In this document: piece after piece, positions 1 through 64,000 of the stretch
Layout of the letters: each line of letters opens with the position of its first letter
Numbering within the stretch: the stretch's first letter is position 1
Assembly (NCBI GenBank): GCA_036677555.1
Contig: JAVBWG010000011.1
Span: 14,177-78,176, forward strand
Direction: 5' to 3'
Length of the DNA stretch: 64,000 nucleotides
Source of the DNA: Methanomassiliicoccales archaeon
GTDB taxonomy: Archaea > Thermoplasmatota > Thermoplasmata > Methanomassiliicoccales > UBA472
Notes under the pieces: generated by a model
The model's input: the letters and a program-made list of their open reading frames with translations, nothing else
Database searches by the model: none
Told to the model about the DNA's origin: nothing
Translations under genes and position numbers: made by a program

Positions 1-1
1 C

Positions 2-520
2 GGGCTGCTCAGGACTCTCGCGTCGATCGCCAAGGGATTGCCGTTCGAGGTATCGTACGAGGTCACCCATCACGGACCGTTCCTGGAAGTGCCGACCACT
101 TACGTGGAGATTGGCAGCGACGAGACAAGATGGGGCAATGAGGAGGCCGCCCGAGCCATGGCCAAGGCGCTTCTTGAAATGGTTCCTGCCGAGGGACCCG
201 TCGTGGTCGGCATCGGCGGAGGGCATTACGCCCCGCGTTTCACCGAGGTCACCCTGTCCAAGAAGGTCCGCTTCGGCCATATGGTGGCCAAGCATGTTCT
301 GGACGGGAGGACGGACCAGGAGATCCTGGAGATGGTGGGAAAGGCGATGCGGGCATCGGGGACCAGGTCGGCGTACCTGCACAAGAAATCGTTCTCCCGT
401 CCGGAGGCCAGACGCCTGGGCGACCTCCTGTCGGGAGAAGGTTACCAGGTTCTCGAGGGAAGCGATCTGGAGGAACTTCAGAGCCTGCCGCCTTCGACAT
501 CCTCGGACAGCAGCGCGTAG
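2..520 (+). CDS. dtdA: D-aminoacyl-tRNA deacylase, archaeal DTD2 type (5' end cut by window edge)
   Basis: Frame is open from nt 2 (GLLRTLASIAKGLPFEVSYEVTHHGPF...). HHGP and GIGGGHYAPRF motifs. The track ORF only begins at internal TTG 38. Confidence 0.7.
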   Translation, partial: GLLRTLASIAKGLPFEVSYEVTHHGPFLEVPTTYVEIGSDETRWGNEEAARAMAKALLEMVPAEGPVVVGIGGGHYAPRFTEVTLSKKVRFGHMVAKHVLDGRTDQEILEMVGKAMRASGTRSAYLHKKSFSRPEARRLGDLLSGEGYQVLEGSDLEELQSLPPSTSSDSSA

Positions 521-1116
521 CCGCAGCTCGGACAGGCCTTCCATCCGGGCCTGAGCTCCTCTCCACAGGAGGGACACGTAGGAGCCTTGACGGACCTCTC
601 GGGAGGCGTCCATTCCTTTCTTCCCGAAGGCTTGCCGCTGCGTTCCGCCAATGCGCTGAAGCCGGTGTTGGCTGGTTTCCGCCGATGACCGGACATCAGG
701 TGTATGAGAAGGGACCCGGCCATGAGCAGTATCGCTCCAACCACATCGGTGAAGGCCCCGGCGCCGTAAAGGGCCTCCGTCCCCTGGAAATCGCGGCGCA
801 CCAGGAGGAACGCTGCAATGACCAGCAGGGCGCCGGCCATGGATATAAAAGACTGCATCAGGGGAAGCCTGTCCAGCGGCTTGCTGGATATGAAGACCTT
901 CATCAGGACGAGCGACGTCAGGGCCACGGACAGCCCCCCGACGACCGAGGCCGCCGGAAGGACCGAATAGATGCTGTCGGAACCGAGAAGGTCGAGGAAG
1001 GTTAACGGTTCCTCGTCCGTCACCCAGGGGAGAAGCGCGGATATCGCCATGAGAATCCCGCCGATGATGGCGAAGATCCCGCCGGCCAGGATGGCGTCGT
1101 GCTGCACCTGGGGCAT
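478..1116 (-). CDS. Membrane protein with C-terminal zinc ribbon (hypothetical)
   Basis: Several hydrophobic helices followed by CPSCGEELRPGWKACPSCGY. Its 3' end overlaps the dtdA 3' end convergently by 43 nt. Confidence 0.55.
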   Translation of the reverse strand: MPQVQHDAILAGGIFAIIGGILMAISALLPWVTDEEPLTFLDLLGSDSIYSVLPAASVVGGLSVALTSLVLMKVFISSKPLDRLPLMQSFISMAGALLVIAAFLLVRRDFQGTEALYGAGAFTDVVGAILLMAGSLLIHLMSGHRRKPANTGFSALAERSGKPSGRKEWTPPERSVKAPTCPSCGEELRPGWKACPSCGYALLSEDVEGGRL

Positions 1117-1222
1117 CTGTGCCTGTTGCCTGGGGCGGGGAGGTACGGGAGGGGCCTTCTTATCGACCTTCTTCGGAGGGCCTTTGGCCTTCCCTTCCCT
1201 GGCCTCTCCCTTGGAGAACAGG

Positions 1223-1912
1223 CTAATCGGAAACCACCGTCCCTTTTATGGGTCTACCCTCGATGGCCGCCCTCATCTCGTCCAGATCACGGCCGTCTAC
1301 GATGGCTATGTCTATGTGGCTGTCCCGGGCGATCTGCGCCCCCAGCCTGTCGAACACGTTGGAGGGGCCGGCGCCGTGCATGCCGACGTTCACCAGCTCA
1401 TAAAGCTGCCGATGGGTGATTTTGGACAGCCGCTGAGCCTTGGGGTCCTTGCGGGGATCGGCCGTATACGCCGCGTCGACCGAGGTGCCGTTGATTATTC
1501 GGACCGCCCTTACCTCCTTGGCCAGCATGGCGGACACCGCATCGGTGGTGTGCCCCGGAACCGTGCCGCCCATGACCACCACCTTGCCCTTCCTCTCCAG
1601 CCGGTGCGCCTCCAGGATGTCCGCGGGTACCTTTCCGGCGGACCTGTCCCGCAGGGAATGGGATACCAAGGTGGCGTTGATGCGGGTCGACAGTATCCCC
1701 ATCTCATCCAGGTCGAACTCCGGCAGTCCCAGGTTCCGTCCGACCTTGATGTAGTAGCGGGCGATCTTCCCACCCCCGCACACGAGGTATATCTGATAGC
1801 GGTCGCAGAGGAGCGATATCATCTCGGAGAACCGCTTCAAGAACACGTCGTCGCCGTCATCTGGCACGATGACCGATCCACCAAGAGAGACCACTACCTT
1901 GTCCATTTGCAT
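1223..1912 (-). CDS. pyrH: Uridylate (UMP) kinase, archaeal type
   Basis: VVSLGGSVI N-terminus, VVMGGTVPGHTTD, about 229 aa amino-acid-kinase fold pattern. Confidence 0.85.
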   Translation of the reverse strand: MQMDKVVVSLGGSVIVPDDGDDVFLKRFSEMISLLCDRYQIYLVCGGGKIARYYIKVGRNLGLPEFDLDEMGILSTRINATLVSHSLRDRSAGKVPADILEAHRLERKGKVVVMGGTVPGHTTDAVSAMLAKEVRAVRIINGTSVDAAYTADPRKDPKAQRLSKITHRQLYELVNVGMHGAGPSNVFDRLGAQIARDSHIDIAIVDGRDLDEMRAAIEGRPIKGTVVSD

Positions 1913-1969
1913 ACCAACAGATATAAGTGAGAACCGTTTTCACCTAAAAAAAGGATAGGTCGTTGGATA

Positions 1970-3217
1970 ATGGAAGGAATTACCGGCGAGACCCTCTCCG
2001 ATCGTCAGAAGTACGATTTCAAGAGGTCTCTGGAGGAGATCAAGGACCTCAAGGGCCGAGGCACCGAGCTCATCTCAGTGTACGTGCCGCCCAACAAGCA
2101 GATCTCCGATGTCGCCGCCTATCTGCGCGAGGAGTTCTCCCAATCATCGAACATCAAGTCCCAGGGCACCCGTAAGAATGTCCAGGGAGCGATACAGTCC
2201 ATCCTCGCCCGCCTGAAGTATTTCAAGGCGCCCCCGGCCAACGGGGTCATTTTCTTCGTCGGGGAGGTGTCCTCCACTGGCGACCAGACCAAGATGGTGC
2301 AGTACGTGCTGGAGCCTCCGGACCCCATCACCACGTTCCTGTACCGCTGTGATTCCGATTTCTATCTCGAGCCCCTGCTCGACATGCTGGTGGACAAGAA
2401 GGTCTACGGGCTGGTGGTCATCGATCGTTCTGAAGCGACCATTGGCATACTGCGCGGGAAGCGCATATCGGTCATCCGGAACTTGCCGTCCCTGGTGCCG
2501 TCCAAGCACAGAATGGGCGGACAGTCGGCCCAGCGTTTCGAACGCCTGATCGAGATCTCCGCCAACGAGTACTACAAGAAGGTCAGCGACATAATGACCG
2601 AGTCTTTCCTGAACCTGGACGGACTGCAGGGCATCCTGGTCGGTGGACCTGGACCGTCCAAGGAGTTCTTTGTCAAGGAAGGGTATCTGCACCATGAGCT
2701 GGCCAAGCGGGTGATCGAGACCTTTGATACGGGCTATACGGACGAGTACGGCCTCAAGGAACTGGTGGAGAAGGCCAAGGACAAGCTGTACGACCTGGAC
2801 CTGATGAAGGAGAAGCGCTACATCCAGCAGTTCCTCAACGAGGTTCGGAAGTCCGAGGGCGGCCTTTCCGTCTACGGTGAGGACCAGATCCGCCATGCGA
2901 TCATGATCGGGGCGGTGGACACCTTGCTGGTGTCGGAAGGCCTTCGCAAGCGAAGGGTGACCCTGGACTGCCCGCAATGCGGAACGATGGAACTTACGAT
3001 CGACAAGAGCCCCGAAGGGACCACCATGACCTGCCCCAAATGCGGGACGGTCGGGACGGTCAGCAAAGATGTAGACCTGGTGGACGATCTGTTCGACCAG
3101 GCCGGTCTGATGGGCACCAAGGTGGAGCTCATCTCCCCGGAGTCGGAGGAGGGGGAGATGCTGCTCAAGGCCTTTGGGGGAATCGCCGGACTTCTCAGAT
3201 TCAGCATAGGTGTGTAA
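1970..3217 (+). CDS. prf1: Peptide chain release factor aRF1
   Basis: NIKS (SSNIKSQG) and GGQ (RMGGQSAQRF) motifs; 415 aa; C-terminal Zn-ribbon insert CPQCG...CPKCG. Confidence 0.95.
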   Translation: MEGITGETLSDRQKYDFKRSLEEIKDLKGRGTELISVYVPPNKQISDVAAYLREEFSQSSNIKSQGTRKNVQGAIQSILARLKYFKAPPANGVIFFVGEVSSTGDQTKMVQYVLEPPDPITTFLYRCDSDFYLEPLLDMLVDKKVYGLVVIDRSEATIGILRGKRISVIRNLPSLVPSKHRMGGQSAQRFERLIEISANEYYKKVSDIMTESFLNLDGLQGILVGGPGPSKEFFVKEGYLHHELAKRVIETFDTGYTDEYGLKELVEKAKDKLYDLDLMKEKRYIQQFLNEVRKSEGGLSVYGEDQIRHAIMIGAVDTLLVSEGLRKRRVTLDCPQCGTMELTIDKSPEGTTMTCPKCGTVGTVSKDVDLVDDLFDQAGLMGTKVELISPESEEGEMLLKAFGGIAGLLRFSIGV

Positions 3218-4930
3218 ATGGACGCCCTAGGTCATTTCGAGGAACATATCAGGTCCAAGCTGGCCGCCGAGCTCGGCGCCATGGGATTCGTGGGCGAGGT
3301 GGTCCTGGAAAGGCCGGACCATGAGATGGCCGATCTGGCGCTGCCGTGCTTCCAGTTCGCCAAGCAGCTGCGCAAGGCGCCGCCGGCGATCGCCCAGGAA
3401 CTGAGCGCGCGCATAACCACTGACGAGCGCATCGGAAAGGTCTGGGCCGACAAGGGTTACATCAACTTCCGGGTGAACGAATCGCTGCTGAGCGAGCTGG
3501 TCATCAGGGACGCCCTGCAGCGCCGGGAGGATTTCGGCCGAGGAGAGGCGAGGCCGGGGAAAGTGCTTCTGGAGCACACCTCGGTTAACCCCACCGGACC
3601 GATACATGTCGGCCGGGCCAGGAACCCGCTGATCGGGGACACCTTGGCCAGGTGCCTGAAGATGTGCGGACACGACGTCAGCACGGAGTACTACGTGAAC
3701 GACGTGGGAAAGCAGGTTGTGCTGCTGACCTGGGCCCTGGCGAACCTTACGGAGAAGGATGTGCCGCCTTCGGAACGCCAGAAGGACGACCACCGGCTGG
3801 TCGGCTATTATCAGGCGGCGAACAAGATGATGGAATCGTCAGCGGACGTCGCCAACGAAATCGCCGTCATGACCCAGAGGTTCGAGGCCGGCAATCCGGA
3901 GGTCATAGCCCAGGTGCGCCGCACCGTGGACCTAATGCTCGGCGGGATCAAGGAGAGCCTGGGCGGGGTGAACGTCCACCTGGACCGCTACACCTATGAG
4001 TCGCAGTTCATTTTGGACGGTTCCGCCAGGGAGATCGTGGACCGGCTGAAGGCATCCAGCTACGCCGAGATGGACGATGGTGCCTACTATCTCAACCTGG
4101 AGGAGTTCGGGGTGCATGGACGCGACACCCGCTTCTTCTTCACCAGGAAGGACGGGACCACCCTGTACACCACACGAGATCTAGCGTATCACATGGACAA
4201 GTTCGGCCGGGCCGACGAGCTGCTGAACATACTGGGCGAGGACCAGAAGCTGGGACAGAAGCAGCTCGCCTCCGCCCTGAAGATACTCGGCTCGGAGAGG
4301 TCCCCGGAATGCATCTACTACTCGTTCGTCTCCCTTCCCGAGGGACGCATGTCCACCCGGAAAGGCGTGGTAGTCTACTTGGACGACCTTCTGGAGGAGG
4401 CGGTGGAACGGGCTTACCAGGAGGTTTGCTCGCGCCGCCCCGATCTGGAGGAGGAGAAGAAGCGCAGCATCGCCGCTGACATCGGCGTCGGCGCTGTCCG
4501 GTACAACATCATCCGGGTTCAGGCGGAGAAGCAGCTCATATTCAAGTGGGAGGAGGCGCTGAACTTCGAGGGGAACAGCGCTCCCTTCGTTCAGTACGCG
4601 CATGCGCGCTGCTGCTCCATACTTCGTAAGACGGGAGATTTTAATAAAAGCGCCGACGTATCGGTTCTGACAGACCCCTACGAGCGAAAGCTCGTGTGGA
4701 TACTGGCGCAGTTCCCGGAAGTGGTTCGGCAGGCGGGGGACAAACGCCGCATAAACATGCTCCCCACCTACGGTCACGAGCTGGCCTCGGCCCTGAACCA
4801 GTTCTACGGCGCGGTGCCGGTGCTCCGGTCTGAGCATCAGGACGCCAGGCTGTGCCTGGTGGATGCGGCTCGCTGGGCGTTGCGAAACGCCTTGGTGACC
4901 ATGGGGATAGCGGCTCCGGAGGAGATGTGA
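3218..4930 (+). CDS. argS: Arginine--tRNA ligase
   Basis: Class I signatures PTGPIHVGRARN and MSTRKG; 570 aa; starts directly after the prf1 stop. Confidence 0.95.
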   Translation: MDALGHFEEHIRSKLAAELGAMGFVGEVVLERPDHEMADLALPCFQFAKQLRKAPPAIAQELSARITTDERIGKVWADKGYINFRVNESLLSELVIRDALQRREDFGRGEARPGKVLLEHTSVNPTGPIHVGRARNPLIGDTLARCLKMCGHDVSTEYYVNDVGKQVVLLTWALANLTEKDVPPSERQKDDHRLVGYYQAANKMMESSADVANEIAVMTQRFEAGNPEVIAQVRRTVDLMLGGIKESLGGVNVHLDRYTYESQFILDGSAREIVDRLKASSYAEMDDGAYYLNLEEFGVHGRDTRFFFTRKDGTTLYTTRDLAYHMDKFGRADELLNILGEDQKLGQKQLASALKILGSERSPECIYYSFVSLPEGRMSTRKGVVVYLDDLLEEAVERAYQEVCSRRPDLEEEKKRSIAADIGVGAVRYNIIRVQAEKQLIFKWEEALNFEGNSAPFVQYAHARCCSILRKTGDFNKSADVSVLTDPYERKLVWILAQFPEVVRQAGDKRRINMLPTYGHELASALNQFYGAVPVLRSEHQDARLCLVDAARWALRNALVTMGIAAPEEM

Positions 4931-5421
4931 TGGTGGACATAAGGAAGCTCAAGGACGATGACAAACCGCAGGTGAGGACGCTGGAGCTATTCTGCATACG
5001 CGAATACCTGGAAGGATCGCTGCAGAAGAGCTGGGACGATCTGCCGGCCGAGCTCATGGAGCAGTTGGGCGCCTCCACCAAGGACTCCTATGAATTCTAC
5101 CGCGACGGCGGCATGAGCTATGTCGCCGTGGACAAGGGACAGGTGGTCGGCTTCCTGTTCTCCCAGATCATCCAGCATGTCAACAACATCGAGAAGGTGC
5201 TGTGGATCGAGAACCTGGGCGTTCACCCGGACCATCGCCGGAAGGGCGTGGGCCTGAAGCTGTTGCGCCGGGCTGCCCTGGACGGCAAGAAAAAGGGCGC
5301 CAAGGCTGTGCAGAGCGTTGTCATGCCCGATGCCAAGGACGCGGTGATGCTGCACAAGAAGGTGGGCTTCTTCATCGACGGCCGCAAATTCGCCTTCCTG
5401 GACCTGGAAAATTTCCAGTGA
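4930..5421 (+). CDS. GNAT family N-acetyltransferase
   Basis: HRRKGVGLKLL acetyl-CoA motif. ATG at 4930 shares the A of the argS TGA stop; the track start at 4852 lies inside argS. Confidence 0.8.
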   Translation: MVDIRKLKDDDKPQVRTLELFCIREYLEGSLQKSWDDLPAELMEQLGASTKDSYEFYRDGGMSYVAVDKGQVVGFLFSQIIQHVNNIEKVLWIENLGVHPDHRRKGVGLKLLRRAALDGKKKGAKAVQSVVMPDAKDAVMLHKKVGFFIDGRKFAFLDLENFQ

Positions 5422-6156
5422 TCAGAACTGGAGGATGAAGTCCTCCTTTCCGTACTTTTCTTCCACGAGGGTCTTTACCCTCACTTTCTCCCTTTCGTTC
5501 ACCGGTATGCACACCGCCCTCTGCTCCAACTCCTCGGAGAACGCTCGAACCAGAGCGTCCTTGACCTGGTCCATGTCCGGAGACGTTCCCAGCTCGTCTC
5601 GCAGGCAGGTCATCTGCTCCCTGGTCCGGGCGCGCTTGTCCTGCCTGGGACGGAGGACGCGCAGCATGCGGTCCAGGTCCGTGTCCACCAGAAGCGTTCC
5701 GTGCACCATGAGAATTCCCATCTTCCGGGTCTGGGCACTGCCTGAAATCTTCCTTCCCTGCACGACGATGTCGTTCGGGGGCTTGTGCTTCGCTTCCACG
5801 CCCAATGAGCGAAGGGCGTTGACGATGACCCCGCAGGTGAGGGCGTAGGCGTCCTCGGGCCTGGGTACCGCCCCCTGATCGATGGTCAGCGAGAAGATGA
5901 GCTGCCCCTGGTCGGTGTAGATCGTGCTTCCTCCGGACATCCGGCGGATCAGGAACACATTCTCATCCAGAAGCGCCTGCGGATCGATGGCCACATCCAC
6001 CTTCTCAAAGTATCCCAGGGAGATCGTCGGTCTGTCCCTTATATAAAGATGCAGAGTGGGCGGCATGAGACCCTTGGAGCAGGATTCCATTATCGCCTCC
6101 TCGAGGGCGACGGAATAGAGCGGATGGCAGATGCCGGAATCTATGAGACGAAGCAT
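5422..6156 (-). CDS. Lipoate-protein ligase family protein (BPL/LPL catalytic domain)
   Basis: GRKISGSAQTR lysine motif, RMSGGSTIY, 244 aa. Confidence 0.75.
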   Translation of the reverse strand: MLRLIDSGICHPLYSVALEEAIMESCSKGLMPPTLHLYIRDRPTISLGYFEKVDVAIDPQALLDENVFLIRRMSGGSTIYTDQGQLIFSLTIDQGAVPRPEDAYALTCGVIVNALRSLGVEAKHKPPNDIVVQGRKISGSAQTRKMGILMVHGTLLVDTDLDRMLRVLRPRQDKRARTREQMTCLRDELGTSPDMDQVKDALVRAFSEELEQRAVCIPVNEREKVRVKTLVEEKYGKEDFILQF

Positions 6157-6197
6157 TATGACAAATAAAAAAGAAAAGGGATGGTAAAAGGTTTTGC

Positions 6198-9092
6198 CTA
6201 CTTCTTCTTGGCCGGCGGGGAGGGACCCTTCTTGCCGGACATCATGGGCAGCTTCTTCCTGAACAGGAAGAGAACGATGACCACGATGATAACGGCGAAG
6301 ATACCGCCGTAGAGCAGCCAGGACTTCCAGGCAGCCTCCTCCACGGTCAGGGACTTGGTGGCGGAGTTGTCGGTCATCTTGGAGCTGACCTCCTCGTTGG
6401 CGCTGACGTTCACCTGCAGGGTGTAGTCGCCCTTGGAGTCGAAGGCGTACTTGAACCTCAGCTGGCCGGTCTCTCCGACCTGAAGCTCGTCGTCCTCGGT
6501 TCCGTTGACCAGCAGGACGCTCACATCGGTGAGCAGCTTCCTGGTCCCGTCCAAGTTGACCTTGTACAGCTGGCCGTATATACCCTTGGCCTCGGCGGTG
6601 CCCACGTTGGTCACGTTGACGTAGATGTAGCCATCCTCGCCCTCGGTGAACTTGGTGGGATCGAAGCTAACGACGCCGACACGGAGGTCCGGACGGGCCG
6701 AGGACTCGACCTTGAGGCTCATAGTGGTGTTGGCCTTGTTCCCGGCGTTGTCGGTCAGGGTCAGCTTCACGGTGAAGGTCTTTATCGCCGAGTAGTTGTG
6801 GGTCGGGGAGGCCAGGGTGCTGTTGGTCCCGTCGCCGAACTCCCAGAAGTAACTTGCGATCCCGCTGGCATCGCTGGATGCCGAGGCATCGAAGGTCAGG
6901 GTCTGGTTCTCCTTGGCGCTGGTGACCACGGTGCCGTTCAGCTTGACGGAGAACTTCACGGTGGGCTTCACAGTGTCATTCACGGTAACGGTGACCGTCT
7001 TGCTGGAGGTGTGGTTCGCGACATCGGTCACGTTCAGGTACATGGTGAATATACCAGCCTTGGTCCAGGTCTTGGTCACGGTCTGGTTCTCACCCATGAG
7101 CACGGTGGTGGTGTTACCGTCGCCCCATACCCACTTGTAGCTGGCGATGAGACCGGCCTCGGTCGTGGCGTTCAGCCTGTCGTAGGAATCAGCGCTGTTG
7201 AAGGTGTATGCCTTGTTCTGGTCGACGGTGAGGGTCGTTCCCAGCACGGTCACGTTCTCCTTGGCGGCCACCTCGGGGTTGACGCCGTCCACCTTCACGT
7301 CGAAGGACTTGTAGGCGACGAGTCCGGCCTGGTCGGTGACGGTCAGGTTGACGGTGTACTGCTCAGCGTTGGCGTATGCATACACGTAGGTCAGGTTGGA
7401 CACCGGTCCGCTGCCGTTTCCGTCGCCGAAGTCCCAGGTGTATTCCAGCGGGTTCTGGTTCGGATCGCTGGACCCGGAGGCGGTGAAGGTCACGTTCTGT
7501 CCCTTGGCGACAATGTAGTGCAGGAAGGTGGAACCGTTCATCACCTTGTAGGCGTCGACGCCGGTGACTATGGCGGCGGCGGCCGTGGGGGCCACGGACT
7601 TCTGTACGGTCAGGGTCACATCGGCCTTGGCGGTAGCGCCGGAACTGACGGTCACATCGGTGTATCCAGTGACGGTCGCCCCGGAGTTGGACGGAGTGAT
7701 CGTGGCGCTTCCGACCTTCTCATAGAGGTTCGGGAAGGATACGGTATAGTTGTACCTCATGTCCGACAGGGTCTTCGGTATGGAGACCTTGACGGAGTAG
7801 GACGCCAGGTCGTTGGTCACGGTGCTGAGGGTGGTGTAGCCGGCGACCATCTCGATGTGTATGTCGGCGGAGGCGTTGACCGCGCCGACCAATCCAGTTA
7901 TGTCGTACTCAGGATCGGCCAGGTCGGACACCAGGATCTGGTTTCCGACAGTCAGCATGCCCTGGGTGGTGACTTCGATGGGGCCGAAGGCCACCATCTC
8001 GTCGACGAAGGCTGCGGCCTCGGTGGCGTTCACGTTGCCGTCGCCGTTTCCGAACACCAGGTCGATCTGCATCCTGGCGCTTGGGATCTCAGCATAGTCC
8101 AGCCCGGGAACGGTGTTGTCGTGGTCCACGGCCAGTTTCTTGGTCAGGGTGGCCACGTTCCAGTCGTTCGCATCGAACTCGAAGTTGTTCTCGGTGATCT
8201 GGACGTTCTGCGCGGCGAGATCAATGGTCTTCACCGGGTTCGTCGCTCCGATGGTGACCGTCTCGATGGTGGAGAGGGCTCCGTCGGCATCGACCACCAG
8301 GGTGAAGGTGCCCACGTAGGCGTCGAAGGTGAAGTACGGGGAGGTTCCAGCGGCCTTGATTATCTTCCTATCTGTCTCAACCAGAGGGTTGGAACCCACC
8401 AGATACGCAACGACCCCGGTCGCCGGGGCGTCGTTCACGGTCACGAATCCAGCGTAGACCACGGCTGCGGACAGGGTGATGTTGACGGTCTTGTTGGATC
8501 CGCCGATCACCACTCCGGCCTCCACATCGGTGGAGTATCCGGACTTGGAGCAGACCACGGAGTAGGTTCCGTTGGGCAGGCTCAAGGTGGCCACGCCGTT
8601 GTCGGCGACGGTGGATATGGAGGTGACAGCGTCATCATGGACGGTCTTGACGACAACAATGGCATCGTCAAGGGCCCCGGCGGTCCCGTTGACGTTTACC
8701 GTCATGGTGTAGGTGTCAGCGCTCATCTGGGCCAGAGGAGCGAACACGGTCTTCGCAGAAAGATCGTCGAAGCGGAAAACATCGCTCTGGTACGTGTAGT
8801 ATCCGGACCTGGACACCACGACCTTGTAGTATCCGTCCAAGGGAGTGAATTTGACCACGCCGCCCGTCCCGGTCGTCTGGGCAGGGATGGCGCTCTGCTG
8901 GTGTACGCCTATCAGGGCGACCGAGGCTCCGACCACAGGGGCAGCGTTGTTCTCATTATACACGATGATCGACAGTTCATTCCCGGAGGTCGCGGCGCTG
9001 ACGTTCCCAGGCACGACCGCCAAGAGCGGCATGGCCAAGAGCATCAGGACCATCAATCCGGTCGCTAGCTTCCAGGTTTTGTTCAATTGCAT
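6198..9092 (-). CDS. Large surface (S-layer-like) protein with PKD repeats and C-terminal TM anchor
   Basis: Signal peptide MQLNKTWKLATGLMVLMLLAMPLLA. Three PKD cores (YTWDFGDGNGS, YKWVWGDGNTT, YFWEFGDGTNS). CARDB-like NVTNVGTAEAKG. C-terminal helix plus a basic tail. 29 N-x-S/T sequons counted by eye. Confidence 0.85.
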   Translation of the reverse strand: MQLNKTWKLATGLMVLMLLAMPLLAVVPGNVSAATSGNELSIIVYNENNAAPVVGASVALIGVHQQSAIPAQTTGTGGVVKFTPLDGYYKVVVSRSGYYTYQSDVFRFDDLSAKTVFAPLAQMSADTYTMTVNVNGTAGALDDAIVVVKTVHDDAVTSISTVADNGVATLSLPNGTYSVVCSKSGYSTDVEAGVVIGGSNKTVNITLSAAVVYAGFVTVNDAPATGVVAYLVGSNPLVETDRKIIKAAGTSPYFTFDAYVGTFTLVVDADGALSTIETVTIGATNPVKTIDLAAQNVQITENNFEFDANDWNVATLTKKLAVDHDNTVPGLDYAEIPSARMQIDLVFGNGDGNVNATEAAAFVDEMVAFGPIEVTTQGMLTVGNQILVSDLADPEYDITGLVGAVNASADIHIEMVAGYTTLSTVTNDLASYSVKVSIPKTLSDMRYNYTVSFPNLYEKVGSATITPSNSGATVTGYTDVTVSSGATAKADVTLTVQKSVAPTAAAAIVTGVDAYKVMNGSTFLHYIVAKGQNVTFTASGSSDPNQNPLEYTWDFGDGNGSGPVSNLTYVYAYANAEQYTVNLTVTDQAGLVAYKSFDVKVDGVNPEVAAKENVTVLGTTLTVDQNKAYTFNSADSYDRLNATTEAGLIASYKWVWGDGNTTTVLMGENQTVTKTWTKAGIFTMYLNVTDVANHTSSKTVTVTVNDTVKPTVKFSVKLNGTVVTSAKENQTLTFDASASSDASGIASYFWEFGDGTNSTLASPTHNYSAIKTFTVKLTLTDNAGNKANTTMSLKVESSARPDLRVGVVSFDPTKFTEGEDGYIYVNVTNVGTAEAKGIYGQLYKVNLDGTRKLLTDVSVLLVNGTEDDELQVGETGQLRFKYAFDSKGDYTLQVNVSANEEVSSKMTDNSATKSLTVEEAAWKSWLLYGGIFAVIIVVIVLFLFRKKLPMMSGKKGPSPPAKKK

Positions 9093-9245
9093 TATTTCCC
9101 TCCCTCACGATAGGCGCACCTATAGTGCTGACTGAGTCTCGGGTTATCTCGGAATAGTGTTGCTCTTAATAAAGGTTATCCAAACGAAAAAACCATGCTG
9201 GCCATCGCCAATAAGAGGATGGAAAAGAGGTTTGCGAAGTATCGC

Positions 9246-10403
9246 TCAGGTGACGATCTCCGCCACGCGGTCCTGTTCGATGGCCCGCCTGACCTCCATC
9301 GCCAGCCGCCGGCCGGTGCTGACGCTCCGGCGCCAGAGCGAGTTGGCGTACGGGTGGCCGACGGACATGTGGACGTTCGTACCGCCGCCTATGCGCGGAG
9401 CCACGTCATAAATGAAGAACTTGAGGTCCTTGTCCACGCAGGTCTGCAAACAGAAAGGACCGATCATGCCGGGAGCGAAGTGCTTTTCCGCGGCCTTCAC
9501 GAACTTTTCGGCAAGCTCGAACGCTCCGTCCAGAAGAGATTCGCGCATGGTCGAGGAGTTGTGGCCGCAGACCGTCATTTCAGGGATGCGCTGCTTGTCG
9601 TTCAGCGCAAGCTGCTGCTCTGCCGGGAGCCTTACGAAACCGTCCAGGGAGGACTCGAAGCGCCAGTCGATGCCCAGCAGTTCTATCTTTGAACCTTTCT
9701 CCTCCAGAGGGGAATAGAAAAAGTCCAGATTGAAGACCGGGCCGATTATGTATTCCTCCATTCGCGCGTCGGCCAGGGAATCCTCCTCGATCACGCCGTC
9801 GCGGATCAGCTTCTTGGCCTTCTCCGAATATTCTTCCGGAGTGGAAGCGGTGAAGAACCCGCGCTCCAGCTTCTTCTGCTTGTGATGCAGCTTTACTATG
9901 GTAAGAGCGCTGATGTCCTCGGGTTTTTTCACTTTTCGCGGGGACGGCATTCCGGCCTTCTCAAGCACCCAGTAATAGTCTTTCTCGCCGCCGCGGTCCT
10001 CGCAGCGTAGCATGTTACGGGAGCCGACTAGGGGAACCGGGAAATCGTTCTCCACCGAGTCGATGCTGCAGTAGGAGGTGAACGAGCGGTTGGGCACGAA
10101 AAGCACGTTCTCCTTCAGCAGACGGTCGACCACCTGCTTGCTGGTCGCGTCCTTGAACTTCTTGAGCATGAGCGCTTCGTCGACAATGCCCCTCCTCAGC
10201 TGTCCGTTCTTCTCGCGGTAGGCCTTGAAGTATTTGGTGTAGGCGGAATCGCGCCCTTCCTGGCACACGGCCAGGGTGCGGAAGCCCTCCTCCACCGCGC
10301 CATCGCAGACGTCCAGCGCGGAGTGCGAGGCGAGCACCCCGATCTTGATCTTCTCCGGATTGTAAGCTTCCAGTTTGCCCAGGATGGTGTCCCTGTCGAT
10401 CAT
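9246..10403 (-). CDS. purP: FAICAR synthetase (5-formaminoimidazole-4-carboxamide ribonucleotide synthetase), archaeal PurP
   Basis: IKIGVLASHSALDVCDGAVEEGFRTLAVCQEGR N-terminus typical of PurP; ATP-grasp length of 385 aa. Confidence 0.85.
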   Translation of the reverse strand: MIDRDTILGKLEAYNPEKIKIGVLASHSALDVCDGAVEEGFRTLAVCQEGRDSAYTKYFKAYREKNGQLRRGIVDEALMLKKFKDATSKQVVDRLLKENVLFVPNRSFTSYCSIDSVENDFPVPLVGSRNMLRCEDRGGEKDYYWVLEKAGMPSPRKVKKPEDISALTIVKLHHKQKKLERGFFTASTPEEYSEKAKKLIRDGVIEEDSLADARMEEYIIGPVFNLDFFYSPLEEKGSKIELLGIDWRFESSLDGFVRLPAEQQLALNDKQRIPEMTVCGHNSSTMRESLLDGAFELAEKFVKAAEKHFAPGMIGPFCLQTCVDKDLKFFIYDVAPRIGGGTNVHMSVGHPYANSLWRRSVSTGRRLAMEVRRAIEQDRVAEIVT

Positions 10404-10459
10404 TCAGCTCCCTCAGGAATGATTAGGGAACGTTCCATAGCATATTAAGTTGTGCCAAA

Positions 10460-11692
10460 TCAGATGGAAAGGCCCAACATGACGATGGCGGCCATCAGCG
10501 CCAGGGAGCCGATGAAGTCGATGGCTGACGAGGTCACGGGAATGCTGTGGTCGTCCGGGTCGAGGGAGAACATGAAGGTGGTCACCGCCACATAGTAGGA
10601 CAGGAAGTTTAGCACGGTGACCGTCACCAGGCCGGCCACCAGACCCAGGGTGATCATGGCCAGGAGACCTGGAGAGGCCAGGCCGAGAGCCATGCAGACG
10701 AAGTGGGTGGCTATGCTAACGAAGGTGAAGACCCAGAGAGCGAAGATGTAGATGATGGCGAAGTTCTCGTAGCTGACCTTGCCTGGAGCCTTTCCAGGAA
10801 GCATGATACCCATGTGCAGGAGGGAGGACATACGGGATGTCAGTATTCCGCCCAGTGCGTTGCAGTTCTGCAGGAACAGAGGAATGAGAACCAGTAGCGC
10901 CGGGTAGGCCACCAGGTGGGCGATCTGGTCCTCGATGGTCAGGCCAGCCCCCAGGTCCAGGAGGATGCAGATAATCAGAACGGGGGAGCTCTGCACGAAA
11001 ATGCGCTTGGCCTCCTCATCCCTCCTGCAGAGCGCCTCGTAGACCAGGTACAATGTTATGATGAGGAACAGCACCATCATCACGTCGTAGAAGAGGGACG
11101 CGATATCCCCCTTCCAGTTCAGCACCAGGATGCCGGCCAGGAAGAGCATCGGCAAGGTAACGATATCGCCGGCGGCGGTGAGCAGCGGCGCGCTGATGTT
11201 GTCAATGTCCCAGTTCCGCCGGAAACCGAGGTCGGCCACCACGACGTTCACCACCAGCAGCACCAGCCCGGCCAGGACCCCGCCGAACACGGAGATGAAG
11301 ATGAACTGCTGCATGCTGATGCTGTTCACGCCCAGAGCGGTGGACACCACCTTGGCCAGGAAGCCCATCAGGAAAGATACCACCATGGTCAGGATGAGGG
11401 ATGCCTCCATGTTCTGGCGCAGGATGCTGCCTCTGCGGAGGGAGAGCTCGAAGGTGCCTACGTGCATGGAGGTCCCCAACCTGCTCCCCAGGGCCCCGAA
11501 GATGTTTCCCCTCATTCCAATGGCCGCCGGTATCAGGATCATCAGGCCGGGCAGGAGCTCGAGCGTATCGGTCATGAACCCCAGAGTAACTCCGGCCATG
11601 ATGTCGCCGAGGGATGAAATGAGCAGGGCGGTGAACCCCAGGGTGAAGACCGACCTGTTGTTGGAGAAGAAAGTCTTCACTGCCCCGCTCAT
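10460..11692 (-). CDS. MgtE-family divalent cation transporter (tandem MgtE membrane domains)
   Basis: Two repeats of a GDI..G.....LPGL..LIPA..GMRGNIFGALGSRL-type motif; polytopic. Confidence 0.8.
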   Translation of the reverse strand: MSGAVKTFFSNNRSVFTLGFTALLISSLGDIMAGVTLGFMTDTLELLPGLMILIPAAIGMRGNIFGALGSRLGTSMHVGTFELSLRRGSILRQNMEASLILTMVVSFLMGFLAKVVSTALGVNSISMQQFIFISVFGGVLAGLVLLVVNVVVADLGFRRNWDIDNISAPLLTAAGDIVTLPMLFLAGILVLNWKGDIASLFYDVMMVLFLIITLYLVYEALCRRDEEAKRIFVQSSPVLIICILLDLGAGLTIEDQIAHLVAYPALLVLIPLFLQNCNALGGILTSRMSSLLHMGIMLPGKAPGKVSYENFAIIYIFALWVFTFVSIATHFVCMALGLASPGLLAMITLGLVAGLVTVTVLNFLSYYVAVTTFMFSLDPDDHSIPVTSSAIDFIGSLALMAAIVMLGLSI

Positions 11693-11966
11693 CCTAGCAC
11701 CCGCTAGAGGTAGGATTTGACCCTATTAATATTAAGTCATCCGCCCCACCAGATGGTCGCGCTCGGGCGTCCTGGAAGCAACAATTTCTCCATAATTCGC
11801 AACGATGATATATGGCTAACCTCATAAGGAAGGAACGGCGGGTCCGCCAGGCCTCGACGGGCTGGTGGTTCCGTGAGGCCAACTGAGATGTCACGAGCGA
11901 TATCCTTGTTCAACCCCCGCAACAGCTGGAGGTCCATCGCTGTGATCCGGCGCAGGTGTTCTTTTT

Positions 11967-12617
11967 ATGTATGACCTTGGAAGGGAGCAACGTCTGGACA
12001 AGTATGACCTGGCACACGCTACGGTCAGGGAGATCCTCACCGAGATGAAGGACATCTCGGAGATCATGGTCGATCTGGCCTATGCGTCCATCATGTTCGA
12101 CAGCGAGGAGATCGCCGAAGAGGTCAAGAACCTCGAGGAGGACGTGGAGGAGCTCAGCAAGAACATACGGATAAAGGCAATGCTGTCCGCGCGCACCCAC
12201 AAGGACGCCACCAAGCTCTCTTCGTTGCTGGAGGTGGCTGCCGCCTCCCGGCGCATATCGAACGCCGCCGGGGACATCGTCAAGCTCATGGAATGTGAGG
12301 TGGACAAGCGCCCGTTCCTCACATTCATCCTCAGGGAGGCTGAGGAGAAGATCAAGCGCCTGGTGCTGGCGGACTCATCAGACATGGTCGGCCGTCAGAT
12401 AGGCGAACTGGGAGTGGAGTCGGAAACGGGAATGCGCATCATCGCCATCAAGCGCGGGAAACGGTGGATCTACGATCCTGAGGAGGAGACAAAGCTCAAG
12501 GCCGGGGACACCCTGATCGTGCGCGGCACGGACGACGGCTGCGAGATCCTGCGTTCCTTCGCCAACGGCGAGGAGAAGTGGCCGGTGTACCCGGGAGAGG
12601 AAGAGGAGGATGACTGA
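11967..12617 (+). CDS. PhoU-like + TrkA-C domain regulatory protein
   Basis: N-terminal helical PhoU-like region; C-terminal TrkA-C pattern (VGRQIGELGVESETGMRIIAIKRG...GDTLIVRG). Confidence 0.7.
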   Translation: MYDLGREQRLDKYDLAHATVREILTEMKDISEIMVDLAYASIMFDSEEIAEEVKNLEEDVEELSKNIRIKAMLSARTHKDATKLSSLLEVAAASRRISNAAGDIVKLMECEVDKRPFLTFILREAEEKIKRLVLADSSDMVGRQIGELGVESETGMRIIAIKRGKRWIYDPEEETKLKAGDTLIVRGTDDGCEILRSFANGEEKWPVYPGEEEEDD

Positions 12618-13195
12618 TGGACCAGCTTGACGAGATGCTGCTGGAGCTGAAGGACTCCTCCGAGCTGATGATCGATCTGGCGTATTCGTCCTTGCTGTAC
12701 AACAACAAGGAGATCGCCGAGGAGGTCATCCAGATGGAGGAGATGCTGGACGAGCTGGCCAATGATATCCAGCGCCAGGCCATCGCCAAGGTCATGCAGG
12801 ACCGGGACGAGGGGAAGGCGTTCACGGCTATCAAGCTGGCCGCGGCGGTGGAGGAGATCTCGGACGCGGCCATGCAGATCGCCATGGTCACCATTCATGA
12901 TGATGAACCGCATCCGGTCATCCGCCTGAGCATCAAAGACGCCGACACCACCATCACCTTGGCCGAGGTGAAGCAGGGCTCCGATCTGGTCGGGAAGAGC
13001 CTGGGTAAGATGAGACTGGCCAGCCAGAGCGGCATGTGGGCGGTCGCCATAAAAAGGGACCGCAAGTACCTGTACGGCCCGGACAAGAACACCACCCTGG
13101 ATGTGGGCGATGTGATAATAGCCCGCGGGCCGCCGGACGCAGAGAAATACTTCCATGACCTGTGCTCAGGCGAGGAACATCTGGAAGAGCCGTAG
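12617..13195 (+). CDS. PhoU-like + TrkA-C domain regulatory protein (paralogue)
   Basis: Same architecture as the preceding gene (VGKSLGKMRLASQSGMWAVAIKRD...GDVIIARG). ATGA overlap with the upstream stop. Confidence 0.7.
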   Translation: MDQLDEMLLELKDSSELMIDLAYSSLLYNNKEIAEEVIQMEEMLDELANDIQRQAIAKVMQDRDEGKAFTAIKLAAAVEEISDAAMQIAMVTIHDDEPHPVIRLSIKDADTTITLAEVKQGSDLVGKSLGKMRLASQSGMWAVAIKRDRKYLYGPDKNTTLDVGDVIIARGPPDAEKYFHDLCSGEEHLEEP

Positions 13196-13204
13196 GATAA
13201 GGAG

Positions 13205-13277
13205 TAGCCCCGGGCAGATTCGAACTGCCGTCGCAGGATCCAGAGTCCCGCATGATTGACCGCTACACTACGGGGCT
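13205..13277 (-). tRNA. tRNA-Gln (anticodon CUG)
   Basis: Reverse complement AGCCCCG...CGGGA-CTCTGGA-TCCTG...GGCAGTTCGAATCTGCC-CGGGGCT-A. Acceptor, anticodon and T arms all pair. 73 nt. Confidence 0.85.
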
Positions 13278-13331
13278 GTGCGGAACCGAGGTAAATGCTA
13301 CCTGGTTTTAACCTTTTCGCAGGAAGATGGT

Positions 13332-13964
13332 TCAGGCGGCCCTTATGACCGCCGATATGCGTTTGTAGACATCGTCTATCGCGCCCATGCCGTCCACGGA
13401 CCTGAGCACGCCCTTCTTGCGGTAATATTCGGTCAGAGGCGCGGTGCGCTCGGTGTAGGTGGTAAAGCGCTCGCGAACCACCTTCTCTGTGTCGTCGCTC
13501 CTCTGGTACAGCTCTCCGCCGCACTTGTCGCAGACGCCCTGCTTCTTGGGCGGGTTGAACTCCAGATGGAACACCGCGTTGCAGGCGCGGCAGGACCTTC
13601 TCTCGGTGAGGCGCTTGATCAGCGCCTCCTGGTCTACCTCCAGGTCGACGGCCATCTCCACCTTGAAGAACTGGTCCAGCGCCTGGGCCTGCTCCAGGGA
13701 GCGGGGGAACCCGTCCAGCAGCACTCCGCCCTTCAGCCCCTTGAGCTTTTCCTTGATCAGCCCGACGACCAGGTCGTCCGGCACCAGCTTTCCAGCGTCC
13801 ATGTAACCTTTCGCCTTGACGCCGAGCTCTGTCCCGTTGCGGACGGCTTCGCGCAACAGGTCCCCGGTGGATATCTTGGTGAAACCGAACTCAGCTACCA
13901 GCCTCTCGGTCTGCGTTCCCTTGCCCGATCCCGGAGGCCCCAAAAGGACGATCTTCAGGTCCAT
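13332..13964 (-). CDS. adk: Adenylate kinase (long form with zinc lid)
   Basis: GPPGSGKGTQ P-loop; lid CRACNAVF...CDKCGGEL. Confidence 0.9.
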   Translation of the reverse strand: MDLKIVLLGPPGSGKGTQTERLVAEFGFTKISTGDLLREAVRNGTELGVKAKGYMDAGKLVPDDLVVGLIKEKLKGLKGGVLLDGFPRSLEQAQALDQFFKVEMAVDLEVDQEALIKRLTERRSCRACNAVFHLEFNPPKKQGVCDKCGGELYQRSDDTEKVVRERFTTYTERTAPLTEYYRKKGVLRSVDGMGAIDDVYKRISAVIRAA

Positions 13965-14027
13965 GTTCGGCCATGCCGCTCCCCATAAATCATCTTTGCG
14001 ATTTTTCCGTCCGGCGTCAATAGGATT

Positions 14028-14585
14028 ATGTCCTATTCTGGCAATGCGATCCGTATGCTAGGTGGGGAATTGGTGGGGCTGGTGCCCCTGCAGACCTCCG
14101 ACGAGCTGGCGCTCTTCAAGTGGCTGAACGACCCGCGGGTCCGCAGAGCCGCGGGCCGGCCCACCTGGAAGCCAGCTTACAGCCTGGAGCAGGTGCAGGA
14201 CCTCATCAAGGAGAGGCTGACCCAGCCGTCCCGTTTCGACCTGGTCGTCGTCGACCGGCGGACCGAGCGGCCCATGGGGCTCATTGAGCTTGCCCATATC
14301 CTGCCGATGAGCGATTCCGCGCAGATGACCGTGATCTGGGGGGAGAAGGGCGACGACGATATGGCGACCGAGGCCTTGGTGCTGGCCGCCGGATACGCTT
14401 TCAACTCCCAGGGGCTACACCGCCTCTGGACCAGGGTCCCGGTCAAGGAGAAGGGATCTCTGGACCTGCTCAGGAAGGTCGGATTCCAGGAGGAGGGCGT
14501 CCTCAGGGAGGACCATTTCGGCGATGGCGGATGGCAGGACTCAGTACTGCTTTCGCTGCTGTCCGTGGAGGCCAGGCCATGCTGA
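14028..14585 (+). CDS. GNAT family N-acetyltransferase (RimJ/RimL-like)
   Basis: RimJ-like layout, FNSQGLHRLWTRV...NEKGSLDLLRKVGFQEEG. Confidence 0.75.
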   Translation: MSYSGNAIRMLGGELVGLVPLQTSDELALFKWLNDPRVRRAAGRPTWKPAYSLEQVQDLIKERLTQPSRFDLVVVDRRTERPMGLIELAHILPMSDSAQMTVIWGEKGDDDMATEALVLAAGYAFNSQGLHRLWTRVPVKEKGSLDLLRKVGFQEEGVLREDHFGDGGWQDSVLLSLLSVEARPC

Positions 14586-15124
14586 GCGGGGAGAAGGTGG
14601 ACCTGGTAGCCGCCGAACGCGCCTACGTTCCCATGTATGTCAAGTGGATAAACGATCCCGAGGTCACCCAATGGCTGAAGGCGGATCCCCCGTTCAGCGT
14701 GGAGATGGAGCACGGATGGGTGGACCGGTTGCGGCGCGAGGGGAAGATGACCTTCACCATCCTGACCAAGGATGGGCAGCCGATAGGCAACATCGGCATG
14801 GAGGAGATCGCCTGGAAGTATCGGCGGGTGACCATCGGCATCATGATCGGGGAGAAGGACCACTGGGGCAAGGGATACGGAAGCGACGCCATAACCACCT
14901 TGCTGCGCTACTGCTTCGAGGAGCTGGGAATGAGGAGGGTGGACCTGATAACCGATTCCGAGAACCACAGGGCGCAGCGGGCTTACAAGAAGTGCGGCTT
15001 CCGGGTCGAAGGGGTGATGCGGCAGTACCGGACCAAGAACGGGCGCATCATCGATGACGTGATGATGGCCGTCCTTTCCAGCGATTGGTTCTCCATGCAT
15101 CCCTCGGCGGGGCGGGGGGCATAA
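14579..15124 (+). CDS. GNAT family N-acetyltransferase (RimJ/RimL-like, paralogue)
   Basis: HWGKGYGSDA motif and NHRAQRAYKKCGFRVEG. ATG 14579 overlaps the upstream stop (ATGCTGA); the track start at 14531 is probably too early. Confidence 0.8.
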   Translation: MLSGEKVDLVAAERAYVPMYVKWINDPEVTQWLKADPPFSVEMEHGWVDRLRREGKMTFTILTKDGQPIGNIGMEEIAWKYRRVTIGIMIGEKDHWGKGYGSDAITTLLRYCFEELGMRRVDLITDSENHRAQRAYKKCGFRVEGVMRQYRTKNGRIIDDVMMAVLSSDWFSMHPSAGRGA

Positions 15125-15161
15125 GGTATTTGTACGAAAATACCATTGGCGTTAATCCTAG

Positions 15162-15245
15162 GCAGGGGTAGCCAAGCCTGGCCAACGGCGCTAGATTCAG
15201 GGTCTAGTCCTTAGTGGTCCGAGGGTTCAAATCCCTTCCCCTGCA
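15162..15245 (+). tRNA. tRNA-Leu (anticodon CAG), long variable arm
   Basis: GCAGGGG acceptor, CTAGA-TTCAGGG-TCTAG anticodon arm, variable arm TCCTTAGTGGTCCGA, GAGGG-TTCAAAT-CCCTT T arm, CCCCTGC-A end. Confidence 0.85.
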
Positions 15246-15246
15246 C

Positions 15247-15264
15247 TTTTTCCTCACTTTTTTT
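15247..15264 (+). terminator. Oligo-T tracts after tRNA-Leu
   Basis: T5 (15247-15251) and T7 (15258-15264) directly 3' of the tRNA; this matches the archaeal oligo-T termination signal. Confidence 0.45.
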
Positions 15265-15363
15265 ATGATGAATCATGTCTGGCGATCACCTCATCCGTTG
15301 GATAACTGAAGACCATATCCTCTAACTTAATTCAGTGGGGGATAGTTTTCCCTTGGCCCGGGT

Positions 15364-16188
15364 TCATAACAGCGGAATGGCCGGCTCGTCCGGTCCGTCC
15401 TTGGCCACTTTTCCGATCTGCTCAAGACGCATCGTGCAGATCCCCTTCCCCAGCTCGCTGGTGGCGAATATCGGGACCTTCCTTCCCACCTGCATGGCAC
15501 CCATCTCCTTCCCCAATCTCCATATGTGCCTCGAAGCGCAGGCGGTCACCACGTCACAATTGTCTAAAAGGGTCTGCGCATCGGCCTCACCGATACCGGT
15601 GGTATGGACCCCGAAAAGGATGACATCGTCACCGAACTCCTTGCGCAGGGATTTGGCCTCATCCGCCTTCACCACGGTGACCCCGATCTTCCGATAGCCC
15701 ATATCCCGGGCCTTTCTCGCCCCGGCCACCTGGTCGATCTTGGCCGTTTCCATGTCAAGCACCCGTTCCTGGCCGATGGCGGAGATGACCTTGGGGATAG
15801 GCGAGGTGAGCACCAACCCGGAGATGCGCCCCCCGATGCCTTGGACCATCTCCGGATCGTCCACCACCACCGTCCCGGCGCCGTCGGAGACGGTGACCGC
15901 GCACTCCAGTATTCCTTCGGAGACGCACATGGCCATGATCTCGGAGATCCCGAAGCTGAGGAAGTCCTTCATCCTCACCTCCCGATGCTCGGTGAAGATG
16001 CCGAAATCCCTGATGCGGAACTCGATGTTATTGCGAACGATCTCCCTCGAGAACTTTTCGATGCCCCGGTTCTTGAAGAAGAGAGGGCAGTGATCGACCA
16101 GAGGTTCGCTGACCTCGACGACCTTTCCATCCTCGATGGTCACTCTGGCCATTCCCAGCGCCTCCATAATATGACGGTCTCCGGCCAT
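15364..16188 (-). CDS. DUF2099 family protein (methanogenesis marker protein 8-like)
   Basis: IMEALGMARVTIEDGKVVEVSEPLVDHCPLFFKNRGI...FLSFGISEIMAM...VQGIGGRISGLV matches my memory of the marker-8 family. Not HMM-verified. Confidence 0.6.
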   Translation of the reverse strand: MAGDRHIMEALGMARVTIEDGKVVEVSEPLVDHCPLFFKNRGIEKFSREIVRNNIEFRIRDFGIFTEHREVRMKDFLSFGISEIMAMCVSEGILECAVTVSDGAGTVVVDDPEMVQGIGGRISGLVLTSPIPKVISAIGQERVLDMETAKIDQVAGARKARDMGYRKIGVTVVKADEAKSLRKEFGDDVILFGVHTTGIGEADAQTLLDNCDVVTACASRHIWRLGKEMGAMQVGRKVPIFATSELGKGICTMRLEQIGKVAKDGPDEPAIPLL

Positions 16189-16431
16189 GAGAGTGAGATC
16201 GTCCGTGCCCGATATTAAACTTTATTCTCTGTTCCACTAAGATGAGAGATGATGATAGATATTATAAAAAATAAAAATTAATGAATTCGGACGGCGGCCC
16301 ATAGCTACCAGCTATCTTTTCCTTAGTTGGATAACACCCTTGCCAGGGATTATTACGATTCGTCCCACGCTCCCCTCGGCCAATTAATTACAAATAGTAC
16401 ATGTATTGATATGGTGATTATGGTGATATAG

Positions 16432-16740
16432 GTGAGAATAACACCGGCGAAGTATGATGCGGAGTACGCCTGGCTGAGGAACGGGGAGGGGGTGCCGGCG
16501 TGGCAGACCGAGCCGAAGGTCAAGGCCCGCAGGGAATCTGGGATGAAAGGCGCATGGAGGATCGGACGCCCATCGGTGATGGGACTGGCCCTCCAGGTCC
16601 TGGGAGCTGCGGTGCTGGGGATCCTGGCGATGGACGGGCGACCGCTCATGCTGCTTCCCCTGATGGCGCTGATGGGGGGAGAGGTCATTTTTATTTCCTC
16701 CCTCGGGCATAGGGGGGAGCGTTCAGCGGGAGACCATTGA
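16432..16740 (+). CDS. Hypothetical small membrane protein
   Basis: GTG start. One or two hydrophobic helices (VMGLALQVLGAAVLGILAM, LMLLPLMALMGG). Its stop lies 1 nt before the next ATG. Weak call. Confidence 0.35.
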   Translation: MRITPAKYDAEYAWLRNGEGVPAWQTEPKVKARRESGMKGAWRIGRPSVMGLALQVLGAAVLGILAMDGRPLMLLPLMALMGGEVIFISSLGHRGERSAGDH

Positions 16741-16741
16741 G

Positions 16742-17122
16742 ATGACCAATGTGACCATCAGGGGCATCGACGACCAGACATATCTCAAGTTCTCGGCCCG
16801 GGCCACCCTGGAAGGAGTGGCCATCGGCGAACTCGCCACCAGGGCCATGAACGAGTATCTGGACAAGGACCAGGGCAAGATCTACCGCATCGCCGACATG
16901 GAGGACATATCCATAAACAGGAACGACCTGGAATCCCTGGATGGGGCGGTCATCCTCCAGAACATAGAGCGGCTCACTCTGGAGGGCGACCTGGACTGGA
17001 AGCTGGTGAACGATCGCATACGGTCCATCGAGAACGTGGAGGTCCTGGTCCTCCCCAAGGGCATTTCCAAGTTCCAGATGCTCACCAAGGCCCGGAACGT
17101 GGAGAAGATACGGACCACCTGA
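16742..17122 (+). CDS. Hypothetical protein with N-terminal ribbon-helix-helix (antitoxin/Arc-like) motif
   Basis: MTNVTIRGIDDQTYLKFSARATLEGVAIGELATRAMNEYL resembles FitA/VapB-type RHH N-termini. The roughly 80 aa C-terminus is leucine-repeat-like. Confidence 0.5.
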   Translation: MTNVTIRGIDDQTYLKFSARATLEGVAIGELATRAMNEYLDKDQGKIYRIADMEDISINRNDLESLDGAVILQNIERLTLEGDLDWKLVNDRIRSIENVEVLVLPKGISKFQMLTKARNVEKIRTT

Positions 17123-17164
17123 ACTGTCGACACCGATTAATATGATCCAAGGCCATGGTCGACC

Positions 17165-17569
17165 ATGGTCGCGCTCACCCCAGAGATGCAGGATCTTTTC
17201 AAGGGAACCAAGTACTTCGCCATGGCCACCGCCTCCAAGGACGGCGATCCGAACGTGGTGCCGATCGGCATGGCCATCCTGATGGACCCGGAGACCATCT
17301 GGATAGGCAACCAGTTCTTCCATCAGACCCTGGCCAACGTGAAGGAGAACCCCCGGGTGGCCTTGCAGGTATGGACCTTCGGCGTCCCGGGATGCTTGAA
17401 GATCAAGGGCGATGTGCAGGTCGTGGAAAAAGGGCCGGACTTCAACAGGATGTACAACATGGTCAAGGAGAGGAAGCCCAACCTGGAATGCAAAGGCCTG
17501 CTCATCATGAAGGTCACCGAAGTCTTCGACTGCCGTTCGGGGCCGGAAGCGGGAAAGCGCCTGCTCTGA
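17165..17569 (+). CDS. Pyridoxamine 5'-phosphate oxidase-like FMN-binding protein
   Basis: YFAMATASKDGDPNVVPIG split-barrel pattern, 134 aa. Confidence 0.7.
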   Translation: MVALTPEMQDLFKGTKYFAMATASKDGDPNVVPIGMAILMDPETIWIGNQFFHQTLANVKENPRVALQVWTFGVPGCLKIKGDVQVVEKGPDFNRMYNMVKERKPNLECKGLLIMKVTEVFDCRSGPEAGKRLL

Positions 17570-17570
17570 A

Positions 17571-18767
17571 TCAGGCCTTGTCAGTGAAGACCGGCTGCTT
17601 GAGGGCCAGGCGCACGGCGTCGATGAACATGATCAGCCCGATGAGGGCCAGGAAGAAGCCCAACAGCCAGCTGCCGTAGAACTCCACCGGCGGGGCTTTC
17701 GTTTCGCCCTGAGCGAACATGGTGGCCAGTATCATGGGGACGAAGGCGAAGAAGGTCCTCGCCCATATGCGCCGGTCCTGCACCGCCCAGACCGAGAGCA
17801 GCGCCACCAGCATTATCCAGTAGCCGCCGTGAACCTTGGGATAGAAGGTGAAGAAGGCCATGAGCATCAAGGTGACGCTCTGCCACACCGGCCAGCCTTT
17901 GAGATAGGGGTATAGGTAGGCGAAGGCCATGGCGCACCCCAGGATGACAAGCTGCACCAGGCTGGGCAGGTTCCAGCCGCCCATGTACAGGAAGTGCCAG
18001 ATGGAGTGGCCGCCGGTCGGCCTTCCCTCTTCGCCCAGGAAATAGAAGTTCAGGAAGAAGGAGAAGTCGTCCCAGCACATGACCACGAAGGGCAGGGCGA
18101 TCAGCCCGGTGGCCAGCCCCAGGAAGATTATGGACGTCATCCGCCCCTTCCAATCCCGCTGCTGGAGGAAGTGCACCGGGAAGAGGAGTATGGGGAACAT
18201 CTTGGTCCAAACGCCGACCCCGATGGCGGCGGAGGCGGTGTTCTGGCGCTTCAACAGCATCAGCACCACGGCCAGCATGAAGATGAATGCCACTATCGAC
18301 TCGTCCTCCCCGGTGCCGGATTCCACGATGGTGTACGGAGACAGCAGCACGAGCATGCCGGCGAAATAGGCCTTATTCTCGTCCAGGTGGCGCAGGCCCA
18401 GATACAGCAAGGCCGCCAGCAGGAAGGCGAACATCGAGAAATAGGCGCTCCACACCCAGTCGTGCTCCGCACCCCCCAGGACCTGGGCGGGGACCAGGAT
18501 GTAGTTGATGATCGGCGGGGTCTCGGTATGCACGTCCCGGTACAGAAGCCCGCCGTCCAATATGGTCTGCGTCCTCGCCCGGTACACGTCCATGTCCGGG
18601 TGCGACAGGTCGGGATCTATGGCCGCCATCAGGTAGGCGTTGTCGACCACGATCATCGTCCCGTAGACGAGCAGGGCGATTATCGCGTAGAGGGCGAGCT
18701 TGCGTCCGGGCGACAGGGAGCAGACCCTCATGAGCACCGGTTCAAAGCGCGCCTTCAGGCTGGACAT
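17571..18767 (-). CDS. Polytopic membrane protein, GT-C-like glycosyltransferase candidate (DUF2029-like)
   Basis: About 10 hydrophobic helices; lies in a cluster with a GT2 gene and a flippase-like gene. Confidence 0.55.
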   Translation of the reverse strand: MSSLKARFEPVLMRVCSLSPGRKLALYAIIALLVYGTMIVVDNAYLMAAIDPDLSHPDMDVYRARTQTILDGGLLYRDVHTETPPIINYILVPAQVLGGAEHDWVWSAYFSMFAFLLAALLYLGLRHLDENKAYFAGMLVLLSPYTIVESGTGEDESIVAFIFMLAVVLMLLKRQNTASAAIGVGVWTKMFPILLFPVHFLQQRDWKGRMTSIIFLGLATGLIALPFVVMCWDDFSFFLNFYFLGEEGRPTGGHSIWHFLYMGGWNLPSLVQLVILGCAMAFAYLYPYLKGWPVWQSVTLMLMAFFTFYPKVHGGYWIMLVALLSVWAVQDRRIWARTFFAFVPMILATMFAQGETKAPPVEFYGSWLLGFFLALIGLIMFIDAVRLALKQPVFTDKA

Positions 18768-18776
18768 GCACCACCC

Positions 18777-19481
18777 TCAGTCTTTCCGGCGGAGGGCGGC
18801 TATCTCCTCCTTGTGGTCCTTCTTGAACTTGGAGAAGTCGCGGAGGGTGATGAAGGGGACGGTGTAGAACTTGATGTACGACCTTCCGGACGGTCGGTCA
18901 TAGTGAACGATGGGCACCTCGGCGATCTTCATTCCCTTCAGCGCCGCCAGGGGCAGGATGAAGCGATGCAGGCCCTGGTATCCCTCGGGATCGAAGCCCA
19001 TGGCCACGGCCTTCTCCCTCCTGAATGCCTTGAACCCGCTGTTCTGATCCTTGATCTGCAGCTTGAACTTGCGACGGATTATGAAGCGGTTGTAAGTTCT
19101 GGAGATGAAGCGGCGGATGAACGTGTCGGTACGCTCCCGCCTCCAGCCGGTGACCACGTCGAAACCCTCGTCCATCTTGGACAGGAACAGGGGGATCTGC
19201 TTGGGCTCGTACTGGCGGTCGGCGTCCATGATTATGACCACCTCGCCCTTGGCCTGCTGAAAACCGGTGCGGATGGCGTACGACCGGCCCAGGTTGGTCT
19301 CGTGGTGGACGGCGCGCACGTTTGGGTGGTCCTTGGCCAGCTGATCGCATATATCGCCTGAGCGGTCCGTGCTGCCATCGTCGACCAGAAGCACCTCTCC
19401 GTCGATCTTCCTATCGGCGTAGACCGCCAGGATGTCCTCGGTGAGCGGTCCGACGTTCCCTTCCTCGTTCTTGAGCATCAA
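18777..19481 (-). CDS. Family 2 glycosyltransferase (dolichyl-phosphate sugar synthase-like); true start unclear
   Basis: LLVDDGSTDRSG and IIMDADRQY (DxD). The N-terminus at TTG/ATG 19481 lacks the first beta-strand (see finding). Confidence 0.85.
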   Translation of the reverse strand: MMLKNEEGNVGPLTEDILAVYADRKIDGEVLLVDDGSTDRSGDICDQLAKDHPNVRAVHHETNLGRSYAIRTGFQQAKGEVVIIMDADRQYEPKQIPLFLSKMDEGFDVVTGWRRERTDTFIRRFISRTYNRFIIRRKFKLQIKDQNSGFKAFRREKAVAMGFDPEGYQGLHRFILPLAALKGMKIAEVPIVHYDRPSGRSYIKFYTVPFITLRDFSKFKKDHKEEIAALRRKD

Positions 19482-19495
19482 GACGGTGGTGCACT

Positions 19496-20515
19496 TCAGT
19501 TGAATCCCCTCTCATTGTTCTCGGCCTCCTTGGTAGGGGAGGACCGGACGCGCTGGTCGATCACCATGGCCAACAGGCTGACCGGCACGGACAGCCAGAT
19601 AGAGGTTATCGCACTTAAAAGACCTGCGGTCGCCGCCACGTGGGGGTCCAATCCGCTGGCGGTGAAGACCGCGGAGGACATCAGGACGTTGCCGCTGCCC
19701 GCGGTGAGCACCACGGTGCTCAGGGAGGCCAGGCTGGCCGAGGCGATGACCGCCACCATCGATACGTCCACCCCCAGCGCCTCGATGATCAGGTACAGAC
19801 GAACGATTTCGTTGGTCCAGATTATCGCGGTCAGGCCGGCCGGCCATACGAGCTTCCTCCAGTTGCCTTTGAAGTTGAGTGCCTTATTGAAGGAGACGAC
19901 GGTCCCCATGAGCTTCCCGGAGATCATGGCCCCCTTGTCGCCCTTGATAGCCTTGGAGGCCAGCCGGGCGCCCCAGCCGCCCAGCCTCAACAGAAGCTTG
20001 GGACGGGCCAGCACATAGATGAAAAGCACGTTGGCCAAGACCATCAGGGCCACCAGGAACATCAGGTATCCGCGGAACTCCTCCACGATATGCGCCAACA
20101 GAAGAATCAGGCTGGTCACCGTAAGGATGGTCAGGAAGGCGAAGTCCATAATCCGCTCGGTCACCACCGACGCCAGCCCTTTTCCCACGGAGACCCCCTT
20201 CCGGGTGTTCATCTCGATGATGCGGGAGGTCTCGCCGACCACCCTCCCGGGGATGAGGTTGTTTATGGCCTGTGACAGGGAGAAGGCGGCGAATATGGTG
20301 CGGAACGATATCTCGTATCCGGCGTGCCTCATCAGGACGCCCCACCGGTATGCCTTGAAGACCAGGTTCCCCAGGTACAGCACCACCACCAGGGATATCA
20401 GGTCGTACCGGATGTCCTTGAGGGCGGTCCATACCTCCTCAGGGTTCGAGGCCAGCACTACGAGTAGGATGAGGGCTATGGAAATGCCCAGCCTGACCTT
20501 GGTGCCAAGGCTCAT
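19496..20515 (-). CDS. Flippase-like / UPF0104 (LPG-synthase TM region) membrane protein
   Basis: VVLYLGNLVFKAYRWGVLM pattern; polytopic; 339 aa. Confidence 0.7.
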   Translation of the reverse strand: MSLGTKVRLGISIALILLVVLASNPEEVWTALKDIRYDLISLVVVLYLGNLVFKAYRWGVLMRHAGYEISFRTIFAAFSLSQAINNLIPGRVVGETSRIIEMNTRKGVSVGKGLASVVTERIMDFAFLTILTVTSLILLLAHIVEEFRGYLMFLVALMVLANVLFIYVLARPKLLLRLGGWGARLASKAIKGDKGAMISGKLMGTVVSFNKALNFKGNWRKLVWPAGLTAIIWTNEIVRLYLIIEALGVDVSMVAVIASASLASLSTVVLTAGSGNVLMSSAVFTASGLDPHVAATAGLLSAITSIWLSVPVSLLAMVIDQRVRSSPTKEAENNERGFN

Positions 20516-20693
20516 TCTCCCCGTGGTCCATCCCCTTCCCCGACCAGAACGGACCTGTCTGTCTCCTCGACGATCGGACCCGTTGGCTGGTTGATGACTA
20601 GGATGGACTTATATGAAATTTTGGTAAGGATCGAATCCGGCGACGCGGAGAGCAATCAATGTAATGTAAAAGATGCATGACCGAAGGGATAGC

Positions 20694-21131
20694 ATGCGCA
20701 TTCTGGTCATCTACGACACCGTTTCCGGGAACACGGAGAGGATCGCCCTGCGGATCACCGAGGAGCTGGTCGCTTCCGGTCACGAGGCCAGCTGCCGGAA
20801 ACAGTCGGCTTCGGGGGAGGAGGACTTCGTGGGCGTTCCGCTCTGGGTGATCGGTGCCCCGACCCATTGGGGCCGCGCCCCCTTCCGTTTCAACACCCTC
20901 CTCCGCAATGCCGTGAAGGACGCCGGGAACGATCATGACTTTGTGGCCTTCGATACGCGCTATGAGAAGGTCCATTCAAGCGCCGCCGATCGGGTCCATC
21001 AGATGCTGGTCAAGGGTGGATTGCGGCCATTGCTGGGACCTCAACATTTTATTGTGGATGGTCCTGAACTGCGCCAGGGCGAGGAGGAAAGGGCCAGGGA
21101 GCTTGGACGCACCATCGCCTCATTGATTTAA
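20694..21131 (+). CDS. Flavodoxin family protein
   Basis: MRILVIYDTVSGNTERIA FMN-phosphate loop. ATG 20694 is preferred over the track start at 20673. Confidence 0.8.
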   Translation: MRILVIYDTVSGNTERIALRITEELVASGHEASCRKQSASGEEDFVGVPLWVIGAPTHWGRAPFRFNTLLRNAVKDAGNDHDFVAFDTRYEKVHSSAADRVHQMLVKGGLRPLLGPQHFIVDGPELRQGEEERARELGRTIASLI

Positions 21132-22475
21132 GGCCGTGTCCGGACGGGGGTCCTCCCCCTCCCCTTCCACATTTGTGGCGTAGAGCAGAAGAATGGCGCA
21201 TATTATGAACAGCGAGGATATCAGGAACAACGCCTGGTAACCGAAATACTGGGCCACCAGGCCGCCGAACAGCGAGCCGATTATCGTGGAAACGCCGCGA
21301 ACGGAGGAGTACATGCCCATGGACTGGCTCCGGAAGGACCGGTAGGACATCCTGGCCACCAGGGAATCGCCGGCCACGGCGAGCAGGGCCCAGCACATCC
21401 CGGCCAGACCGCTCAACGCGCACATCGTGATGAATGTGCTTCCCATGTTCAATGGCAGCAGGGTGACCAGGAAGAAAGAGGGGAATATGAGCACGCGCAG
21501 TCCGAACGCCAAGGCCTGGACCTTCCTTCCGCCGTACCTCTCCACCAGCTTGCCGGCCTTGGAGTACAGAAGGGCGGAAATGAAAGAGCTGGACAGGTAG
21601 ACCGCGAAGACCTCGGCGCTGCTCATTCCCACCTCTCGGGCGAGATAGGTCGGCAAGGCCACGTAGAAGCACAGGAAACCGGTGAAGGCCAGGAACACGA
21701 CCGCATAGTATCTTCGGAGATTCGAGGGGAAGTTGCGCAGGCGGAGGTTCCTCTGCGACATCTCCACCACGTAGAGCAGGCGCTGCGGCATGTAGCGCAG
21801 CTTCTCCATCAGATAGGAGGGGACCTTGAGCAGCTCCAACGGCGGCAGCTGCTGCCGGCTGAGCTTCTCCAGAGGCTCCCTCATGTAACGCCAGCCCAGG
21901 AAGACCGAGACGAAGCCCAGTACGCCGGACAATATGAAAAGGGCGCGCATCGGATTGGCGTCCGCGTCAGAGGGGAAGGCCATCAGCCAGAGAGTTCCCA
22001 GCAGCAGTCCGATGACCCAGCCGATGCCTCCCACCTTTGAGAAATCGCCCAGCCTCTTCGGCCATTCATCCTTGCGGAAGCATTCCAGCACCATGACCGT
22101 TCCGACGGGGGCGATGGCCGCCCCCAGGAAACCGAAGATGAAGTTGGCGACGTAGTATTCGGATATGCTCTGCGACAGCCCCATCAGGATGAGGGAGAAG
22201 GCCACCCCCAGAAATCCGGCCAGTACGAACGGCACTCGGCGCTTCGAGGTGTCCGATAGGTTCCCCCACAGAATGCCTGCCGGAACCGAGGCCAGGGAAG
22301 TGGCTGCGCTGACTATGCCCACCTGGGCCACCGTGCCCTTCAGCCCCTCGGTGATGAACAGGGGGATGAGGGCATTGGTGCTTCCTCCCGAGATGTTGTA
22401 GGGAAGGAAAGAGTAGTACCAGCGGTCGTCCTTGAGCCCGTCCTTGGCCATGTCCACAGGGGATTGTTGGCTCAT
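21120..22475 (-). CDS. MFS transporter
   Basis: 12-helix pattern, 451 aa, typical loop 2-3 motif region. Confidence 0.8.
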   Translation of the reverse strand: MSQQSPVDMAKDGLKDDRWYYSFLPYNISGGSTNALIPLFITEGLKGTVAQVGIVSAATSLASVPAGILWGNLSDTSKRRVPFVLAGFLGVAFSLILMGLSQSISEYYVANFIFGFLGAAIAPVGTVMVLECFRKDEWPKRLGDFSKVGGIGWVIGLLLGTLWLMAFPSDADANPMRALFILSGVLGFVSVFLGWRYMREPLEKLSRQQLPPLELLKVPSYLMEKLRYMPQRLLYVVEMSQRNLRLRNFPSNLRRYYAVVFLAFTGFLCFYVALPTYLAREVGMSSAEVFAVYLSSSFISALLYSKAGKLVERYGGRKVQALAFGLRVLIFPSFFLVTLLPLNMGSTFITMCALSGLAGMCWALLAVAGDSLVARMSYRSFRSQSMGMYSSVRGVSTIIGSLFGGLVAQYFGYQALFLISSLFIICAILLLYATNVEGEGEDPRPDTALNQ

Positions 22476-22510
22476 GTGGATATACTATGCGGTTCCACAG
22501 ATGACGATGC

Positions 22511-22849
22511 TCAGGCCGCTCCCAGGAGAACGGCCAACGCCACCGAGAGAAGCACCGCCAGGGATATCAGTATGAACTTGCGGTCGCGCTCCCGGATGAA
22601 AACGCACAGCGCCCCGATCACCCTGGCCAGGGGGGTGGCGATCAGCAACACTATACCCATGGTCAGGAAGGCCGCGGGATCCAGGTCCAGGGCCTGGGAG
22701 GGTATCTTCCCAAGGGGGACCACCGAAACATCCTCGATCCCGGTGATCACCCCCAGCAACAGGCCGAACAGCATGAGCGCCAGGCTCAGGACCATGCCCC
22801 AGCGCAGGATCGGCTGCACCACGCCGCACAGGGCGGACTGGGAAGGCAT
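22511..22849 (-). CDS. DUF1634-like small membrane protein
   Basis: Starts MPSQSALCGV at ATG 22849, sharing TGATG with the TauE stop. Helices are present and it sits in the usual partner position after TauE/SafE. The rest of track ORF 22511..23275 is overlap artefact. Confidence 0.6.
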   Translation of the reverse strand: MPSQSALCGVVQPILRWGMVLSLALMLFGLLLGVITGIEDVSVVPLGKIPSQALDLDPAAFLTMGIVLLIATPLARVIGALCVFIRERDRKFILISLAVLLSVALAVLLGAA

Positions 22850-23694
22850 CAGGCGCCACCCCACAGGCCGAAGGCCTTCAACACCATGGTGATGGCCACG
22901 ACGAAGAGAAGAACGGAGAACCACTTGCGCAGGTCGTTTGATGAGTACCTGGCCATGAGCATCGTCCCTACGTATGCGCCCCCGAACGTCCCCAGTGCAA
23001 CCGCTCCGCAGAGGTAGGCGTCCAGCAGCCCATGCCCGTAGAAGATAATCGCCCCGGTGAGGGCGGTCACCCCGATCATAAAATTGCTGGTGGCCGTGGC
23101 CGCCTTGAGTGGGACGCACATGCAGACATTCATCACTGGTACCTTCACCAGCCCTCCGCCCACACCCAGCAATCCGGATAGCATCCCGGCAACGCTGCTG
23201 TAGGCCAGCCCCTTCCGGAGCCCCTTGACGCCGTAGCTCACCTGACAGCTGTCCCTGGGGTCGACGTACTGGCATGATAGGTCCACCATCTGCCCCTCCG
23301 CCGCCGCCTGCTCAGGCGAGAAGAACACCTCCGTCCGGCGGAGCATGGTGTATCCGGCGTAAACCAGGAGCGCGGAGAAGAGCAGGAACAGAAGGGTCTG
23401 GTTCGTGTAGACGGCGATGAGCGCCCCGACTATGGAACCGACGGTCGTGGACATCTCCAGGAACAGCGCCAGACGCACGTTGGTCAGACCCTGCTTGACA
23501 TACTTGGTGGCGGCGCCGGTCGACGTGGCGATCACGCCTATGAGGCTGGCGCCGATCGCCTCCTGCATGGGCACCCCGAACCCCAGGGTCAGTAGCGGGA
23601 TGATGATCAGTCCGCCGCCGATGCCCATCAGCGCCCCGATGGTGCCGGCGCTCATGCAGAGCAGGGCGACGAGCAGCAGCACCAGCGGTTCCAT
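22849..23694 (-). CDS. TauE/SafE (TSUP) family anion exporter
   Basis: Two repeats, GIGGGLIIIPLL and GVGGGLVKVPVM. Start is MEPLVLLL at 23694 (alternative ATG at 23721). The upstream 288 codons of the track ORF are antisense to the THUMP gene. Confidence 0.85.
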   Translation of the reverse strand: MEPLVLLLVALLCMSAGTIGALMGIGGGLIIIPLLTLGFGVPMQEAIGASLIGVIATSTGAATKYVKQGLTNVRLALFLEMSTTVGSIVGALIAVYTNQTLLFLLFSALLVYAGYTMLRRTEVFFSPEQAAAEGQMVDLSCQYVDPRDSCQVSYGVKGLRKGLAYSSVAGMLSGLLGVGGGLVKVPVMNVCMCVPLKAATATSNFMIGVTALTGAIIFYGHGLLDAYLCGAVALGTFGGAYVGTMLMARYSSNDLRKWFSVLLFVVAITMVLKAFGLWGGA

Positions 23695-23769
23695 CGTGCG
23701 GCGATGACCTGATGAGGACATAATGCTAGCGGGAGAATGGTTTATAACCCCGCGCAACATGAAAGGGGT

Positions 23770-24618
23770 ATGGGCCTGCTGCTGGTCAGGTACGCGGAGA
23801 TGGGTCTGAAGAGCCCGGGGGTGCGCCGTTACTTCGAGAAGGTGCTCACCCACAACATGATGGCCGCCCTGGCCCAGGAGAGGGTGGAGGCATTCGTGGA
23901 GAGCCAGTACGGCCGCCTGTTCGTAACGACCGATAGGCCGGAGGAGGTTGCGGCGGCGCTCAGACGGGTCTTCGGGATCTCTTCCCTGAGCCATGTCCAA
24001 GAATGCACATCGGACGTTCAGGACATACGACGCCTGGCGCTTCAGGTGGCGACGCCCCTGCTGAAGGACGGTTCGACCTTCAGGGTGGAGGCACGCCGGA
24101 ACGGCGTACATCAGTATACCAGCATGCAACTGGCCGCCCAGGCCGGGGAGGAGATCTATGAGGCCCACAAGCCCAGGGGGGTGCGGGTGGATCTGCATCA
24201 TCCGGATCTTATCGTGTACGTTGAGGTGCGGGACCGCCGGGCGTACGTGTTCAGCGAGTATCTCGACGGACCGGGCGGGCTTCCCATGGGCAGCCAGGGA
24301 AAGGTGGTGGCGCTCATCGGGAACGAAAGGGACGCACTGGCCGCCTGGATGATGATGAAGCGGGGCTGCCGCGTCCTGTTCCTGGTTGAGGATGAGGATG
24401 CAATGCGCATCCTTCATCGCTGGGACCCCGAGCCCCGGAAGGTCAACGGCCCCGTTGGCAAGGCTGTCAGCGCCAACAAGGCCTTCGGCCTGGTCGTTGG
24501 CTGGTCCCTGGAAGAGCTTGGGGAGAACATATTGAACGCTGATGTACCGGTGTACCATCCGCTGATCGGAATGGGAAATGAAGAAGTGGAAAGGCGTTTG
24601 AAAGAGATCAAAGGGTAG
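23770..24618 (+). CDS. THUMP domain protein, ThiI-like with truncated/degenerate PP-loop region
   Basis: LLLVRYAEMGLKS...FRVEARR THUMP/NFLD pattern. GKVVALIGNERDALAAWMMMKRGCRV sits where ThiI has SGGxDS. Confidence 0.7.
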   Translation: MGLLLVRYAEMGLKSPGVRRYFEKVLTHNMMAALAQERVEAFVESQYGRLFVTTDRPEEVAAALRRVFGISSLSHVQECTSDVQDIRRLALQVATPLLKDGSTFRVEARRNGVHQYTSMQLAAQAGEEIYEAHKPRGVRVDLHHPDLIVYVEVRDRRAYVFSEYLDGPGGLPMGSQGKVVALIGNERDALAAWMMMKRGCRVLFLVEDEDAMRILHRWDPEPRKVNGPVGKAVSANKAFGLVVGWSLEELGENILNADVPVYHPLIGMGNEEVERRLKEIKG

Positions 24619-24627
24619 GCGTTCCGC

Positions 24628-25275
24628 CTACTTTATCTGCCTGTCATGGGCCTTGACGGACGGGCGCGCCTTCTCCGCACCCTTGCCCTTCCAGTGCAGA
24701 CCGCGACCCTTGCGTCCGGCGGAGGTCTTGCCGCGGAACACCCTGTTCTTGTTGGCGTTGTCGCACAGCCAGTTCAGGTTCTTGTCCGCCTTGATCGAGG
24801 GGTGGTGCTTGTCCACCAGGATGATCTCGTACCAGACATTCTTGCCGTCCTCGCCGACCCAGTAGGAGTTGAGCACCTCGAGGTTGGGGTAGCGCTTGGC
24901 GGCCCTCTCCTCGGCGATCCGCTTCAGGCTCTTTCCCATGGTGATCTTCTTCATACCCTCGCGCTTGGCGCGGCGTCCCTTGTATCCCATGCGCTTCTGC
25001 AGGCCGCCCTTGCGGACGTGACCGCGGACCACGATGATCCCCTGCTTGGCCTTGTAACCCAGAGCGCGGGCGCGGTCCAGGCGGGTGGGCCGTTCCAGGC
25101 GGCAGAAGTTGGGCTCCCGCCTCCAGAGAATGAGCCTCTCCCACATCAGTCCCTTCACGTAAGAAGCATCGGGCCGGTCCCAGGCGTCGGAGATGTAGGA
25201 GTACATGCTCTTTCCGTTCACTGGCCTGGGCCCTTCCTCGTTATCGTCGACCTTGTTGTCTACCATTTGTATCAC
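24628..25275 (-). CDS. rpl15e: 50S ribosomal protein L15e
   Basis: [12 protein letters not shown]...[30 protein letters not shown]. The true start may be the MYSYIS ATG at 25206. Confidence 0.9.
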
Positions 25276-25402
25276 CAGTGCCGCCGTTGGCGGCGCTTCG
25301 GGATTCGCCCCTTGCGGGGTACATATCCGGCGAGACTTATCTCGCTACAATGCCCACACAATATGTGGGGTTATTTAAACGATTTGTTCAGAGCAATTAT
25401 CC

Positions 25403-26026
25403 TCAGATATGCCCCAGTGATCGCGACTGATGATTGCGTTGTACCAATCCATCGATCTCTGAAAGGGCGATATGCATGGTGGTGCCGGGATTCGGCGGTA
25501 TCGATTCCTCGGTGCCTTCGCTCCATGTCCTCAGCGCCCTGTCCATCGCACCCTGTCTCAAAGGACCCAGCAGGTCGTGGTAGTCCTCGGTCTTGTGATA
25601 GCCTTTTATATGGTCCTTCAAGGACCGATGAGCCTCTTGGCAAGAGATTGCCACTCCCACATCCTGGAAATGCATCAGGAACCAGAGCTCGAAACATGGA
25701 TTGGTCATTGCTAGCATAATCCCTGATCCATGGGCGAGCTTTAACGCCTGCGAAAGGTTCCCTGCGTCGTTCCCCTCGATGTCGAAAACGCATACCGCCA
25801 TATCCCCCTGATCGATATCGATCCCTTTCATATCCATATTCTCAACGCAGAGCTTGACCAATCCCAGTGCATCGGTGGGATGCGATTTGGGCACCACGAT
25901 CTTTACGGCGCTTTTCCGGCTCCTAAGGCCAGTGAAGTAGATGCGCTCGGTCCATCCTTCAGCCACCACCAAGACGGTGCTTGATGGATTTCTGTTGGCC
26001 ATCCGCCTTTTGGATGGATATCCCAC
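25403..26026 (-). CDS. RloB-like (TOPRIM-like) protein, AbiLii-like
   Basis: VLVVAEGWTERIYF and TNPCFELWFLMHF signatures. GTG 26026 overlaps the ATPase stop; alternative ATG at 26002. Confidence 0.75.
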   Translation of the reverse strand: MGYPSKRRMANRNPSSTVLVVAEGWTERIYFTGLRSRKSAVKIVVPKSHPTDALGLVKLCVENMDMKGIDIDQGDMAVCVFDIEGNDAGNLSQALKLAHGSGIMLAMTNPCFELWFLMHFQDVGVAISCQEAHRSLKDHIKGYHKTEDYHDLLGPLRQGAMDRALRTWSEGTEESIPPNPGTTMHIALSEIDGLVQRNHQSRSLGHI

Positions 26027-27291
26027 TAAACCACCTTGGCGGGGGTGATGGCAGGTATCGCCCCGTATCTACCGGCCTGATATGCCTTCAGTACATCACG
26101 GTCCTTCCTTTCTTTGAACTCCACGAGGGAGACCAGTTCCGAAACGCCCCTGTCTGGGGACCGTTCAACGAACCAGATCTGGTCCCGTCGTAGGTTGGCA
26201 AGGTCCAGGAATAGCTGGTCATGTGTATTGAATATCAGCTGCGCTCCCCTCTTGTTCTGCGATGGGTCGTGGAACAGGGAGATCAACCATTCGCTTATGT
26301 CATGGTGAAGCTTGGTGTCGAGTTCGTCCACGACCAACGTTCCTCCCCTTTGCAGTACGTCGATCATCGGTCCAAGGATATTGAACAGCTTCCTGGTGCC
26401 CTCAGACTCGAATATGTAAGGAAGCTGTTTTTCGATCTCCGCGCCGTCAGCCCCCTTCACCCGGTGAGTGAACCGAAGGTCCGTTTGCTTGGCCTCGTTT
26501 CCAAGGACTGTCATTACGCCCAGTACCTGTGGTGGGATGGTATCATAGAGACTTGCGATGGGAACCTTGCGGACCCTTCCATCGACCCCCGTGATACCCA
26601 GGTCCGCGATCTGCAATGCTTTGACCATCAGCGATTTGGCCTTCTTGTTGTGATTCATGAACTCGATCGCGCCTTCGGTCAATTGGGGAGAGTCCGTATT
26701 GTCAATAGCGACGAGGCGATCCTGAAACCATTCGAAAGCCGGAGTGGTAGCGGCGTAGTTGAACTGTACCGATGTTGAAAGATATAGCTGATTTTCCAAG
26801 GTTCGACGGGATATGACCTCCTGCTCGGTCCGATCACGGTTGAACTTGAATTCGCTCCCACGGCGGGAGAATATCATAGCCAGCTTTCCGTTTGGATAAT
26901 GGCTGAGCTTCTCCTCCACGATCTTGGCGTGATCGTAGCTCATTGAATATTCATACATGACCTGTTTGTGCAGGAATGATATGGTAAACCTGGTAGGCTT
27001 CTGGACACATGATTCGTCGAAGGCGAACGGTTGGTGGTTGAGACCGGTACCCTTTTGATGATTGTGCGATCGGACCACGAAGTTCCGGAGGATCGCCATT
27101 GCCAGGACCAGGTTGGTCTTCCCGGAAGCGTTGGCCCCGAAGATGACCGCGCTGTTAAGGACCTTGTCACCCTTCAGCATTGGATCTCGGGACAGATTGT
27201 CAGGGAGGCTCCTATCAGAAGAAGCCATCATGCTGAAGGTGGTTGGGTCGCGGAACGACCGGAAGTTCTCCACCGTGAACTCAAGGAGCAT
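26026..27291 (-). CDS. AAA_21-type ABC-like ATPase, AbiLi/RloA-like
   Basis: FTVENFRSFRD, Walker A GANASGKTNL, Walker B LVVDELDTKLHH, FNTHD. Confidence 0.8.
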   Translation of the reverse strand: MLLEFTVENFRSFRDPTTFSMMASSDRSLPDNLSRDPMLKGDKVLNSAVIFGANASGKTNLVLAMAILRNFVVRSHNHQKGTGLNHQPFAFDESCVQKPTRFTISFLHKQVMYEYSMSYDHAKIVEEKLSHYPNGKLAMIFSRRGSEFKFNRDRTEQEVISRRTLENQLYLSTSVQFNYAATTPAFEWFQDRLVAIDNTDSPQLTEGAIEFMNHNKKAKSLMVKALQIADLGITGVDGRVRKVPIASLYDTIPPQVLGVMTVLGNEAKQTDLRFTHRVKGADGAEIEKQLPYIFESEGTRKLFNILGPMIDVLQRGGTLVVDELDTKLHHDISEWLISLFHDPSQNKRGAQLIFNTHDQLFLDLANLRRDQIWFVERSPDRGVSELVSLVEFKERKDRDVLKAYQAGRYGAIPAITPAKVV

Positions 27292-27315
27292 GAATGATGA
27301 TTACGAGATTGTTAG

Positions 27316-27341
27316 ATATATAAATTTGTGATATTATCACA
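27316..27341 (-). promoter_or_regulatory. TATA box plus adjacent perfect palindrome upstream of the ATPase/RloB pair
   Basis: On the minus strand, TTTATATAT (27324..27316) ends 24 nt before ATG 27291, which fits a leaderless-type layout. The palindrome TGTGATA-N-TATCACA (27327-27341) abuts it at the BRE position. Confidence 0.5.
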
Positions 27342-27372
27342 TTATTTGATTATTAATTTTATATTATATAAT

Positions 27373-29808
27373 TTACATGAAGTCATCCAGCGACAACTTC
27401 TTGTCGGTCTTCTTGACCTGTTCCAACTTGATCTTCGGCCTATCCTGCTCGGGCGCATAGTCGAACAGGCTCGCCTGCTGGTTACCGTTCAGGAGGTCCT
27501 TCTCCCCCCAGCCGAACACTTCTGTGGCTCGGGACAGCGTCTGCGCCAGTCGTTCCGCGTAGTATCGGTAGTCGGGGGTGTAGGTGAACTCCTGGCCGGA
27601 GATGTACGGTTGTACTTCCTGCGGCTTCCTGCGGAAGTTGGTGACGATCCAAGAGACCTTCATCCCTGGCACGAACTCGTATCCCATCTCCATGAGCTTC
27701 TTCGCCGTCTGCACCGTGGCCTGGGCGTCCGGGTTGGCGTATTCGCTGAACTTGCGGCAGCCCTTGGAGATGACCAGCTTTTCCAGCGGCACCTTGCCGG
27801 CCAGGGTGTCCTGCACGTAGCCTCGGGCGGCCTTCACCGCCTCATCGGTCTTCCCGTCCATGATGAACTCGAAAACGGTCATCAGCGACTCGGACTGCAG
27901 GTCGAAGGAGTCGGTGCGGCGCACCTCGTAGCCGCGGATGACCAGCTCCTCCTTGGGCCAGACCATCCGGCCCACGTAACGCTTCTTCTTGCCGTGCGAG
28001 AACAGCGGCTCCATGATCTTCTCGAACTCCAGCGAGCCGCCCTCCTTGGAGAAACGGGCCGCCAGCTCCTTGCCGAAGTTCAGGGATCCCTCCAGATCCT
28101 CGTGCGGGGATTGGACGAACACCGAGTCTGTGTCCGAATATATCACGTTCACCCCCTCGTCCGTAAGTGATCTGATGATGCCCTTGGTGGTCTCCCGGGC
28201 GAAGGCGGTTATGCTTCCCCCGATGGAACGGTCGGTGAAGCGGTAGAAGGAGGAGGCGAAAACGCCATAGAAGGAGTTCATGAGGATCTTTATCGCCCCC
28301 TGCAATCCGTCGTAGTAGTGAGCCTCTTCAGGGTCCTTGGCCTTCTTCGCCAACGACTTCGTCTCATCCCTGCGGCGCATGAGGTCCGCCAGTATGGACG
28401 GCAGGATCCCCGGTTGCTGCTCCTTGCTCAGGAAGTGCACGCCCAGAGGTGAGACTATCGTCCCCCGGTCGTCGCGGGTGGTGAAGCAGATGTTCCTTGA
28501 TATGATGAGGCTGGGGTACATGGACTTGAAGTCCAGGACGCACACCCAATGGTAGACGCCTGGCGATATCTCGTGCACATAGCCGCCCTCGATGGCGTTC
28601 TCCTCATCGTCGTCGTAATTTCCGGTCAACGGCACGGCCACCTGCGGCGCGTGGCGGTCGGCGGCCCGGATCATTATGGCATCGATGAGCTGCGAGGAAC
28701 CGGAATTGAGCACATCATCCACCGGCATCCGGGACACCGCCGCAAGGTCCATCCCCTTCCGGATACGGCCGACCTTGCCCAGGATCTTAAGCGCCAGCTC
28801 AGCGTCGCGGGTGCAGTACGCAAGGACCTTGTCCCGGTTGTTCATCCATTCCTTGTCTATGGCCCGGGGATCGTAGTCCTCCCCGACCTTCATCTTCATG
28901 TCCACGTCCAGCTTCTCTTCGCCCAGCAGCGATTTGGAGACCGCGTTCAACGTTTCCTGCTTGGGCTTGATCTCGATCTTGACCGCCCACCAGGCGTCCG
29001 CTATCAGCCGACCGGTGCAGCGCCAGAACTTGTTCATGACCCGGCGGGGGTTGGAGCGGTCGCGGCCCCATTTCAGCTCATCCATGCCATACTTCTTTGC
29101 CCGCTCCATGATGAACGGGATGTCGTAGCCGTCGATGTTGTAGCCGGTTATGACATCCGGGTCCTCCATCTGGATGACCTCGGTGAACCTCTCGATCATC
29201 TCCTTCTCCGTTCCGACCACTGGTTCGCCGGACCTGATCCCGCCCTCGTCCTTTATGACGTAGCAGATGGTGTAGATCGTCTCGTCGGTGATGGAGTTCT
29301 CGATGTCGAAGCTGAGGATCTTGAGCTTCGGCGTGAAAGGTGGTATCTCAGTGAAGCCGCGCAGGTTGACCACCAGGTCGGTGGTGTAATCTCCCTTGAT
29401 CTCCTCCCCGCGGGCCGTGAAGCAGGCCGGGAGATCGTTATCGTAAATGAAGCGATGATGGAACGGTATGTCGGCCGCGAAGACCTCCATCCCCTGGCGC
29501 TTCAGCTCGCTGCGGTACTGCGGCACCGCCCAGGGGAACTTGATGATGACCTTGGAGCACTTCTGCACCCGGCCTTTGCTGATGAGGAAGAGGTCCAATC
29601 CCTCGATCCCCAGGAAGTCGTCCTTGCCCTGTACGTACGGGAGGACATCCTCCGGCGGCGCCGCGACATGGAAGTAGGGACGGAAGCCGGTCTTGCGCAT
29701 GGTTATCGAGCGGCCGTCGCGGGTCTTGCCGAACAGTTCGACCACTATGCTGTCGTTGTCCCCCTTAGAATATGAGGCGGTCAGGAGCCGGACGTCCCAT
29801 TCGCCCAT
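27373..29808 (-). CDS. polB: Family B DNA polymerase
   Basis: Exo motif LSFDIEN, KILMNSFYGV, YSDTDSVFV; 811 aa; no intein. Confidence 0.95.
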   Translation of the reverse strand: MGEWDVRLLTASYSKGDNDSIVVELFGKTRDGRSITMRKTGFRPYFHVAAPPEDVLPYVQGKDDFLGIEGLDLFLISKGRVQKCSKVIIKFPWAVPQYRSELKRQGMEVFAADIPFHHRFIYDNDLPACFTARGEEIKGDYTTDLVVNLRGFTEIPPFTPKLKILSFDIENSITDETIYTICYVIKDEGGIRSGEPVVGTEKEMIERFTEVIQMEDPDVITGYNIDGYDIPFIMERAKKYGMDELKWGRDRSNPRRVMNKFWRCTGRLIADAWWAVKIEIKPKQETLNAVSKSLLGEEKLDVDMKMKVGEDYDPRAIDKEWMNNRDKVLAYCTRDAELALKILGKVGRIRKGMDLAAVSRMPVDDVLNSGSSQLIDAIMIRAADRHAPQVAVPLTGNYDDDEENAIEGGYVHEISPGVYHWVCVLDFKSMYPSLIISRNICFTTRDDRGTIVSPLGVHFLSKEQQPGILPSILADLMRRRDETKSLAKKAKDPEEAHYYDGLQGAIKILMNSFYGVFASSFYRFTDRSIGGSITAFARETTKGIIRSLTDEGVNVIYSDTDSVFVQSPHEDLEGSLNFGKELAARFSKEGGSLEFEKIMEPLFSHGKKKRYVGRMVWPKEELVIRGYEVRRTDSFDLQSESLMTVFEFIMDGKTDEAVKAARGYVQDTLAGKVPLEKLVISKGCRKFSEYANPDAQATVQTAKKLMEMGYEFVPGMKVSWIVTNFRRKPQEVQPYISGQEFTYTPDYRYYAERLAQTLSRATEVFGWGEKDLLNGNQQASLFDYAPEQDRPKIKLEQVKKTDKKLSLDDFM

Positions 29809-29810
29809 CT

Positions 29811-31001
29811 CTACCTCTTGGCCACTATGGTCATCACGTCCTCGTTCTCCAGCAGGTGGTCGTGGCCGACGACGCGGTGCGTGCGCGCGTTGATGGCCCG
29901 GATGAAGTTGTCGCCCAGGTCCGTATGCACCTTGTATGCCAGGTCCTTGGCGTTGCTCCCCTTTCGGAGCAGGAAGGCGTCCGGGAGCACCCGGCCGTCG
30001 TGGTCGGTCAGATGCGTCTCATCCTCCACCGGGTAGACCACGATCTGATCTAGCAGGTCGTAGGTCACCGTCTCCAGGCACCTCTGGATGCCGGTGCCGT
30101 CATACCTGGCCATCACCTGGGCCATGAAATCCAGGGCCTTCTTCTGATTGGGGCTGAGCTTGGCGGGGTCGTTGACCTTGAATCCCTTGTCGCCCGGGAC
30201 GTAGGTGACCAATCCGGCCTTGGCCGCTCGACGCAGCGCGAGCTCCGTCTCCGCGCAGGTGGGGACGGTCAGGTATCCCTCCAGCGCGCTCAGCCTCTTG
30301 ATCGTCTCAGGGTCCGCGGCGTCCGCCTTGTTGAGGGCGATGACCATCGGTTTGCTCAGCATCCTGATGTTGGCCGCCAGGCGGTACAGGTCCTCGTCCT
30401 TCCAGTCTATGATCTTATTGGGCATCTCCGAGGCGCGGAGGGCGGCGGACACCTGCGCTTCGGTCACCCCGAGCCCGGTCAGCCGCTCATGGATGACCAG
30501 TTCGATCTTCTGCCCCTCCAGATGCGCGCCGCGGGCCAGCTTGTCGAACCCCTTCATCATGATGCCCTTGATCCACTGGTTGATCTCCCTCTCCAGGAAC
30601 ACCAGGTCCTCCACCGGGTCATGGCTGCCGGGCTTAACGGCGTTCCCCTCGGCGTCCGTGGACCCGCTGGCATCGACCACGTGAATGAAGGCGTCCGCCT
30701 GCCGCAGATCGTCCAGGAACTGGTTCCCCAGGCCCTTTCCCTGGCAGGCATCTGGCACAAGCCCCGCCACGTCCAACAGTTCGATGGGCACCAGACGCAC
30801 CCCGTTCTCACAGGCCGAGTTCCGGGGATTGCACTTGACGTCGAAGTCCAGGTGAGGACATTTGGAACGGACGTACCCCATGCCCTTGTTCGGCTTGATG
30901 GTGGTGAACGGGTAGTTCGCTATCTCCGCGGTGGCCATGGTGGCGGCGGAGAAGAAGGTGGACTTCCCGACGTTGGGTTTGCCGACGATTCCGATCAACA
31001 T
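29811..31001 (-). CDS. ychF: Obg-like ATPase YchF/OLA1 family
   Basis: MLIGIVGKPNVGKSTFF P-loop at ATG 31001 (the track TTG at 31034 is less likely). The stop lies 2 nt before the polB ATG. Confidence 0.85.
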   Translation of the reverse strand: MLIGIVGKPNVGKSTFFSAATMATAEIANYPFTTIKPNKGMGYVRSKCPHLDFDVKCNPRNSACENGVRLVPIELLDVAGLVPDACQGKGLGNQFLDDLRQADAFIHVVDASGSTDAEGNAVKPGSHDPVEDLVFLEREINQWIKGIMMKGFDKLARGAHLEGQKIELVIHERLTGLGVTEAQVSAALRASEMPNKIIDWKDEDLYRLAANIRMLSKPMVIALNKADAADPETIKRLSALEGYLTVPTCAETELALRRAAKAGLVTYVPGDKGFKVNDPAKLSPNQKKALDFMAQVMARYDGTGIQRCLETVTYDLLDQIVVYPVEDETHLTDHDGRVLPDAFLLRKGSNAKDLAYKVHTDLGDNFIRAINARTHRVVGHDHLLENEDVMTIVAKR

Positions 31002-31125
31002 TGTGTTCCCTACTCCATGCAACTCCTTGGACAATAGCGTTTCCCATTATTACGTTTTGATTCCCTTACCAATAACGTTAAAGCTGGTCTTTCTGGTTCT
31101 CGTTGCCAGAGGCAAACCCTCGATC

Positions 31126-33624
31126 ATGGCCCAAGATCGCATCACGGTCCTCTATGTCGATGACGAGGAGGACATATTGGACATAACGCACGAATTCCTG
31201 GCGTTGGACGGCATCGAGTCCAGGACCACCACCGATCCCATGTTGGCAAGACGGTTGTTGGACGAAGAGGAGTTCGACGTGCTGATATCGGACTACCAGA
31301 TGCCGACCATGGACGGTCTGGTGCTTCTCAATTCCCTGCGCAAGGACGGCATCAGCATCCCATTCATCCTCTTCACCGGGAAGGGAAGGGAGGACGTGGC
31401 CATCCACGCCCTGAACAGCGGGGCGGACTTCTACCTGCAGAAGGGCGGAGATCCGAGGTCCCAGTTCGCCGAGCTATCCAATATGGTCAGGGCCTGCTCG
31501 GAACGGACCCGGCAGAGGCGGCTGATCACCCGCTTCACAGATATTGTCAAGAACGTGCAGTCCGCCCTGATGGCCTTCCACCTGGACCCGGAGAGCGGCC
31601 GGCTGATGCTCAACATGGCCAATCCCCGGGCCGACAAGCTCATCAAAGCGCTACACGGTAAAAAAGATCAGGACCTGGACGGGGTCGTTCCCGGCCTGTT
31701 CAGCGAGGCGGAGAAGGAACGACTGCTGGAACTGGCGTCGGGGGACGGCCCGCCGCTCAAGGCCGTCTGGGATGGGGTCCTGGGCGGCAAGACCCGTTTT
31801 CTCCAGATAGTGTCGTTCTCCCTGCCTGGAACGATGGTGGGGGTCATCGTCAACGAGATCACCGCCATAGCCATGGCCGAACAGAGGATGGCCTGGGCGG
31901 AGGAGAAGTACAGGAGCTTCTTCCACAGCGGCTACCTGCCCATGGTTGTGGCGGACAACGAGAACAAGCTCATCGTGGAGGTGAACGACCGCTTCTGCGA
32001 TTTCTATGGATACAGGCGGGAGGAGATCATCGGTCAGCCGCTGATCGCTATCTCCGCTGAACCGGAGGCCACGCTGGAAACATTGGAGAGAGTCCGGCAG
32101 ATCGGGCTGAAGGTGGTCCATACCAGATACCATCGCCGCAAGGACGGGGGGCTGATGCCCGTGCAGACCATATACGGGCGGATGGTCAGTGAAGGCAGAG
32201 AAATGGTCACAGGGATCGTGCTGGACATCAGCGAGCGCCTGGAGAGCGAGTCCAAGCTGCGAACGCTGTCCAAGGCCGTGGAGAACAGCCCGGTGACCAT
32301 CATGATAACCGACCCCCGCGGACTCATCGAATATGTCAATCCCAAGTTCACCTCCCTGACCGGATACGCGCTGGATGAGGTCAGGGGAAGGAAGCCTGGC
32401 CTACTCTCCTCCGACCGCAACCGCCGTGAGATGTACGACGAGTTATGGAGCGCCATACTGGCCGGGAGGACCTGGAAGGGGGAGTTCGCCAACCGGAAGA
32501 AGAACGGCGAACCGTACTGGGAATCGGCCTCCATATCCCCCATCCTCGACCCGAACGGGAACGTGGAACACTATGTCGCGGTCAAGGAGGACATCACGGA
32601 GGCCAAATCCCTGGCCGACCAGAACGCCCACCTCTCGGAGATGGTGACCAGGGCGGTCAACGAGATCTATTCCTTTTATCCGGATACGCTTCGCTTCGAG
32701 TTCGTCAACCGGTCGGCCCTCGACAATCTGGGATACACCATGGAGGAGATGCGGTCCATGGACCCGTTGGACCTCAAGAAGGACATTTCCCATGATAGAT
32801 TCCACGACCTGCTGGAAAGATTGCGCTCCGGAAAGGAGGCGGTGGTGCAGTTCGAGACCACCCACCTGAGGAGGGACGGCACCAAGTACCCGGTGGAGGT
32901 GCACCTGCAGCTGGTGGGCGAGGAAGGGGAGAAGAGGTTCCTGGCCATCATCATAGACATAACTTACCGCAAGCGCATGCAGGAGGACCTGGAGAGGCTG
33001 AGCGAGAAGGCCAAGGTGCTTGGGGCCCTGACCCGCCACGACATCGGGAACCAGATGTCCGTGCTGCTCGGAAACCTGGAGATGATGGCGATGAGGAACG
33101 GGACCGGGGACCGCCACACCCAGGCCGCCACCAAGGCCGCCCATCGCATCCAGCAGTACCTGGAGTTCTCGGAGACCTTCGACAGGGCGGGAAGCGTCTC
33201 TCCGGAATGGCAGGACCTGGGCGAGACAATCGCCGACTCCTGGGTGGGGACTGGGAATGAGAACGTGGAGGTCGTCTCGAACATACCTCCTTTGCAAGTG
33301 CTTGCCGATACTATGTTCCCCAAGGTCTTCGATAACCTTTTCGCCAATTCCCTGCGCCACGCCGGAGGGATGTCCAGGATAAGCATCGATTGGCGGGAGG
33401 ACGGTGGCGCCGGACGCATCATTTACCGGGACGACGGTCCGGGGATCCCTGACCATGTCCGCCCCATCCTGTTCTCCAAGCCGTACGAGGGTACCAAGGG
33501 GCTCGGCCTGTTCCTGATACGCGAGGTCCTCAAGGCCACCGGGATGGACATCGAGGAATGCGGCAAGGCGGGAGACGGCGTTTGCTTCGTGATCTCCGTC
33601 CCTGCGCCCAACTGGCGTTGGTGA
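31126..33624 (+). CDS. Hybrid sensor histidine kinase: N-terminal receiver, multiple PAS domains, HisKA-like + HATPase_c
   Basis: REC domain (ITVLYVDDEE...DVLISDYQMPTMDG...FTGKG). At least three PAS cores (e.g. NPKFTSLTGY...WKGEFANRKKNG). H-box LTRHDIGNQM. DDGPGIP and GTKGLGLFL. ATG 31126; the track start at 30931 is upstream read-through. Confidence 0.85.
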   Translation: MAQDRITVLYVDDEEDILDITHEFLALDGIESRTTTDPMLARRLLDEEEFDVLISDYQMPTMDGLVLLNSLRKDGISIPFILFTGKGREDVAIHALNSGADFYLQKGGDPRSQFAELSNMVRACSERTRQRRLITRFTDIVKNVQSALMAFHLDPESGRLMLNMANPRADKLIKALHGKKDQDLDGVVPGLFSEAEKERLLELASGDGPPLKAVWDGVLGGKTRFLQIVSFSLPGTMVGVIVNEITAIAMAEQRMAWAEEKYRSFFHSGYLPMVVADNENKLIVEVNDRFCDFYGYRREEIIGQPLIAISAEPEATLETLERVRQIGLKVVHTRYHRRKDGGLMPVQTIYGRMVSEGREMVTGIVLDISERLESESKLRTLSKAVENSPVTIMITDPRGLIEYVNPKFTSLTGYALDEVRGRKPGLLSSDRNRREMYDELWSAILAGRTWKGEFANRKKNGEPYWESASISPILDPNGNVEHYVAVKEDITEAKSLADQNAHLSEMVTRAVNEIYSFYPDTLRFEFVNRSALDNLGYTMEEMRSMDPLDLKKDISHDRFHDLLERLRSGKEAVVQFETTHLRRDGTKYPVEVHLQLVGEEGEKRFLAIIIDITYRKRMQEDLERLSEKAKVLGALTRHDIGNQMSVLLGNLEMMAMRNGTGDRHTQAATKAAHRIQQYLEFSETFDRAGSVSPEWQDLGETIADSWVGTGNENVEVVSNIPPLQVLADTMFPKVFDNLFANSLRHAGGMSRISIDWREDGGAGRIIYRDDGPGIPDHVRPILFSKPYEGTKGLGLFLIREVLKATGMDIEECGKAGDGVCFVISVPAPNWRW

Positions 33625-33626
33625 GG

Positions 33627-34430
33627 TCAGCGCCTCGGGAACGCCACCTCCTTCCTCTTGGTCAGGAAGGAACCGTCCAGGTCGCCGATAATCCGCCTGG
33701 CCACGGGCAGCGGGATGCCGATCGACATCATTCCAGGCGGCATCCATTCGTTGCCGGTGGGGTCGACCGGACCGACGACCGTCATGCTATCTGGAAGGTT
33801 GGGGCTCATGCCGGCGGGATAGCTCAGGAAGGACGCGCAGCTCGGACCCCATGGCACGCCGGCGGAGGTGAAGGCCTCCGGCGTTCCGTAATGATGCAGG
33901 GCCAGGATGTTCCGGGTCTGCTCGGCGCCCGCGAAGAGCAGCAGAGCCCTAGGGTTCCCCATCCCTTCCTGGTAGTTCCGGCAGGCGATGAGGCAAAGGT
34001 GCTCCTGGGGCGGCCGCATGCGACCGACACGGGAAAGGCTGGCCATCACCATCTCCGGGTCCCTTTTAAGGTATTCCGCCTCACCGCCGCGGAAGGTCGG
34101 GCTTCCACAGGAGATGAAATGCCTGAGCCCCTCGGACATCTCGGACAGTCCGGTCCAGAACAGGCCGCCCGGGCAAACCCCCCTGCGAGAATCGGGTCCG
34201 ATGTGCAAGGGCCCGAACTTCCCCTTGGCGCATAGGAATGCGGCCTTGGCCAGGCAGCGGTCCACCTGGCCGAAAGGCGTGCTTCCCTCGGGTGCGCGGC
34301 CGCTTTCGAACACGCACAGGGGAGTGGTCTCCAGATGCGCCGCTTCCGCAAGTCTTCGTCCCATCTCAGCGACCGAGGGTCCGGCATCATCGCTCATGGA
34401 CGGGAATCGATGGAGGGGAGCATCAATCAT
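33627..34430 (-). CDS. DUF169 family protein
   Basis: Cys-rich pattern with ...VPWGPSCASFLSYP... typical of DUF169. ATGA overlap with the ksgA stop. Confidence 0.65.
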   Translation of the reverse strand: MIDAPLHRFPSMSDDAGPSVAEMGRRLAEAAHLETTPLCVFESGRAPEGSTPFGQVDRCLAKAAFLCAKGKFGPLHIGPDSRRGVCPGGLFWTGLSEMSEGLRHFISCGSPTFRGGEAEYLKRDPEMVMASLSRVGRMRPPQEHLCLIACRNYQEGMGNPRALLLFAGAEQTRNILALHHYGTPEAFTSAGVPWGPSCASFLSYPAGMSPNLPDSMTVVGPVDPTGNEWMPPGMMSIGIPLPVARRIIGDLDGSFLTKRKEVAFPRR

Positions 34431-35218
34431 TCCCCTGCCCGAACGAGGGCGTCGGACAGCTGGGCGATCATCTCCGGCGTCAGCCTCTCCACCCTCTCGT
34501 CCAGGTAAGGTATTCCTTCCCGGAGTTCGGGAAGCATCCGCTTCTGCTTCAGTACCGTCCCGATCTTCTTCCGGCGCTGCTGGAAAAGAACGTCCACCAG
34601 CTTCAGGAAGTGTCTCTCGTCAATGACCGGGAAGGGGGCCGGACGGGGGATGAGGACCACCACCGTGGAATCCACCTCCGGCTCAGGCCAGAAGCGGGAA
34701 CGGGGCACGTTCTCCAGCAGCCTGCATTCCGCCCGGTAGTATACGTTGACCGAGAGCCGGGAGTACTCCTTGTCCTCCGGCGTGGCGGCCATGCGCTCGG
34801 CGAACTCCCTCTGGACCATTATGACCGCCCGCTTGAAGTCCATCTCCAGGAGGTGGAAGAGCAGCGGAGAGGAGATGCTGTACGGGACGTTCGATATGAA
34901 CAGATCGAACCCAGGCGGAACGATCTCCAGAAAGTCGCCCTGGACCACCTCCATCTGCGGGAACGTGTCGCGAAGATAGCGCACCGCCCCCTCCTCGATC
35001 TCGATGGCTGTGACTTTAGCCGTTCTTTCAAGGAGAGCCTGGGTGAGTATCCCGAAACCCGGACCGACCTCCAGGACGCGGTCCTCATCGGTGATGCCGA
35101 GATATTCCACCTCGCGTTCGGCCACCCTCCGGTCGATGAGATAGTTCTGCCCCTTGGACTTCGAGGGGCGCACGCCGTACCTATCCAGAAGGGAGCGCAG
35201 CTCCCCGATGCTTATCAT
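34427..35218 (-). CDS. ksgA: 16S rRNA (adenine-N6,N6)-dimethyltransferase KsgA/RsmA/Dim1
   Basis: KGQNYLID, VLEVGPGFGILT, SNVPYSISSPLL. Confidence 0.9.
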   Translation of the reverse strand: MISIGELRSLLDRYGVRPSKSKGQNYLIDRRVAEREVEYLGITDEDRVLEVGPGFGILTQALLERTAKVTAIEIEEGAVRYLRDTFPQMEVVQGDFLEIVPPGFDLFISNVPYSISSPLLFHLLEMDFKRAVIMVQREFAERMAATPEDKEYSRLSVNVYYRAECRLLENVPRSRFWPEPEVDSTVVVLIPRPAPFPVIDERHFLKLVDVLFQQRRKKIGTVLKQKRMLPELREGIPYLDERVERLTPEMIAQLSDALVRAGE

Positions 35219-35219
35219 C

Positions 35220-35768
35220 TCAGCGGGAGACGAAGACGCGGTACTTCTGGGTGGGATCGGCCAGCTCGACCTCTATGCGCTTGGCCACGACCTTCTCGGG
35301 ATGCTTGAAGGTCGGCAACCGGGTGGCGATGTCGGCGAAGGATTTGAACGGCCCCTTCTTCCTCTCGTCCAGAATGGCCAGCATGGTCTTCTTGCCCAGG
35401 CCGGGCAGGAGCTCCAGCACGTGGTAGCGGGTGGTTATGGCCTCCGACTCGTTGAAGAACTTGACGTAGTGCTCCTCGTTCTCCCTGACGACCTCCACGA
35501 TCACGAAGGGGAGCTCGTTCTGGGAGCCGGCGTTCAGCTCCTCGAAGCCCACCCGGCGCTTGACGTGCAGGATCTTGTCGCGCTTGTCCATGTCCTTTCC
35601 GATGTAGACCACCTCGCCGGGCGAGATGATGACCCCGGGCTTGGGCACAAGCTCGAACAGCTTCAGCTCGGTGCTGCCAAGGGCATACGCTACCGGTTCC
35701 TTCCTGAATCCTCTCTCCGTAGGCAGTCCCTGCGGTAGATAATCTAGAATGTGGGCGTAGTCCTCCAA
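35220..35768 (-). CDS. DUF655 family putative RNA-binding protein
   Basis: MEDYAHILDYLPQG...HVLELLPGLGKKTMLAILDERKKGPF (HhH). Conserved neighbour of rpoF/ksgA in archaea. Confidence 0.7.
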   Translation of the reverse strand: MEDYAHILDYLPQGLPTERGFRKEPVAYALGSTELKLFELVPKPGVIISPGEVVYIGKDMDKRDKILHVKRRVGFEELNAGSQNELPFVIVEVVRENEEHYVKFFNESEAITTRYHVLELLPGLGKKTMLAILDERKKGPFKSFADIATRLPTFKHPEKVVAKRIEVELADPTQKYRVFVSR

Positions 35769-35780
35769 AGCAACACCAGC

Positions 35781-36122
35781 CTAAAGGTATTCGTTCACCA
35801 ATTTAATAATCTGCTCGCCCTGCTTCTTGTCGAGCACCCGCCTCTCCTTCTGGAATATCAGGCGGACGTCGTCGAAGTGGGTGGGCAACAGATCGGTGAT
35901 CTTGACCGCCACTGCCTCTGCGTTGTTAAGGTCGGCCACGAACTCCAGTTCAAGCAGCTTCCCCTTCAGCTCCCTAGCCTGCTCGGCGCCCATCTTGGCG
36001 CCTTTGGCGTGCTCCAAGGCCAGCTTCTGCTCGGGGGTGAACTCCCGGGAATCAGCTTCAGCCTCCAGCAGCTCCTTTACCTCGGCCAGGGTGACGTAGC
36101 GATCCTTGGACATTGTCATCAC
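35781..36122 (-). CDS. rpoF: DNA-directed RNA polymerase subunit F (Rpo4)
   Basis: YVTLAEVKELLE...EQKLALEHAK pattern; size and position between rpl21e and the DUF655 gene. Confidence 0.75.
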   Translation of the reverse strand: MMTMSKDRYVTLAEVKELLEAEADSREFTPEQKLALEHAKGAKMGAEQARELKGKLLELEFVADLNNAEAVAVKITDLLPTHFDDVRLIFQKERRVLDKKQGEQIIKLVNEYL

Positions 36123-36124
36123 CG

Positions 36125-36421
36125 TCAGTTCTTGACCTTGCGCATGTGCTCAGGCCGGGACACGACGGTCTTGTATTTGTCGCCGTCCCTCACGGACAGC
36201 ACGTAGGCGCGTCCCTGGGCGGCCTTGACCGTCCCGGTCTTGCCGTGGAAGCGTATGTGCGGCGCGCCCTTTACAATGCTGGGGTCCAGGTGTATGTGGG
36301 CCTGCTCCCCGACGTCGAACTGAACGAACTCGTGAGTGATGGGGGAAAGTCCGCGGGCCCTGGGGCTCTTCTTGAGGATGTTCCTGCCTTTCCGCCTCAA
36401 ACCGTGCGATGCTTTTACCAT
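36125..36421 (-). CDS. rpl21e: 50S ribosomal protein L21e
   Basis: MVKASHGLRRKGRNILKK...FHGKTGTV. Confidence 0.9.
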   Translation of the reverse strand: MVKASHGLRRKGRNILKKSPRARGLSPITHEFVQFDVGEQAHIHLDPSIVKGAPHIRFHGKTGTVKAAQGRAYVLSVRDGDKYKTVVSRPEHMRKVKN

Positions 36422-36423
36422 AT

Positions 36424-37677
36424 CTATACCTCGTTGCTGTCGATGACCCCGATCACGTCCAGGGCGTCCACGGTGCAGGGCGCTCCCAACATCTCCGAGA
36501 GATTGGGTTGCGTTCTTCCCTGGTCGCCGTGCACGAACTCCTTCACGTAGGTTCCTGACTCGGTGCGCAGGCGCAAGGTCATCCGGTCATCCTGGAATTC
36601 CTCCAGGACCACATAGACGATGTAGCGCTCGCGTTTCAGGTCCGCGCGTCGGTGGGACACCCTAACGGGCGTCCGCTGGACTATACGGGTTCTGTTGAAC
36701 GTGCGAAGGACCTCATTGACTCTCTCCTTATTAACTTTGCCGTGAATGGATACCTGTACCCGGTACTCCTTGTCGTGCGCCGAATCCTTAACCAGGCGCA
36801 CCTCTTCCCGGTCCGAGGGGCGCAACTGCTCCACCTCCACAAAGCCTTTCGCCTTCTCGTTGATCTCCTGCTGAATGGCGGCGAGGTCCAGACCACGCAC
36901 CACAGGCCAGGATATCTCTATGACGAAAGGGCGCCCGGTGCCCAGCATCAACGCGTCTATGTCCTCCCGGCCCATCCCGTGGAAGAAATGCTCCTTCCCC
37001 TTGGCGTAGGGCAGGATGACGTCCCCGATCTGCTCCTGCACGCTGGTCTGGTACATCTTGCCGGTGTTGCCGCAGCGCGGGCATCCCTTTCCCTGACAGA
37101 CCCGGCATGGCCACTTGGTCTGCGGGATCTCCCGGGACAGTTTCCTGTAACGGCCGTAGATGAACAGCGGGGCCACGTCCAGCTCCACGTGGGCGAAGCG
37201 GGTGTCCACGAGAGCTACGACCTGCGGGTTCTTGAACTCCACCGCCTTGCCGTTCATTGCGTAAACGGCCTTGCCGATCTCGCGGTTCAGCTCGGACTTG
37301 ATGGGCTCGGCGTGCTCCTGCCCCACCAAGGACCATAGCTCCTCCTCCTTCGCCTGCACCGCTGGGTCCACCCTTGTGCCGACCAGGAAGTTATCGTACT
37401 GGACCTCCTGAAGCTTGAGCGCCACGGCCTCGGCGAAACGGGGGACCTGATCGAATATCTCGTCGCATAGCCAGCACCTCTCGTGCTTCATCGGGGCGAG
37501 CCCGCGGGACGACCGGTCGAGATCGATCAGCGCCCGCAGCTCCTCACCGCGTTTCTGATTGGTCGTGCCGGTGCCCACGTGGGCGAACGGGCGCCCCAGG
37601 CAGTGGTCGCACAGGTCGCGGTCCTGTGCCTTCAGGGCTTGCTCGAGAACTTCCTTCATGGTCGTCCGGCCTACCAA
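36424..37677 (-). CDS. pus10: tRNA pseudouridine(54/55) synthase Pus10
   Basis: N-terminal CDHCLGR zinc motif, CRVCQGKGCPRCGNTG, THUMP-like middle, VSHRRADLKRER catalytic region. Confidence 0.85.
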   Translation of the reverse strand: MVGRTTMKEVLEQALKAQDRDLCDHCLGRPFAHVGTGTTNQKRGEELRALIDLDRSSRGLAPMKHERCWLCDEIFDQVPRFAEAVALKLQEVQYDNFLVGTRVDPAVQAKEEELWSLVGQEHAEPIKSELNREIGKAVYAMNGKAVEFKNPQVVALVDTRFAHVELDVAPLFIYGRYRKLSREIPQTKWPCRVCQGKGCPRCGNTGKMYQTSVQEQIGDVILPYAKGKEHFFHGMGREDIDALMLGTGRPFVIEISWPVVRGLDLAAIQQEINEKAKGFVEVEQLRPSDREEVRLVKDSAHDKEYRVQVSIHGKVNKERVNEVLRTFNRTRIVQRTPVRVSHRRADLKRERYIVYVVLEEFQDDRMTLRLRTESGTYVKEFVHGDQGRTQPNLSEMLGAPCTVDALDVIGVIDSNEV

Positions 37678-37778
37678 TTCGTTCTAATTAAAACATTCCC
37701 TTGACACAAGATCGCCGTTTTGCCACTTTCGATCTACCTGGGAAAAAGGGGAATTATCCCAAATTCGTGCTCTGATCA

Positions 37779-37991
37779 ATGAGAGCTCATGCCGAACTCG
37801 TGAGTGATTATCTCAAATTCACTGACCTTAGATCCACTGCTCAATCGACCAAATCCATTGATCTGAAGTCGTTCCGGTTTTTCACTCCGACCACCCTCCT
37901 ACCATTGTCCATAATGCTGAAGAAAGGAAGCGTGGGCGGTCAATACGACATTAAGGTCCCCCTCCAACCCCGATGTCGCCCATTATCTTGA
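37779..37991 (+). pseudogene. Probable N-terminal part of the downstream GHKL ATPase gene, separated by a 1-nt frame break at a C5 run
   Basis: Frame-0 ORF ends ...QYDIKVPLQPRCRPLS*. Removing one C from CCCCC (37958-37962) reads ...QYDIKVPSNPDVAHYLELMTKEES and joins it to the ORF at 37996. Confidence 0.45.
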
Positions 37992-37995
37992 ACTG

Positions 37996-38580
37996 ATGAC
38001 GAAGGAGGAAAGCGTCGATGCACTGAACCGATCAACATACCTTCCTGTGGTCAGCATGCCCAAGGATGAGTCCAGAGGGCAGCCCATCCTAAGAAAAATC
38101 TTTCAGTTGAGCGGCGACCCGGGAGGAAGGAATTCCTTCAGATATCTGGTGGGGGAGCTTGTGGACAACATATATCAGCATTCAAGATTTGAGAACGGGC
38201 TGGTGATGGCTCAACAATATCCCAAGAAACGAACGATGCATATGTGCATCATAGACGATGGGATAACGATCGCCGGAAGCTTGAGGGAAGCGGGATTGAC
38301 ATTGGACGATGACCAAGCCATTGTGGATGCTCTACAAGGGACGTCCTCAAAGAAAGATCATGAGAGAGGAAGAGGATTGGGAACCGCCTTTGGTCTGACC
38401 ATCCTGGGGTATGGAGGATGTATGCTGGTGGTATCGGGGAGAGGTGCACTCTACAGAGGCCCGGACCGACAACAGAGATTTCAGTTGTCTGATAGGAATA
38501 AATATGAAGGAACTTTGATAAGCATAACGATCCCATTGACGAACAAGGAGGTGGACCTTTATGAGTATGCAAGCCTGTAG
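37996..38580 (+). CDS. GHKL/HATPase_c-type ATP-binding protein (RsbW/SpoIIAB-like fold)
   Basis: N-box ELVDNIYQHS, IIDDGITI, ERGRGLGTAFG. Confidence 0.7.
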   Translation: MTKEESVDALNRSTYLPVVSMPKDESRGQPILRKIFQLSGDPGGRNSFRYLVGELVDNIYQHSRFENGLVMAQQYPKKRTMHMCIIDDGITIAGSLREAGLTLDDDQAIVDALQGTSSKKDHERGRGLGTAFGLTILGYGGCMLVVSGRGALYRGPDRQQRFQLSDRNKYEGTLISITIPLTNKEVDLYEYASL

Positions 38581-38875
38581 AATAAACATCGCTGATGAAC
38601 TGTCTTCGGACCTGGCTTTCAGGGATATCGCCGCCTCTTTTATGGACAAGGTGGAATCTCAAAGGGATCGTGATGTGATCATAGATTTCCGGGACGTAGA
38701 ATCGATAACGCGTTCCTTCGCCCATGAGTATGTGAATCGGCGGGACATCACCAGCAAGAACATCGTAGAGGTTAATGTGCCTCCGGCCGTAACGCGTATG
38801 TTCGCGGTCATAAATAATTCGGAAAAGAGACCGCGGTTCGATGATCTGAAAAACGCTGAGCTGCTCAGCATCTAA
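38561..38875 (+). CDS. STAS-like domain protein (DUF4325-like)
   Basis: VIIDFRDVESITRSFAHEYV matches the DUF4325 core (x-lDF-gV-x-is-sSF). Overlaps the ATPase gene by 20 nt. Confidence 0.6.
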   Translation: MSMQACRINIADELSSDLAFRDIAASFMDKVESQRDRDVIIDFRDVESITRSFAHEYVNRRDITSKNIVEVNVPPAVTRMFAVINNSEKRPRFDDLKNAELLSI

Positions 38876-38928
38876 CCTTAGTGCCCAATGTCGTGAAAGG
38901 AACGTTAACAGGGCAAAGTGCTTAATCC

Positions 38929-39861
38929 ATGCCGGACATGCCGTTCCTCACTAAGCTCATGGCCGAGAACGGTGATATGCTCAAGCTCCTTCGGGAGCGG
39001 GGATACGACGCCCGGTCCATGTCCGTCTCCCACCTCGACGAGGTGCGGGAGGATGTGGAGGGGCTGTACGAGAAAGGTCAGCTGGACGAGGAGCTTTACA
39101 AGGAGTATCTTTTCCGGTTCAAGTACTTCGTTCCTGTCTCGTTCTCTGAGGCCAAGAGCGTGATCGTGGTCTCGGTGCCGCAGCCCACGTGCGAGATAAG
39201 CTTCAATGTCAAAGGTAGAAAGGTCCGGACCATCGTGCCGCCGACATACGCCAGGGCGGTCGATGTGGACATGGAGATCGTTGACCTTCTGGAGAAGGGC
39301 GACGGTAACGGGGTTCAGCTCATGAGGGCGATACTCCCGCACAAGACCCTGGCCGCTCGCACCGGACTGGTGCAGTACGGAAGGAACAACATAACCTACG
39401 TGCCTAGGTACGGGTCCTTCCACCGGCTGACCAGCTTTTTCACGAACCGGGAGCTGCCGGACGATTGGCAAGAGAGGAAGGTAATGGACCGGTGCGCGGA
39501 ATGCGGAGCCTGTGTCAAAGCCTGCCCGACCAAGGCCATCGATGACGACCGGTTCCTCCTTCACGGCGAGAGGTGCCTCACCTTCCACAACGAGATGCCC
39601 AATGAGAAGGCCTTCCCGGATTACATTCTAGAGGGAGCGCACAACGCGGTGGTCGGCTGCATGATCTGCCAGAAGGTCTGCCCTGAGAACGCTAAAGTCC
39701 GCAATTGGATGGTGCACTGCACCGAGTTCGACGAGGATGACACCTCGTACCTTCTGAAGGGCGATTTCTCCGGACCCCGGGCCAAGAAGATGGCCGCGAG
39801 GCTGGAGCCGCTGGGGCTGGAGCTGCAGCTGTTCCCCCGGAACCTGAAGGCGTTGCTGTAG
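38929..39861 (+). CDS. 4Fe-4S double-cluster protein, epoxyqueuosine-reductase/reductive-dehalogenase-like
   Basis: CAECGACVKACP and CMICQKVCP ferredoxin motifs after a roughly 190 aa N-domain. Confidence 0.6.
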   Translation: MPDMPFLTKLMAENGDMLKLLRERGYDARSMSVSHLDEVREDVEGLYEKGQLDEELYKEYLFRFKYFVPVSFSEAKSVIVVSVPQPTCEISFNVKGRKVRTIVPPTYARAVDVDMEIVDLLEKGDGNGVQLMRAILPHKTLAARTGLVQYGRNNITYVPRYGSFHRLTSFFTNRELPDDWQERKVMDRCAECGACVKACPTKAIDDDRFLLHGERCLTFHNEMPNEKAFPDYILEGAHNAVVGCMICQKVCPENAKVRNWMVHCTEFDEDDTSYLLKGDFSGPRAKKMAARLEPLGLELQLFPRNLKALL

Positions 39862-39931
39862 CTGCCTCGTTTGACGCCGCAGCAGAGCGGAAAGGTGATG
39901 AAAACCTGTGCCATATCCGAGCCGTGGCATC

Positions 39932-40771
39932 ATGGGCGACACCAGGATGATACCGTTCGTGACCCTTTCCGAATATGCTAACCGGGCCTGGATAACCCTG
40001 TCTGGATGCAATCTCCGCTGCCGCGGGTGCTTCTCCATTGCCAGGGACCCGGTGGGCGTGCCCATGACCCCCGATGACGTGACATCCCTTGTTGAGGCGT
40101 CGGCGAGAAGGACCTATGGGACGGACATGCTGGACGAGACTATGGTGACCGGCGGAGAACCTACGCTCGACCCAGAGTACCTGTTGAGACTGGTGAGGTC
40201 GTTGCGCGGGATCTCGAAGCGGGTATCGGTGCAGACCAACGCCTTCGGCCTCTTCCCCGATCTGACGGAAGAACTGATTGGCGCAGGGATGGATGAACTG
40301 GTGGTCGACATAAAGGCTCTTGATCGGGGCACCCATATTCTGTATACCGGCGTTCCCAACGATAAGATCCTGGCCAATGTGGCCTACGCCTGCCCCCGGA
40401 CCAGGATGGTGGTGAACACCCTTTTGGTACCGGGGCTGGTGGAACGCGCAGAGATATGCGGCATAGCGAGATTCCTGGCCGAATCTCGCCCTATGGACCT
40501 TGAGTACCGAATCAACCCTTTCCGGGCAGAACTGAGCCCTGAGGAAATGTCCAGGACGCCAGACGACAGTGAGCTGGAGTCGGCAGCAGAGGCCGCCCGC
40601 CTTTACTATGACAGGACCATCAGCAGCCGCAGTTGCCTTAAGGAGGCTGGCGGAGGCCCTTCCAAGAGTTGGGTGACGGTGTTCCCTGACGGCAGTATGG
40701 AAAGGCGGGGACTGACGGACTATCGCAGAGGCAATCGGGACCGCTTCGGCGAGGGATGCGGTCCGCGATGA
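39932..40771 (+). CDS. Radical SAM protein (small activase-like)
   Basis: CNLRCRGC (CxxxCxxC) near the N-terminus and GGEPTL. ATG 39932 is preferred over the GTG at 39908. Confidence 0.8.
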   Translation: MGDTRMIPFVTLSEYANRAWITLSGCNLRCRGCFSIARDPVGVPMTPDDVTSLVEASARRTYGTDMLDETMVTGGEPTLDPEYLLRLVRSLRGISKRVSVQTNAFGLFPDLTEELIGAGMDELVVDIKALDRGTHILYTGVPNDKILANVAYACPRTRMVVNTLLVPGLVERAEICGIARFLAESRPMDLEYRINPFRAELSPEEMSRTPDDSELESAAEAARLYYDRTISSRSCLKEAGGGPSKSWVTVFPDGSMERRGLTDYRRGNRDRFGEGCGPR

Positions 40772-40894
40772 GCGGTATGGACGACCAGGTACGGCAACAT
40801 AGCTGGCTCGACAGTTATTAATACGAAAGCAATAATCGTGTTACTCGGATAAAGCGTCGCGGTAAGATGCCGCGGCGCGCTGGAGCGATGCCTC

Positions 40895-41752
40895 ATGCTG
40901 TACGCGGATGCCGTCGAATTTTCCTATGGCGATAACAAGGTCATCGACGGCCTCTCGTTCCAGGCCAATGATGACGAGGTCATATCCATTCTCGGGCCCA
41001 ACGGCTGCGGCAAGACCACACTGCTGAAATGCATCTGCAACTTCCATCAGCCCCAGAACGGGAAGGTGACCATTGACGGAAGGAACGTCATGGCGCTGAC
41101 CGGCCGGGAGCTTGCCAAGAACATCGGGTATGTGCCTCAGAGGGCCTCGACCAACCGTTCCACGGTCTTCGATTCCACGCTGATCGGCAGGAGGCCCTAT
41201 ATAGAGATCTCAGCCACCAGGAACGACCTGGAGATAACCTGGAGCGTCCTTAAGGCATTGGGCCTGGACGGACTGTACCTGAGGTACATCGACGAGATAA
41301 GCGGTGGCGAGCTCCAGAAGGTGCAGATCGCCCGGGCCATGGTCCAGGAGCCGAGAATACTCATCCTGGACGAGCCGACGAACAATCTGGACATCGCAAA
41401 TCAGCATGCCACCATGCACACCATCATCGATGCGGTACGCTCCAGGGGAATGTGCACCATCATGACCATGCACGACATCAACCTGGCCGTGCATTACTCC
41501 GACCGCCTGATGTTCATGAAGGGCGGCAGGATATTCGCGTACGGCGGACCGGAGATAGTGAACGAGGAACTGATCTACGAGGTATACGGCATAAGGTCCG
41601 ACGTGATCTATCACAAAGGGGTGCCATTCGTCATACCGCACACCATGGGGAACTCGTCGCCCGCCTACGCCCACCGCCATGAGCATTCGCACGCCCATGA
41701 CGCCGCGGACCATGTTCATGAGGCCTACGAGGACGCCAGGAGCAAGGCCTGA
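40895..41752 (+). CDS. ABC transporter ATP-binding protein (FepC/BtuD type) with His-rich tail
   Basis: GPNGCGKTT, ISGGELQKV, ILILDEPT. C-terminal AHRHEHSHAHDAADHVHE. Confidence 0.9.
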   Translation: MLYADAVEFSYGDNKVIDGLSFQANDDEVISILGPNGCGKTTLLKCICNFHQPQNGKVTIDGRNVMALTGRELAKNIGYVPQRASTNRSTVFDSTLIGRRPYIEISATRNDLEITWSVLKALGLDGLYLRYIDEISGGELQKVQIARAMVQEPRILILDEPTNNLDIANQHATMHTIIDAVRSRGMCTIMTMHDINLAVHYSDRLMFMKGGRIFAYGGPEIVNEELIYEVYGIRSDVIYHKGVPFVIPHTMGNSSPAYAHRHEHSHAHDAADHVHEAYEDARSKA

Positions 41753-41753
41753 A

Positions 41754-42533
41754 CTACACGCCCCAGGTTATCAGCCTCAGCCGGTTCGAACTCGAATAAT
41801 GGAAGAGGCCGTCATCCGTCATTTCGTCCAGCACCTGACGGACGGTCGGCTCGATATCCTTCCCCATTCCATACAGCGAAAAGTCCCTGATCATCTCGGC
41901 CACCGCCTCCTCCATCGGCCGCGCGATCTCGATCTGCGCCTCGAACTCCTTGATCTGGGGCTTCAGCCCCATGCTGTTCAGCGCATCGAACACCCCGGTG
42001 GAGCTGCGCCCCTCGAAGGAGTAGTCCTTGCCCATCCTCCTCCAGATGTCGGCATGGAGGTCGTCCCATCCGTTGCGGACCCACATCACATGGGCGCAGG
42101 ACCTTTCAGCCCACCGCCCCATCCACTTCAGTCCAGCCTCGGAGCCGGTGCCTGGACAGAGGGAGGAGAGCACGACAGAGAACTTCGTATCCGGCCGGAA
42201 ACGTTCGAACTCGGTCCGGACGGTTCGGATGTTGCCGAGGCCGAGGTCCTTGGCGGCGGAAGCCAGCCGGTCCAGCATGCCCTGCGAGGTGTCCAGGCAC
42301 GTCATGCTCCGGACATGGGGCGATATCCTCAGGCTGTACGTCCCCGGGCCGCAGCCCAGCTCCAGCAGGGTGCGGTCCTTGGCCAGGAGGCCGATGTCTT
42401 GCAGATGGTCCACGATCTCAGCGACCATCGGGCCCTGCTGCGCCCCCGAGTACCAGGCGGAGAAGTCGTCCCAGAAGCGTATCGCCCGCTGGCGGTCGAA
42501 CCCCTCGCCGATGAAGGGATGCACGCCGCCCAT
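41754..42533 (-). CDS. Class I SAM-dependent methyltransferase
   Basis: LLELGCGPGTYS motif I. ATG 42533 shares an ATGA overlap with the permease stop. The upstream part of track ORF 41754..42902 is artefact. Confidence 0.8.
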   Translation of the reverse strand: MGGVHPFIGEGFDRQRAIRFWDDFSAWYSGAQQGPMVAEIVDHLQDIGLLAKDRTLLELGCGPGTYSLRISPHVRSMTCLDTSQGMLDRLASAAKDLGLGNIRTVRTEFERFRPDTKFSVVLSSLCPGTGSEAGLKWMGRWAERSCAHVMWVRNGWDDLHADIWRRMGKDYSFEGRSSTGVFDALNSMGLKPQIKEFEAQIEIARPMEEAVAEMIRDFSLYGMGKDIEPTVRQVLDEMTDDGLFHYSSSNRLRLITWGV

Positions 42534-43618
42534 CAGACCGTCCTCGTCCTTTTCGAGCCCCGGATCAGGAGGTAGAGGAAGAGAGGCCCCCCCAGGAAGG
42601 AAGTGACTATGCCGACCGGCAATGTGTATACCAGCAGGTTCTGTCCCGCGCAATCGGCGATGAGCAGTATGATGGCCCCGAGGAACATGGAGCCGGGGAG
42701 CACATATCGGTGGTCGTTCCCCAGGAACATCCTCACCATGTGAGGGCCGAGCAATCCGATGAAGGCTATTATCCCCATGAACGAGACGACCAGGGATGTG
42801 ATGAGCGCTGACAGGAACAGCGTCTGAATGCGCAGCCTGTCGACGTTGATTCCGAGCGAGCGGGCGACGTCGTCCCCGGCATCCAGGGCGTTGAAGTCCC
42901 ACCTCCTGTAGAGGAAGAAGAGGATTACCAGCAGCGAGACGACCGCCAGAAGGGTAAGCTCACCCCATGATGCCTTGCCCAGCGATCCGAACTGCCAGAA
43001 GACGATGGCCGAGAGGGCGTAATCGTTGTAGATGTACTGGAGCATGCTGATTCCGGCGGAAAATATCGAGCTGAGGGCCACGCCGGCCAGCACCATCGTC
43101 TCGGCGCTCACCTTGGTGACCTTGACCAGCAGGATGATTATGACCGTGGCGATCAGAGCCCACATGAAAGCGCTGCCGGAGACCAGATACGGGTTGTTGA
43201 TGAGTATGGATGCGTAGCTCTGACCCACCACCAGTCCACCTCCGAGCACCAGGATCCCCAGGGACGCCCCGAACGCCGCCGCGTTCGATATGCCCAGGGT
43301 GAACGGCGATGCTATCGGGTTGCGGAGGACGCATTGCATGACCGTTCCGGCGATACCAAGGGCGAAACCGGCCAGTATCCCGGACGCCATCCGGGGCAGA
43401 TAGAGGTTCCAGATCAGGATCTTGTCCGCCTTGGAGTTCTGCGCGTTGCCCTTGTCGAAGATGACCCTCAGCAGTTCCTGGAAGGTGATCGAGCCGACAT
43501 CGATCTTGAGCACCACGACGATGGTCACCAGAAGGATGGCCAGCAGCAGGATGAGGAAAAGCACCTTCCTGTGAGCGTGCTCGATATAACCCTGGACCCC
43601 TGCCTCAGTATCGTTCAT
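42533..43618 (-). CDS. ABC transporter permease, FecCD/BtuC family
   Basis: About 10 helices; conserved C-terminal PVGIVTSFLGGPLFLYLL. Confidence 0.9.
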   Translation of the reverse strand: MNDTEAGVQGYIEHAHRKVLFLILLLAILLVTIVVVLKIDVGSITFQELLRVIFDKGNAQNSKADKILIWNLYLPRMASGILAGFALGIAGTVMQCVLRNPIASPFTLGISNAAAFGASLGILVLGGGLVVGQSYASILINNPYLVSGSAFMWALIATVIIILLVKVTKVSAETMVLAGVALSSIFSAGISMLQYIYNDYALSAIVFWQFGSLGKASWGELTLLAVVSLLVILFFLYRRWDFNALDAGDDVARSLGINVDRLRIQTLFLSALITSLVVSFMGIIAFIGLLGPHMVRMFLGNDHRYVLPGSMFLGAIILLIADCAGQNLLVYTLPVGIVTSFLGGPLFLYLLIRGSKRTRTV

Positions 43619-43694
43619 CCTGCAACATCACCGACCCATGGAGCGCATCCAATATAGAAAAAGGAAAGGTCGCTGGCCGAGGCCAGCTTGAGGT

Positions 43695-44972
43695 TTAGGC
43701 CATCGCACCGAAGGTGATCGACCCGTCATCGGCCATGATTATGGTACCGTATACGGGGTTCGCCCGGCGGACCACGTACAGGGCGTTCATATCATCGTAT
43801 ATCGTGGTGGTCCCGGTGGGCGCTGGCACGCCGGACGCGGTCATGTCACGGTTGGACACGTGCGATCCCAGGAACGCGTCGTAGGTGGCGTTCACCTTGG
43901 CGTTGAACTGCGCCTCGGTCAATGCCCCGTAGGTGTCCTTCAGGATCTGGTACGCGGATATCAGGACGTTCTCGAAGTTCATCCCGGTCCAGATGTAGGG
44001 GAAGGCCACGTAGGCCCGGTGCCCTTCGAAGAGCTGGATGATGCCCTTGGCGGTGTTGTCCGTGCTCATGTATAGACCTGTGGCGTCCAGGAACAGAAGC
44101 ACTTCCTTCCCGTCCGCCTCCGCGGCCTCGATGCCCTCCTTGATCTTGGTGGCCGAGAAGGTGCTCACGCCGGAACCCTCCATGTCCATTTCCTCGCTGG
44201 CCATGATGTTCTCGACACCGGCCAGGGCGAACGGCATGTAGTATGCTATGGACGAGTCAGGGCCGTGCGCGCCGTTGTAGGCCAGGGAGCCGATGTAGGC
44301 GCTCTTGTTGCCGCTGGTCTGAGAGGCCAGGTTCCTGATGTCAGCGACCGTCGTATCGATGGCGGAAAGTATGGCGTTCCCGCGCTCCTCCATGCCCAGG
44401 ACCTTGGACATCAGGTTGATCTGGGCCTTGAAGTCGTCGACCACCTCGAAGGTGTCAGGCTTCAGGAAGGTGTATATGTAGCCGATGGACACGACGTTGA
44501 GGTCCCCGTCCAACAGGGACTGGTATTCGTTCGAGTAATCGGTGTAGAAGGACTCGGGCACCACGACCAGGGACGGGTCGGCGGCCAATATGTTGGCGAC
44601 GTCGTCAACGGTGATCCCGCAGTTGGTGTGCGAGAAGTCGTTGGCGTCCGATTCGTTGACATCGGCCAGGGTTCGGCCGACATACATGAAGGACTTGCCC
44701 ATGAAATTGGTCTTGTCGTTGATGTCGATCATTATGCACTTATCTGCAAGACCATAGTAGGTCACCCAGCGGAACGCGTCCTGGCCGATGGCGACTATGC
44801 CCCGGTCCAGGTCTTCCACGACCTGGATCTCCCTGCCCACGAAGTCCACGTCCTCGCCGACGACCGGCGTCTCGCCTCCGTCATCGTCGCCGTTGAGCAG
44901 CAGGACACCGCCAATGGCACCTGCGACGAGTATTGCTACAATGAATATCGCGTAAATGGCATTTTTCTGCAT
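43695..44972 (-). CDS. ABC transporter substrate-binding protein (iron-siderophore/cobalamin type), membrane-anchored
   Basis: N-terminal TM anchor, then a periplasmic-binding-protein class III-like body. Lies adjacent to the FecCD permease. Confidence 0.75.
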   Translation of the reverse strand: MQKNAIYAIFIVAILVAGAIGGVLLLNGDDDGGETPVVGEDVDFVGREIQVVEDLDRGIVAIGQDAFRWVTYYGLADKCIMIDINDKTNFMGKSFMYVGRTLADVNESDANDFSHTNCGITVDDVANILAADPSLVVVPESFYTDYSNEYQSLLDGDLNVVSIGYIYTFLKPDTFEVVDDFKAQINLMSKVLGMEERGNAILSAIDTTVADIRNLASQTSGNKSAYIGSLAYNGAHGPDSSIAYYMPFALAGVENIMASEEMDMEGSGVSTFSATKIKEGIEAAEADGKEVLLFLDATGLYMSTDNTAKGIIQLFEGHRAYVAFPYIWTGMNFENVLISAYQILKDTYGALTEAQFNAKVNATYDAFLGSHVSNRDMTASGVPAPTGTTTIYDDMNALYVVRRANPVYGTIIMADDGSITFGAMA

Positions 44973-45130
44973 GGCCCTTGAACAATATAGCTATAGATAT
45001 ACTTTTTTTTAATTCGTGTTACTGTCGTAACATCGATCGATCTTGCGATAATACTAAGCGTGTGTTAGCGTTCCAGTATCAGGCGGTCGGCCCTCCCCTT
45101 GGGAACTGGCCGCCTGGGAAGTGACCGCAT

Positions 45131-45955
45131 ATGGTTGACTGGGACGCGGAATGGAAGGCCGCTCACGAAAGGTCACCCTTGAGGGTGACGCCTGAGAACG
45201 AGCGCAGATGGCAGGAGTTCTGGAGCCTGGACGCCCAGTACTATCTGGACGAGGTCCGGTCCGAGTCCGCGTTCTATGACCTGGTGGTGGATCGTCTGGC
45301 GGGGGAGGGATGGGCGAGATCGGGGGATGATGTCCTGGACGTGGGATGCGGACCTGGGACGCTTGCTCTGCCGCTGTCATCCAAAGTGCGGTCCGTGACC
45401 GCGCTCGATGAAGCGGAGGGGATGCTGGAAGTTTTGGAGAGGGAGGCCGGGACGAGGGGGATCCGGAACATCACCCTTCAGGGAGGACCGTGGCGGAAGT
45501 TCCAGAAAAAGGGGATGTACGACCTGGTCCTGGCATCGCTCAGCCCGGCCGTGAGATGCGCCGATGACCTCCTGGCCATGGAGGTGGCCAGCCGGGACAG
45601 GTGCTGCCTGATAATGCCATTCACGAGCGATGCCATGGCCATGAGGAACGCGTTGTGGGAGAAGGTCGTCGGCCGGTTCGTTCCGAGCGATGCATACTCG
45701 GTCCGATATCCGTTCAACATTCTCCTGGACAAAGGGCGTTTCCCGGAGCTTTTCCGGGTGAGGGCCCGAACGAGGACCGAATCGCCCGTCGAGGCCGAGG
45801 TCCAGCACTTCCTGCGGTATTTCAGGATATTCACCGATATGGATGAGGAGAAGGAGGAGAGGGTCCGGGAACATGTGACATCCCGTTCCGTCAATGGCCG
45901 GTTCGTCCGGGAGGGGGAGAAGTGCCTCCATCTGCTATGCTGGAACATACCCTGA
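45131..45955 (+). CDS. Class I SAM-dependent methyltransferase (paralogue of 41754..42533)
   Basis: VLDVGCGPGTLA motif I; same overall layout as the other methyltransferase. Confidence 0.8.
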   Translation: MVDWDAEWKAAHERSPLRVTPENERRWQEFWSLDAQYYLDEVRSESAFYDLVVDRLAGEGWARSGDDVLDVGCGPGTLALPLSSKVRSVTALDEAEGMLEVLEREAGTRGIRNITLQGGPWRKFQKKGMYDLVLASLSPAVRCADDLLAMEVASRDRCCLIMPFTSDAMAMRNALWEKVVGRFVPSDAYSVRYPFNILLDKGRFPELFRVRARTRTESPVEAEVQHFLRYFRIFTDMDEEKEERVREHVTSRSVNGRFVREGEKCLHLLCWNIP

Positions 45956-46002
45956 CGCATAGATGACCGGATGAATGGCCGGCGCTTATCAGGCGGCAGA
46001 GA

Positions 46003-46548
46003 TCAGAGCTCGAAGCCCATTTCGGCGATGTGCAGCTCGGCGCGCTTCCGCTCAAGGAACTTGTATACCGTGGCGTGCTCGCTCCCGCTGAGCAACATGT
46101 CCACGGCGTTCCGCGCCACGGGCATTTGGACGGAATTTCCGATGATGCCCACTGTGTCGCCGTACACGGAAAGATGAACGCCGACCAGATCCTCGATGAT
46201 CCGGCGGGTCTTGCCTCCGGCGCCTATCACGCGCGCCCGCATGCGCACCAGTTGGTTCGTCCCTTTCCCGACGTAATCGTCGATGTTCATTATCTCCAGA
46301 TACTCATCGTCGTCCAGCAGCCGGAAGGCCTTGTGAGGCGCGAACCCGCGGCCGATGGCCTTCACGATGTCCATGACCTTTAGCGGCAGAAGGGGGTCCT
46401 CGGTCTTCGTTTCATCAAAAGAGACCTCGCCCTCCTCGGCGTCGATGGTGATCTTGAGGCCGGTCTTCTCCTCCAGGTACTTCTTGGTCTCGCCGCCCTG
46501 GCCTATGAGCACGCCCACGCGCTCCTTGGGAATTTTAACGATCTTCAT
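46003..46548 (-). CDS. KH-domain RNA-binding protein (archaeal Dim2/Pno1-like)
   Basis: MKIVKIPKERVGVLIGQGGETKK and VIGAGGKTRR GXXG loops. ATG 46548 overlaps the rio1 stop (ATGA). Confidence 0.8.
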   Translation of the reverse strand: MKIVKIPKERVGVLIGQGGETKKYLEEKTGLKITIDAEEGEVSFDETKTEDPLLPLKVMDIVKAIGRGFAPHKAFRLLDDDEYLEIMNIDDYVGKGTNQLVRMRARVIGAGGKTRRIIEDLVGVHLSVYGDTVGIIGNSVQMPVARNAVDMLLSGSEHATVYKFLERKRAELHIAEMGFEL

Positions 46549-47336
46549 TTCTCTCTGACCCCCTGCACGTACTTCAGGACGGTCTCGTCGCTCCACACCT
46601 TTATGTCGAGGTTGCGGAAGTAGCGGTTGATGTTCTTGACGTCCCTCTTCAGGAACTCGATGGCGTTGGGGTGGTCGGTCAGCATGGCCTGGCCACAGTC
46701 TATGATGTAAGGCACGCCATCATGCATCAGGATGTTGTACTCGCTGAGGTCGCCGTGCACCAGCTTGGCCTTCTGGAACATCCGTTTCATGAAACGGATT
46801 ATTTCCCGATAGACCTTCTGCGGCTGGTCCAGGCGAACCGAGCGCAGCTGCGGGGCGGCCATCACCTCATCCCCGAGATAGTCCATGACGATGACGTTCT
46901 TCATGAACCGCCTCGGATGCGGAACGCGCACCCCTGCCTGCTCCAGCCGGTTCAGGTTCTTGAACTCCTTTGTGCACCAGGCGTAGATGAGCTTGCGCGG
47001 GTTGCCCGTCAGCCCCTTGAAGCGGGTGTCGCCCTCGATGTACTTGGCGATGTTCTTGAAGGTGGCGTTCGAGGTGCGGTAGATCTTGAGCGCCACAAGC
47101 GTCCCGTCCGGGGCCGTGGCCCTGAAGACATTGCCTTCCTTGCCAGTGGAGATCGGAAAATCAACGCTGGCGATGCGCTTTTCACAGGTCAGCTTGAAAA
47201 TGACGCCCAGGGTGAGGTTGTCGAAGACCTCCTCCATGACCTTGCGGCCTTCCTGCGAGCTTTCAAAGGAACGGGTGAGACGGAGCTCCTCCACCTTCCG
47301 GTCCAGCTTGAGGATGTTCTTGTCCTCTTTTGGCAT
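46545..47336 (-). CDS. rio1: RIO-type serine/threonine protein kinase Rio1
   Basis: STGKEGNVF, LVHGDLSEYNIL, IDCGQA. Confidence 0.9.
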   Translation of the reverse strand: MPKEDKNILKLDRKVEELRLTRSFESSQEGRKVMEEVFDNLTLGVIFKLTCEKRIASVDFPISTGKEGNVFRATAPDGTLVALKIYRTSNATFKNIAKYIEGDTRFKGLTGNPRKLIYAWCTKEFKNLNRLEQAGVRVPHPRRFMKNVIVMDYLGDEVMAAPQLRSVRLDQPQKVYREIIRFMKRMFQKAKLVHGDLSEYNILMHDGVPYIIDCGQAMLTDHPNAIEFLKRDVKNINRYFRNLDIKVWSDETVLKYVQGVREK

Positions 47337-47343
47337 ATCTCCC

Positions 47344-47685
47344 TCAGAATATGTCCAAGTTCTTCGGCAGAACCTTCTTGCGGCTCAGATGGCTCGCTTG
47401 GGTTTTGGTGTAACGGTAGAGGACGTCGCACTTGTCCTCCTGGAAGTCCCAGGGGCGGACTATGACGAGATCGCCTTCGCGGATCCACATCCTCTTCTTT
47501 ATCTTCCCCGGAATACGGCCCATGCGGGACTTTCCATCGGCGCACATGATCTTGATGCGGGATGCGCCCAGCAGCTGGTCCGCTATCCCGAACATCTCGC
47601 CCTCCTTCTTGTTCGGGTACGGGAGGCGAAGAATCTCCTCGCTCTCAGCGCCTTGGTCCCCCTGGGTGTAAGGTTCGTTGCTCAA
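47344..47685 (-). CDS. eif1a: Translation initiation factor aIF-1A
   Basis: GKIKKRMWIREGDLVIVRPWDF S1/OB core. TTG 47685 is preceded by GGAGG; the track ATG at 47736 would add 17 aa. Confidence 0.85.
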   Translation of the reverse strand: MSNEPYTQGDQGAESEEILRLPYPNKKEGEMFGIADQLLGASRIKIMCADGKSRMGRIPGKIKKRMWIREGDLVIVRPWDFQEDKCDVLYRYTKTQASHLSRKKVLPKNLDIF

Positions 47686-47785
47686 TGGAAGCCTCCAATG
47701 GTAAGTTTCCTTTAAACCCGTTCCTCTATATAACATTGGTGTAACAGGGGCAAGTCGGCGGCCTGTCTGGAACGGGAGCCCGGGT

Positions 47786-48616
47786 TCACTCCAGAGCGTG
47801 CTGGATTATCTTCGTCATATCGTCGACGTTATACGCAGTTCCGCAGTACGAGCAGAACTTCAACCCTTCCTTCTTGGAGTCCTTGTCGATGGTGATGCTT
47901 GCCCCGCACGAGGAGCACTTGTACGGGATGGCGAGGCCTTTCGTTCCCACCTGGTCGATCAGCTCGTTCATGTCGACGGTGATGTGCTTGACCACCTTCT
48001 GGTCGTCCAGGCGGCGCATTCGTCCCGCTTCTTCCCAGAAACGGTATTTTTCCATGATGACCGCGGCCTTCTCGAAGTTGCCGGCCTTTTCCATATTGCG
48101 GGCCATGACGAGCTCGTCTATCATGGACTCTTCGGGCAGCTTGTTCGGGTTATCCGCCTTCCAGGACCTGATCAGCTTGCCGATCCAGGGGTCCCCGTTC
48201 TCCAGGCCCTCGACCTTGGCCTGGAAAGCGTAGGCCTGCGCTTCCTGCTTTGCCCTGGCCATCTCAGCCGCGTCTGCCTGCTCACGGGCGATGACGGATA
48301 CGCAGTCCTTGCAGGCCAGTACGCCTCCGCTCTTATGCCTCTTCTCAATGGCCGGGACGATGAAGGCCATCATTATGGGCATGCCGATGATGAGCAGAAT
48401 GAACGAGATCGCGATGTACTCCAGGCCGAAGGGCATGATCGGCTCCAAGAAAGACAACTTCTCCCGCATCCAGTCGTCTCCGGAGACCAGCAGGTTGAAG
48501 AAGAACATGGCGAAGAGATAGATGGCGTAGAGGGCGGCGAACGCTTTGATGGCCATCAGACCTACGAACGGCTTTCCGCACTTGGAGCAGGAACTCTTAC
48601 CCTTGTTAGCTGCCAC
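47786..48616 (-). CDS. Membrane protein with N- and C-terminal zinc ribbons (hypothetical)
   Basis: CSKCGKPF, two or three helices, C-terminal CSSCGASI...CSYCGTAY. Confidence 0.55.
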   Translation of the reverse strand: MAANKGKSSCSKCGKPFVGLMAIKAFAALYAIYLFAMFFFNLLVSGDDWMREKLSFLEPIMPFGLEYIAISFILLIIGMPIMMAFIVPAIEKRHKSGGVLACKDCVSVIAREQADAAEMARAKQEAQAYAFQAKVEGLENGDPWIGKLIRSWKADNPNKLPEESMIDELVMARNMEKAGNFEKAAVIMEKYRFWEEAGRMRRLDDQKVVKHITVDMNELIDQVGTKGLAIPYKCSSCGASITIDKDSKKEGLKFCSYCGTAYNVDDMTKIIQHALE

Positions 48617-48746
48617 GGAGAAAGGAGAGAGATATGTCGCTTAATAATGATTATCTACTATCCGAAGATGAGAATGGACAAGATCATTGAACCCCGTGGT
48701 TCATGATCGATGCTCGAGGATGACTGGTCTTCCCCACTTCGCCAAT

Positions 48747-48756
48747 CTTTAAGTAA
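48747..48756 (+). promoter_or_regulatory. TATA-like element upstream of tRNA-Glu
   Basis: CTTTAAGTAA lies about 25-34 nt before tRNA position 1. Confidence 0.4.
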
Positions 48757-48780
48757 TTAGTCAAATATCAAGCGCCACCC

Positions 48781-48880
48781 GCTCCCGTAGTGTAGTCCGG
48801 CCAATCATTCCGCCCTTTCGACATCGCTGAAAGGCGGTGGAAGGTAGGCGAAGACCCGGGTTCGAATCCCGGCGGGAGCA
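48781..48880 (+). tRNA. tRNA-Glu (anticodon UUC) with 25-nt intron at the canonical 37/38 position (about 48821..48845)
   Basis: GCTCCCG acceptor pairs with CGGGAGC-A. T arm is CCGGG-TTCGAAT-CCCGG. Anticodon arm is CCGCC-CTTTCG[intron]A-GGCGA. The intron folds as ATCGCT-GAAA-GGCGGT, and TTTC:GGAA forms a central helix flanked by 3-nt bulges. Confidence 0.8.
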
Positions 48881-48881
48881 C

Positions 48882-48887
48882 TTTTTT
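48882..48887 (+). terminator. Oligo-T tract after tRNA-Glu
   Basis: T6 begins 2 nt after the discriminator base. Confidence 0.45.
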
Positions 48888-48928
48888 ACCGTCAAAAAAT
48901 TGATATAGCCAGACGTCTTTTTCGTATC

Positions 48929-49525
48929 ATGGAAGGCCTGAAAAAAACGTCAGACAAAACGTCGGACAAGAGGGCTTCCGGCCGCCCTAATCAGGGCAAG
49001 ACGGAGACGATAAGGCAGCGGAAGATAGACGTTTATCTGCCTACGGTGGAGCTCATGCAGCAGTGGAAGAAGGCGGCCGAGGTCTCGGGCATGCCTCTGT
49101 CGAAATACATCCTGGAGGTGGTGGAGCAGCATCGCATGGGTGCGGTGAGGGTCACCATGCCCCCGGCTTTGCTTGAAGAAAAAGCCAACAAGCTGGAGAA
49201 GGAGCTGGCAGCCTTGCAGATGCGTTTCGATACGTTGAACTTGGCCTTCCACAACCAGGAGGTCGAGCTTTCTCGGCTGTCCAGTGCCTATCAGAGCGCC
49301 AAGGGCGGAAGCGTGGACGTCACTATGGTCAGGAGTTTGATCCAGGTATTACAAAGAGGTCCGAAGGGTGGCATGCACATAATCGACCTGATGGAATCGA
49401 TGCAGTTCGACAAGAACGACAACGACAAGATCAATAGATGGAGCGACGGACTGAACTTCCTTATGGACATAGAACTGGTTGGAAAGGACGAACGTGGGAA
49501 CCTGCGGTGGAAGGATGCGCGCTGA
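48929..49525 (+). CDS. Island-encoded hypothetical protein with ribbon-helix-helix-like segment
   Basis: KIDVYLPTVELMQQWKKAAEVSGMPLSKYILEVV (RHH-like), a coiled-coil middle, and a C-terminal wHTH-like region. Its end overlaps the integrase start. Confidence 0.5.
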   Translation: MEGLKKTSDKTSDKRASGRPNQGKTETIRQRKIDVYLPTVELMQQWKKAAEVSGMPLSKYILEVVEQHRMGAVRVTMPPALLEEKANKLEKELAALQMRFDTLNLAFHNQEVELSRLSSAYQSAKGGSVDVTMVRSLIQVLQRGPKGGMHIIDLMESMQFDKNDNDKINRWSDGLNFLMDIELVGKDERGNLRWKDAR

Positions 49526-50510
49526 AGTGAGCGAAAAGCGGGAGATGATGAGCAGCGCCCTTCTCGACCCGGACATGTTCGACTTGCTGGACAGCTTCAG
49601 GACCGAATGCAACCTGCAGGGAATGAGCAAGAGCTCAACGACCAGTTACGTTTCGTCGATGCGCATCTTCATGTTCTTTTTGATGTCCAAGCGCAAGACG
49701 GTCTTCGAGGTGGACAAGGACGTTCTGAAGTCGTACATTGACTACCTGATCAACCAAAGGAAGATCGCCTACCGGACGCTGAGCTATAACTTCTCCGCCC
49801 TGGCGGCGTTCTATGAATGGTTGCTGTTCGAGAACAAGATAAAGGAGAACCCGGTGCAGGCAGTTCGGAAACGGTATTTGAAGCGGTACAAGAACGGGGA
49901 AGGAATGCAGCAGGAAGGCCGCAAGCTTATCTCCGTGGAGGAGATGGCCATGCTCGTAAGGTCGATTGTCAGTTTGCTCGACCGGGCGATCGTGGTCACC
50001 CTGGCCAAGACCGGGGTGAGAAGAGGCGAGCTAATCAGTATGGACGTGGACGACATCGATTGGCAGAAGATGTCCATCAAGCTCAAGCCCACGGCCAAGA
50101 GAAGTAACCGGTTGGTGTTCTTTGACGAAGAAGCAAAGCAGGTACTGATGGAATGGATGAGCATGCGCCGATTGTACGCTCGTCCCGATTCTAAAGCGCT
50201 CTTCATTAGCCAGAGCGGTGGAAGGCTGAACAAGAACCATGTCTACGATATCGTGGTCCTGCACGCGGGACTGGTCGGTCTACACGACGCAAGCTCGGAC
50301 AAGCTGGATGAGCATTTCACACCGCACTGTTGCCGCCACTGGTTTACAACCCACCTAAGAAGGGCAGGGATGCAGCGTGAGCATATACAGGAGCTCAGAG
50401 GGGACTCGCGTCCGGACGCTATTGACATCTACTACCATATCGACCCGGAGGACCTCCGGTTGGCCTATCTGGCGTTCATACCGAAGTTGGGACTGTGTTC
50501 AACGAGGTGA
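49515..50510 (+). CDS. Tyrosine recombinase / phage-type integrase (XerC/D-like)
   Basis: SAM-like N-domain (YVSSMRIFMFFL). Catalytic residues GVRRGE, HCCRHWF (HxxR), IDIYYH (Tyr). ATG 49515 is preferred over the track start at 49479. Confidence 0.9.
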   Translation: MRAEVSEKREMMSSALLDPDMFDLLDSFRTECNLQGMSKSSTTSYVSSMRIFMFFLMSKRKTVFEVDKDVLKSYIDYLINQRKIAYRTLSYNFSALAAFYEWLLFENKIKENPVQAVRKRYLKRYKNGEGMQQEGRKLISVEEMAMLVRSIVSLLDRAIVVTLAKTGVRRGELISMDVDDIDWQKMSIKLKPTAKRSNRLVFFDEEAKQVLMEWMSMRRLYARPDSKALFISQSGGRLNKNHVYDIVVLHAGLVGLHDASSDKLDEHFTPHCCRHWFTTHLRRAGMQREHIQELRGDSRPDAIDIYYHIDPEDLRLAYLAFIPKLGLCSTR

Positions 50511-51214
50511 TATTATGGGAAAGAGCCAGAAGACAGGAAAAATAGTGAACGTTGACTAAGAGCAACTTGAGATCAGAGATGTCGTTTCTATTGAATAGTA
50601 TGATGTTCACGCGTATGAGAGAATTGAACTTAGCGATATCGATGAGCCCGAAGCGACCCGTCGCTGGGGTGCGGTCATCTGCTAGGGACAGAAATTCTTG
50701 TTCATCCAGAGTTCGACACTTGATCCAGTTAAAAAAATTATATGAGTTCGATAATGCTTTTTGCTAGATGCTACAGCGTCCAGCATTAGCTCATCAACCA
50801 AACCGTTTGAATTTCTCCAACATCAACTATCAAGGTCGGGAGAAACGGTGCTTTCGATGGGCAAAGGACTGAAAAAGCGGTTCTACTCGAACTTCAACGA
50901 TGTCAACAAGGCCTATTTTGGCTGAATATCTGTCGGGACGTAATAGAAAACACCCGATTTTGGGCGTTTTCGATGAAGTTCGGGCCTCAAAGGTCATCTG
51001 TTAAATTCTAAAACCAGTAAAATTTCGCTCGGTCAACTGCCTAAGTCGGGCATTGAGGTTGAGTTTAATAATCGAGAGGAAAGGGAAAGTGACGTTTAGA
51101 AATGATACGCGCAAATTGAAAAATTGGGATTTTATGCGCTCATAATTTATCAATATGTATAATATTAATTATAATTATATAACGATATTTTACATATCAA
51201 TTGAACCGTGTGGA

Positions 51215-51880
51215 CTAATTGGGTGGGAGGATTTGAACACCAATTTTTCTACATATAAAATACATGGCTAAAGCTTCATAGTTATTGAAAGTCTGTGATC
51301 CCATGGTCGATTCTGGCTCTTCCGAATTCCATTTATAATCAAAATCATGTTTCGCCATTCTATATAAAGTATTAATTTTCCATAAATATTGAATCAAATC
51401 GGAATTTAGCAGCTCCTTTTTTTCAATCGCACTAATTATTGTTCCCATTGGTTTTTTTTCGGCACCTTTAATTTGTTTACCAAATATTTTTTTTAAAACT
51501 TGTTCGATATGGGCACAGCTCATCTCTACCGAACTCCTAGATCTGGGTTCCCACCAAACTTGAATTGAATCCCTTAAAGCATACTGAAGAGGTCTATAGA
51601 TCGGGCGATCTTCAATATTGTATTTTCCAGTGAATCGTTTTCCATCTGAATAAAATAAATCTAGAACACCTTTTCCACCGATCTTATTTTCCAATGGAAT
51701 CATGATATTTTTAAGGATATCCATATCGGCAAATCGATCTCTTGAACCACAATTCAATCGCATTCCAGATAAGGATTTTCTTTTGTGGTACAATAATGTG
51801 ATAAGTACGCGATCTTCCCCATTAAATAATCTATCAAGAAGATAGTTAATTTCTTCATATTTTATTTTTGAATAGGTTAT
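51215..51880 (-). CDS. AT-rich small protein of unknown function (possible HEPN/DUF4145-like C-terminus); start codon uncertain
   Basis: The track ORF starts at TTG 51793. The frame stays open to 51888 and reads ...KYEEINYLLDRLFNGEDRVLITLLYHKRK. A GGAGGGG motif precedes an ATA codon at 51880. The C-terminal LIQYLWKINTLYRMAKHD is HEPN-like. Confidence 0.45.
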   Translation of the reverse strand: MTYSKIKYEEINYLLDRLFNGEDRVLITLLYHKRKSLSGMRLNCGSRDRFADMDILKNIMIPLENKIGGKGVLDLFYSDGKRFTGKYNIEDRPIYRPLQYALRDSIQVWWEPRSRSSVEMSCAHIEQVLKKIFGKQIKGAEKKPMGTIISAIEKKELLNSDLIQYLWKINTLYRMAKHDFDYKWNSEEPESTMGSQTFNNYEALAMYFICRKIGVQILPPN

Positions 51881-51976
51881 GGCAGCCCCTCCAATATTTC
51901 AATTTTATAAAGGAAAGAAATAACCGACAATAGACCGCTCCATTTAGAGATATATCTTTTCCAATTAGACTATGAC

Positions 51977-54900
51977 TTATTTTAGTTCTAATCCAGAGTT
52001 CACCTTTCTCAGCAGTTCATTGATTTTCGCTAGATCCTCTTTATTCTTCACTTTGGCGACATCCACTCGAAGGTGAAGCTTCAGATCGATATCGGGGTGT
52101 TGTCCGATGATGTCCGCGATAGCTTCGCTCAGGTTCTGCAAGTCTCCTATGGTGAGGTCCGCGTTTCCACTAAGGCCGCGTGGTCCAGGAACGGGTGTGG
52201 TTGATTTCGCAATCTTAAAAAATACGTTCTTAGATGCGCCCTCATCGCAGGGCCAAGAGGTCGAACCGGGAATAACTTCTATTAATCGCACCCGGACAGC
52301 CCCATCGATGGCCTCTCGTACGGTCTTCCACGGAAGATTGACCCGATGTTTTTTGGATAGAAAGAGGGCGACTGAATAGGCTGAAGCTTGTTCATCTTTC
52401 CACGCTTCATTCAAGTTTGGTGGAGTGATATCGAGGGTCTTGATCGGTTCAGGTGGCTGTCTGAGGCGAGCATCATCAGATAGCAAGCCGAGCGGGACCT
52501 CCTGTTCAAGCAGTGAAGCCGGTCCTGAGAGCATCCAAATATACCCCGCCTCGATGGCTTCCTTGATAGCGACTTCGACCACATCGGGAGGGGCCATTGG
52601 AATATGCATGCTTTCTTCAAAGCCGGATCGAGGCACCTTGATCGTCTTCGTCCCATCGAAGAGGTCCTTCACATCCTTAATCGAGATCTCTTCCCTCGAC
52701 CACAAACCGGTCAGTTCATCTCGGGCGAACATGCTTGATCGGATCGAAGTTAATTCCGCGAATTGTGGCAGGACAAGCTCCAGGCTAGGTTCCCTGAGAT
52801 CCGCCTCGCCAGGTGATTCTTTCCAAAAGGTCCTGATAGAGCGGTCTGGCCTCGTTAGGCGCAATACGAACTCACCCTGCAGCACGCCCTGCACCAAGGT
52901 GTCTAGGACCTCCTTACGCCTCAGCATCTTCGGTAGATGAGGGAACTGGGCGAACATACCAATGATATCGCTGACCCTTCTCGATTTGTCCCCCACTTTC
53001 CAGATGTCATATGGACCGTCAGGCAACAATGCCGAAGAGGTGATCGCCTGGTCCATGATCCTTGCCTTTTTCTCTGCCTTGATGGTTGCGAAGAGATCCG
53101 CACCGACGTTGATCTTGAAGGCGATGACATCGTTCTTCTCTGAAACGGTGACCACGATACAATATGCCTGAGCAATAGCCTCTGGCACGGACTTCTTAGA
53201 TCCATCCACATACGCGGAGACAGTGCTGAGGCGGCTCTCCCTGTCATCCCCTTTAACCTGTATTTGGGAGCGCACCTCATCCCAAGCGAGATAGTCCTTG
53301 ATCTTGTCCCGAGCACTTTGCAAAAGGTCCTTCGCCGGAGTGAGGATTATGATCGCGTTACGATATACGCGCGGTCGGTCCTCTGATGTCGTCTCATTGA
53401 TGAAGCGGGACGCCTCTGCGCTAGGCTTGCCGACCTCTGAAAAAGAGCGCGGCCCTAGAATTACTAGCTGGAGCTCACCGATATCCGCCACATCTGAAGG
53501 CCGTTCCGGCATATTGTAGACCTTAAGCCCAGAAGGTACGCCCGCCGTCAATGACCTGACACGCTTAGCGGTCTCATCGACCAGTCTGGATTCGACGAGG
53601 TCCGGAGATATCCGCACCAGCGCGTCGTCGTGCATGTGTTTGAGATTCGGCCTAGTGCCCAGCCTCCAGTTCTCCGGAAGCTCGTTCTTTCCACCGATGG
53701 CACTTTCCTCATCCAAGAACCAGGACTTATGGGTCCATGATAGCAGCGATTTCTGCAGATCGATCTTGTCCGGTCTGGAAGTACCGAGCATCACCATCAG
53801 ATCATGAGTTCGAGCTTTACGACCGATAGGTTGTGAATGTAAGAAGGTCGTGAAGACCGCCTGTTCCACCTCACGATGTCTGATTCCGGGCTGTTCGACC
53901 TGTATGCTCTTGGCCTTCTCAAGCTCGCCTTCGATTATCTTTGCCCATTCCTGCCTAGGGCCCTCAAAATCATCCGAGGCAGCGACTCCAGTCAGCTCCC
54001 TGGCTGCTTCGCTAAGTCCCTGCTTCTCTGGTTCTGCCAGGAAGACACTGACGCCGACCAAGGGTGAAGTGTCCCATTTACTCGCATCCCTCAGTGCTAA
54101 TGCGAACGTACGTAGAATACCCCTCGTCTTCTGGAAACCGTCCAAGCTGGTCCATTTGGTATAGAAAACATCCGTGAGTTCGGGGTGGAACGGATAGTTG
54201 TCGAGATATCGTTTCTCTGCGATCGCGCCTTCTTTCCGTGTCTCTTCGTCCAACTCAGCGATGCCTTTGAGAGCTTCGACCACCTGCGGTTTGAACGTAG
54301 AAGGATCCTTAATGGATTCGGGCTCAAAGAACCTGCGTCTGAGAATCTCCGCCACGTCGTCGCGACTGACCGGCTGCACACCTTCTTCTTTCTCACGACG
54401 GAAGATGTTGCCCATGTCATGGAGGAGCTCTTTACCCAGGTGGTCGCTCTTCTTGGGGTCAGTAGCTAAAAGCGATGCGATCAGTGCGCAGTTGGGTAGC
54501 TTGGTAGCGGCCTGTGTGAGACACTGGAAGAAGTTGAGAAGATTGTTCTTCCACTCGGGGTCCTGCGCCACCTTGACACGTGCGTACATCAAGACCTCGT
54601 CCAACAGAACGAGCGAGGCTAAACCATTCTTGGATGGAAGGGCGAGTATTTCCTTCAATAAAGGTTCGGCTGGATACTCCTCCCGCTCCTCCACTGATGA
54701 TGAGCCACTGAGGATCTTCAGCCCGGCGTCACCGCCGAGCTGGTAGGCCAGGATGCTCCAAGGATGTTTCAGCATGCGCGTCTTTCCATCTGGCCCCCTG
54801 GTCTTGACACCTACGAGCAGGTCGATCTTGTCAAAGACCAGAACGGCCATCCTAGCCCGGGGTAGTTGGACACCGATATGTGAACGAAAATCGAGAACGG

Positions 54901-55246
54901 AAGGTATGTCTGGAAGGCATTCTGGATCATTGAAGAGATGGTATAGGGTGATCAAGGTGTGGGTCTTGCCTCCACCGTAGGTGAGCTCCAACTGCCTTAC
55001 CGCCTTATCGTTCTGACCTGCCAACCGCAATGCCACGTCCTTGGCCAGTTCCCTCATGTTGTATGTCGGGTAAGTAAAGGCGAAGAATTTCTTGGGATCG
55101 CGGTATAAATCGGTACCTTCGTCCATTACAACATCATAGAGGTCGGCTGCGAACTGGGATAGGGAGAGGTCCCCATTCTTGAGGTCCTCACTCAACCTGA
55201 CAACCTGATGCCACGGCTTCCAATTGCTCTTGTTCCGCTCTTTCAT
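51977..55246 (-). CDS. DUF499-type P-loop ATPase (COG1483-like)
   Basis: FAADLYDV...FFAFTYPT...LELTYGGGKTHTL (Walker A), LVLLDEVLMY (Walker B). ATG 55246 has GGAGGT 7 nt upstream. Confidence 0.85.
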   Translation of the reverse strand: MKERNKSNWKPWHQVVRLSEDLKNGDLSLSQFAADLYDVVMDEGTDLYRDPKKFFAFTYPTYNMRELAKDVALRLAGQNDKAVRQLELTYGGGKTHTLITLYHLFNDPECLPDIPSVLDFRSHIGVQLPRARMAVLVFDKIDLLVGVKTRGPDGKTRMLKHPWSILAYQLGGDAGLKILSGSSSVEEREEYPAEPLLKEILALPSKNGLASLVLLDEVLMYARVKVAQDPEWKNNLLNFFQCLTQAATKLPNCALIASLLATDPKKSDHLGKELLHDMGNIFRREKEEGVQPVSRDDVAEILRRRFFEPESIKDPSTFKPQVVEALKGIAELDEETRKEGAIAEKRYLDNYPFHPELTDVFYTKWTSLDGFQKTRGILRTFALALRDASKWDTSPLVGVSVFLAEPEKQGLSEAARELTGVAASDDFEGPRQEWAKIIEGELEKAKSIQVEQPGIRHREVEQAVFTTFLHSQPIGRKARTHDLMVMLGTSRPDKIDLQKSLLSWTHKSWFLDEESAIGGKNELPENWRLGTRPNLKHMHDDALVRISPDLVESRLVDETAKRVRSLTAGVPSGLKVYNMPERPSDVADIGELQLVILGPRSFSEVGKPSAEASRFINETTSEDRPRVYRNAIIILTPAKDLLQSARDKIKDYLAWDEVRSQIQVKGDDRESRLSTVSAYVDGSKKSVPEAIAQAYCIVVTVSEKNDVIAFKINVGADLFATIKAEKKARIMDQAITSSALLPDGPYDIWKVGDKSRRVSDIIGMFAQFPHLPKMLRRKEVLDTLVQGVLQGEFVLRLTRPDRSIRTFWKESPGEADLREPSLELVLPQFAELTSIRSSMFARDELTGLWSREEISIKDVKDLFDGTKTIKVPRSGFEESMHIPMAPPDVVEVAIKEAIEAGYIWMLSGPASLLEQEVPLGLLSDDARLRQPPEPIKTLDITPPNLNEAWKDEQASAYSVALFLSKKHRVNLPWKTVREAIDGAVRVRLIEVIPGSTSWPCDEGASKNVFFKIAKSTTPVPGPRGLSGNADLTIGDLQNLSEAIADIIGQHPDIDLKLHLRVDVAKVKNKEDLAKINELLRKVNSGLELK

Positions 55247-55250
55247 CTCT

Positions 55251-56050
55251 TCAACCTCCAAAATTTGATAAATCCCTGGGTGCGCTTACCGCGCCACCCC
55301 TGGATATGATATGATTGCTGATGCTCTCCAACAAGCTTCTTTCCTCGTCTCCTTCCTTGGAGAGTTCTATTATCGCTTGCAGGATATGATGGAACGTTTT
55401 ATTCTTCAACAGCCCGTTCCCATCTAGATATTCATCGACCTTCGCCATGTCACCGTCTTTCCACAGATGCATGAGTTTATGCATTCGATCGATCATCGGA
55501 GCAGGCCGGCCATTGTTGTCCAAACCAAGAGTTTTACCAACGCGTTTGTTCCATTGTTTCAATCTAAGGGCGCTACTGGTGCCTTCCTCGAAGACATCCT
55601 CTTCTAGAACATCGCCTTCACCCTCATCCGGTTCTTCTATTCCTCCCGACCTGAGGAGTACATCATACTCACCTACGAGGGCACTATCCGAAAGGTCGCA
55701 GGATACCGCATAAAGAATGCAAGAACCGGCCGGTGCATCCCCAAATCCAAAGTCGTGACGATGCAACAAGTAGTAAGTTGTGATATTATCAAGGTCGCGG
55801 TCTCGTTCACCATCTTCACCTAGGACCCGTCCAACAACGAAGTCCATTACAATTCGTCTCACCTCGACGAGAAATTCTGAAACTGTCATGATTTGACCGG
55901 GATTGTCGGCCTTTTTTACAACTGAGTGCTTACTGTATGCCTCGAGCGCAGGACCCGTAGCAGCCCAGATAAAGTCAGGACCGCGAATTCCAGAATCCCA
56001 ATACTCACGAAGACGAAGCTGAATGTTAGAACGCATTTCTTCCAAGACCT
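55251..56050. repeat. About 0.8-kb high-identity direct repeat with 58321-59125 (3' ends of the two methyltransferase genes)
   Basis: The C-terminal 265 codons align without gaps until the acidic linker and have few substitutions (VLEEMRSNIQLRLREYWD...SISNHIISRGGAV). Confidence 0.8.
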
Positions 56051-58304
56051 GTGCGTCCCATCCTTGCCGCGCAGCGAGAGGTCTTTTTTTACATACTAAC
56101 CATATTGAAGAAGATAATGCCGCTGACGACAATGCTCTTGATCTAGTAGCTCGCTCAGTTTGAATTGGCCAACTGGATTCTACCACAAAACCGGCTCTAA
56201 TGATACTCGATACTAAAGTTTCCCAAGCATCTGGTTTTTTATGAGCGAAGACAATAGTCAAAATACCATTTTGGTTGAGCAAATTGTAACATTTTTGGAA
56301 TGTTTGTGCCATCCCGTTTTCATATGCCTGTTTTGAGAGAGCCGAATTGCCCGCAAATCTGCCTGAATCGTCGATCAGCTCACCATCTTGTTTTTTACTG
56401 TCCCATTTAATAGCAAGTGGCATTTTAAAAACAGCATTATGTTCATCATCTAGATCATAAAGGATCCTTCGAAGCCATACATAAAAGAAATCCATTGTGT
56501 CCGAATAAGGTATCGCATCATAATATGGTGGATCTGTTGTAATTAAATCATATGGACCTTTTAATTTATTACTTATTGCTGAAGAATTTATTATTATCGG
56601 TTTTTCCAAGCCGCTTACTACGAGATTGCTCATCATACGATTTGCAGCAATCATAGAATCCAACATTGAAAAGAAAGAGCCACATCCATCTGCAATAATT
56701 GAGACCTCAGCAAAATCCCAACTCACTGGAAGAGCAAATCTTGAAAATACATTTCTTATTTGTTCATTCGGCACATTCCATGAACAAATTGTTGAGGAAT
56801 GATCCAGTAGCTTATCGAATACACAAACTAGATAGGAGATTATTGCCTTCCTCCATTCATCTGGATATCCATTTTCTTTAAGTATTTCCATTAATGATCT
56901 GATCTTTAATACAAAGATGCCGTGACCAAATAATTGTCTTTTTGTGAAAACCATCGACCATTTATTGATTCCATACTTGTCAACAGAAAATGCCCGACTC
57001 GCCCCATTACCTCCTATTGGAGTCGGCTCATCTGGAACACCGAATGGGATGTTATTGAAAATTTCTTCCACCCTCGCCCCTGCATCTTCCGCTGCTTTAA
57101 GATCCTCTGCAACCGGTAGTCGATACTCCTTTCCTTTCTCCCCATCAATGACCACTGCCGTCATCATCGCTCCTATGCGGCCTTCAACGCCCTCGCGACG
57201 GATATCTTCCATGCTCATCGCTACCGTGCCTGGCTTGCCACAGTGAGGGCACCATGCACCATTACGGCTCATCGTGCCTTGCCCAAGACGCTTGTCATTT
57301 TCAATTCTTTCAGACTTACTGAGCCCTTCCTGCGCAACATTTGATTGTATCTCAAAGACCAACGACGATCGGTCATCATTTGTCCTCATCATCAGTAGAA
57401 CTCGCTTTCTTTCATTCTTGCATAGCCACCTCGTTTTCAGCAGAGGTATCGTCGACCGGCAGTTCTTGCAGGTGACCGTCTTTGCCCAGAGATATGCCAC
57501 CGTCGGTTTGCCTGCAACGCTTGGATAATAAGGTGTCAGATCATTCTTTGCCTGCTCCAACACCCACCACCCCCACGAACGCACATGCCAGGACAAATCG
57601 GCAATAGGCATTTCGGCTAAGATGTTGGATTCCAAAGCTAATTCGTCGAATGAAGCAAGTGATTTTTGCTTTTTATTTTTGGCTGACGGTTTGATCCCTT
57701 GCATTTTATAGAAATCATCCATGAACTCTTTATTCTCGAGGATAAAGTTTGGCAATGGTAGTTTCTGCCCAGCCAATTGCTGTGGGTACTCCAAAGTGCA
57801 TTTCTCTATGAACCAGGCTACAGGATTGATGTCGATGGACGTAGCCTCACATCCTAGTCTCATTGCTTCTAAAGGGATTGCTCCACCGCCTGCAAAGGGG
57901 TCCAATACCTTGGGCACCTCGCCACCATATGCTTTCCTAATTTCCTTCCGGAAGTAGTTTAGGTCAGATTCGGATTCCCTGCCCCAGTGGAGGATTCCTC
58001 CTTCTGTTTCCTCGACAAAGAATGTGTTCTCCTTGCCGTCCTTCTTTGTGCGCTTCTGCACGCGCACGACTTTTCCCCCGATCCGCTCCAGCAATTCCTT
58101 CCGCTTATCCGGGTCACCCGGATCTGGCAACAAGGTGGCAATGAGCGCCGCCCGGCAAGCTGCCAGGGGCCTTCGTGCTGGCCAGATGTGCAATGTTGAT
58201 ATATGTCCATGACGCACGTTCTTCTCTTGCAATGATTCAATGGATGCTTGCTTTAGGCAGAATCCTCTCTCAATCAATCTCGGTTTATTCTCATTCTCTG
58301 CCAT
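55251..58304 (-). CDS. DUF1156-type DNA methyltransferase with Zn ribbon (copy 2, promoter-distal)
   Basis: STLHIWPARRPLAA, DPFAGGGAIPLEA (motif I), CKNCRS...CPHCGKPG, ITTDPPYYDA (motif IV). ATG 58304; the track start at 58418 runs into the upstream gene. Confidence 0.85.
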   Translation of the reverse strand: MAENENKPRLIERGFCLKQASIESLQEKNVRHGHISTLHIWPARRPLAACRAALIATLLPDPGDPDKRKELLERIGGKVVRVQKRTKKDGKENTFFVEETEGGILHWGRESESDLNYFRKEIRKAYGGEVPKVLDPFAGGGAIPLEAMRLGCEATSIDINPVAWFIEKCTLEYPQQLAGQKLPLPNFILENKEFMDDFYKMQGIKPSAKNKKQKSLASFDELALESNILAEMPIADLSWHVRSWGWWVLEQAKNDLTPYYPSVAGKPTVAYLWAKTVTCKNCRSTIPLLKTRWLCKNERKRVLLMMRTNDDRSSLVFEIQSNVAQEGLSKSERIENDKRLGQGTMSRNGAWCPHCGKPGTVAMSMEDIRREGVEGRIGAMMTAVVIDGEKGKEYRLPVAEDLKAAEDAGARVEEIFNNIPFGVPDEPTPIGGNGASRAFSVDKYGINKWSMVFTKRQLFGHGIFVLKIRSLMEILKENGYPDEWRKAIISYLVCVFDKLLDHSSTICSWNVPNEQIRNVFSRFALPVSWDFAEVSIIADGCGSFFSMLDSMIAANRMMSNLVVSGLEKPIIINSSAISNKLKGPYDLITTDPPYYDAIPYSDTMDFFYVWLRRILYDLDDEHNAVFKMPLAIKWDSKKQDGELIDDSGRFAGNSALSKQAYENGMAQTFQKCYNLLNQNGILTIVFAHKKPDAWETLVSSIIRAGFVVESSWPIQTERATRSRALSSAALSSSIWLVCKKRPLAARQGWDAQVLEEMRSNIQLRLREYWDSGIRGPDFIWAATGPALEAYSKHSVVKKADNPGQIMTVSEFLVEVRRIVMDFVVGRVLGEDGERDRDLDNITTYYLLHRHDFGFGDAPAGSCILYAVSCDLSDSALVGEYDVLLRSGGIEEPDEGEGDVLEEDVFEEGTSSALRLKQWNKRVGKTLGLDNNGRPAPMIDRMHKLMHLWKDGDMAKVDEYLDGNGLLKNKTFHHILQAIIELSKEGDEERSLLESISNHIISRGGAVSAPRDLSNFGG
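58075..58184. repeat. 110-bp block identical to 61124-61233 (direct repeat inside the two methyltransferase genes)
   Basis: Compared base by base: cccccgatccgctccagcaattcc...cttcgtgctggcca is identical in both copies. Offset 3049 bp. Confidence 0.95.
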
Positions 58305-58320
58305 CAACCAGCCCCTCCAT

Positions 58321-61300
58321 TTAGCCCCCAAAATCCGAGAATCCCTTTGGGGCATTGACCGCACCACCCCTGGAAATGATATGATTGCTGATGCTCTCCA
58401 ACAGGCTTCTTTCCTCATCTCCCTCCTTAGAGAGTTCTATTATCGCTTGCAGGATATGATGGAAGGTCTTGTTCTTGAGGAGCCCATTGTTAACTAGATA
58501 ATCATCGACCTTCGCTATATCGCCATCCTTCCACAGTTGCATTAGCTTGTGCACCCGATCGATCATCGGTGCAGGACGACCATTGCTATCCATTCCCAAG
58601 TTCTTGCTCTTACGCTTGTTCCACGCCTTCAATCTGAAGGTGCTGCTGGTGCCTTCCTCGATGAAATCCTCTTCGGTTTCCTCACCCTCGTCTTCCGCGG
58701 GCTCTTCCATTCCTCCAGATCTGAGGAGGATATCATTTTCGCCCGCAAGGGCACTGTCTGAAAGGTCGCAGGATACTGCGTATAAGATGCAAGAGCCCGC
58801 CGGAGCATCCCCAAACCCGAAGTCATGACGGTGCAATAGATAGTAAGTCGTGATGTTGTCCAAATCGCGGTCTCTTTCACCCTCTTCCCTCAGGACGCGG
58901 CCGACCACGAAATCCATGACAATCCGCCTCACTTCAATTAAAAATTCTGTGACCGTCATTAATTGACCTGGGTCATTCGCTTTCTTCACAATCGCGTGCT
59001 TGCTATATGACTCAAGTGCAGGACCGGTAGCCGCCCAAATGAAGTCTGGACCGCGAATTCCAGCGTCCCAATACTCACGCAGACGAAGTTGAATGTTGGA
59101 ACGCATTTCTTCAAGGACCTTGTTGTCCCATCCTGGTTTCGATTCATTAGAACGTTTCCTGCAAACGAGCCATACGGAAGATGATAATGCTGCAGAGGAC
59201 AGAGCCCTTGTACGATTGCCCATCTCCGTTTGTATCGGCCAACTTGCTTCGACTGTGAAACCGGATCGTACGATTGCCGAGACTAGAGTCTCCCAAGCTT
59301 CTGGCTGCTTATGGGCGAACACCATCACGAATCTACCATTGGAGGTAAGTGATTCTCTGCAGTTTGAGAAAACATCAGCCATGCCATCTTCATAGGCGAT
59401 ACGTGAACTCTCCCGGTTCCCCGAGAATCGCGAAGAATCATCGATTAGCTCTCCATCATTTTTGTCCTTGTTCCATTTGGGTGCAAGAGCCTCCTTGAAT
59501 GATCCTTCGAATTCATCTGAGAATCCCCACATTGTTCTTCTAAGCCATACATAGAAGAAATCCATGAGAAGTGAGTAAGAGATTGCGTCATAGTATGGTG
59601 GGTCTGTCACAATCACATCATATTTTTCGGCAAATTGTTGTTTAGCACTTTGATTATCTACTCGCACTTTCGAATTCGGAGAGAATGATTTCAGAGAGTG
59701 ATCAATATAGTGGCAAATAATATTGAGTTGATTCCAATAAGATCCTGTCTTGTTACCGATTGGATTGGTCTCACAGTAATCCCATGCAATGGGCATGCGA
59801 TATCCTGAGAATGTCCCAGATACATTCTGACGAGTGACATCCCAATGACATACAGCACTGGATCTATCAACCGTTCTGTCGACTGCAATGCATAGGTAAC
59901 TCATGATTGCATCTGCCCATTCCTTCGGAACATCGGAAGAATCCATCAATATTCTTGCTTCCCGTGTGTACTTTACGAAGGCTGCTAGAGCATTTAGTTG
60001 TCTGCGAGTGAATTGCTTGCCCCAAGTGTTTGCTCCATATTGAACACACCACGTGTTGCCCTTTGAATCTTCAACAATTTCTTCGCCAGGGATTCCAAAA
60101 GGGATATCTTGAAACCGGGCTAGAAGATTAATATCTAGGCCTGTCCCTGACTCAACCTCAAGCTGCGATGGGGTTCTAAACTCCCGAATATCGCCACTTT
60201 CAATGACCACGGCGTACATTTCACTATCAAAATGGCCTCTTGCATACTGATCTCTCAAGGCCAATTGAATATCTTCCATCGTCATTGACACGGTGCCTGG
60301 CTTGCCGCAGAAAGGACACCACGCCCCCTTACCTCCTTTTGTTCCAATTGTCTCTGATTTTGGCAAATGGGCAGCTTCATATGGTGTACATTCAATAATG
60401 CTATACGAGATCCTGTTGGCTACGGAATCGGGGTTAATTTTGAGCAGAATCTGCCTCCCATTTTTTTTACATAGCCATCTCGTTTTCATAAGGGGAATGC
60501 TCGCACGGCAATTCTTGCACTTCACAGTGCGAGCCCATAGATACGCTACAGTCGGCTTGCCATCGCTAGAATGATAATACATTTCAAGGTCATTCTTTGC
60601 TTTCTGCAGTACCCACGAACCCCAGGCACGCACGTGCCAGGCCAAATCGGCCAATGGAGTTTCTAATGATTTGCCAGAAACCATCTTCTCCCCGTCGAAA
60701 GAGGCGAGCGAGCTCTGCTTCTTCATCTTGGCCGATGGTTTGATTCCCTGTGCCTCACAGAACTTGTCAATAAACTCCTTGTTCTCGAGGATGAAGTCAG
60801 GCAGGGGCACCTTCTTCCCAGCCAGGCGCTGCGGGTACTCCAATGTGCATTTCTCGATGAACCAGGCTACAGGATTGATGTCTATGGCTGTGGCTTCGCA
60901 TCCCAGTCTCATCGCTTCTAGTGGAATCGCTCCTCCTCCGGCAAAAGGATCCAGCACCTTAGGTGCCCTGCCACCATATGCTTTCCTTATCTCCTCCCGG
61001 AAATAGTCTAGGTCCGGTCCTGATTCCCTTCCCCAGTGGAGAATGCCTCCCTCTGTCTCCTCGACAAAGCGCACTTCCTCCTTGCCGTCCTTCTTGGTGC
61101 GCTTCTGCACTCGCACGACTTTGCCCCCGATCCGCTCCAGCAATTCCTTCCGCTTATCCGGGTCACCCGGATCTGGCAACAAGGTGGCAATGAGCGCCGC
61201 CCGGCAAGCTGCCAGGGGCCTTCGTGCTGGCCATATATGCAATGTGGATATGTGGCCATAACGCACGCTCTTCTCATGCACAGAGTTAATGGATGCTTGC

Positions 61301-61353
61301 TTGAGGCAGAACCCTCTTTCTATCAATCTCGGTTTATCTTCATTCTCTGCCAT
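58321..61353 (-). CDS. DUF1156-type DNA methyltransferase with Zn ribbon (copy 1, promoter-proximal)
   Basis: Same motifs (DPFAGGGAIPLEA, CKNCRA...CPFCGKPG, VTDPPYYDA). ATG 61353 shares TGATG with the helicase stop. Confidence 0.85.
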   Translation of the reverse strand: MAENEDKPRLIERGFCLKQASINSVHEKSVRYGHISTLHIWPARRPLAACRAALIATLLPDPGDPDKRKELLERIGGKVVRVQKRTKKDGKEEVRFVEETEGGILHWGRESGPDLDYFREEIRKAYGGRAPKVLDPFAGGGAIPLEAMRLGCEATAIDINPVAWFIEKCTLEYPQRLAGKKVPLPDFILENKEFIDKFCEAQGIKPSAKMKKQSSLASFDGEKMVSGKSLETPLADLAWHVRAWGSWVLQKAKNDLEMYYHSSDGKPTVAYLWARTVKCKNCRASIPLMKTRWLCKKNGRQILLKINPDSVANRISYSIIECTPYEAAHLPKSETIGTKGGKGAWCPFCGKPGTVSMTMEDIQLALRDQYARGHFDSEMYAVVIESGDIREFRTPSQLEVESGTGLDINLLARFQDIPFGIPGEEIVEDSKGNTWCVQYGANTWGKQFTRRQLNALAAFVKYTREARILMDSSDVPKEWADAIMSYLCIAVDRTVDRSSAVCHWDVTRQNVSGTFSGYRMPIAWDYCETNPIGNKTGSYWNQLNIICHYIDHSLKSFSPNSKVRVDNQSAKQQFAEKYDVIVTDPPYYDAISYSLLMDFFYVWLRRTMWGFSDEFEGSFKEALAPKWNKDKNDGELIDDSSRFSGNRESSRIAYEDGMADVFSNCRESLTSNGRFVMVFAHKQPEAWETLVSAIVRSGFTVEASWPIQTEMGNRTRALSSAALSSSVWLVCRKRSNESKPGWDNKVLEEMRSNIQLRLREYWDAGIRGPDFIWAATGPALESYSKHAIVKKANDPGQLMTVTEFLIEVRRIVMDFVVGRVLREEGERDRDLDNITTYYLLHRHDFGFGDAPAGSCILYAVSCDLSDSALAGENDILLRSGGMEEPAEDEGEETEEDFIEEGTSSTFRLKAWNKRKSKNLGMDSNGRPAPMIDRVHKLMQLWKDGDIAKVDDYLVNNGLLKNKTFHHILQAIIELSKEGDEERSLLESISNHIISRGGAVNAPKGFSDFGG
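61124..61233. repeat. Partner copy of the 110-bp identical block
   Basis: See 58075-58184. Confidence 0.95.
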
Positions 61354-64000
61354 CAACCAGTCCCTCCACCATTTCCAATAGATGCACGCAAAATGTCCCC
61401 TTCATTGACCATGAAACTGCCCTTTTGCTTGAAGCTTAAACGGTAGGCCGGGTCTTGTACACGCATAAGACGAGGCACGCTCTCGCAATCGAAAACAGCA
61501 TAGAGCCAGTACTTATGGCGCATGTTCGCCGCACGGTCCCACTCATTCTCGGTGATCTCCACGCCGCCGCCACCGCCCCTTCCCTTCACTTCGATACTTC
61601 TGATCTCCCCATCAGGACGACGGGAAAGTAGATCGAAGCCAGGGTGCGCTTGCAATCCCGCTTGCATCGCCAGTTCAGGCGTGTGCACATCGATGACCTC
61701 GGCACCCTCATTTTCCTCCATGGACCTCACTATATCCATGGACATAGCCTCGATGTCTAGATCATATCTCTTCCAATCCTCAGGATCAGATGAAGGCATG
61801 ACGAGGGCGTGGGCGATCATCTCCACATCGCCAATATCAAGCAGATCGATCTCTTTCGCCAACGCTTGGAACGATCTGTCCCTGACCTCGGTGAGCTCGC
61901 GTTGCATCTCACGGACCCGTTCCATCTTCAATCCGACCTCGGGGTCGTCCCTCTTCTTGCCCAATTCAGTGCGTTTCTTGGCCAGCTCCACTTCTTGGAG
62001 GTTGAAACCCCTGCGCATCAATTCCTGCCTTGAGGCGTTCAGTTTGGAAATACGCTCATGGCAGGCCCGCAACATCTCTCCCTGGATATCATGTACCAGG
62101 AAGGTCGGCACCATCCTAGTCAATGCCTCCCCTTTGGACATCATGGTCAAGGTCTTCATATCATGTCCTTCGTTCCCTCGAAGCAGAAGGAGCTTTTCCA
62201 GGGGTGCTTGCACCATCGCTCCCGATTCGTCTTGCACCACCGCTACCAATCGTTCATCGACGATGATCTCTCGAGCTAATGCTGGTACCGATGGGTCCGC
62301 ACGGCGAACGATGCTCAATTTGGCAAGATGGAACAGGTATGGGCTTTTTGCCGATGGATCGATGAACACACCTCCCCTTAGCGCGGCGGCTGAGCACCTC
62401 TCGTCGAGGAGATCGCTTATGCGGTCGAAGATGATCTCACCAGGGCGAAGGAAGATCGCCTTGGCCTCCTTGGATCGGTTGACGGTCATGGCACCGCGAA
62501 TATCATCCGGATAATCCTCCATCAGCGGAATGATCCTATCAAGGGCCTTCGGTTTCTGAGCGAAAAGGGAGAAGGTACCCCTCAGATCCCCTTCCCATCC
62601 GATGCCTAGGAGCGGCAGTGCCGACTCTAAGAAACTTGCGACGTATGCGGGTAGCAAATAACGATATTCCTCTTGAGCTAATCTTTCGCGCTCTTCGGGG
62701 AGATATCTTGCCACATCGCCACCTCCCCCGAATAACGACTCTTCCTTGGCTTTGATGGCTCTTACCTGCTCCTCGGTGAGCTTACCCTCGATGATGCGGC
62801 TAGCACCATCCTCGTCCCTGAGCGCCATGGCCATGATATCTTTGATGCTGACACCTTCGAAAACGCGGCCGATGACGTCGAACACCTTGTCCGACCGCAT
62901 TTCTAGGCGGATCCTCTCCATCTTCTCCAGCAGGGTCTGTAGTACCTTACCCTCTCGGGTGTTCGAGGAGATCATATTGATTATTACAACAGGGTCATGC
63001 ATCTGACCGTAACGATGGATCCGACCCATCCTCTGCTCGAGGCGTGCCGGATTCCAAGGAATGTCGTAATTGATCATTAGCCAGCAGAACTGAAGGTTGA
63101 TCCCCTCACCTGCGGCATCGGTGGCGATCAGATACTGAGCCCCATCGGCATGATGGTCTTTGCGGAAGAATGCGATCTGTTCCTCTCGGGCGGCGAAATC
63201 CATTCCGCCGTGGATCGAAGCTATCTTGCCGGTTAGCCCCTTTCCCTCCAATTTACGCATTAAGTAAGTGAGGGTGTCCCGATGCTCCGTAAAAATGATG
63301 GCCTTCTCATCGCGATATTTGTCATCGGTAAGCAATTCTTCCAGTCTGTCGAATTTTGATTCCGTCCCTCGTCGCATGACCTCATCGGACAAAGCGAGTA
63401 GCTTTTCAACCTCGATCTTCTCTTTTTCCAATTGAGAGAGGTTGAAGTTCACCATGACATCCATGATCTTCTTCTCATCGACCTCGTTCTGCTCCTCATC
63501 GCCTTCTGAGGACTCTTCTTCTCCCGTCCGATCCTCGAAGTCATCGCTCACCTTCAGGCGGCTTTGTTGTGCCTGTAATTTCTGTTCGTTCAAATCTCCA
63601 CATCGCAAGGCGTCAATCAGAAATTGAAGTCTCTCCACCCTTCTTTCGAACGAACGCTTTAAAGCATAGGTGGATGAGGCCATACGTCGCTGGAAAACGC
63701 TAGCTGCTAAGCTTGCCGCAGAACGGTTCAGCATTCGCGCCATATTATAGAAGTTATCGATATAGACGGTCGTCTTCTCGTAGAGATCTCTTTCATAGCC
63801 ATCACCCTCGGAGAGCGCGTAACTGCCCGTGTGACATTCCCGTGATGGGTAGATCTTCGAGCCGTCGAAGCGGACCATCTCTTCCTTGGTACGACGAATG
63901 AAATGCTCCTTCCTACAATCTTCTGGGAACGCATCAAATGCTTCCTTATTTGGGAGTAGCGTTGGTTCTAGTAGCCGCCAGAGACAGTAATATGGATAAT
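61353..64000 (-). CDS. SNF2/SF2 helicase with C-terminal PD-(D/E)xK-like (DUF3883-like) module; N-terminus beyond window
   Basis: Frame is open from 64000 (..YPYYCLWRLLEPTLLPNKEAFDAFPEDCRKEHFIRRTKEEMVRFDG). LIATDAAGEGINLQ, PWNPARLEQRMGRIHRYGQ. Tail GFDLLSRRPDGEIRSIEVKG...ITENEW...KYWLYAVF. Confidence 0.85.
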   Translation of the reverse strand, partial: YPYYCLWRLLEPTLLPNKEAFDAFPEDCRKEHFIRRTKEEMVRFDGSKIYPSRECHTGSYALSEGDGYERDLYEKTTVYIDNFYNMARMLNRSAASLAASVFQRRMASSTYALKRSFERRVERLQFLIDALRCGDLNEQKLQAQQSRLKVSDDFEDRTGEEESSEGDEEQNEVDEKKIMDVMVNFNLSQLEKEKIEVEKLLALSDEVMRRGTESKFDRLEELLTDDKYRDEKAIIFTEHRDTLTYLMRKLEGKGLTGKIASIHGGMDFAAREEQIAFFRKDHHADGAQYLIATDAAGEGINLQFCWLMINYDIPWNPARLEQRMGRIHRYGQMHDPVVIINMISSNTREGKVLQTLLEKMERIRLEMRSDKVFDVIGRVFEGVSIKDIMAMALRDEDGASRIIEGKLTEEQVRAIKAKEESLFGGGGDVARYLPEERERLAQEEYRYLLPAYVASFLESALPLLGIGWEGDLRGTFSLFAQKPKALDRIIPLMEDYPDDIRGAMTVNRSKEAKAIFLRPGEIIFDRISDLLDERCSAAALRGGVFIDPSAKSPYLFHLAKLSIVRRADPSVPALAREIIVDERLVAVVQDESGAMVQAPLEKLLLLRGNEGHDMKTLTMMSKGEALTRMVPTFLVHDIQGEMLRACHERISKLNASRQELMRRGFNLQEVELAKKRTELGKKRDDPEVGLKMERVREMQRELTEVRDRSFQALAKEIDLLDIGDVEMIAHALVMPSSDPEDWKRYDLDIEAMSMDIVRSMEENEGAEVIDVHTPELAMQAGLQAHPGFDLLSRRPDGEIRSIEVKGRGGGGGVEITENEWDRAANMRHKYWLYAVFDCESVPRLMRVQDPAYRLSFKQKGSFMVNEGDILRASIGNGGGTG

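Follow-up and report, generated by a model that had tools for sequence, protein, structure and literature searches.

A probably horizontally exchanged AbiL-type ATPase–RloB cassette with a conserved promoter dyad between polB and rpl15e of a methanogenic archaeon

Introduction

AbiL, the gene pair AbiLi/AbiLii, was reportedly described by Deng et al. in 1999 on the Lactococcus lactis plasmid pND861. To our knowledge, the mechanism of AbiL, known since that year, is unsolved, and no archaeal member has been studied. Phage resistance of the abortive-infection type is documented only for the lactococcal prototype (Deng 1999, cited in PMC13064643). AbiL has been classed together with PARIS (PMC13064643, PMC11464382). 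PARIS provides the only solved mechanism for a split ABC ATPase and TOPRIM protein, in which an ATPase that serves as sensor and scaffold releases a tRNA-cutting nuclease (PMC13064643, PMC11464382); superposition of AbiLii on the PARIS effector AriB is poor (PMC13064643). The related name RloAB derives from type I restriction-modification (R-M) loci (PMC13064643), and AbiL is said to be often R-M-associated (PMC3632139).

Results

Relation of the locus to described systems

Within the 64,000-nucleotide stretch of DNA analysed here (the window), the chromosome of a methanogenic Methanomassiliicoccales archaeon carries a cassette that, judged by family models, is an AbiL-type pair and thus a member of a known system. 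Its likeness to lactococcal AbiL, drawn through PADLOC/DefenseFinder family models, lies in the two-gene order, with an RloB-family protein encoded after an ABC ATPase of the AAA_21/AAA_15 type. Unlike that bacterial plasmid system, the cassette resides in an archaeal host, on the chromosome and between core genes, and it has an archaeal TATA promoter with a TGTGA-N5-TCACA dyad, the comparison with AbiL being by family models alone. With PARIS (AriA/AriB; class 4 OLD-like; E. coli P4-like satellites) it shares a split AAA_15/21 ABC ATPase and a small acidic-centre effector, but the effector here is RloB (PF13707), whereas that of PARIS is DUF4435. The RloB protein gave no match to DUF4435 or AriB at E<=0.01, and both are also missing from the families listed for 62 relatives at relaxed thresholds. 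The cassette is therefore not a PARIS member, though it may work similarly to PARIS, whose hexameric ATPase scaffold sequesters the nuclease and frees it when a viral protein is sensed. A sequence-only reading of the window had likened the pair to split OLD/PARIS-type ATPase and TOPRIM systems; the ATPase matches PADLOC AriA at 4.1e-27 and is separate from its effector, and the effector lacks an AriB/DUF4435 match and shows a statistically weak similarity to the OLD TOPRIM. AriA lies outside the top 50 Foldseek structural matches of the ATPase.

Like the OLD nucleases (P2 Old, class 1) and Gabija GajA (class 2), the pair combines an ABC ATPase with a putative E / DxD acidic centre. Here the domains are split over two polypeptides, and RloB is set apart by its NPCFELW motif and by a helical C-terminal domain that evolves fast. 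The structure of the ATPase head is also similar to those of Septu PtuA (8eea, 9e-10) and retron type I-A (9n69, 1.5e-8), whose partners are instead HNH nucleases and a reverse transcriptase. As in the RloA/RloB loci of Campylobacter jejuni, the partner belongs to the Pfam family of that name, and a woesearchaeal pair (L082) lies beside hsd genes; unlike in those type I R-M loci, no R-M system is near the pair in this genome.

Position, edges and composition of the cassette

The cassette is placed exactly between the polB stop codon and the TATA box/promoter of rpl15e (Table 1). Its left edge is the first base past the polB stop (27373-27375), and its right edge is where homology to the empty sites of L019/L030/L022 resumes (AAATCGTTTAAATAA, 25385-25371). 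The flanking genes encode a family-B DNA polymerase (polB, 27373-29808; PF00136, 5.8e-51) and ribosomal protein L15e (rpl15e, 24628-25275; PF00827, 5.2e-79), in agreement with the sequence-only reading, which had wedged the pair between them. The span that it had drawn, 25276-27372, contains a real cassette but starts slightly generously, the cassette proper ending at about 25386. The excluded rpl15e leader has three stem-loops with some compensatory changes, and no known RNA family was matched in the cassette or in this leader.

Table 1 Features of the cassette and its downstream boundary in window coordinates
Feature	Position	Strand	Evidence
Whole AbiL-type cassette, 1,987 bp: own promoter, abiLi-like and abiLii/rloB-like genes	25386..27372	-	Edges by homology, GC
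Promoter spacer, 81 nt, 84% A+T	27292..27372	-	80-81 nt in all 8 alleles
Perfect palindrome TGTGATAaTATCACA, operator-like dyad TGTGA-N5-TCACA, directly upstream of TATA box	27327..27341	.	Conservation
TATA box TTTATATA	27317..27324	-	Sequence reading; A/T box kept in all alleles
AbiLi-type ABC ATPase, 421 aa, ATG start	26026..27291	-	Pfam AAA_21, PADLOC AbiLi, AF2/Foldseek
SD-like AAGGTGGT within 3' end of abiLi, just 5' of overlapping stop/start	26030..26037	-	Conserved in 8/8 alleles
AbiLii/RloB-family protein, 207 aa, GTG start	25403..26026	-	Pfam RloB, PADLOC AbiLii, AF2, BFVD
Not cassette: rpl15e promoter (TTTAAATA, 25379-25372) and structured leader, the downstream boundary	25276..25385	-	Conserved in empty-site genomes

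The composition of the cassette is foreign-looking. GC content, which had been judged by eye to be lower than in the flanks, is 0.49-0.55 over 25250-27750 versus about 0.61 (0.58-0.64) on either side, and GC3 is 0.68 and 0.64 for the abiLi-like and rloB-like genes compared with 0.86 for polB, 0.88 for rpl15e and 0.88 for a GTPase gene (0.83-0.88 over host genes versus 0.64-0.68 in the pair). No direct or inverted repeats flank the insert, no target-site duplication is found at its junctions, no tRNA lies within 10 kb, and the gene list for +/-10 kb around the cassette contains no recombinase domain. Without an integrase, a tRNA target, flanking repeats or a duplication, the insert was not classed as an integrative mobile element or genomic island.

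The paired genes and their products

The two genes are adjacent and co-oriented with the ATPase first, the layout of an AbiL operon. The abiLi stop TAG (26028-26026) and the rloB start GTG (26026-24) have base 26026 in common (TAGTG), and the SD-like sequence in front of them is kept with either type of overlap, TAGTG in allele group A and ATGA in group B. Judged by these signals, the abiLi-like and rloB-like genes are translationally coupled; of the 154 AbiLi loci that could be assessed, 144 have RloB as the next gene downstream. The two overlapping minus-strand genes sharing base 26026, an AT-rich region of about 80 bp upstream of them, every motif quoted for either protein and the AbiLi/AbiLii architecture of an AAA_21 ATPase with RloB had all been noted in the sequence-only reading, and each was recovered here, the architecture by HMM and PADLOC matches far beyond chance.

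The ATPase matches Pfam AAA_21 (1.3e-24; 88 bits, cut-off 27) and AAA_15 (33.7 bits, cut-off 32.1), and its best PADLOC match is AbiLi (PDLC02335, 9.7e-92). The motifs FTVENFRSFRD, GANASGKTNL, LVVDELDTKLHH and FNTHD include a Walker A (G52ANASGKT), a signature-like E295SEGT, a Walker B (L319VVDELD) and an H-loop (FNTH357D). Residues G52-K58, E295-T299, D322-E323 and H357 correspond to invariant columns of a 55-sequence alignment and are all kept in the window, and the predicted nucleotide-binding and hydrolysis motifs are thereby all intact. The AF2 model (pLDDT 89.8) has Rad50 (1.8e-11), SMC heads and Septu PtuA as its best Foldseek matches, together with retron-IA ATPase heads. An ATPase of identical sequence is encoded by 10 or more contigs, which come from several samples (nine samples are listed).

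The downstream protein covers positions 1-194 of the 195 in the Pfam RloB model (PF13707, 1.6e-29; 104 bits against a cut-off of 31.5) and has AbiLii as its best PADLOC match (PDLC02337, 3.7e-21). It contains the motifs VLVVAEGWTERIYF and NPCFELWFLMHF, and its invariant columns comprise E23-G-x-T26-E27 after strand 1, D82 (x E/D84) at the end of strand 3, E113 in NPCFELW, and N179-P180. The AF2 model (pLDDT 92.6) shows an alpha/beta core of four strands and places the invariant acidic residues where strands 1 and 3 end; its best BFVD match is a phage RloB-like protein (TM 0.71). In hhalign comparisons VAEGWTE corresponds to LLVEGKTE of Old and FDIEGN lies opposite the Old ADCDF motif, a similarity to the OLD TOPRIM that is statistically weak; some family members give weak Pfam OLD-like_TOPRIM and PADLOC GajA matches.

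Presence, replacement and decay at one site

The polB/rpl15e locus was compared in 63 related genomes, across which the adjacency of polB and rpl15e is ancestral. In species whose PolB proteins are 85-97% identical, the site either is empty or holds a divergent AbiL allele, a different ORFan or a deletion scar, and these states are interleaved on the host PolB tree; the cassette is missing from sister species with PolB 93-96% identical. The pair is thus not universal in the rpl15e-polB interval, and this patchiness, together with the foreign composition, supports the proposal of the sequence-only reading that it forms a small defence islet in a core neighbourhood. AbiL alleles at the site are only 66-86% (ATPase) and 34-71% (RloB) identical. 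Between species the cassette shows presence/absence, allele replacement and decay, and it is probably exchanged horizontally.

The cassette is under purifying selection, with dN/dS of 0.05-0.10 for AbiLi and 0.21-0.31 for AbiLii. Between allele groups, pS is 0.79 for AbiL versus 0.41 for polB. Within each allele class, dN of AbiLi matches that of PolB (0.023 versus 0.027 and 0.026 versus 0.024), which rules out a uniformly fast clock as the source of allele divergence; between classes, AbiLi dN rises 12-fold, with saturation at synonymous sites. All 8 lineages keep an intact ATPase, whereas RloB is disrupted in three of them (L029, L012/L013 and L018). Lesions in the putative effector gene alone form a toxin-like asymmetry.

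In other Thermoplasmata lineages the cargo of the interval, judged from its ORFs alone, includes a hydrophobic ORF of 317 aa and Cys-rich zinc-ribbon-like ORFs, among others; the cargo of L016 had no match in Pfam, PADLOC or PHROGs. Since this cargo looks miscellaneous by ORF inspection, the interval is not supported as a dedicated defence hotspot.

A palindromic dyad at the AbiL promoter

With 25 nt from the 3' end of the TATA box to the ATG, the predicted transcript has either no leader or a very short one. The perfect palindrome beside the box is single in the window, where 0.04 are expected, and its GTGA-N5-TCACAAA half-sites are invariant in 9/9 alleles, the scar included. Copies also precede AbiLi genes that occupy other sites and those of Woesearchaeota; the dyad moves with the cassette to other sites and phyla. 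Because the exact archaeal palindrome is scarce in distant relatives (6/154), a generalised dyad was sought. TTGNN-N7-NNCAA is enriched upstream of AbiLi family-wide (23/130 versus 3/124 controls, p=3e-5; shuffles 0.29), with a spacing of 7 in 23/28 and eight arm types that retain dyad symmetry. A conserved palindromic dyad at the AbiL promoter, recurring family-wide across domains, is new here, and the literature searched holds no earlier description of a palindromic control site.

We infer that the dyad beside the TATA box (the BRE position) is a candidate operator, the kind of palindromic, operator-like promoter site that would be expected of a toxin-antitoxin (TA) operon. Since the cassette with which the dyad moves encodes no proteins but AbiLi and AbiLii, the operon is probably autoregulated by one of these two or by their complex, much as TA modules are.

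Discussion

We favour, with moderate confidence, the reading of this locus as a stand-alone, horizontally exchanged AbiL-type antiviral module with a PARIS-like mechanism, possibly autoregulated. Family identity, fold, obligate pairing, constraint, accessory population genetics (with relatives beside a type I R-M and Shedu-domain cluster, on plasmids and on viral contigs), the toxin-like asymmetry, the dyad and the lactococcal precedent were counted for the antiviral reading. By analogy with PARIS, the cassette is most likely an abortive-infection module in which an ATPase oligomer would hold the nuclease-like RloB effector inactive and serve as sensor until a viral trigger releases or activates it. 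The acidic E...DxD/E centre of RloB would then cleave tRNA, or some other RNA or DNA essential to the cell, and thereby abort the infection. At the dyad, AbiLi, AbiLii or their complex would repress the operon's own promoter. A bolder proposal, which we regard as possible yet speculative, is that archaeal, bacterial and viral AbiL share a co-evolving 17-bp operator (TTGNN-N7-NNCAA; archaeal TGTGA-N5-TCACA) for self-repression by the ATPase and RloB, making AbiL a TA-type immune module, and that in this genus two ancient allele classes and null alleles are kept at one site by virus-driven balancing selection and recombination via the polB/rpl15e flanks.

The pair might instead be a selfish, TA-like addiction element, with RloB as toxin and the ATPase as antidote, such that loss of the ATPase kills the cell and antiviral benefit is little or none. 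This would fit the operator-like promoter dyad, as in autoregulated TA operons, the restriction of lesions to the putative toxin gene (3/8 lineages versus 0/8), and the position of the cassette, near which no other defence genes are seen in this genome; PARIS itself acts as a type II TA pair (PMC13064643). We consider addiction unlikely, however, as TA behaviour and defence are compatible, PARIS and AbiE being examples of both, and as the lactococcal prototype gives phage resistance (PMC13064643). Clean empty sites and the scar indicate that the cassette is readily lost, and the deep allelic diversity and replacement at one locus would be a product of virus-driven selection that addiction alone does not predict. 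The antiviral reading is likewise preferred to a role as an RloA/RloB-type accessory that functions only with R-M, perhaps as an anti-anti-restriction sensor comparable to PARIS, which senses Ocr. The origin of the RloAB name in type I R-M loci (PMC13064643) and the association said to be frequent for AbiL (PMC3632139) point in that direction, as does the woesearchaeal pair, which adjoins a cluster of type I R-M (hsdR/S/M) and Shedu-domain genes. In the window and in the Methanomassiliicoccales relatives examined, by contrast, the pair is free-standing and occupies one of two sites (polB/rpl15e or PadR-ABC/ACT-cdh), with no R-M gene in the flanks inspected (6-10 kb for L001/L002, L010-L013 and L079-L080, shorter upstream of L081 and on the short contig L014), which makes such a role improbable.

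Scars and RloB pseudogenes in relatives raise the question of whether the cassette is a decayed relic, non-functional in this genome. Both window ORFs are full length and have lost none of the invariant residues or motifs, their promoter, dyad and coupling signals are undamaged, dN/dS is far below 1, and the identical ATPase recurs across contigs and samples, so that decay here is quite improbable. Nor does the structural resemblance to Rad50 and SMC heads, or the adjoining replicative polymerase gene, make a strong case for a housekeeping Rad50-like ATPase and nuclease that sits beside polB for repair or replication. That role appears highly improbable for a cassette that is patchy even among close sister species, foreign in composition, found at unrelated sites in other clades and with an RloB pseudogene in several lineages; its top HMM matches are to defence models and not to Rad50/Mre11.

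As a compact archaeal AbiL with both genes, promoter and coupling signals intact, the locus is accompanied by a natural series at the same site in sister species, ranging from two deep allele classes through RloB pseudogenes and a scar to empty sites, which shows which parts of the cassette are dispensable or dangerous. Should a cassette protein bind the dyad, AbiL would gain its first regulatory handle and a mechanistic link to TA-type immunity. The locus is of use to specialists in prokaryotic immunity and leaves the known defence classes unchanged.

Family relatives also occur on plasmids and on viral contigs or in PHROGs. The organisms listed in the plasmid search did not include the Lactococcus lactis prototype. 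Small plasmids of enterobacteria that encode an AbiLi-like ATPase were set aside on the basis of the one plasmid inspected, pLR-33_3, where the partner is not RloB and the genes are therefore not an AbiL pair. Another plasmid homologue (H23) is annotated as RloA.

Identity and layout of the gene pair

The cassette lies on the minus strand between the genes for a family-B DNA polymerase (polB) and ribosomal protein L15e (rpl15e), and consists of an AbiLi-type ATPase gene followed by an AbiLii/RloB gene. A sequence-only reading had described overlapping minus-strand genes of lowered GC, with an AT-rich upstream region, in this setting. All of this is borne out: the stop and start codons of the two ORFs overlap at base 26026 (TAGTG), the peptide motifs listed in that reading all occur in the encoded proteins, GC is 0.49-0.55 across the pair versus ~0.61 on either side, and the spacer past the polB stop is 81 nt long and 84% A+T. 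GC3 is likewise lower in the ATPase (0.68) and RloB (0.64) genes than in five neighbouring genes (0.83-0.88).

The ATPase matches Pfam AAA_21 (1.3e-24), AAA_15 and PADLOC AbiLi (9.7e-92), and its partner matches Pfam RloB across the full model (1.6e-29) and PADLOC AbiLii (3.7e-21); NCBIfam holds a model for neither protein. Walker A (G52ANASGKT), a signature-like ESEGT (295), Walker B (LVVDE323) and the H-loop (H357) are kept in the ATPase and form invariant columns in a 55-sequence alignment. Its AlphaFold model (pLDDT 89.8) resembles Rad50, SMC heads, Septu PtuA and the retron I-A ATPase. The RloB family is very large (14,669 clusters at 50% identity, the best 150 all being stand-alone proteins), plasmids and viral contigs often carry AbiLi-like ATPases, and AbiL is listed in prokaryote-wide defence surveys; the pair therefore joins a known kind, and its AbiL-type reading stands, as an archaeal, chromosomal member. 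The present analysis adds exact cassette boundaries, a series of empty, allelic and scar sites on the host tree, and a decay biased toward the probable effector.

Features of the polB-rpl15e interval and tRNA candidates in the window
Feature	Position	Strand	Basis or remark
Cassette insert, 1,987 bp	25386-27372		comparison with empty sites
AbiLi-type ATPase ORF, 421 aa	26026..27291	-	sequence reading
AbiLii/RloB ORF, 207 aa	25403..26026	-	sequence reading
Palindrome TGTGATAaTATCACA	27327-27341		window spacer; sequence reading
TTTATATA box	27324-27317		ends 25 nt before ATG
rpl15e TATA box	25379-25372
rpl15e 5′ leader	25276-25371	-	between TATA box and L15e start
tRNA match, 100 nt	48781-48880	+	Rfam; missed by ARAGORN
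tRNA-Leu(CAG)	15162-15246	+	ARAGORN; without Rfam report at gathering threshold

A patchily occupied insertion site

The comparison covered 63 polB loci, each from a different species of Methanomassiliicoccales or another Thermoplasmata group. The ancestral arrangement has rpl15e directly after polB, and in many lineages 100-300 nt separate the two genes. Within the clade whose PolB is at least 85% identical to that of the window, we defined four site states among related loci (L-numbers): empty (L019, L020, L022, L030, L034), holding AbiL (window, L010, L012, L015, L017, L018, L023, L029), a scar retaining the spacer and the first ~39 abiLi codons (L021), and other cargo (L016). Compared with empty sites, the insert is bounded on one side by the polB stop and on the other by the rpl15e TATA box, AAATCGTTTAAATAA; target duplication, repeats, tRNA and recombinase were sought for the insert and none was found. 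The pair is patchy in distribution and foreign in composition. A tree of PolB shows the states intermixed: the window, which carries allele class A, is sister to L015 (class B) and L016 (other cargo); L017 (A) is sister to L019 (empty); L012 (B) to L034 (empty); and L021 (scar) to L022 (empty). The identical ATPase occurs on at least 10 contigs, GCA_964393355.1 among them, and close homologues carry the name Methanomassiliicoccales.

The cargo of L016 (8477-9673, plus strand; Methanomassiliicoccales MAG AnMBR.bin245, PolB 97% identical) is a 398-aa ORFan with its own promoter and a GC of 0.47 versus 0.60. It has no match in Pfam, PADLOC or PHROGs and is possibly a defence or accessory gene of a kind not yet recognised. 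Gaps of 1.2-3.1 kb separate polB and rpl15e in L025, L027, L035, L039, L047, L051, L053, L055, L057, L059, L065, L066, L069, L070 and L075, and gaps of 0.7-0.9 kb in L036, L037 and L042. In these more distant Thermoplasmata the interval carries unrelated cargo; by-eye inspection of the translations showed, among others, a hydrophobic ORF of 317 aa and ORFs that are Cys-rich and zinc-ribbon-like. The site therefore appears open to insertions generally and not specific to defence.

Divergent alleles and decay of the RloB gene

The alleles fall into class A (window, L017, L029, L023, L010) and class B (L012, L015, L018), between which AbiLi is 66-70% and AbiLii 34-45% identical; the host PolB proteins of the window, L015, L017, L018 and L029 share 95-98% identity. 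Synonymous sites are saturated between classes (pS 0.79 versus 0.41 for polB), and within classes the dN of AbiLi is like that of PolB (0.023 versus 0.027; 0.026 versus 0.024), which rules out a fast clock as the source of the divergence and points to allele replacement or a long-maintained polymorphism. Divergence of RloB is concentrated in its C-terminal helical domain (pairwise identity 0.32-0.45 versus 0.53-0.68 in the core). Purifying selection acts on both genes, with omega of 0.05-0.10 for AbiLi and 0.21-0.31 for AbiLii.

The 421-aa ATPase is intact in 8/8 lineages and RloB is disrupted in three: by a frameshift within EGxTE in L029 (9783-9960), by loss of the start codon and a stop in CVFD in L012/L013 (9311-9912; the same lesions in both assemblies), and by replacement of the C-terminal third in L018 (6323-6838). 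If lesions are proportional to gene length, the chance that all three fall in RloB is ~0.036, a bias that fits RloB being the dangerous partner.

A dyad upstream of abiLi

The spacer upstream of abiLi is constant in length across all alleles (80-81 nt), and its half-sites GTGA-N5-TCACAAA are invariant, directly 5′ of the A/T box. The palindrome occurs once in the 64-kb window (0.04 expected) and accompanies the cassette to a second Methanomassiliicoccales clade (L079-L081) and a Woesearchaeote (L082), where TTGTGA-N5-TCACAA lies ~50 nt before the ATG. Another 160 AbiLi loci were drawn from metagenomes and IMG/VR: RloB is directly 3′ of AbiLi in 144 of the 154 assessable, and the exact archaeal palindrome is limited to the close subfamily. 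A generalised perfect dyad, TTGNN-N7-NNCAA, is found upstream of AbiLi in 23/130 non-redundant loci versus 3/124 A/T-rich control regions that precede different genes of these loci (p=3e-5; shuffles expect 0.29), or 45/130 versus 11/124 with one mismatch allowed. The spacing is 7 in 23/28 cases, and symmetry is kept through eight arm types.

In bacterial-type promoters the dyad overlaps the -35 box and spacer. Its position, 5′ of the TATA box or across the -35 box, makes it a DNA site rather than a hairpin in the mRNA. Since the archaeal cassette encodes two proteins only, this putative operator is most economically read as a site through which AbiLi, AbiLii or the two in complex regulate their own operon; a host factor may act there instead. 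This conserved, operator-like element and its family-wide recurrence are new in this analysis.

RloB fold, mechanism and rival readings

The AlphaFold model of RloB (pLDDT 92.6) has a four-strand alpha/beta core, with family-invariant E23-G-x-T26-E27 past strand 1, D82 where strand 3 ends, and E113 in NPCFELW. In this model the arrangement of acidic residues is TOPRIM-like, a likeness for which sequence and structure searches gave no statistically firm match. Foldseek against the PDB returned generic folds only, a profile search of PDB sequences gave no relevant match, and the sole significant match in BFVD was a phage RloB-like protein (TM 0.71). Weak matches were obtained to OLD-like_TOPRIM in 3/62 relatives and to GajA, RT-Toprim and mad4 in a few. 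Against P2 Old, hhalign gave E 0.26; P was 0.006 when a deeper RloB profile was compared with an alignment of three OLD sequences, in which EGxTE paired with Old VEGKTE and FDxD with Old DCD.

The PARIS sensor ATPase keeps a TOPRIM nuclease sequestered until a viral cue frees it, whereupon the nuclease cuts tRNA (PMC11464382). By this analogy and from the architecture, the ATPase here probably serves as both sensor and scaffold, with RloB as the effector, whose acidic centre would cut an essential nucleic acid and so abort infection. A 2026 review leaves it undecided if AbiL shares the PARIS mechanism, and states that lactococcal AbiL acts past the stage of phage transcription (PMC13064643). 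The pair is not PARIS itself, as Pfam/PADLOC scans of the protein and 62 relatives found no DUF4435, the domain of AriB. Four readings compete with this one: a pure addiction module, an R-M accessory, a pair with a housekeeping role in repair, and a relic that no longer functions. The distribution is patchy, the composition is foreign, selection is purifying and the motifs are intact, all of which speaks against the repair and relic readings.

Other settings and side observations

In L079-L081 (AbiLi 55-58% identical) the cassette has a second fixed chromosomal site, with a divergent PadR-ABC transporter operon on one side and an ACT-domain gene/CODH-ACS (cdhC, cdhD) operon on the other; its GC is ~9-11 points under that of the host. 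In L082 (32% GC) the pair adjoins a type I R-M and Shedu-domain cluster (1-5807), in which a Shedu-type nuclease-domain gene (SduA_C) sits within the R-M operon in the order hsdM - SduA_C - hsdS - ORF - hsdR; a ribosomal-protein operon adjoins it as well. An ATPase resembling AbiLi (30% identical) is also encoded by small ColE1-type plasmids of enterobacteria (4.6-5.1 kb; many records). On L243 (E. coli pLR-33_3, NZ_AP027526.1, 265-2004), the single plasmid examined, it precedes a 122-aa non-RloB protein, which would make a different, apparently unnamed two-gene pair.

The rpl15e leader contains three conserved stem-loops and belongs to no Rfam family. Compensatory changes affect 3/31 predicted pairs in a sequence highly conserved across 14 species, and the leader may be a ribosomal-protein regulatory leader. 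L15e itself has a conserved N-terminal extension of ~20 aa, with substitutions mainly at third codon positions. Elsewhere in the window, the Rfam tRNA match is possibly an intron-containing archaeal tRNA.

What the first reader, a model, noticed from the sequence alone, without database searches (positions are those of the whole stretch)
37678..38928. Low-GC islet with a GHKL-type ATPase + STAS-like (DUF4325-like) gene pair of unknown role
Seen: between pus10 and a Fe-S protein gene the composition drops by eye. Two overlapping plus-strand genes appear, with a 20-nt overlap. The first protein has Bergerat-fold motifs (ELVDNIYQHS, IIDDGITI, GRGLGTAFG). The second has the DUF4325/STAS-like core VIIDFRDVESITRSFAHEYV. 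Established: HATPase_c kinases paired with STAS proteins form partner-switching modules in bacteria (RsbW/RsbV, SpoIIAB/SpoIIAA). Inference: no sigma factor exists in archaea, so the output must be different. The horizontally acquired look and compact two-gene layout are compatible with a conflict, defence or toxin-antitoxin-like module. This is speculative.
Basis: partly seen in the sequence, partly recalled or inferred. Interest (0 to 1): 0.55.

Follow-up and report, generated by a model that had tools for sequence, protein, structure and literature searches.

The report
Kinase plus STAS partner gene cassette
This low-GC islet in a methanogen-related archaeon holds a two-gene cassette, a kinase-like ATPase and its small STAS partner, related to a bacterial anti-phage switch described in 2026; it lacks that system's toxin gene, and its kinase gene is broken by a frameshift in this genome.

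Summary
The islet 37678-38928 has GC 0.48 against 0.59 for the first 48.7 kb (z = -4.2), and all four quoted motifs and the 20-nt overlap are present. Intact relatives are about 266 aa. Here an extra C in the run at 37958-37962 splits the gene into 37779-37991 and 37996-38580.

The pair is homologous to VapK/VapS of the VapKSC anti-phage toxin-antitoxin system (Chambers et al., EMBO J 2026). The K family profile aligns with VapK at 93% probability. The closest solved structure to the S family by sequence is VapS, and both are Pfam DUF4325. S folds as a STAS domain, and Ser52 is its only invariant residue.

Neither a VapC toxin nor a DNA-binding domain is present. The same two-gene unit occurs in archaeal prophages (psiM100 ORFB/ORFC), bacterial prophages, plasmids and 135 IMG/VR viral contigs.

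In Methanomassiliicoccales it sits at one fixed site in five lineages. It diverges much faster than its flanks and keeps low GC in all of them, so it is not a recent arrival.

Most likely it is a kinase-substrate partner switch used in conflict or stress sensing. Its output is unknown, and it is probably disabled here. Verdict: new variant of a known kind, moderate interest.

The parts
37678..37778 (+). Intergenic region between divergently oriented pus10 (36424-37677, minus strand) and the K gene. It presumably holds the cassette's promoter. AT-rich stretches lie at about 37684-37695 and 37751-37761.
   Evidence: Sequence read and ORF map. No promoter test for archaea was available. The sigma-70 scan does not apply to archaea.
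37779..37991 (+). 5' fragment of the K gene (VapK-like). Codons 1 to about 60 encode the first part of the N-terminal alpha/beta domain, including F34-F-T-P37-T38. After the extra C the frame runs out of register to a stop at 37989-37991.
   Evidence: The K-family HMM hits this ORF at E = 1.5e-14. It is 99% identical to residues 1-60 of the intact P0001.
37958..37962 (+). Run of five C that carries the +1 insertion (the frameshift). The 97.6-99.3% identical contigs L001-L003 encode the intact 266-aa protein; in the base-level alignment with L001 the run is four C.
   Evidence: Base-level alignment of the window against L001. It is the only frame-breaking indel inside a coding region across 14 kb. 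The other single-base indels are intergenic, and the one other coding indel is 3 nt.
37963..38580 (+). 3' part of the K gene. It covers the rest of the N-terminal domain and the whole GHKL (Bergerat-fold) domain: N box E126-x3-N130, G1 D159-x-G161, G2 R196-G-x-G199-L, and G244-T245. The mechanical ORF starts at ATG 37996.
   Evidence: weak HATPase_c hit. One search gives the invariant columns across 39 sequences. One search gives an AF2 model with pLDDT 90.3. One search shows Foldseek matches to DesK, RetS, GyrB and Hsp90 ATP-binding domains. One search gives hhalign to VapK at 93% probability.
38561..38875 (+). S gene. It encodes a 104-aa (or 102-aa from ATG 38567) single-domain STAS-like protein of Pfam DUF4325, homologous to VapS. 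Ser52 is invariant and Thr50 is Ser/Thr in 33 of 34 sequences; both sit at the N-terminus of helix alpha-2. The C-terminal tail (residues 90-104) is disordered and carries a semi-conserved basic K/R-P motif.
   Evidence: DUF4325 at E = 1.5e-6; conservation; best PDB sequence hit is 9z7o_A Escherichia VapS at E = 2.8e-4. AF2 pLDDT 81.7 and best structural match RsbS 6jhk with probability 1.0.
38876..38928 (+). Short spacer before the conserved host Fe-S gene (38929-39861, Pfam Fer4_16). No third cassette gene fits here.

Best explanation
The islet is a self-contained two-gene 'K-S' cassette.

K is a roughly 266-aa protein with an N-terminal alpha/beta domain, probably a degenerate STAS domain, fused to a GHKL ATP-binding domain. 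It is the same family and architecture as VapK. S is a roughly 100-aa single STAS (DUF4325) protein, the same family as VapS.

By analogy with the experimentally studied CapK/CapS and VapK/VapS pairs, K is most likely a signal-gated Ser/Thr kinase. Its substrate would be S, phosphorylated at the N-terminus of helix alpha-2 (Thr50 or the invariant Ser52). Phosphorylation would switch which partner S binds. The trigger may be single-stranded DNA, because the aromatic residue that VapK and CapK need for ssDNA activation is conserved (F34 here; W or F in 36 of 39 family members).

Unlike VapKSC, no toxin gene is present. Unlike CapS, S has no DNA-binding domain. So the output is either K itself, acting as a kinase or binder on other targets once it is freed from S (a decoy-substrate toxin-antitoxin or abortive-infection logic), or a target encoded elsewhere.

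The cassette is a mobile accessory unit carried by archaeal and bacterial viruses and plasmids. In this Methanomassiliicoccus-like lineage it is an old resident at a fixed site and evolves fast. In this genome the kinase gene is interrupted by a +1 frameshift, so the switch is probably disabled.

What is shown: homology, folds, intact motifs, obligate adjacency, a natural fusion, carriage on mobile elements, fast divergence and the frameshift. What is inferred: kinase activity on S, the ssDNA trigger and a conflict or defence role.
For: Homology to the characterised system:
- The K-family profile against a VapK taken from a genuine vapKSC locus (L053: VapK, then DUF4325 VapS, then PIN VapC) gives hhalign probability 93.2%, E = 3e-7, over residues 26-257.
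- In that alignment window F34 falls on VapK F54. The F54A mutation abolishes VapKSC defence (PMC13373217).
- The S-family profile's best PDB hit is VapS (9z7o_A, E = 2.8e-4). Both proteins hit Pfam DUF4325.

Folds and motifs:
- The K model has pLDDT 90.3 and matches GHKL domains. The ATP-binding motifs are invariant across 39 sequences.
- The S model has a STAS fold; the top match is RsbS with probability 1.0.
- Ser52 is the only invariant residue in 34 S proteins.

Physical and functional coupling:
- S lies directly downstream of K in essentially every locus. That is 77 of 77 testable IMG/VR loci, usually with a 4-nt overlap, and nearly all archaeal loci.
- A Nostoc plasmid protein fuses HATPase_c and DUF4325 in one chain.
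- A Burkholderia phage K homologue has a Pfam STAS N-domain.

Accessory and mobile character:
- The pair is found in psiM100 'inserted fragment IFa' as ORFB/ORFC and in Methanothermobacter proviruses with or without ORFD.
- It is found in a Bacteroides phage and in GBS prophages next to paratox.
- It sits in P2-like Burkholderia prophages beside toxin-antitoxin cassettes that swap between strains.
- 135 IMG/VR contigs carry a K relative.
- It has a patchy distribution over 34 archaeal species.

Evolution:
- K is 52-62% and S 54-64% identical between lineages whose flanking proteins are 68-97% identical (85-97% for the upstream pus10-side genes), and GC is low in all of them.
- K is independently inactivated in the window, L021, L040 and L042/L043.
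Against: - No kinase assay or co-fold was possible, so phosphorylation of S is inferred only.
- In profile alignments the phospho-acceptor of VapS (S48) and the equivalent position in a canonical STAS protein fall on Arg51, one residue before the invariant Ser52. The acceptor is therefore uncertain.
- The N-terminal domain of K is not significantly similar on its own to the S family or to the VapK N-domain (hhalign E = 0.15 and 0.11). Its STAS nature rests on topology, a motif series and one bacterial Pfam hit.
- No effector is encoded, so the output is unknown.
- Archaeal chromosomal neighbourhoods are mostly housekeeping, with few defence genes.
- In Methanomassiliicoccales the pair sits at a conserved site among housekeeping genes, which could point to a host function.
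- PADLOC gave no system-level hit. This is weak evidence, because VapKSC itself has no PADLOC model.
Confidence: 0.6

Rival explanations
1. It is a host stress-signalling module. On this reading K-S is an archaeal partner-switching pair domesticated for cellular regulation, acting on a host protein such as a transcription factor or an enzyme. It might be linked to the neighbouring Fe-S and radical-SAM genes, and it would have no role in conflict with viruses.
For: The pair sits at the same site between pus10 and the Fer4_16 gene in five Methanomassiliicoccales lineages. Most archaeal chromosomal neighbours are housekeeping or metabolic genes. No effector gene is present. CapK/CapS shows that such pairs can act as regulators.
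Against: - S has no DNA-binding domain.
- Outside this order the neighbours are unrelated, with no conserved third gene.
- The cassette is carried by many viruses and plasmids.
- It diverges several-fold faster than its flanks and keeps atypical codon usage.
- It has been inactivated repeatedly.
- Only 34 GTDB species representatives matched the family's motif pattern in the scan, spread patchily across archaeal phyla.
Confidence: 0.15
2. It works for the mobile element. On this reading the cassette benefits the virus or plasmid that carries it, for instance in lysogeny or induction control linked to DNA damage, in addiction (post-segregational killing), or as a decoy that neutralises host VapKSC- or CapKS-type immunity. 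The chromosomal copy here would be a stranded remnant.
For: The pair lies within the early/replication-side regions of proviruses. It lies next to integrase, cI or paratox in temperate phages. Relatives sense DNA damage through ssDNA, which is the classical prophage induction signal. The K gene has decayed in this genome.
Against: No viral genes flank the pair in Methanomassiliicoccales. The positions it occupies in P2-like and streptococcal prophages are accessory cargo sites rather than core regulatory sites (that these sites usually hold cargo is my own background knowledge). psiM100 and its relatives exist with and without the pair.
Confidence: 0.15
3. It is a non-kinase GHKL ATPase with a STAS adaptor. 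On this reading K hydrolyses ATP as a clamp or chaperone in the manner of MORC, Hsp90 or GyrB, and S only modulates it. The resemblance to anti-sigma kinases would be fold-level only.
For: The E-x3-N motif (E126...N130) is shared with GHKL ATPases. Foldseek also lists Hsp90 and GyrB domains among the matches. A PADLOC DrmA model matches K over an N-terminal stretch of that 1,750-position profile (E = 1.1e-8). The Pfam HATPase_c score is below threshold.
Against: Sequence-profile homology is specifically to VapK and runs end to end. VapK shows the same weak Pfam behaviour as K. S keeps an invariant Ser at the STAS phospho-acceptor turn. The best structural matches are kinase ATP-binding domains, DesK and RetS.
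Confidence: 0.07

Closest known systems
VapKSC toxin-antitoxin / anti-phage system (VapK kinase, VapS STAS antitoxin, VapC PIN toxin; Chambers et al., EMBO J 2026, PMC13373217)
   Same: K aligns with VapK across both domains (hhalign probability 93%). Both have only a sub-threshold Pfam HATPase_c hit and no Pfam STAS hit. The aromatic residue aligned with VapK F54 is conserved. S and VapS are both roughly 100-116-aa DUF4325 STAS proteins with a short C-terminal tail, encoded immediately after the kinase gene.
   Different: No VapC/PIN gene is found next to the pair in the window or in any of roughly 130 related loci. The S tail is shorter and unrelated in sequence. The conserved Ser is displaced by one position relative to VapS S48. 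This form occurs in archaea and archaeal viruses, whereas VapKSC was described only in bacteria.
CapK/CapS regulators of immune operons (same paper)
   Same: Both are a GHKL kinase with an internal STAS domain followed by a STAS-domain substrate gene. Both are associated with mobile or defence contexts. The aromatic residue proposed to sense ssDNA is CapK W68, and most archaeal K proteins have W at the aligned column.
   Different: K lacks CapK's N-terminal HTH domain, and S lacks CapS's winged-helix DNA-binding domain. No immune operon follows the pair.
SpoIIAB/SpoIIAA and RsbW/RsbV (RsbT/RsbS) partner-switching modules
   Same: Both pair a GHKL-fold Ser kinase with a single-domain STAS substrate. 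The S model superposes best on RsbS, and SpoIIAA is also listed among the matches.
   Different: Archaea have no sigma factor and no PP2C phosphatase gene is adjacent. K carries an extra N-terminal domain that SpoIIAB lacks. Sequence similarity is at fold level only.
psiM100 ORFB/ORFC (= MTH315/MTH316), the 'inserted fragment IFa' of the Methanothermobacter wolfeii prophage
   Same: It belongs to the same K and S families: 36% identity over 92% of K, with a 107-aa S directly downstream.
   Different: It lies inside a provirus rather than at a chromosomal site among housekeeping genes, and it is annotated only as hypothetical. In some relatives a 492-aa ORFD follows, and in others it does not.

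Membership tests
VapKSC | A kinase protein with a STAS-like N-domain plus a GHKL domain, homologous to VapK | tested here: met
   hhalign of the K family against VapK from L053 gives probability 93.2%, E = 3e-7, Q26-257 to T46-294. hmmsearch gives 33 bits. The GHKL half alone gives 94.8%. The N-domain alone is not significant (E = 0.11).
VapKSC | A STAS (DUF4325) protein with a short C-terminal region, encoded directly after the kinase gene | tested here: met
   The top hit of the PDB profile search is VapS 9z7o_A at E = 2.8e-4. DUF4325 hits both S and VapS. The genes are adjacent or overlapping.
VapKSC | A VapC-like PIN toxin as the third gene | tested here: not met
   A conserved host Fe-S gene follows after 53 nt. 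No conserved third gene exists. phmmer with VapC finds nothing in any locus.
VapKSC | An absolutely conserved Ser/Thr on STAS helix alpha-2 that is phosphorylated | tested here: inconclusive
   Ser52 is invariant (34 of 34) and position 50 is Ser/Thr (33 of 34), both at the start of alpha-2. However, VapS S48 aligns with Arg51. Phosphorylation cannot be tested with these tools.
VapKSC | A conserved aromatic residue needed for ssDNA activation (VapK F54, CapK W68) | tested here: inconclusive
   Window F34 aligns with F54, and the column is W or F in 36 of 39 sequences. The N-domain alignment is not significant by itself, and no ssDNA co-fold was possible.
VapKSC | Protection against phage; toxicity relieved by the STAS protein | not testable with these tools
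   This needs experiments.
CapK/CapS | CapK has an HTH-STAS-GHKL architecture | tested here: not met
   K is about 266 aa. The model shows one alpha/beta N-domain and the GHKL domain, with no HTH.
CapK/CapS | CapS has a STAS plus winged-HTH DNA-binding architecture | tested here: not met
   S is 104 aa: a STAS core plus a disordered 15-residue tail.
CapK/CapS | The pair lies directly upstream of an immune operon | tested here: not met
   Downstream lie Fe-S, radical SAM and ABC transporter genes that are conserved in relatives. The nearest defence genes are AbiL, 10.5 kb upstream, and Hma, 13 kb downstream.
Pfam DUF4325 (STAS-like) | A hit above the Pfam gathering score | tested here: met
   28.2 bits against a cut-off of 23.
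GHKL / Bergerat-fold ATP-binding domain | N box (E-x3-N), G1 (DxG) and G2 (GxGL) motifs, plus the fold | tested here: met
   The relevant columns are invariant. The model matches DesK, RetS, GyrB and Hsp90 ATP-binding domains with probability up to 0.99. The Pfam HATPase_c score is only 21.6 bits, below the cut-off of 26.4.
Anti-sigma / anti-anti-sigma partner switch (SpoIIAB-SpoIIAA type) | A sigma-factor target and a PP2C phosphatase partner | tested here: not met
   The host is an archaeon (pus10, L21e, Rpb4 and PolB context). No phosphatase gene lies next to the pair.

The most novel reading that the evidence does not exclude
The effector-less K-S pair is a complete two-gene immune or addiction system in its own right. 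It would be shared by bacteria, archaea and their viruses. A nucleic-acid-gated GHKL kinase would be held in check by a decoy STAS substrate and, when S is depleted or the kinase is triggered, would turn on host or viral targets. That would make it the first kinase-STAS partner-switch defence described in archaea, and it would assign a function to psiM100 ORFB/ORFC.
Probability: 0.3. Interest if true: 0.7.

Novelty: new variant of a known kind. Interest (0 to 1): 0.5.

Why it matters
GHKL-kinase/STAS pairs were shown only in 2026 to control bacterial immunity, as CapKS regulators and the VapKSC toxin-antitoxin system. This locus shows that the same kinase-substrate core also circulates as a bare two-gene cassette. 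Archaea have no sigma factors, and no such switch has been described in them, yet the cassette is present there, in archaeal proviruses, and in many bacterial prophages at cargo sites. If the two-gene form works on its own, it defines a simpler and much more widespread version of the system, and it raises a clear question about what S or K acts on when no toxin is encoded. The Methanomassiliicoccales copies are a natural series for studying how such cassettes persist and decay: the site is fixed, divergence is fast, GC stays low, and knock-outs recur.

Tried and rejected
- Defence-system models: PADLOC v2 gave no system hit for K or S, only a DrmA model matching the GHKL part. This is uninformative, because VapK, VapS and VapC themselves have no PADLOC hit. 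NCBIfam gave nothing useful.
- K N-domain tests: hhalign against the S family gave E = 0.15 and against the VapK N-domain alone E = 0.11. Neither is significant. Pfam at E <= 10 finds no STAS in archaeal K N-domains.
- PDB sequence search with the K profile gave only marginal DesK hits.
- Searching for VapS in the plasmid and phage collections and in IMG/VR found nothing usable. The metagenome scan succeeded.
- Signs of recent insertion: no flanking direct repeats beyond chance and no adjacent tRNA or integrase. Recent insertion is rejected, in agreement with the synteny.
- Sequencing error as the cause of the frameshift: considered unlikely, because every other indel against L001 over 14 kb is intergenic or a multiple of 3. 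It cannot be excluded without reads.
- Phase variation at a 5-C run: considered unlikely, because the run is too short. This rests on my own background knowledge.
- A conserved third gene: rejected. ORFD of psiM100 is absent from a related provirus that still has K-S.
- Defence-island enrichment around archaeal copies: only sporadic R-M, helicase or terminase neighbours among 132 neighbouring proteins.
- Literature: 'DUF4325' appears in only three papers, and none gives a function.
Full report
**1. The observation**

The islet 37678-38928 lies between pus10 (36424-37677, minus strand) and a Fer4_16 Fe-S gene (38929-39861, plus strand). Its GC is 0.482. The first 48.7 kb of the window average 0.594 (sd 0.027), so z = -4.2, and no other 1,251-nt window in that stretch is as low. 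Third-codon-position GC is 0.55-0.58 for the two genes and 0.71-0.88 for the neighbours.

All four quoted motifs are present. The overlap is 20 nt from ATG 38561, or 14 nt from ATG 38567. Pfam gives a sub-threshold HATPase_c hit for the first protein and an above-threshold DUF4325 hit for the second.

**2.

The first gene is broken. A search with the reconstructed protein returned a 266-aa protein that is 99% identical over the full length (P0001), and about 55 further relatives, most of them 250-290 aa.

In the window the first roughly 60 codons sit in ORF 37779-37991 and the rest in ORF 37996-38580, in a different frame. Base-level alignment with the 97.6%-identical contig L001 shows one extra C in the run 37958-37962.

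Across the 14 kb compared, this is the only indel that breaks a reading frame. The other single-base indels are intergenic, and the one other coding indel is 3 nt. I therefore take the frameshift to be a real mutation rather than assembly noise, although the reads would have to confirm it.

**3. What the two proteins are**

K:
- An alignment of 39 family members keeps the GHKL ATP-binding motifs invariant: E126-x3-N130, D159-x-G161, R196-G-x-G199-L and G244-T245.
- The AlphaFold2 model is confident (pLDDT 90.3). It shows an N-terminal alpha/beta domain (residues 1-111) followed by a Bergerat fold, whose best PDB matches are the ATP-binding domains of DesK, RetS, GyrB and Hsp90.

S:
- An alignment of 34 partners has a single invariant residue, Ser52. 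Position 50 is Ser/Thr in 33 of 34, and Arg51 and Phe53 are nearly invariant.
- The model (pLDDT 81.7, core above 90) has a STAS fold. The best match is RsbS (probability 1.0), and SpoIIAA is also listed. Helix alpha-2 starts at residue 51, and the tail (residues 90-104) is disordered.

**4. The closest characterised relatives**

A full-text search led to Chambers et al., EMBO J 2026 (PMC13373217). That paper describes two systems.
- CapK (HTH-STAS-GHKL) phosphorylates a conserved Ser of CapS (STAS-wHTH) when it is activated by ssDNA. This de-represses the adjacent immune operon.
- In the three-gene VapKSC system, VapK (STAS-GHKL) is proposed to phosphorylate VapS (STAS plus a short tail), releasing it from the PIN toxin VapC. 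The operon protects E. coli against phage Bas42.

The link to the window's pair is direct.
- The S-family profile's best hit among all PDB sequences is Escherichia VapS (9z7o_A, E = 2.8e-4), and VapS is itself DUF4325.
- I recovered a genuine vapKSC locus from a metagenome (L053: VapK of 302 aa, VapS of 116 aa, PIN-domain VapC of 203 aa).
- The archaeal K profile aligns with that VapK at 93.2% probability (E = 3e-7) over residues 26-257.
- VapK behaves in Pfam exactly as K does: a weak HATPase_c hit and no STAS hit.
- In the alignment, window F34 falls on VapK F54. That residue's mutation abolishes defence, and the authors equate it with the ssDNA-stacking W68 of CapK. The column is W or F in 36 of 39 family members.

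Two caveats apply.
- Taken alone, the N-domain is not significantly similar to the VapK N-domain or to the S family. Its STAS nature rests on the beta-alpha topology, a graded motif series, and a Burkholderia-phage homologue whose N-domain does hit Pfam STAS.
- In the profile alignments VapS S48 falls on Arg51, one residue before the invariant Ser52. The phospho-acceptor could therefore be Ser52 or Thr50.

**5. How the pair differs from those systems**

- There is no VapC. The next gene, 53 nt away, is a host Fe-S gene conserved in relatives.
- No conserved third gene exists across 45 loci.
- A VapC query finds nothing in about 130 loci.
- S has no DNA-binding domain, K has no HTH domain, and no immune operon follows the pair.

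The cassette is therefore a bare K-S pair. The two genes are tightly coupled.
- S directly follows K in nearly every archaeal locus.
- S directly follows K in 77 of 77 testable IMG/VR loci, usually with a 4-nt overlap.
- A Nostoc conjugative-plasmid protein fuses HATPase_c and DUF4325 in one chain. Such a fusion supports a physical interaction between the two.

**6. Where the cassette lives**

It is an accessory unit, often carried on mobile elements.
- psiM100 ORFB/ORFC inside the annotated 'inserted fragment IFa'.
- Methanothermobacter proviruses, with or without the following ORFD.
- Bacteroides phage BF1-TP2, gp43/gp42.
- Group B Streptococcus prophages, between the lysis region and paratox.
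- P2-like Burkholderia prophages, between the attachment-side host genes and the portal gene, next to toxin-antitoxin cassettes that differ between strains.
- A Halobaculum plasmid.
- Francisella phage KIRK, where a DUF4325 gene (Fhv_0047) follows a 293-aa hypothetical protein, in the table rows between the cI-type repressor and the integrase (PMC7924643).
- 135 IMG/VR contigs.

Among GTDB species representatives, a scan keyed on the family's conserved motif found the archaeal type in 34 species, all archaeal and scattered over many phyla. An exhaustive profile search counts 430 clusters (at 50% identity) at E <= 1e-30 and 2,244 at E <= 1e-10.

Around the archaeal chromosomal copies the neighbours are heterogeneous and mostly housekeeping. 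Only sporadic restriction-modification, helicase or terminase genes appear. A defence-island association is therefore not demonstrated for the archaeal copies.

**7. History at this locus**

The pair occupies the same pus10 | K-S | Fe-S site in the near-identical JGI contigs and in four more distant Methanomassiliicoccales genomes.

| Measure across these lineages | K-S pair | Flanking genes |
|---|---|---|
| Protein identity | K 52-62%, S 54-64% | 68-97% (upstream genes 74-97%, Pus10 85-93%; Fe-S gene 68-92%) |
| GC | 0.43-0.49 | 0.58-0.62 |

The low-GC 'foreign look' is therefore an old and persistent property of a fast-evolving resident, or of a site where alleles are exchanged. It is not the mark of a recent insertion. 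No flanking repeats, tRNA or integrase border the islet.

K has been inactivated independently in several genomes:
- by the frameshift in this window;
- by a TCG-to-TAG change in L042/L043, relative to L050;
- by multiple lesions in L021;
- by a frameshift in L040.

A Bacteroides copy also has a truncated K. The lesions in L021 and L040 could be assembly errors rather than real mutations; I could not check this. Recurrent loss is what one expects of a dispensable or costly accessory gene.

**8. Most likely mechanism**

Shown:
- homology to VapK and VapS;
- a GHKL fold with intact ATP-binding motifs;
- a STAS fold with an invariant Ser at the canonical phospho-acceptor turn;
- obligate adjacency of the two genes, and a natural fusion;
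- carriage on mobile elements and rapid divergence.

Inferred:
- K phosphorylates S at Ser52 or Thr50 when triggered;
- the trigger may be ssDNA produced during infection or DNA damage, given the conserved aromatic residue;
- phosphorylation changes which partner S binds.

Because no effector is encoded, I see two possible outputs. In the first, S is a decoy substrate or inhibitor that restrains K, and K acts on other proteins when S is depleted or overridden. That would be a self-contained toxin-antitoxin or abortive-infection logic. In the second, S or K acts on a target encoded elsewhere. I favour a conflict or stress-sensing role (overall confidence 0.6).

In this genome the frameshift removes the first 60-70 residues from the GHKL-containing ORF, including F34. 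The switch is probably non-functional here.

The rivals are a domesticated host regulator, a function that serves the mobile element, and a non-kinase ATPase. Each is set out in the structured fields with the result that would refute it.

**9. Verdict**

The pair is a new, effector-less variant of the CapKS/VapKSC kind of kinase-STAS switch, present in archaea and on many viruses, and it is not a categorically new system. Its interest is moderate. It extends a mechanism described only in 2026 to archaea and their viruses, and it gives psiM100 ORFB/ORFC a plausible identity. However, function is untested, the output is unknown, and this particular copy is damaged.

Noticed in passing
window 25403-27291 (minus strand): A second low-GC islet (about 0.50) holds an AbiL abortive-infection pair: AbiLi at 26026-27291 (PADLOC E = 9.7e-92) and AbiLii at 25403-26026 (E = 3.7e-21). 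It lies between ribosomal protein L15e and PolB. The near-identical contig L001 has an amino-acid permease gene at this position instead.
   Followed up: partly
window 48781-63878: A tRNA gene (48781-48880, 100 nt, probably intron-containing, found by Rfam but not by ARAGORN) is followed by a tyrosine integrase (49479-50510) and a lower-GC island. The island encodes an Hma defence system: HmaC/DUF499 at 51977-55261, two DUF1156 HmaB methylases at 55251-58418 and 58321-61356, and an HmaA SNF2 helicase ORF at 61353-63878 that matches only the C-terminal two-thirds of the HmaA model. Identity to L001 falls off from about 47 kb onward.
   Followed up: partly
L042 2481-3284 and L043 2154-2957, compared with L050 2704-3507: The K gene carries an in-frame TAG where the close relative L050 has TCG (Ser). 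L021 and L040 have frameshifted K genes, and a Bacteroides contig (L055) has K truncated to 150 aa. In the four archaeal cases the downstream S ORF is intact; in L055 a 117-aa S gene is still called. The kinase gene is lost repeatedly.
   Followed up: partly
L011 (psiM100, NC_002628) 4983-7604: The 'inserted fragment IFa' of prophage psiM100 consists of the K-S pair (ORFB and ORFC, equal to MTH315 and MTH316) plus most of ORFD (492 aa, no Pfam hit). A related Methanothermobacter provirus (L006) has K-S without ORFD.
   Followed up: partly
L014 1914-3158 (Nostoc cf. commune plasmid pANSO36B): A 414-aa protein fuses the K architecture (HATPase_c at residues 146-250) with a C-terminal DUF4325 domain (residues 327-388). 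It is a natural K-S fusion on a conjugative plasmid.
   Followed up: partly
window K protein, residues 121-234, against PADLOC model PDLC02567: The GHKL part of K matches positions 140-253 of a 1,750-position DISARM DrmA model (E = 1.1e-8), which is a better score than Pfam HATPase_c gives. This suggests that some DrmA proteins carry a related N-terminal GHKL module.
   Followed up: no
L059-L061 (Burkholderia pseudomallei P2-like prophages), about 6090-9000: The K-S pair stays constant next to the portal gene while the neighbouring toxin-antitoxin cassette differs between strains: BrnT/BrnA in two, and a pair with a dnstrm_HI1420-domain gene in the third. This looks like a cargo hotspot.
   Followed up: no
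window 39905 and 42524: Relative to L001 the window has a 1-nt deletion in the spacer before the radical-SAM gene and an in-frame 3-nt deletion at 42524. The indel pattern looks filtered by selection, which argues that the assembly is accurate.
   Followed up: partly

Follow-up and report, generated by a model that had tools for sequence, protein, structure and literature searches.

Gene content and layout of the locus

The window, which is the whole 64,000-nt stretch of a Methanomassiliicoccales contig analyzed here, carries on its minus strand a helicase-nuclease gene (61353 to beyond 64000), two DUF1156 methylase genes (58321-61353 and 55251-58304), and a DUF499 ATPase gene (51977-55246), in that order. 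The four genes are joined by a 4-nt overlap, a 16-nt gap, and a 4-nt gap. In TGATG at 61355-61351, the stop of the helicase gene overlaps the start of MTase-1; after the MTase-1 stop (58323-58321) come the spacer atggaggggctggttg (58320-58305) and the MTase-2 ATG at 58304, and after the MTase-2 stop (55253-55251) come 4 nt and the ATPase ATG at 55246, with GGAGGT at 55258-55253. Direct reading of the sequence bore out these junctions as given in a preliminary description of this DNA, and each motif quoted there was found. The protein families that it named were recovered by profile-HMM searches far beyond chance (Pfam Helicase_C 2e-24, NOV_C 1e-14, DUF1156 3e-15 and 1e-16, DUF499 1e-15), and PADLOC assigned the proteins to HmaA, HmaB, and HmaC (E-values from 1e-77 to 1e-151).

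The carrier island has a XerA-like tyrosine recombinase gene (49515-50510, plus strand; Pfam Phage_integrase 1e-24; NCBIfam recomb_XerA_Arch 1.8e-45, under the cut-off of that model), which is found at the equivalent position in the syntenic island L085. GC content falls from 0.59 to 0.33-0.54 across the island. The first reading of the locus, a modification-based self/non-self defense module on an island, was right, the island being low in GC and integrase-bearing.

Within the window, hmaA (61353-64000, minus strand) is represented by the C-terminal 881 of its 1187 codons, encoding a SNF2/RapA-like helicase core and a C-terminal PD-(D/E)xK nuclease; by sequence, the closest solved relative is RapA. 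The frame is open to 64000, as had been described, with the correction that only these 881 residues lie in the window. The start is expected near 64916, beyond the window end, and the full protein is P0129, 100% identical to the fragment over its length. PADLOC HmaA matched the fragment at 1.5e-93 and P0129 at 4.7e-151, the latter covering model positions 70-1131 of 1176. The helicase motifs are HFIRRTKEE (63879-63905), LIATDAAGEGINLQ (63090-63131), and MGRIHRYGQ (63003-63029). The nuclease motifs GFDLLS (61623-61640), IEVKG (61581-61595), and ITENEW (61539-61556) lie in a NOV_C (DUF3883-like)/PD-(D/E)xK domain (61464-61751, minus strand; Pfam NOV_C, residues 750-845; 1.8e-15 in full P0129). 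The putative catalytic residues, in fragment numbering D789, E803, K805, and E819, show 100% conservation across 85 HmaA sequences. By the order of the motifs GFD, ExK, and NEW, they appear to match D1084, E1104, K1106, and E1121 of Halomonas HmaA, which are required for nicking and defense (PMC11232893). The helicase-nuclease had been proposed as the effector, and it is the probable one.

The two methylases share their architecture: a DUF1156 N-terminal domain, an N6-adenine-type methylase interrupted by a target-recognition insert, and a conserved C-terminal region. MTase-1 (hmaB1, 58321-61353, minus strand) has 1010 aa (PADLOC HmaB 3.6e-109; Pfam DUF1156 3.3e-15), with motif I DPFAGGG at 60913-60951, motif IV DPPY at 59587-59604, and a CKNC/CPFC Zn ribbon. 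MTase-2 (hmaB2, 55251-58304, minus strand) has 1017 aa (PADLOC HmaB 7.5e-107) and is identical to P0005, a protein of an NCBI contig of 281,406 bp. Both carry DPFAGGGAIPLEA, DPPYYD, and CxxC...CxxC, and in both the order is FxGxG, an insert bearing CxxC...CxxC, and DPPY. The AF2 model of MTase-1 has a pLDDT of 73.9; helical bundles are seen in the methylase model at 743-994 (pLDDT about 70-89). A large protein collection that includes the three other proteins of this NCBI contig has no entry for MTase-1, which the depositor's annotation might treat differently.

The last gene, hmaC (51977-55246, minus strand), encodes a 1089-aa DUF499 ORC/Cdc6-type AAA+ ATPase (PADLOC HmaC 2.9e-77; Pfam DUF499 1.4e-15). 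Walker A (GGGKT) lies within TYGGGKTHTL at 54953-54982 and Walker B (LLDE) within LVLLDEV at 54593-54613. Residue 9 of the protein aligns to position 3 of the PADLOC model, and the N-terminal HEPN extension that many members carry is absent here.

Relation to known systems

COG1743-DUF499-SNF2-nuclease operons in archaea have been on record since 2020 (PMC7641849). The system was named Hma by PADLOC (Payne et al. 2021, PMC8565338) and renamed a type-1 DUF499-centred BREX-related (BR) system by Rakesh & Krishnan 2026, who reported it in 2446 taxa, 203 of them archaeal (PMC12839542). The type-1 BR helicase is described with an N-terminal TUDOR domain (PMC12839542); the N-terminus of P0129 holds an Xre-type HTH_3 at residues 16-53, and residues 54-122 have no Pfam assignment. 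Defense against phage T4 was shown in 2024 to need both the helicase and nickase activities of HmaA (PMC11232893). With a name and a literature, the system is not uncharacterized, and on this point the earlier description is outdated. The statement that no archaeal example has been characterized stands, as we found no archaeal Hma with an experimental test in the literature.

Our locus has the same three core genes as Hma, with the same order and domain content: a SNF2 helicase with C-terminal PD-(D/E)xK, a DUF1156 N6-methylase with a Zn-ribbon insert, and a DUF499 AAA+ ATPase, likewise on a mobile island adjoining other defense genes. The order helicase, methylase, ATPase on one strand was the same in 80 of 80 related genomic loci. 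It differs from Hma in its ATPase without N-terminal HEPN and in its archaeal host, which is known for the family. Above all, Hma has one methylase, whereas this locus has two intact ones with unrelated recognition inserts.

Homologues of the DUF499 ATPase and the DUF1156-type methylase occur in the type-2 sister system, MANTIS or Gao_RL (Shaw et al. 2026 preprint). There, the ATPase loads the methylase, DNA is hemimethylated, and the methylase sets the specificity of both methylation and restriction (bioRxiv 10.64898/2026.09.23.753747); for this sister system, the earlier remark that the role of the ATPase is uncharacterized no longer applies. The MANTIS effector MtsD is a PLD(HKD)-helicase, unlike the SNF2-PD-(D/E)xK protein found here, and NCBIfam equivalogs of the MANTIS proteins score far under their cut-offs at this locus. 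We rejected an identification as MANTIS: NF042964 reached 113 bits against a cut-off of 1100, over the helicase C-domain only, and the nuclease here is PD-(D/E)xK. MANTIS also needs a small co-activator, MtsB (DUF3870 according to the MANTIS preprint, DUF3780 according to the BR classification paper), whereas type-1 systems do without it. No MtsB-type gene lies between 51.9 and 64 kb, where the sole small neighbor has no Pfam or PADLOC match. The lack of MtsB in type-1 systems counts against a mechanism derived from MANTIS.

The ATPase, methylase, and SNF2 helicase are also related to those of type-3 BREX (BrxC, PglXI, BrxHII, PglZ and others), with secondary PADLOC matches to BrxHI/BrxHII (1e-58) and PglXI (about 1e-7). 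In contrast to type-3 BREX, this locus is without PglZ, BrxA, and BrxB/iSTAND, and its helicase bears its own nuclease. Among the proteins encoded in 48.9-64 kb and in the upstream extension L122, none matched PglZ in Pfam or PADLOC, and a type-3 BR or BREX identity was ruled out for want of PglZ (and iSTAND/BrxB).

Origin of the methylase pair

The duplicated methylase had been called atypical, and the survey agrees: 118 of 119 other loci have a single methylase and one has an additional degenerate copy. In that locus (L099), the only other twin found, the second copy is truncated and DPPY is changed to TLPY, with loss of the catalytic motif. The pair of intact methylases is the unusual feature of a locus that is otherwise an ordinary Hma.

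The pair is not an assembly artefact. An artificial joining of two strain variants of one methylase gene is highly improbable here, even though the source may be a metagenome-derived contig and the Logan assembly, with its short contigs, does not reach across both genes. In their conserved parts, DNA identity between the copies is only 77-79%, far under the level that confuses assemblers, and the joint has a specific structure, in which a helicase 3'-end relic comes after a stop codon. Moreover, the independent Logan assembly (SRR22741940) breaks exactly 30 nt into the shared exact repeats of 110 and 35 nt, as is expected of a k=31 graph when the reads hold both copies.

Comparison with the closely related islands L085 and L082 bears on how the pair arose. 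Their helicase and ATPase genes are near-identical to those of the window (90-100% DNA identity), and each has one methylase, a different and highly diverged allele. Per 150-nt window, identity to L085 is 87-100% for the helicase gene (94-100% with the last window left aside) and 90-100% for the ATPase gene, whereas both methylases are 64-82% (N part), 33-56% (insert), and 69-79% (C part) identical to the L085 methylase, with saturated synonymous sites. This pattern indicates that the methylase gene behaves like a swappable cassette.

The 16-nt inter-methylase spacer (58305-58320, minus strand) is a relic of a helicase 3' end, and it supplies the ribosome-binding GGAGGGG. It carries AAATGGAGGGGCTGGTTGATGG, where the hmaA-hmaB1 junction in the window, L085, and L082 has AAATGGTGGAGGGACTGGTTGATGG. 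MTase-2 agrees with the native junction of L085 and L082 in its 3' end and in the spacer leading to the ATPase; the 3' end of MTase-1 differs from it. A recent in-place duplication was rejected on this junction comparison, as the pair looks merged from alleles of different loci. The helicase relic upstream of MTase-2 points instead to unequal recombination between two hma loci with different methylase alleles, from which we infer that the pair arose. Our best explanation, which we consider probable, is that the locus is a complete Hma system (type-1 DUF499-centred BREX-related, R-M-like) in an archaeal chromosome, on an integrase-bearing island, with dual methylases that unequal recombination brought together.

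An exact-match scan also found an identical 110-nt tract, nt 121-230 of hmaB1 (61124-61233, minus strand), matching 58075-58184 in hmaB2, in flanking sequence that is only 77-79% identical. It is probably a gene-conversion tract, which would imply long co-residence of both methylases. Both ORFs are full length (>1000 codons) and free of defects, with motif I, motif IV (DPPY), the 4-Cys ribbon, and all family-invariant columns intact; dN/dS is 0.06-0.13 over the shared N and C parts. Both methylases look functional. These data, together with translational coupling of both genes and GGAGGG upstream of each, make it unlikely that one of the two is a redundant leftover of a cassette swap, unexpressed or unused and heading for loss. 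Such a leftover would fit the clear exchange of the methylase slot between related islands, the decayed twin of L099, and the missing MTase-1 entry in the protein collection. The inactive copy in L099 shows that a second methylase can be a decaying leftover, and it counts against two working methylases.

Specificity and proposed mechanism

The two methylases are 64% identical overall, with 82% in each of the N and C parts and 30% in the recognition insert. The MTase-1 insert (aa 300-575; 59629-60456, minus strand) stands out by its low identity against that of its flanks (82%) and is 32-35% identical to every other relative; the MTase-2 insert, which differs from it, spans aa ~300-583 (56556-57407). 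In MANTIS, an exchange of about 80 residues within the homologous insert changes methylation and restriction specificity together. Because of this and of the 30% insert identity, the two methylases would differ in specificity, and with two intact enzymes carrying different DNA-reading domains, two DNA motifs rather than one are probably guarded.

The two enzymes could also serve a single asymmetric motif, one strand each, like type IIS M1/M2 pairs, and a hemimethylating system would then become fully methylating. MANTIS and BREX recognize asymmetric 6-bp sites and methylate one strand only, a differing insert could allow a second enzyme to recognize the complementary strand, and 30% insert identity would likewise be expected. 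However, we hold this improbable: a single methylase is enough in 118 of 119 related loci, the single different alleles of L085 and L082 fit independent specificities better than an obligate pair, and the pair seems to combine two alleles that came from different loci.

All steps of the mechanism that we propose for two guarded motifs are drawn from MANTIS and from Halomonas HmaA. HmaC would put a DUF1156 methylase onto DNA, the inserted target-recognition domain would read a short asymmetric motif, and the methylase would mark the host copies by N6-adenine methylation. Where foreign DNA lacks the mark, the same complex would recruit or license HmaA, whose SNF2 motor would move along the DNA while its C-terminal PD-(D/E)xK domain nicks or cuts. 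Here, two intact alleles occupy the methylase slot. Their common N- and C-terminal parts presumably dock to HmaC and HmaA, and the inserts bear no relation to each other; a single ATPase and a single helicase-nuclease are thus probably aimed at a pair of distinct motifs. For type-1 systems, this methylation-directed model is a candidate borrowed from type 2.

Halomonas HmaA alone protected against T4, lowering its yield about 100-fold, and HmaB overexpression gave no phage escape and left phage susceptibility unaltered, which counts against a methylation-directed model. As has been suggested for Halomonas, HmaA might act by itself as an abortive-infection-like nickase, with methylases and ATPase dispensable for defense or otherwise employed; about 15-20% of hmaA genes have no hmaB or hmaC nearby. 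We regard this as quite unlikely here, where the three genes are tightly coupled and, moreover, co-linear in 80 of 80 loci, and MANTIS cannot restrict without its homologous ATPase and methylase. T4 DNA is hypermodified and thus a poor test of methylation dependence, a further point against HmaA acting alone.

Returning to two motifs, we offer a tentative reading with slightly under an even chance: a dual-motif BREX-related system whose methylase ORF is a population-level hot-swappable cassette, the twin being a captured intermediate kept for its doubled target range. If so, one DUF499 ATPase and one helicase-nuclease would be common to two interchangeable methylase "specificity subunits", and the twin would be kept because the target range doubles. 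The sharing of one motor or nuclease by more than one specificity determinant, with modules swapped by recombination in conserved flanks, is also known from type I R-M loci that carry several alternative hsdS genes and from type IIS systems with two methylases. However, their proteins are unrelated to Hma, the specificity module here is a domain within a 1000-residue methylase, and the copies lie in direct orientation, so that no inversion switch is possible.

The small neighboring gene

Finally, a small gene (51215-51880, minus strand; 221 aa, uncharacterized family, apparent ATA start) lies outside the Hma system. The preliminary description had counted it in the operon, which was not borne out: it begins 96 nt (ATA start at 51880) to 252 nt (first ATG at 51724) past the ATPase stop, within an AT-rich spacer, with its own TATA-like box and GGAGGGG and a GC of 0.33, and the slot is variable. 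The syntenic islands L085 and L082 lack the gene and have different genes in its place, and the encoded protein had no match in Pfam, PADLOC, NCBIfam, or PDB. It is unrelated island cargo. An exhaustive HMMER search retrieved 91 representative relatives, and the protein N-terminus fits the family alignment only with translation from the ATA at 51880.

Identification of the defence system

At the locus level, the minus-strand operon at the end of the window is almost beyond doubt an Hma system (helicase HmaA, methylase HmaB, ATPase HmaC), that is, a type-1 DUF499-centred BREX-related (BR) system. Its novelty is a pair of intact methylases; in all other respects, the locus is typical of a known family. 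With Pfam, the helicase matched Helicase_C and NOV_C, the two methylases DUF1156, and the ATPase DUF499. The preliminary description had predicted these families, and the profile searches recovered them, with PADLOC naming HmaA (E 1.5e-93 for the helicase fragment in the window and 4.7e-151 for the full-length protein), HmaB (3.6e-109 for methylase 1 and 7.5e-107 for methylase 2), and HmaC (2.9e-77). That description was right about the kind of system but overstated its novelty, since the system is known and partly characterised. Hma was defined by Payne et al. 2021 from 1,638 operons in 26 phyla (PMC8565338) and was reclassified as a type-1 'DUF499-centred BREX-related' system by Rakesh and Krishnan 2026, who found it in 2446 taxa, 203 archaeal among them (PMC12839542). 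An archaeal COG1743-DUF499-SNF2-nuclease operon has been on record since 2020 (PMC7641849).

The type-1 system combines a helicase of the Swi2/Snf2 family that ends in a PD-(D/E)xK nuclease, an N6-methylase with DUF1156 whose recognition insert follows core strand 2, and an ATPase of the ORC/Cdc6 type with DUF499 (PMC12839542). The gene products of our locus match this description. On the other hand, the NCBIfam equivalogs of MANTIS, the sister type-2 BR system, gave the window proteins 87-178 bits against cut-offs of 1000-1200, and both the PLD nuclease and the MtsB-like gene of MANTIS are absent from the locus. The PglZ of type 3 and BREX was not found among the locus proteins with Pfam or PADLOC, and because of its absence the locus is neither of these two.

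Four long minus-strand ORFs with minimal spacing (51977 to 64000) were confirmed: the helicase hmaA (61353 to beyond 64000, frame open to the window end, 881 codons visible), methylase 1 or hmaB1 (58321-61353, 1010 aa), methylase 2 or hmaB2 (55251-58304, 1017 aa), and the ATPase hmaC (51977-55246, 1089 aa). The junctions were also as first described: the helicase stop and the methylase 1 start share TGATG at 61355-61351, the two methylases are 16 nt apart, with GGAGGGG in the spacer, and 4 nt precede the ATPase ATG. Every peptide motif quoted at that time was located in the sequence.

Helicase and ATPase

The homology search with the helicase fragment retrieved a full-length protein of 1187 aa (P0129), 100% identical across the fragment, which supplied the N-terminus missing from the window. 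It presents an Xre-type HTH (16-53), a SNF2/ResIII region (123-301), Helicase_C (521-637), and NOV_C (1056-1151), and a single NCBI contig (281,406 bp) carries it together with methylase 2 (P0005) and the ATPase. The N-terminal HTH_3 is also found in most of the 120 best HmaA homologues; the classification paper gives a TUDOR domain as the N-terminal element of the type-1 helicase (PMC12839542).

Across 85 HmaA sequences, no variation occurs at the nuclease positions D789, E803, K805, and E819 (fragment numbering). Judging from the order of the motifs, they seem to correspond to the four positions at which mutation of Halomonas HmaA eliminated nicking as well as T4 defence (PMC11232893). The ATPase contains the GGGKT and LLDE motifs and has no N-terminal HEPN, a domain that is found on the ATPase of about half of the type-1 systems (PMC12839542). 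When searching solved structures by sequence, RapA was the nearest for the helicase, and none was detectable for the methylase or the ATPase.

The methylase pair

Both methylases retain motif I (DPFAGGG), motif IV (DPPY), and the four-cysteine ribbon, and keep all the columns that are invariant across 80 family members. They are 64% identical overall, with an uneven distribution: 82% at residues 1-290, 30% at 300-575 (the recognition insert), and 82% at 701-1010. In their common parts, dN/dS is 0.06-0.13, and therefore both copies are under purifying selection. One of them could still be a decaying leftover copy, as a decayed partner does occur in another locus (L099, see the survey below), but with this selection and the intact motifs we regard it as unlikely. 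The AF2 model of methylase 1 reached a pLDDT of 73.9, and its PDB matches were generic Rossmann methylases only.

We consider it very improbable that an assembly artefact made the pair. The adjacency of methylase 1 and methylase 2 is read from the one NCBI contig, but the copies are too different for an assembler to collapse or mis-join. Moreover, two Logan contigs, from an independent assembly, end at window positions 61204 (L122) and 55389 (L001), exactly 30 nt into 110-nt and 35-nt exact repeats common to both methylases; a k=31 graph breaks 30 nt into such repeats if the reads contain both contexts. Methylase 1, with either start codon, was absent from a 15-billion-protein collection in which its three partners from the NCBI contig (helicase, methylase 2, and ATPase) are all present.

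To assess how unusual a pair is, methylase ORFs were counted with the family HMM in 120 fetched loci, one of which (L001) is a piece of the locus in the window itself. The other 119 comprise 80 bacterial genomic loci (all <=55% identical among the matches listed), 4 loci of the closest archaeal relatives, 1 metagenomic locus (the one relative from the metagenome scan), and 35 from IMG/VR (34 with a methylase match). A single methylase ORF was found in 118/119; among these, L076 has an extra small methylase ORF with a weak match beside its single HmaB. Two HmaB genes were present only in L099, a canonical Hma locus from IMG/VR (UViG_3300021387_004151, L099:2087-14121), where they lie in tandem and are 39% identical. 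The second HmaB is truncated (777 aa) and has its catalytic DPPY changed to TLPY; the two look like an active/inactive methylase pair. The HmaC of this locus bears a 190-aa N-terminal extension. The matching plasmid records held one methylase copy each (6/6), and the main text of the classification paper makes no mention of duplicated methylases (PMC12839542).

Origin of the pair

We compared the locus with a syntenic island of a related archaeon (L085), with which it shares the flanking aIF-1A, Rio1, 198-aa gene, and integrase, and with a third related island (L082). In sliding windows against L085, DNA identity was 87-100% for the helicase gene (94-100% except the last 150 nt) and 90-100% for the ATPase gene. 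For both methylase copies, it was 64-82% in the N part, 33-56% in the recognition insert, and 69-79% in the C part, and synonymous sites were saturated. Conserved helicase and ATPase together with a diverged methylase imply that the methylase ORF is swapped as a cassette, with conserved partner genes on either side. The exception is the last ~800 nt of methylase 1, which are 88-97% identical to the L082 allele, and the methylase alleles are thus mosaics themselves. The sharp contrast between near-identical helicase and ATPase genes and saturated methylase divergence in three related islands documents the way in which these systems renew their specificity.

A blastn reading took methylase 1 in its N part and methylase 2 in its C part as the 'backbone' (91%) and the intervening 4.2 kb as foreign. 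It was rejected: sliding-window identity and dS have both methylases equally diverged from the L085 allele, and the high blastn identity at the methylase ends arose because the matches extended out of the adjoining genes for the helicase and the ATPase, which are near-identical.

The 16-nt spacer and its preceding bases (AAATGGAGGGGCTGGTTGATGG) are left over from the 3' terminus of hmaA (AAATGGTGGAGGGACTGGTTGATGG). The native junction of L085 and L082 is matched by methylase 2, at its 3' end and in the spacer to hmaC, but not by the 3' end of methylase 1. Most simply, two hma loci with different methylase alleles would have undergone unequal or illegitimate recombination. A perfectly identical tract of 110 nt (61124-61233 and 58075-58184, nt 121-230 of both methylase genes), in surroundings that are 77-79% identical, suggests later gene conversion; another exact repeat, of 35 nt, is located close to the 3' ends of both genes.

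Predicted mode of action

In MANTIS, the DUF499 ATPase acts as the loader that places the methylase on DNA, turnover of ATP allows an asymmetric 6-bp site to be hemimethylated repeatedly, the recognition insert of the methylase fixes both methylation and restriction specificity, and restriction requires all components (bioRxiv 10.64898/2026.09.23.753747). By analogy, HmaC would load HmaB1 or HmaB2 via the N and C parts that are conserved between them, host DNA would be marked by each methylase at its own motif, and unmarked motifs would license HmaA for translocation and then cutting. We give this dual specificity, with each methylase serving its own motif, a slightly better than even chance. 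The two methylases, with their differing recognition inserts, might also be a strand pair on one motif, which we find as doubtful as a leftover copy.

HmaA acting alone, as suggested by the authors of the Halomonas study, seems a little less probable again. In Halomonas, HmaA alone reduced T4 yield about 100-fold, with helicase motif VI and the nuclease residues being needed, and its isolated nuclease domain nicks supercoiled DNA (PMC11232893). Against HmaA acting alone stands MANTIS, whose restriction requires all components.

Hma is among the most widespread defence systems, and this locus offers a ready-made natural experiment, with two intact methylases that have presumed docking regions in common and differing recognition inserts. 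If dual specificity is true, and each methylase has its own motif and restriction target with the same ATPase and nuclease, the MANTIS rule, by which modification and restriction both follow the insert of the methylase, would hold for type 1 and for archaea.

The island and its neighbouring genes

The host is an archaeon and the Hma system lies on an integrated island, because archaeal housekeeping genes (aIF-1A, Rio1 kinase, and the universal archaeal KH protein) occupy 46-48 kb of the window, GC falls from 0.59 across the first 48 kb to 0.45-0.53 in the hma genes, and a XerA-like tyrosine recombinase with profile matches is located at 49515-50510 (+). The island border is not marked by a tRNA gene, and a search of 46-64 kb for att repeats was negative. 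A 198-aa gene without family match overlaps the integrase gene start (both genes, 48929-50510 (+)) and might encode an excisionase or a regulator for the island. The two genes are kept in L085:19417-20998 with 91% DNA identity, at the same chromosomal site beside aIF-1A/Rio1. Between the integrase and the small gene next to hmaC, 50511-51214 (~700 nt) is AT-rich and without a convincing ORF, and the sequence of this stretch beyond 50652 has no counterpart in L085.

Upstream of the window, L122 (run SRR22741940) is identical to the window in the overlap and reaches further, giving the genes past 64000 that the preliminary description lacked. Directly upstream of hmaA lies PDC-M23A/B (L122:1397-5334), a PADLOC candidate defence pair also present in L085, with PDC-M23A of 271 aa (2e-65) and PDC-M23B, a HamB-like DEAD helicase, of 1040 aa (bit score 1139). 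A MazE-like 51-aa gene is found further upstream.

Finally, the small gene (51215-51880 (-), GC 0.33), first counted as an extra member of the system, does not belong to Hma: where it lies, between hmaC and the integrase, L085 and L082 have unrelated genes. It had no assignment in Pfam, PADLOC, NCBIfam, or PHROG, and no known structure matched. In a word-indexed search it matched only itself, but an ORFan status was overturned by an exhaustive HMMER search, which retrieved 91 representative relatives with lengths of about 205-270 aa. The small protein lines up with the N-termini of these relatives only if it starts at ATA 51880, giving a product of 221 aa. This apparent start codon, also present in the Logan contig, is preceded by GGAGGGG (5 nt before) and a TTTATAAAA box. 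The single-sequence AF2 model was unusable (pLDDT 41.5), and the one plasmid match of the family is set among hypothetical genes. On sequence grounds, the protein is a member of an uncharacterised family, whose invariant residues are R92, R96, Y100, R115, G146, K177, H178, and R211.
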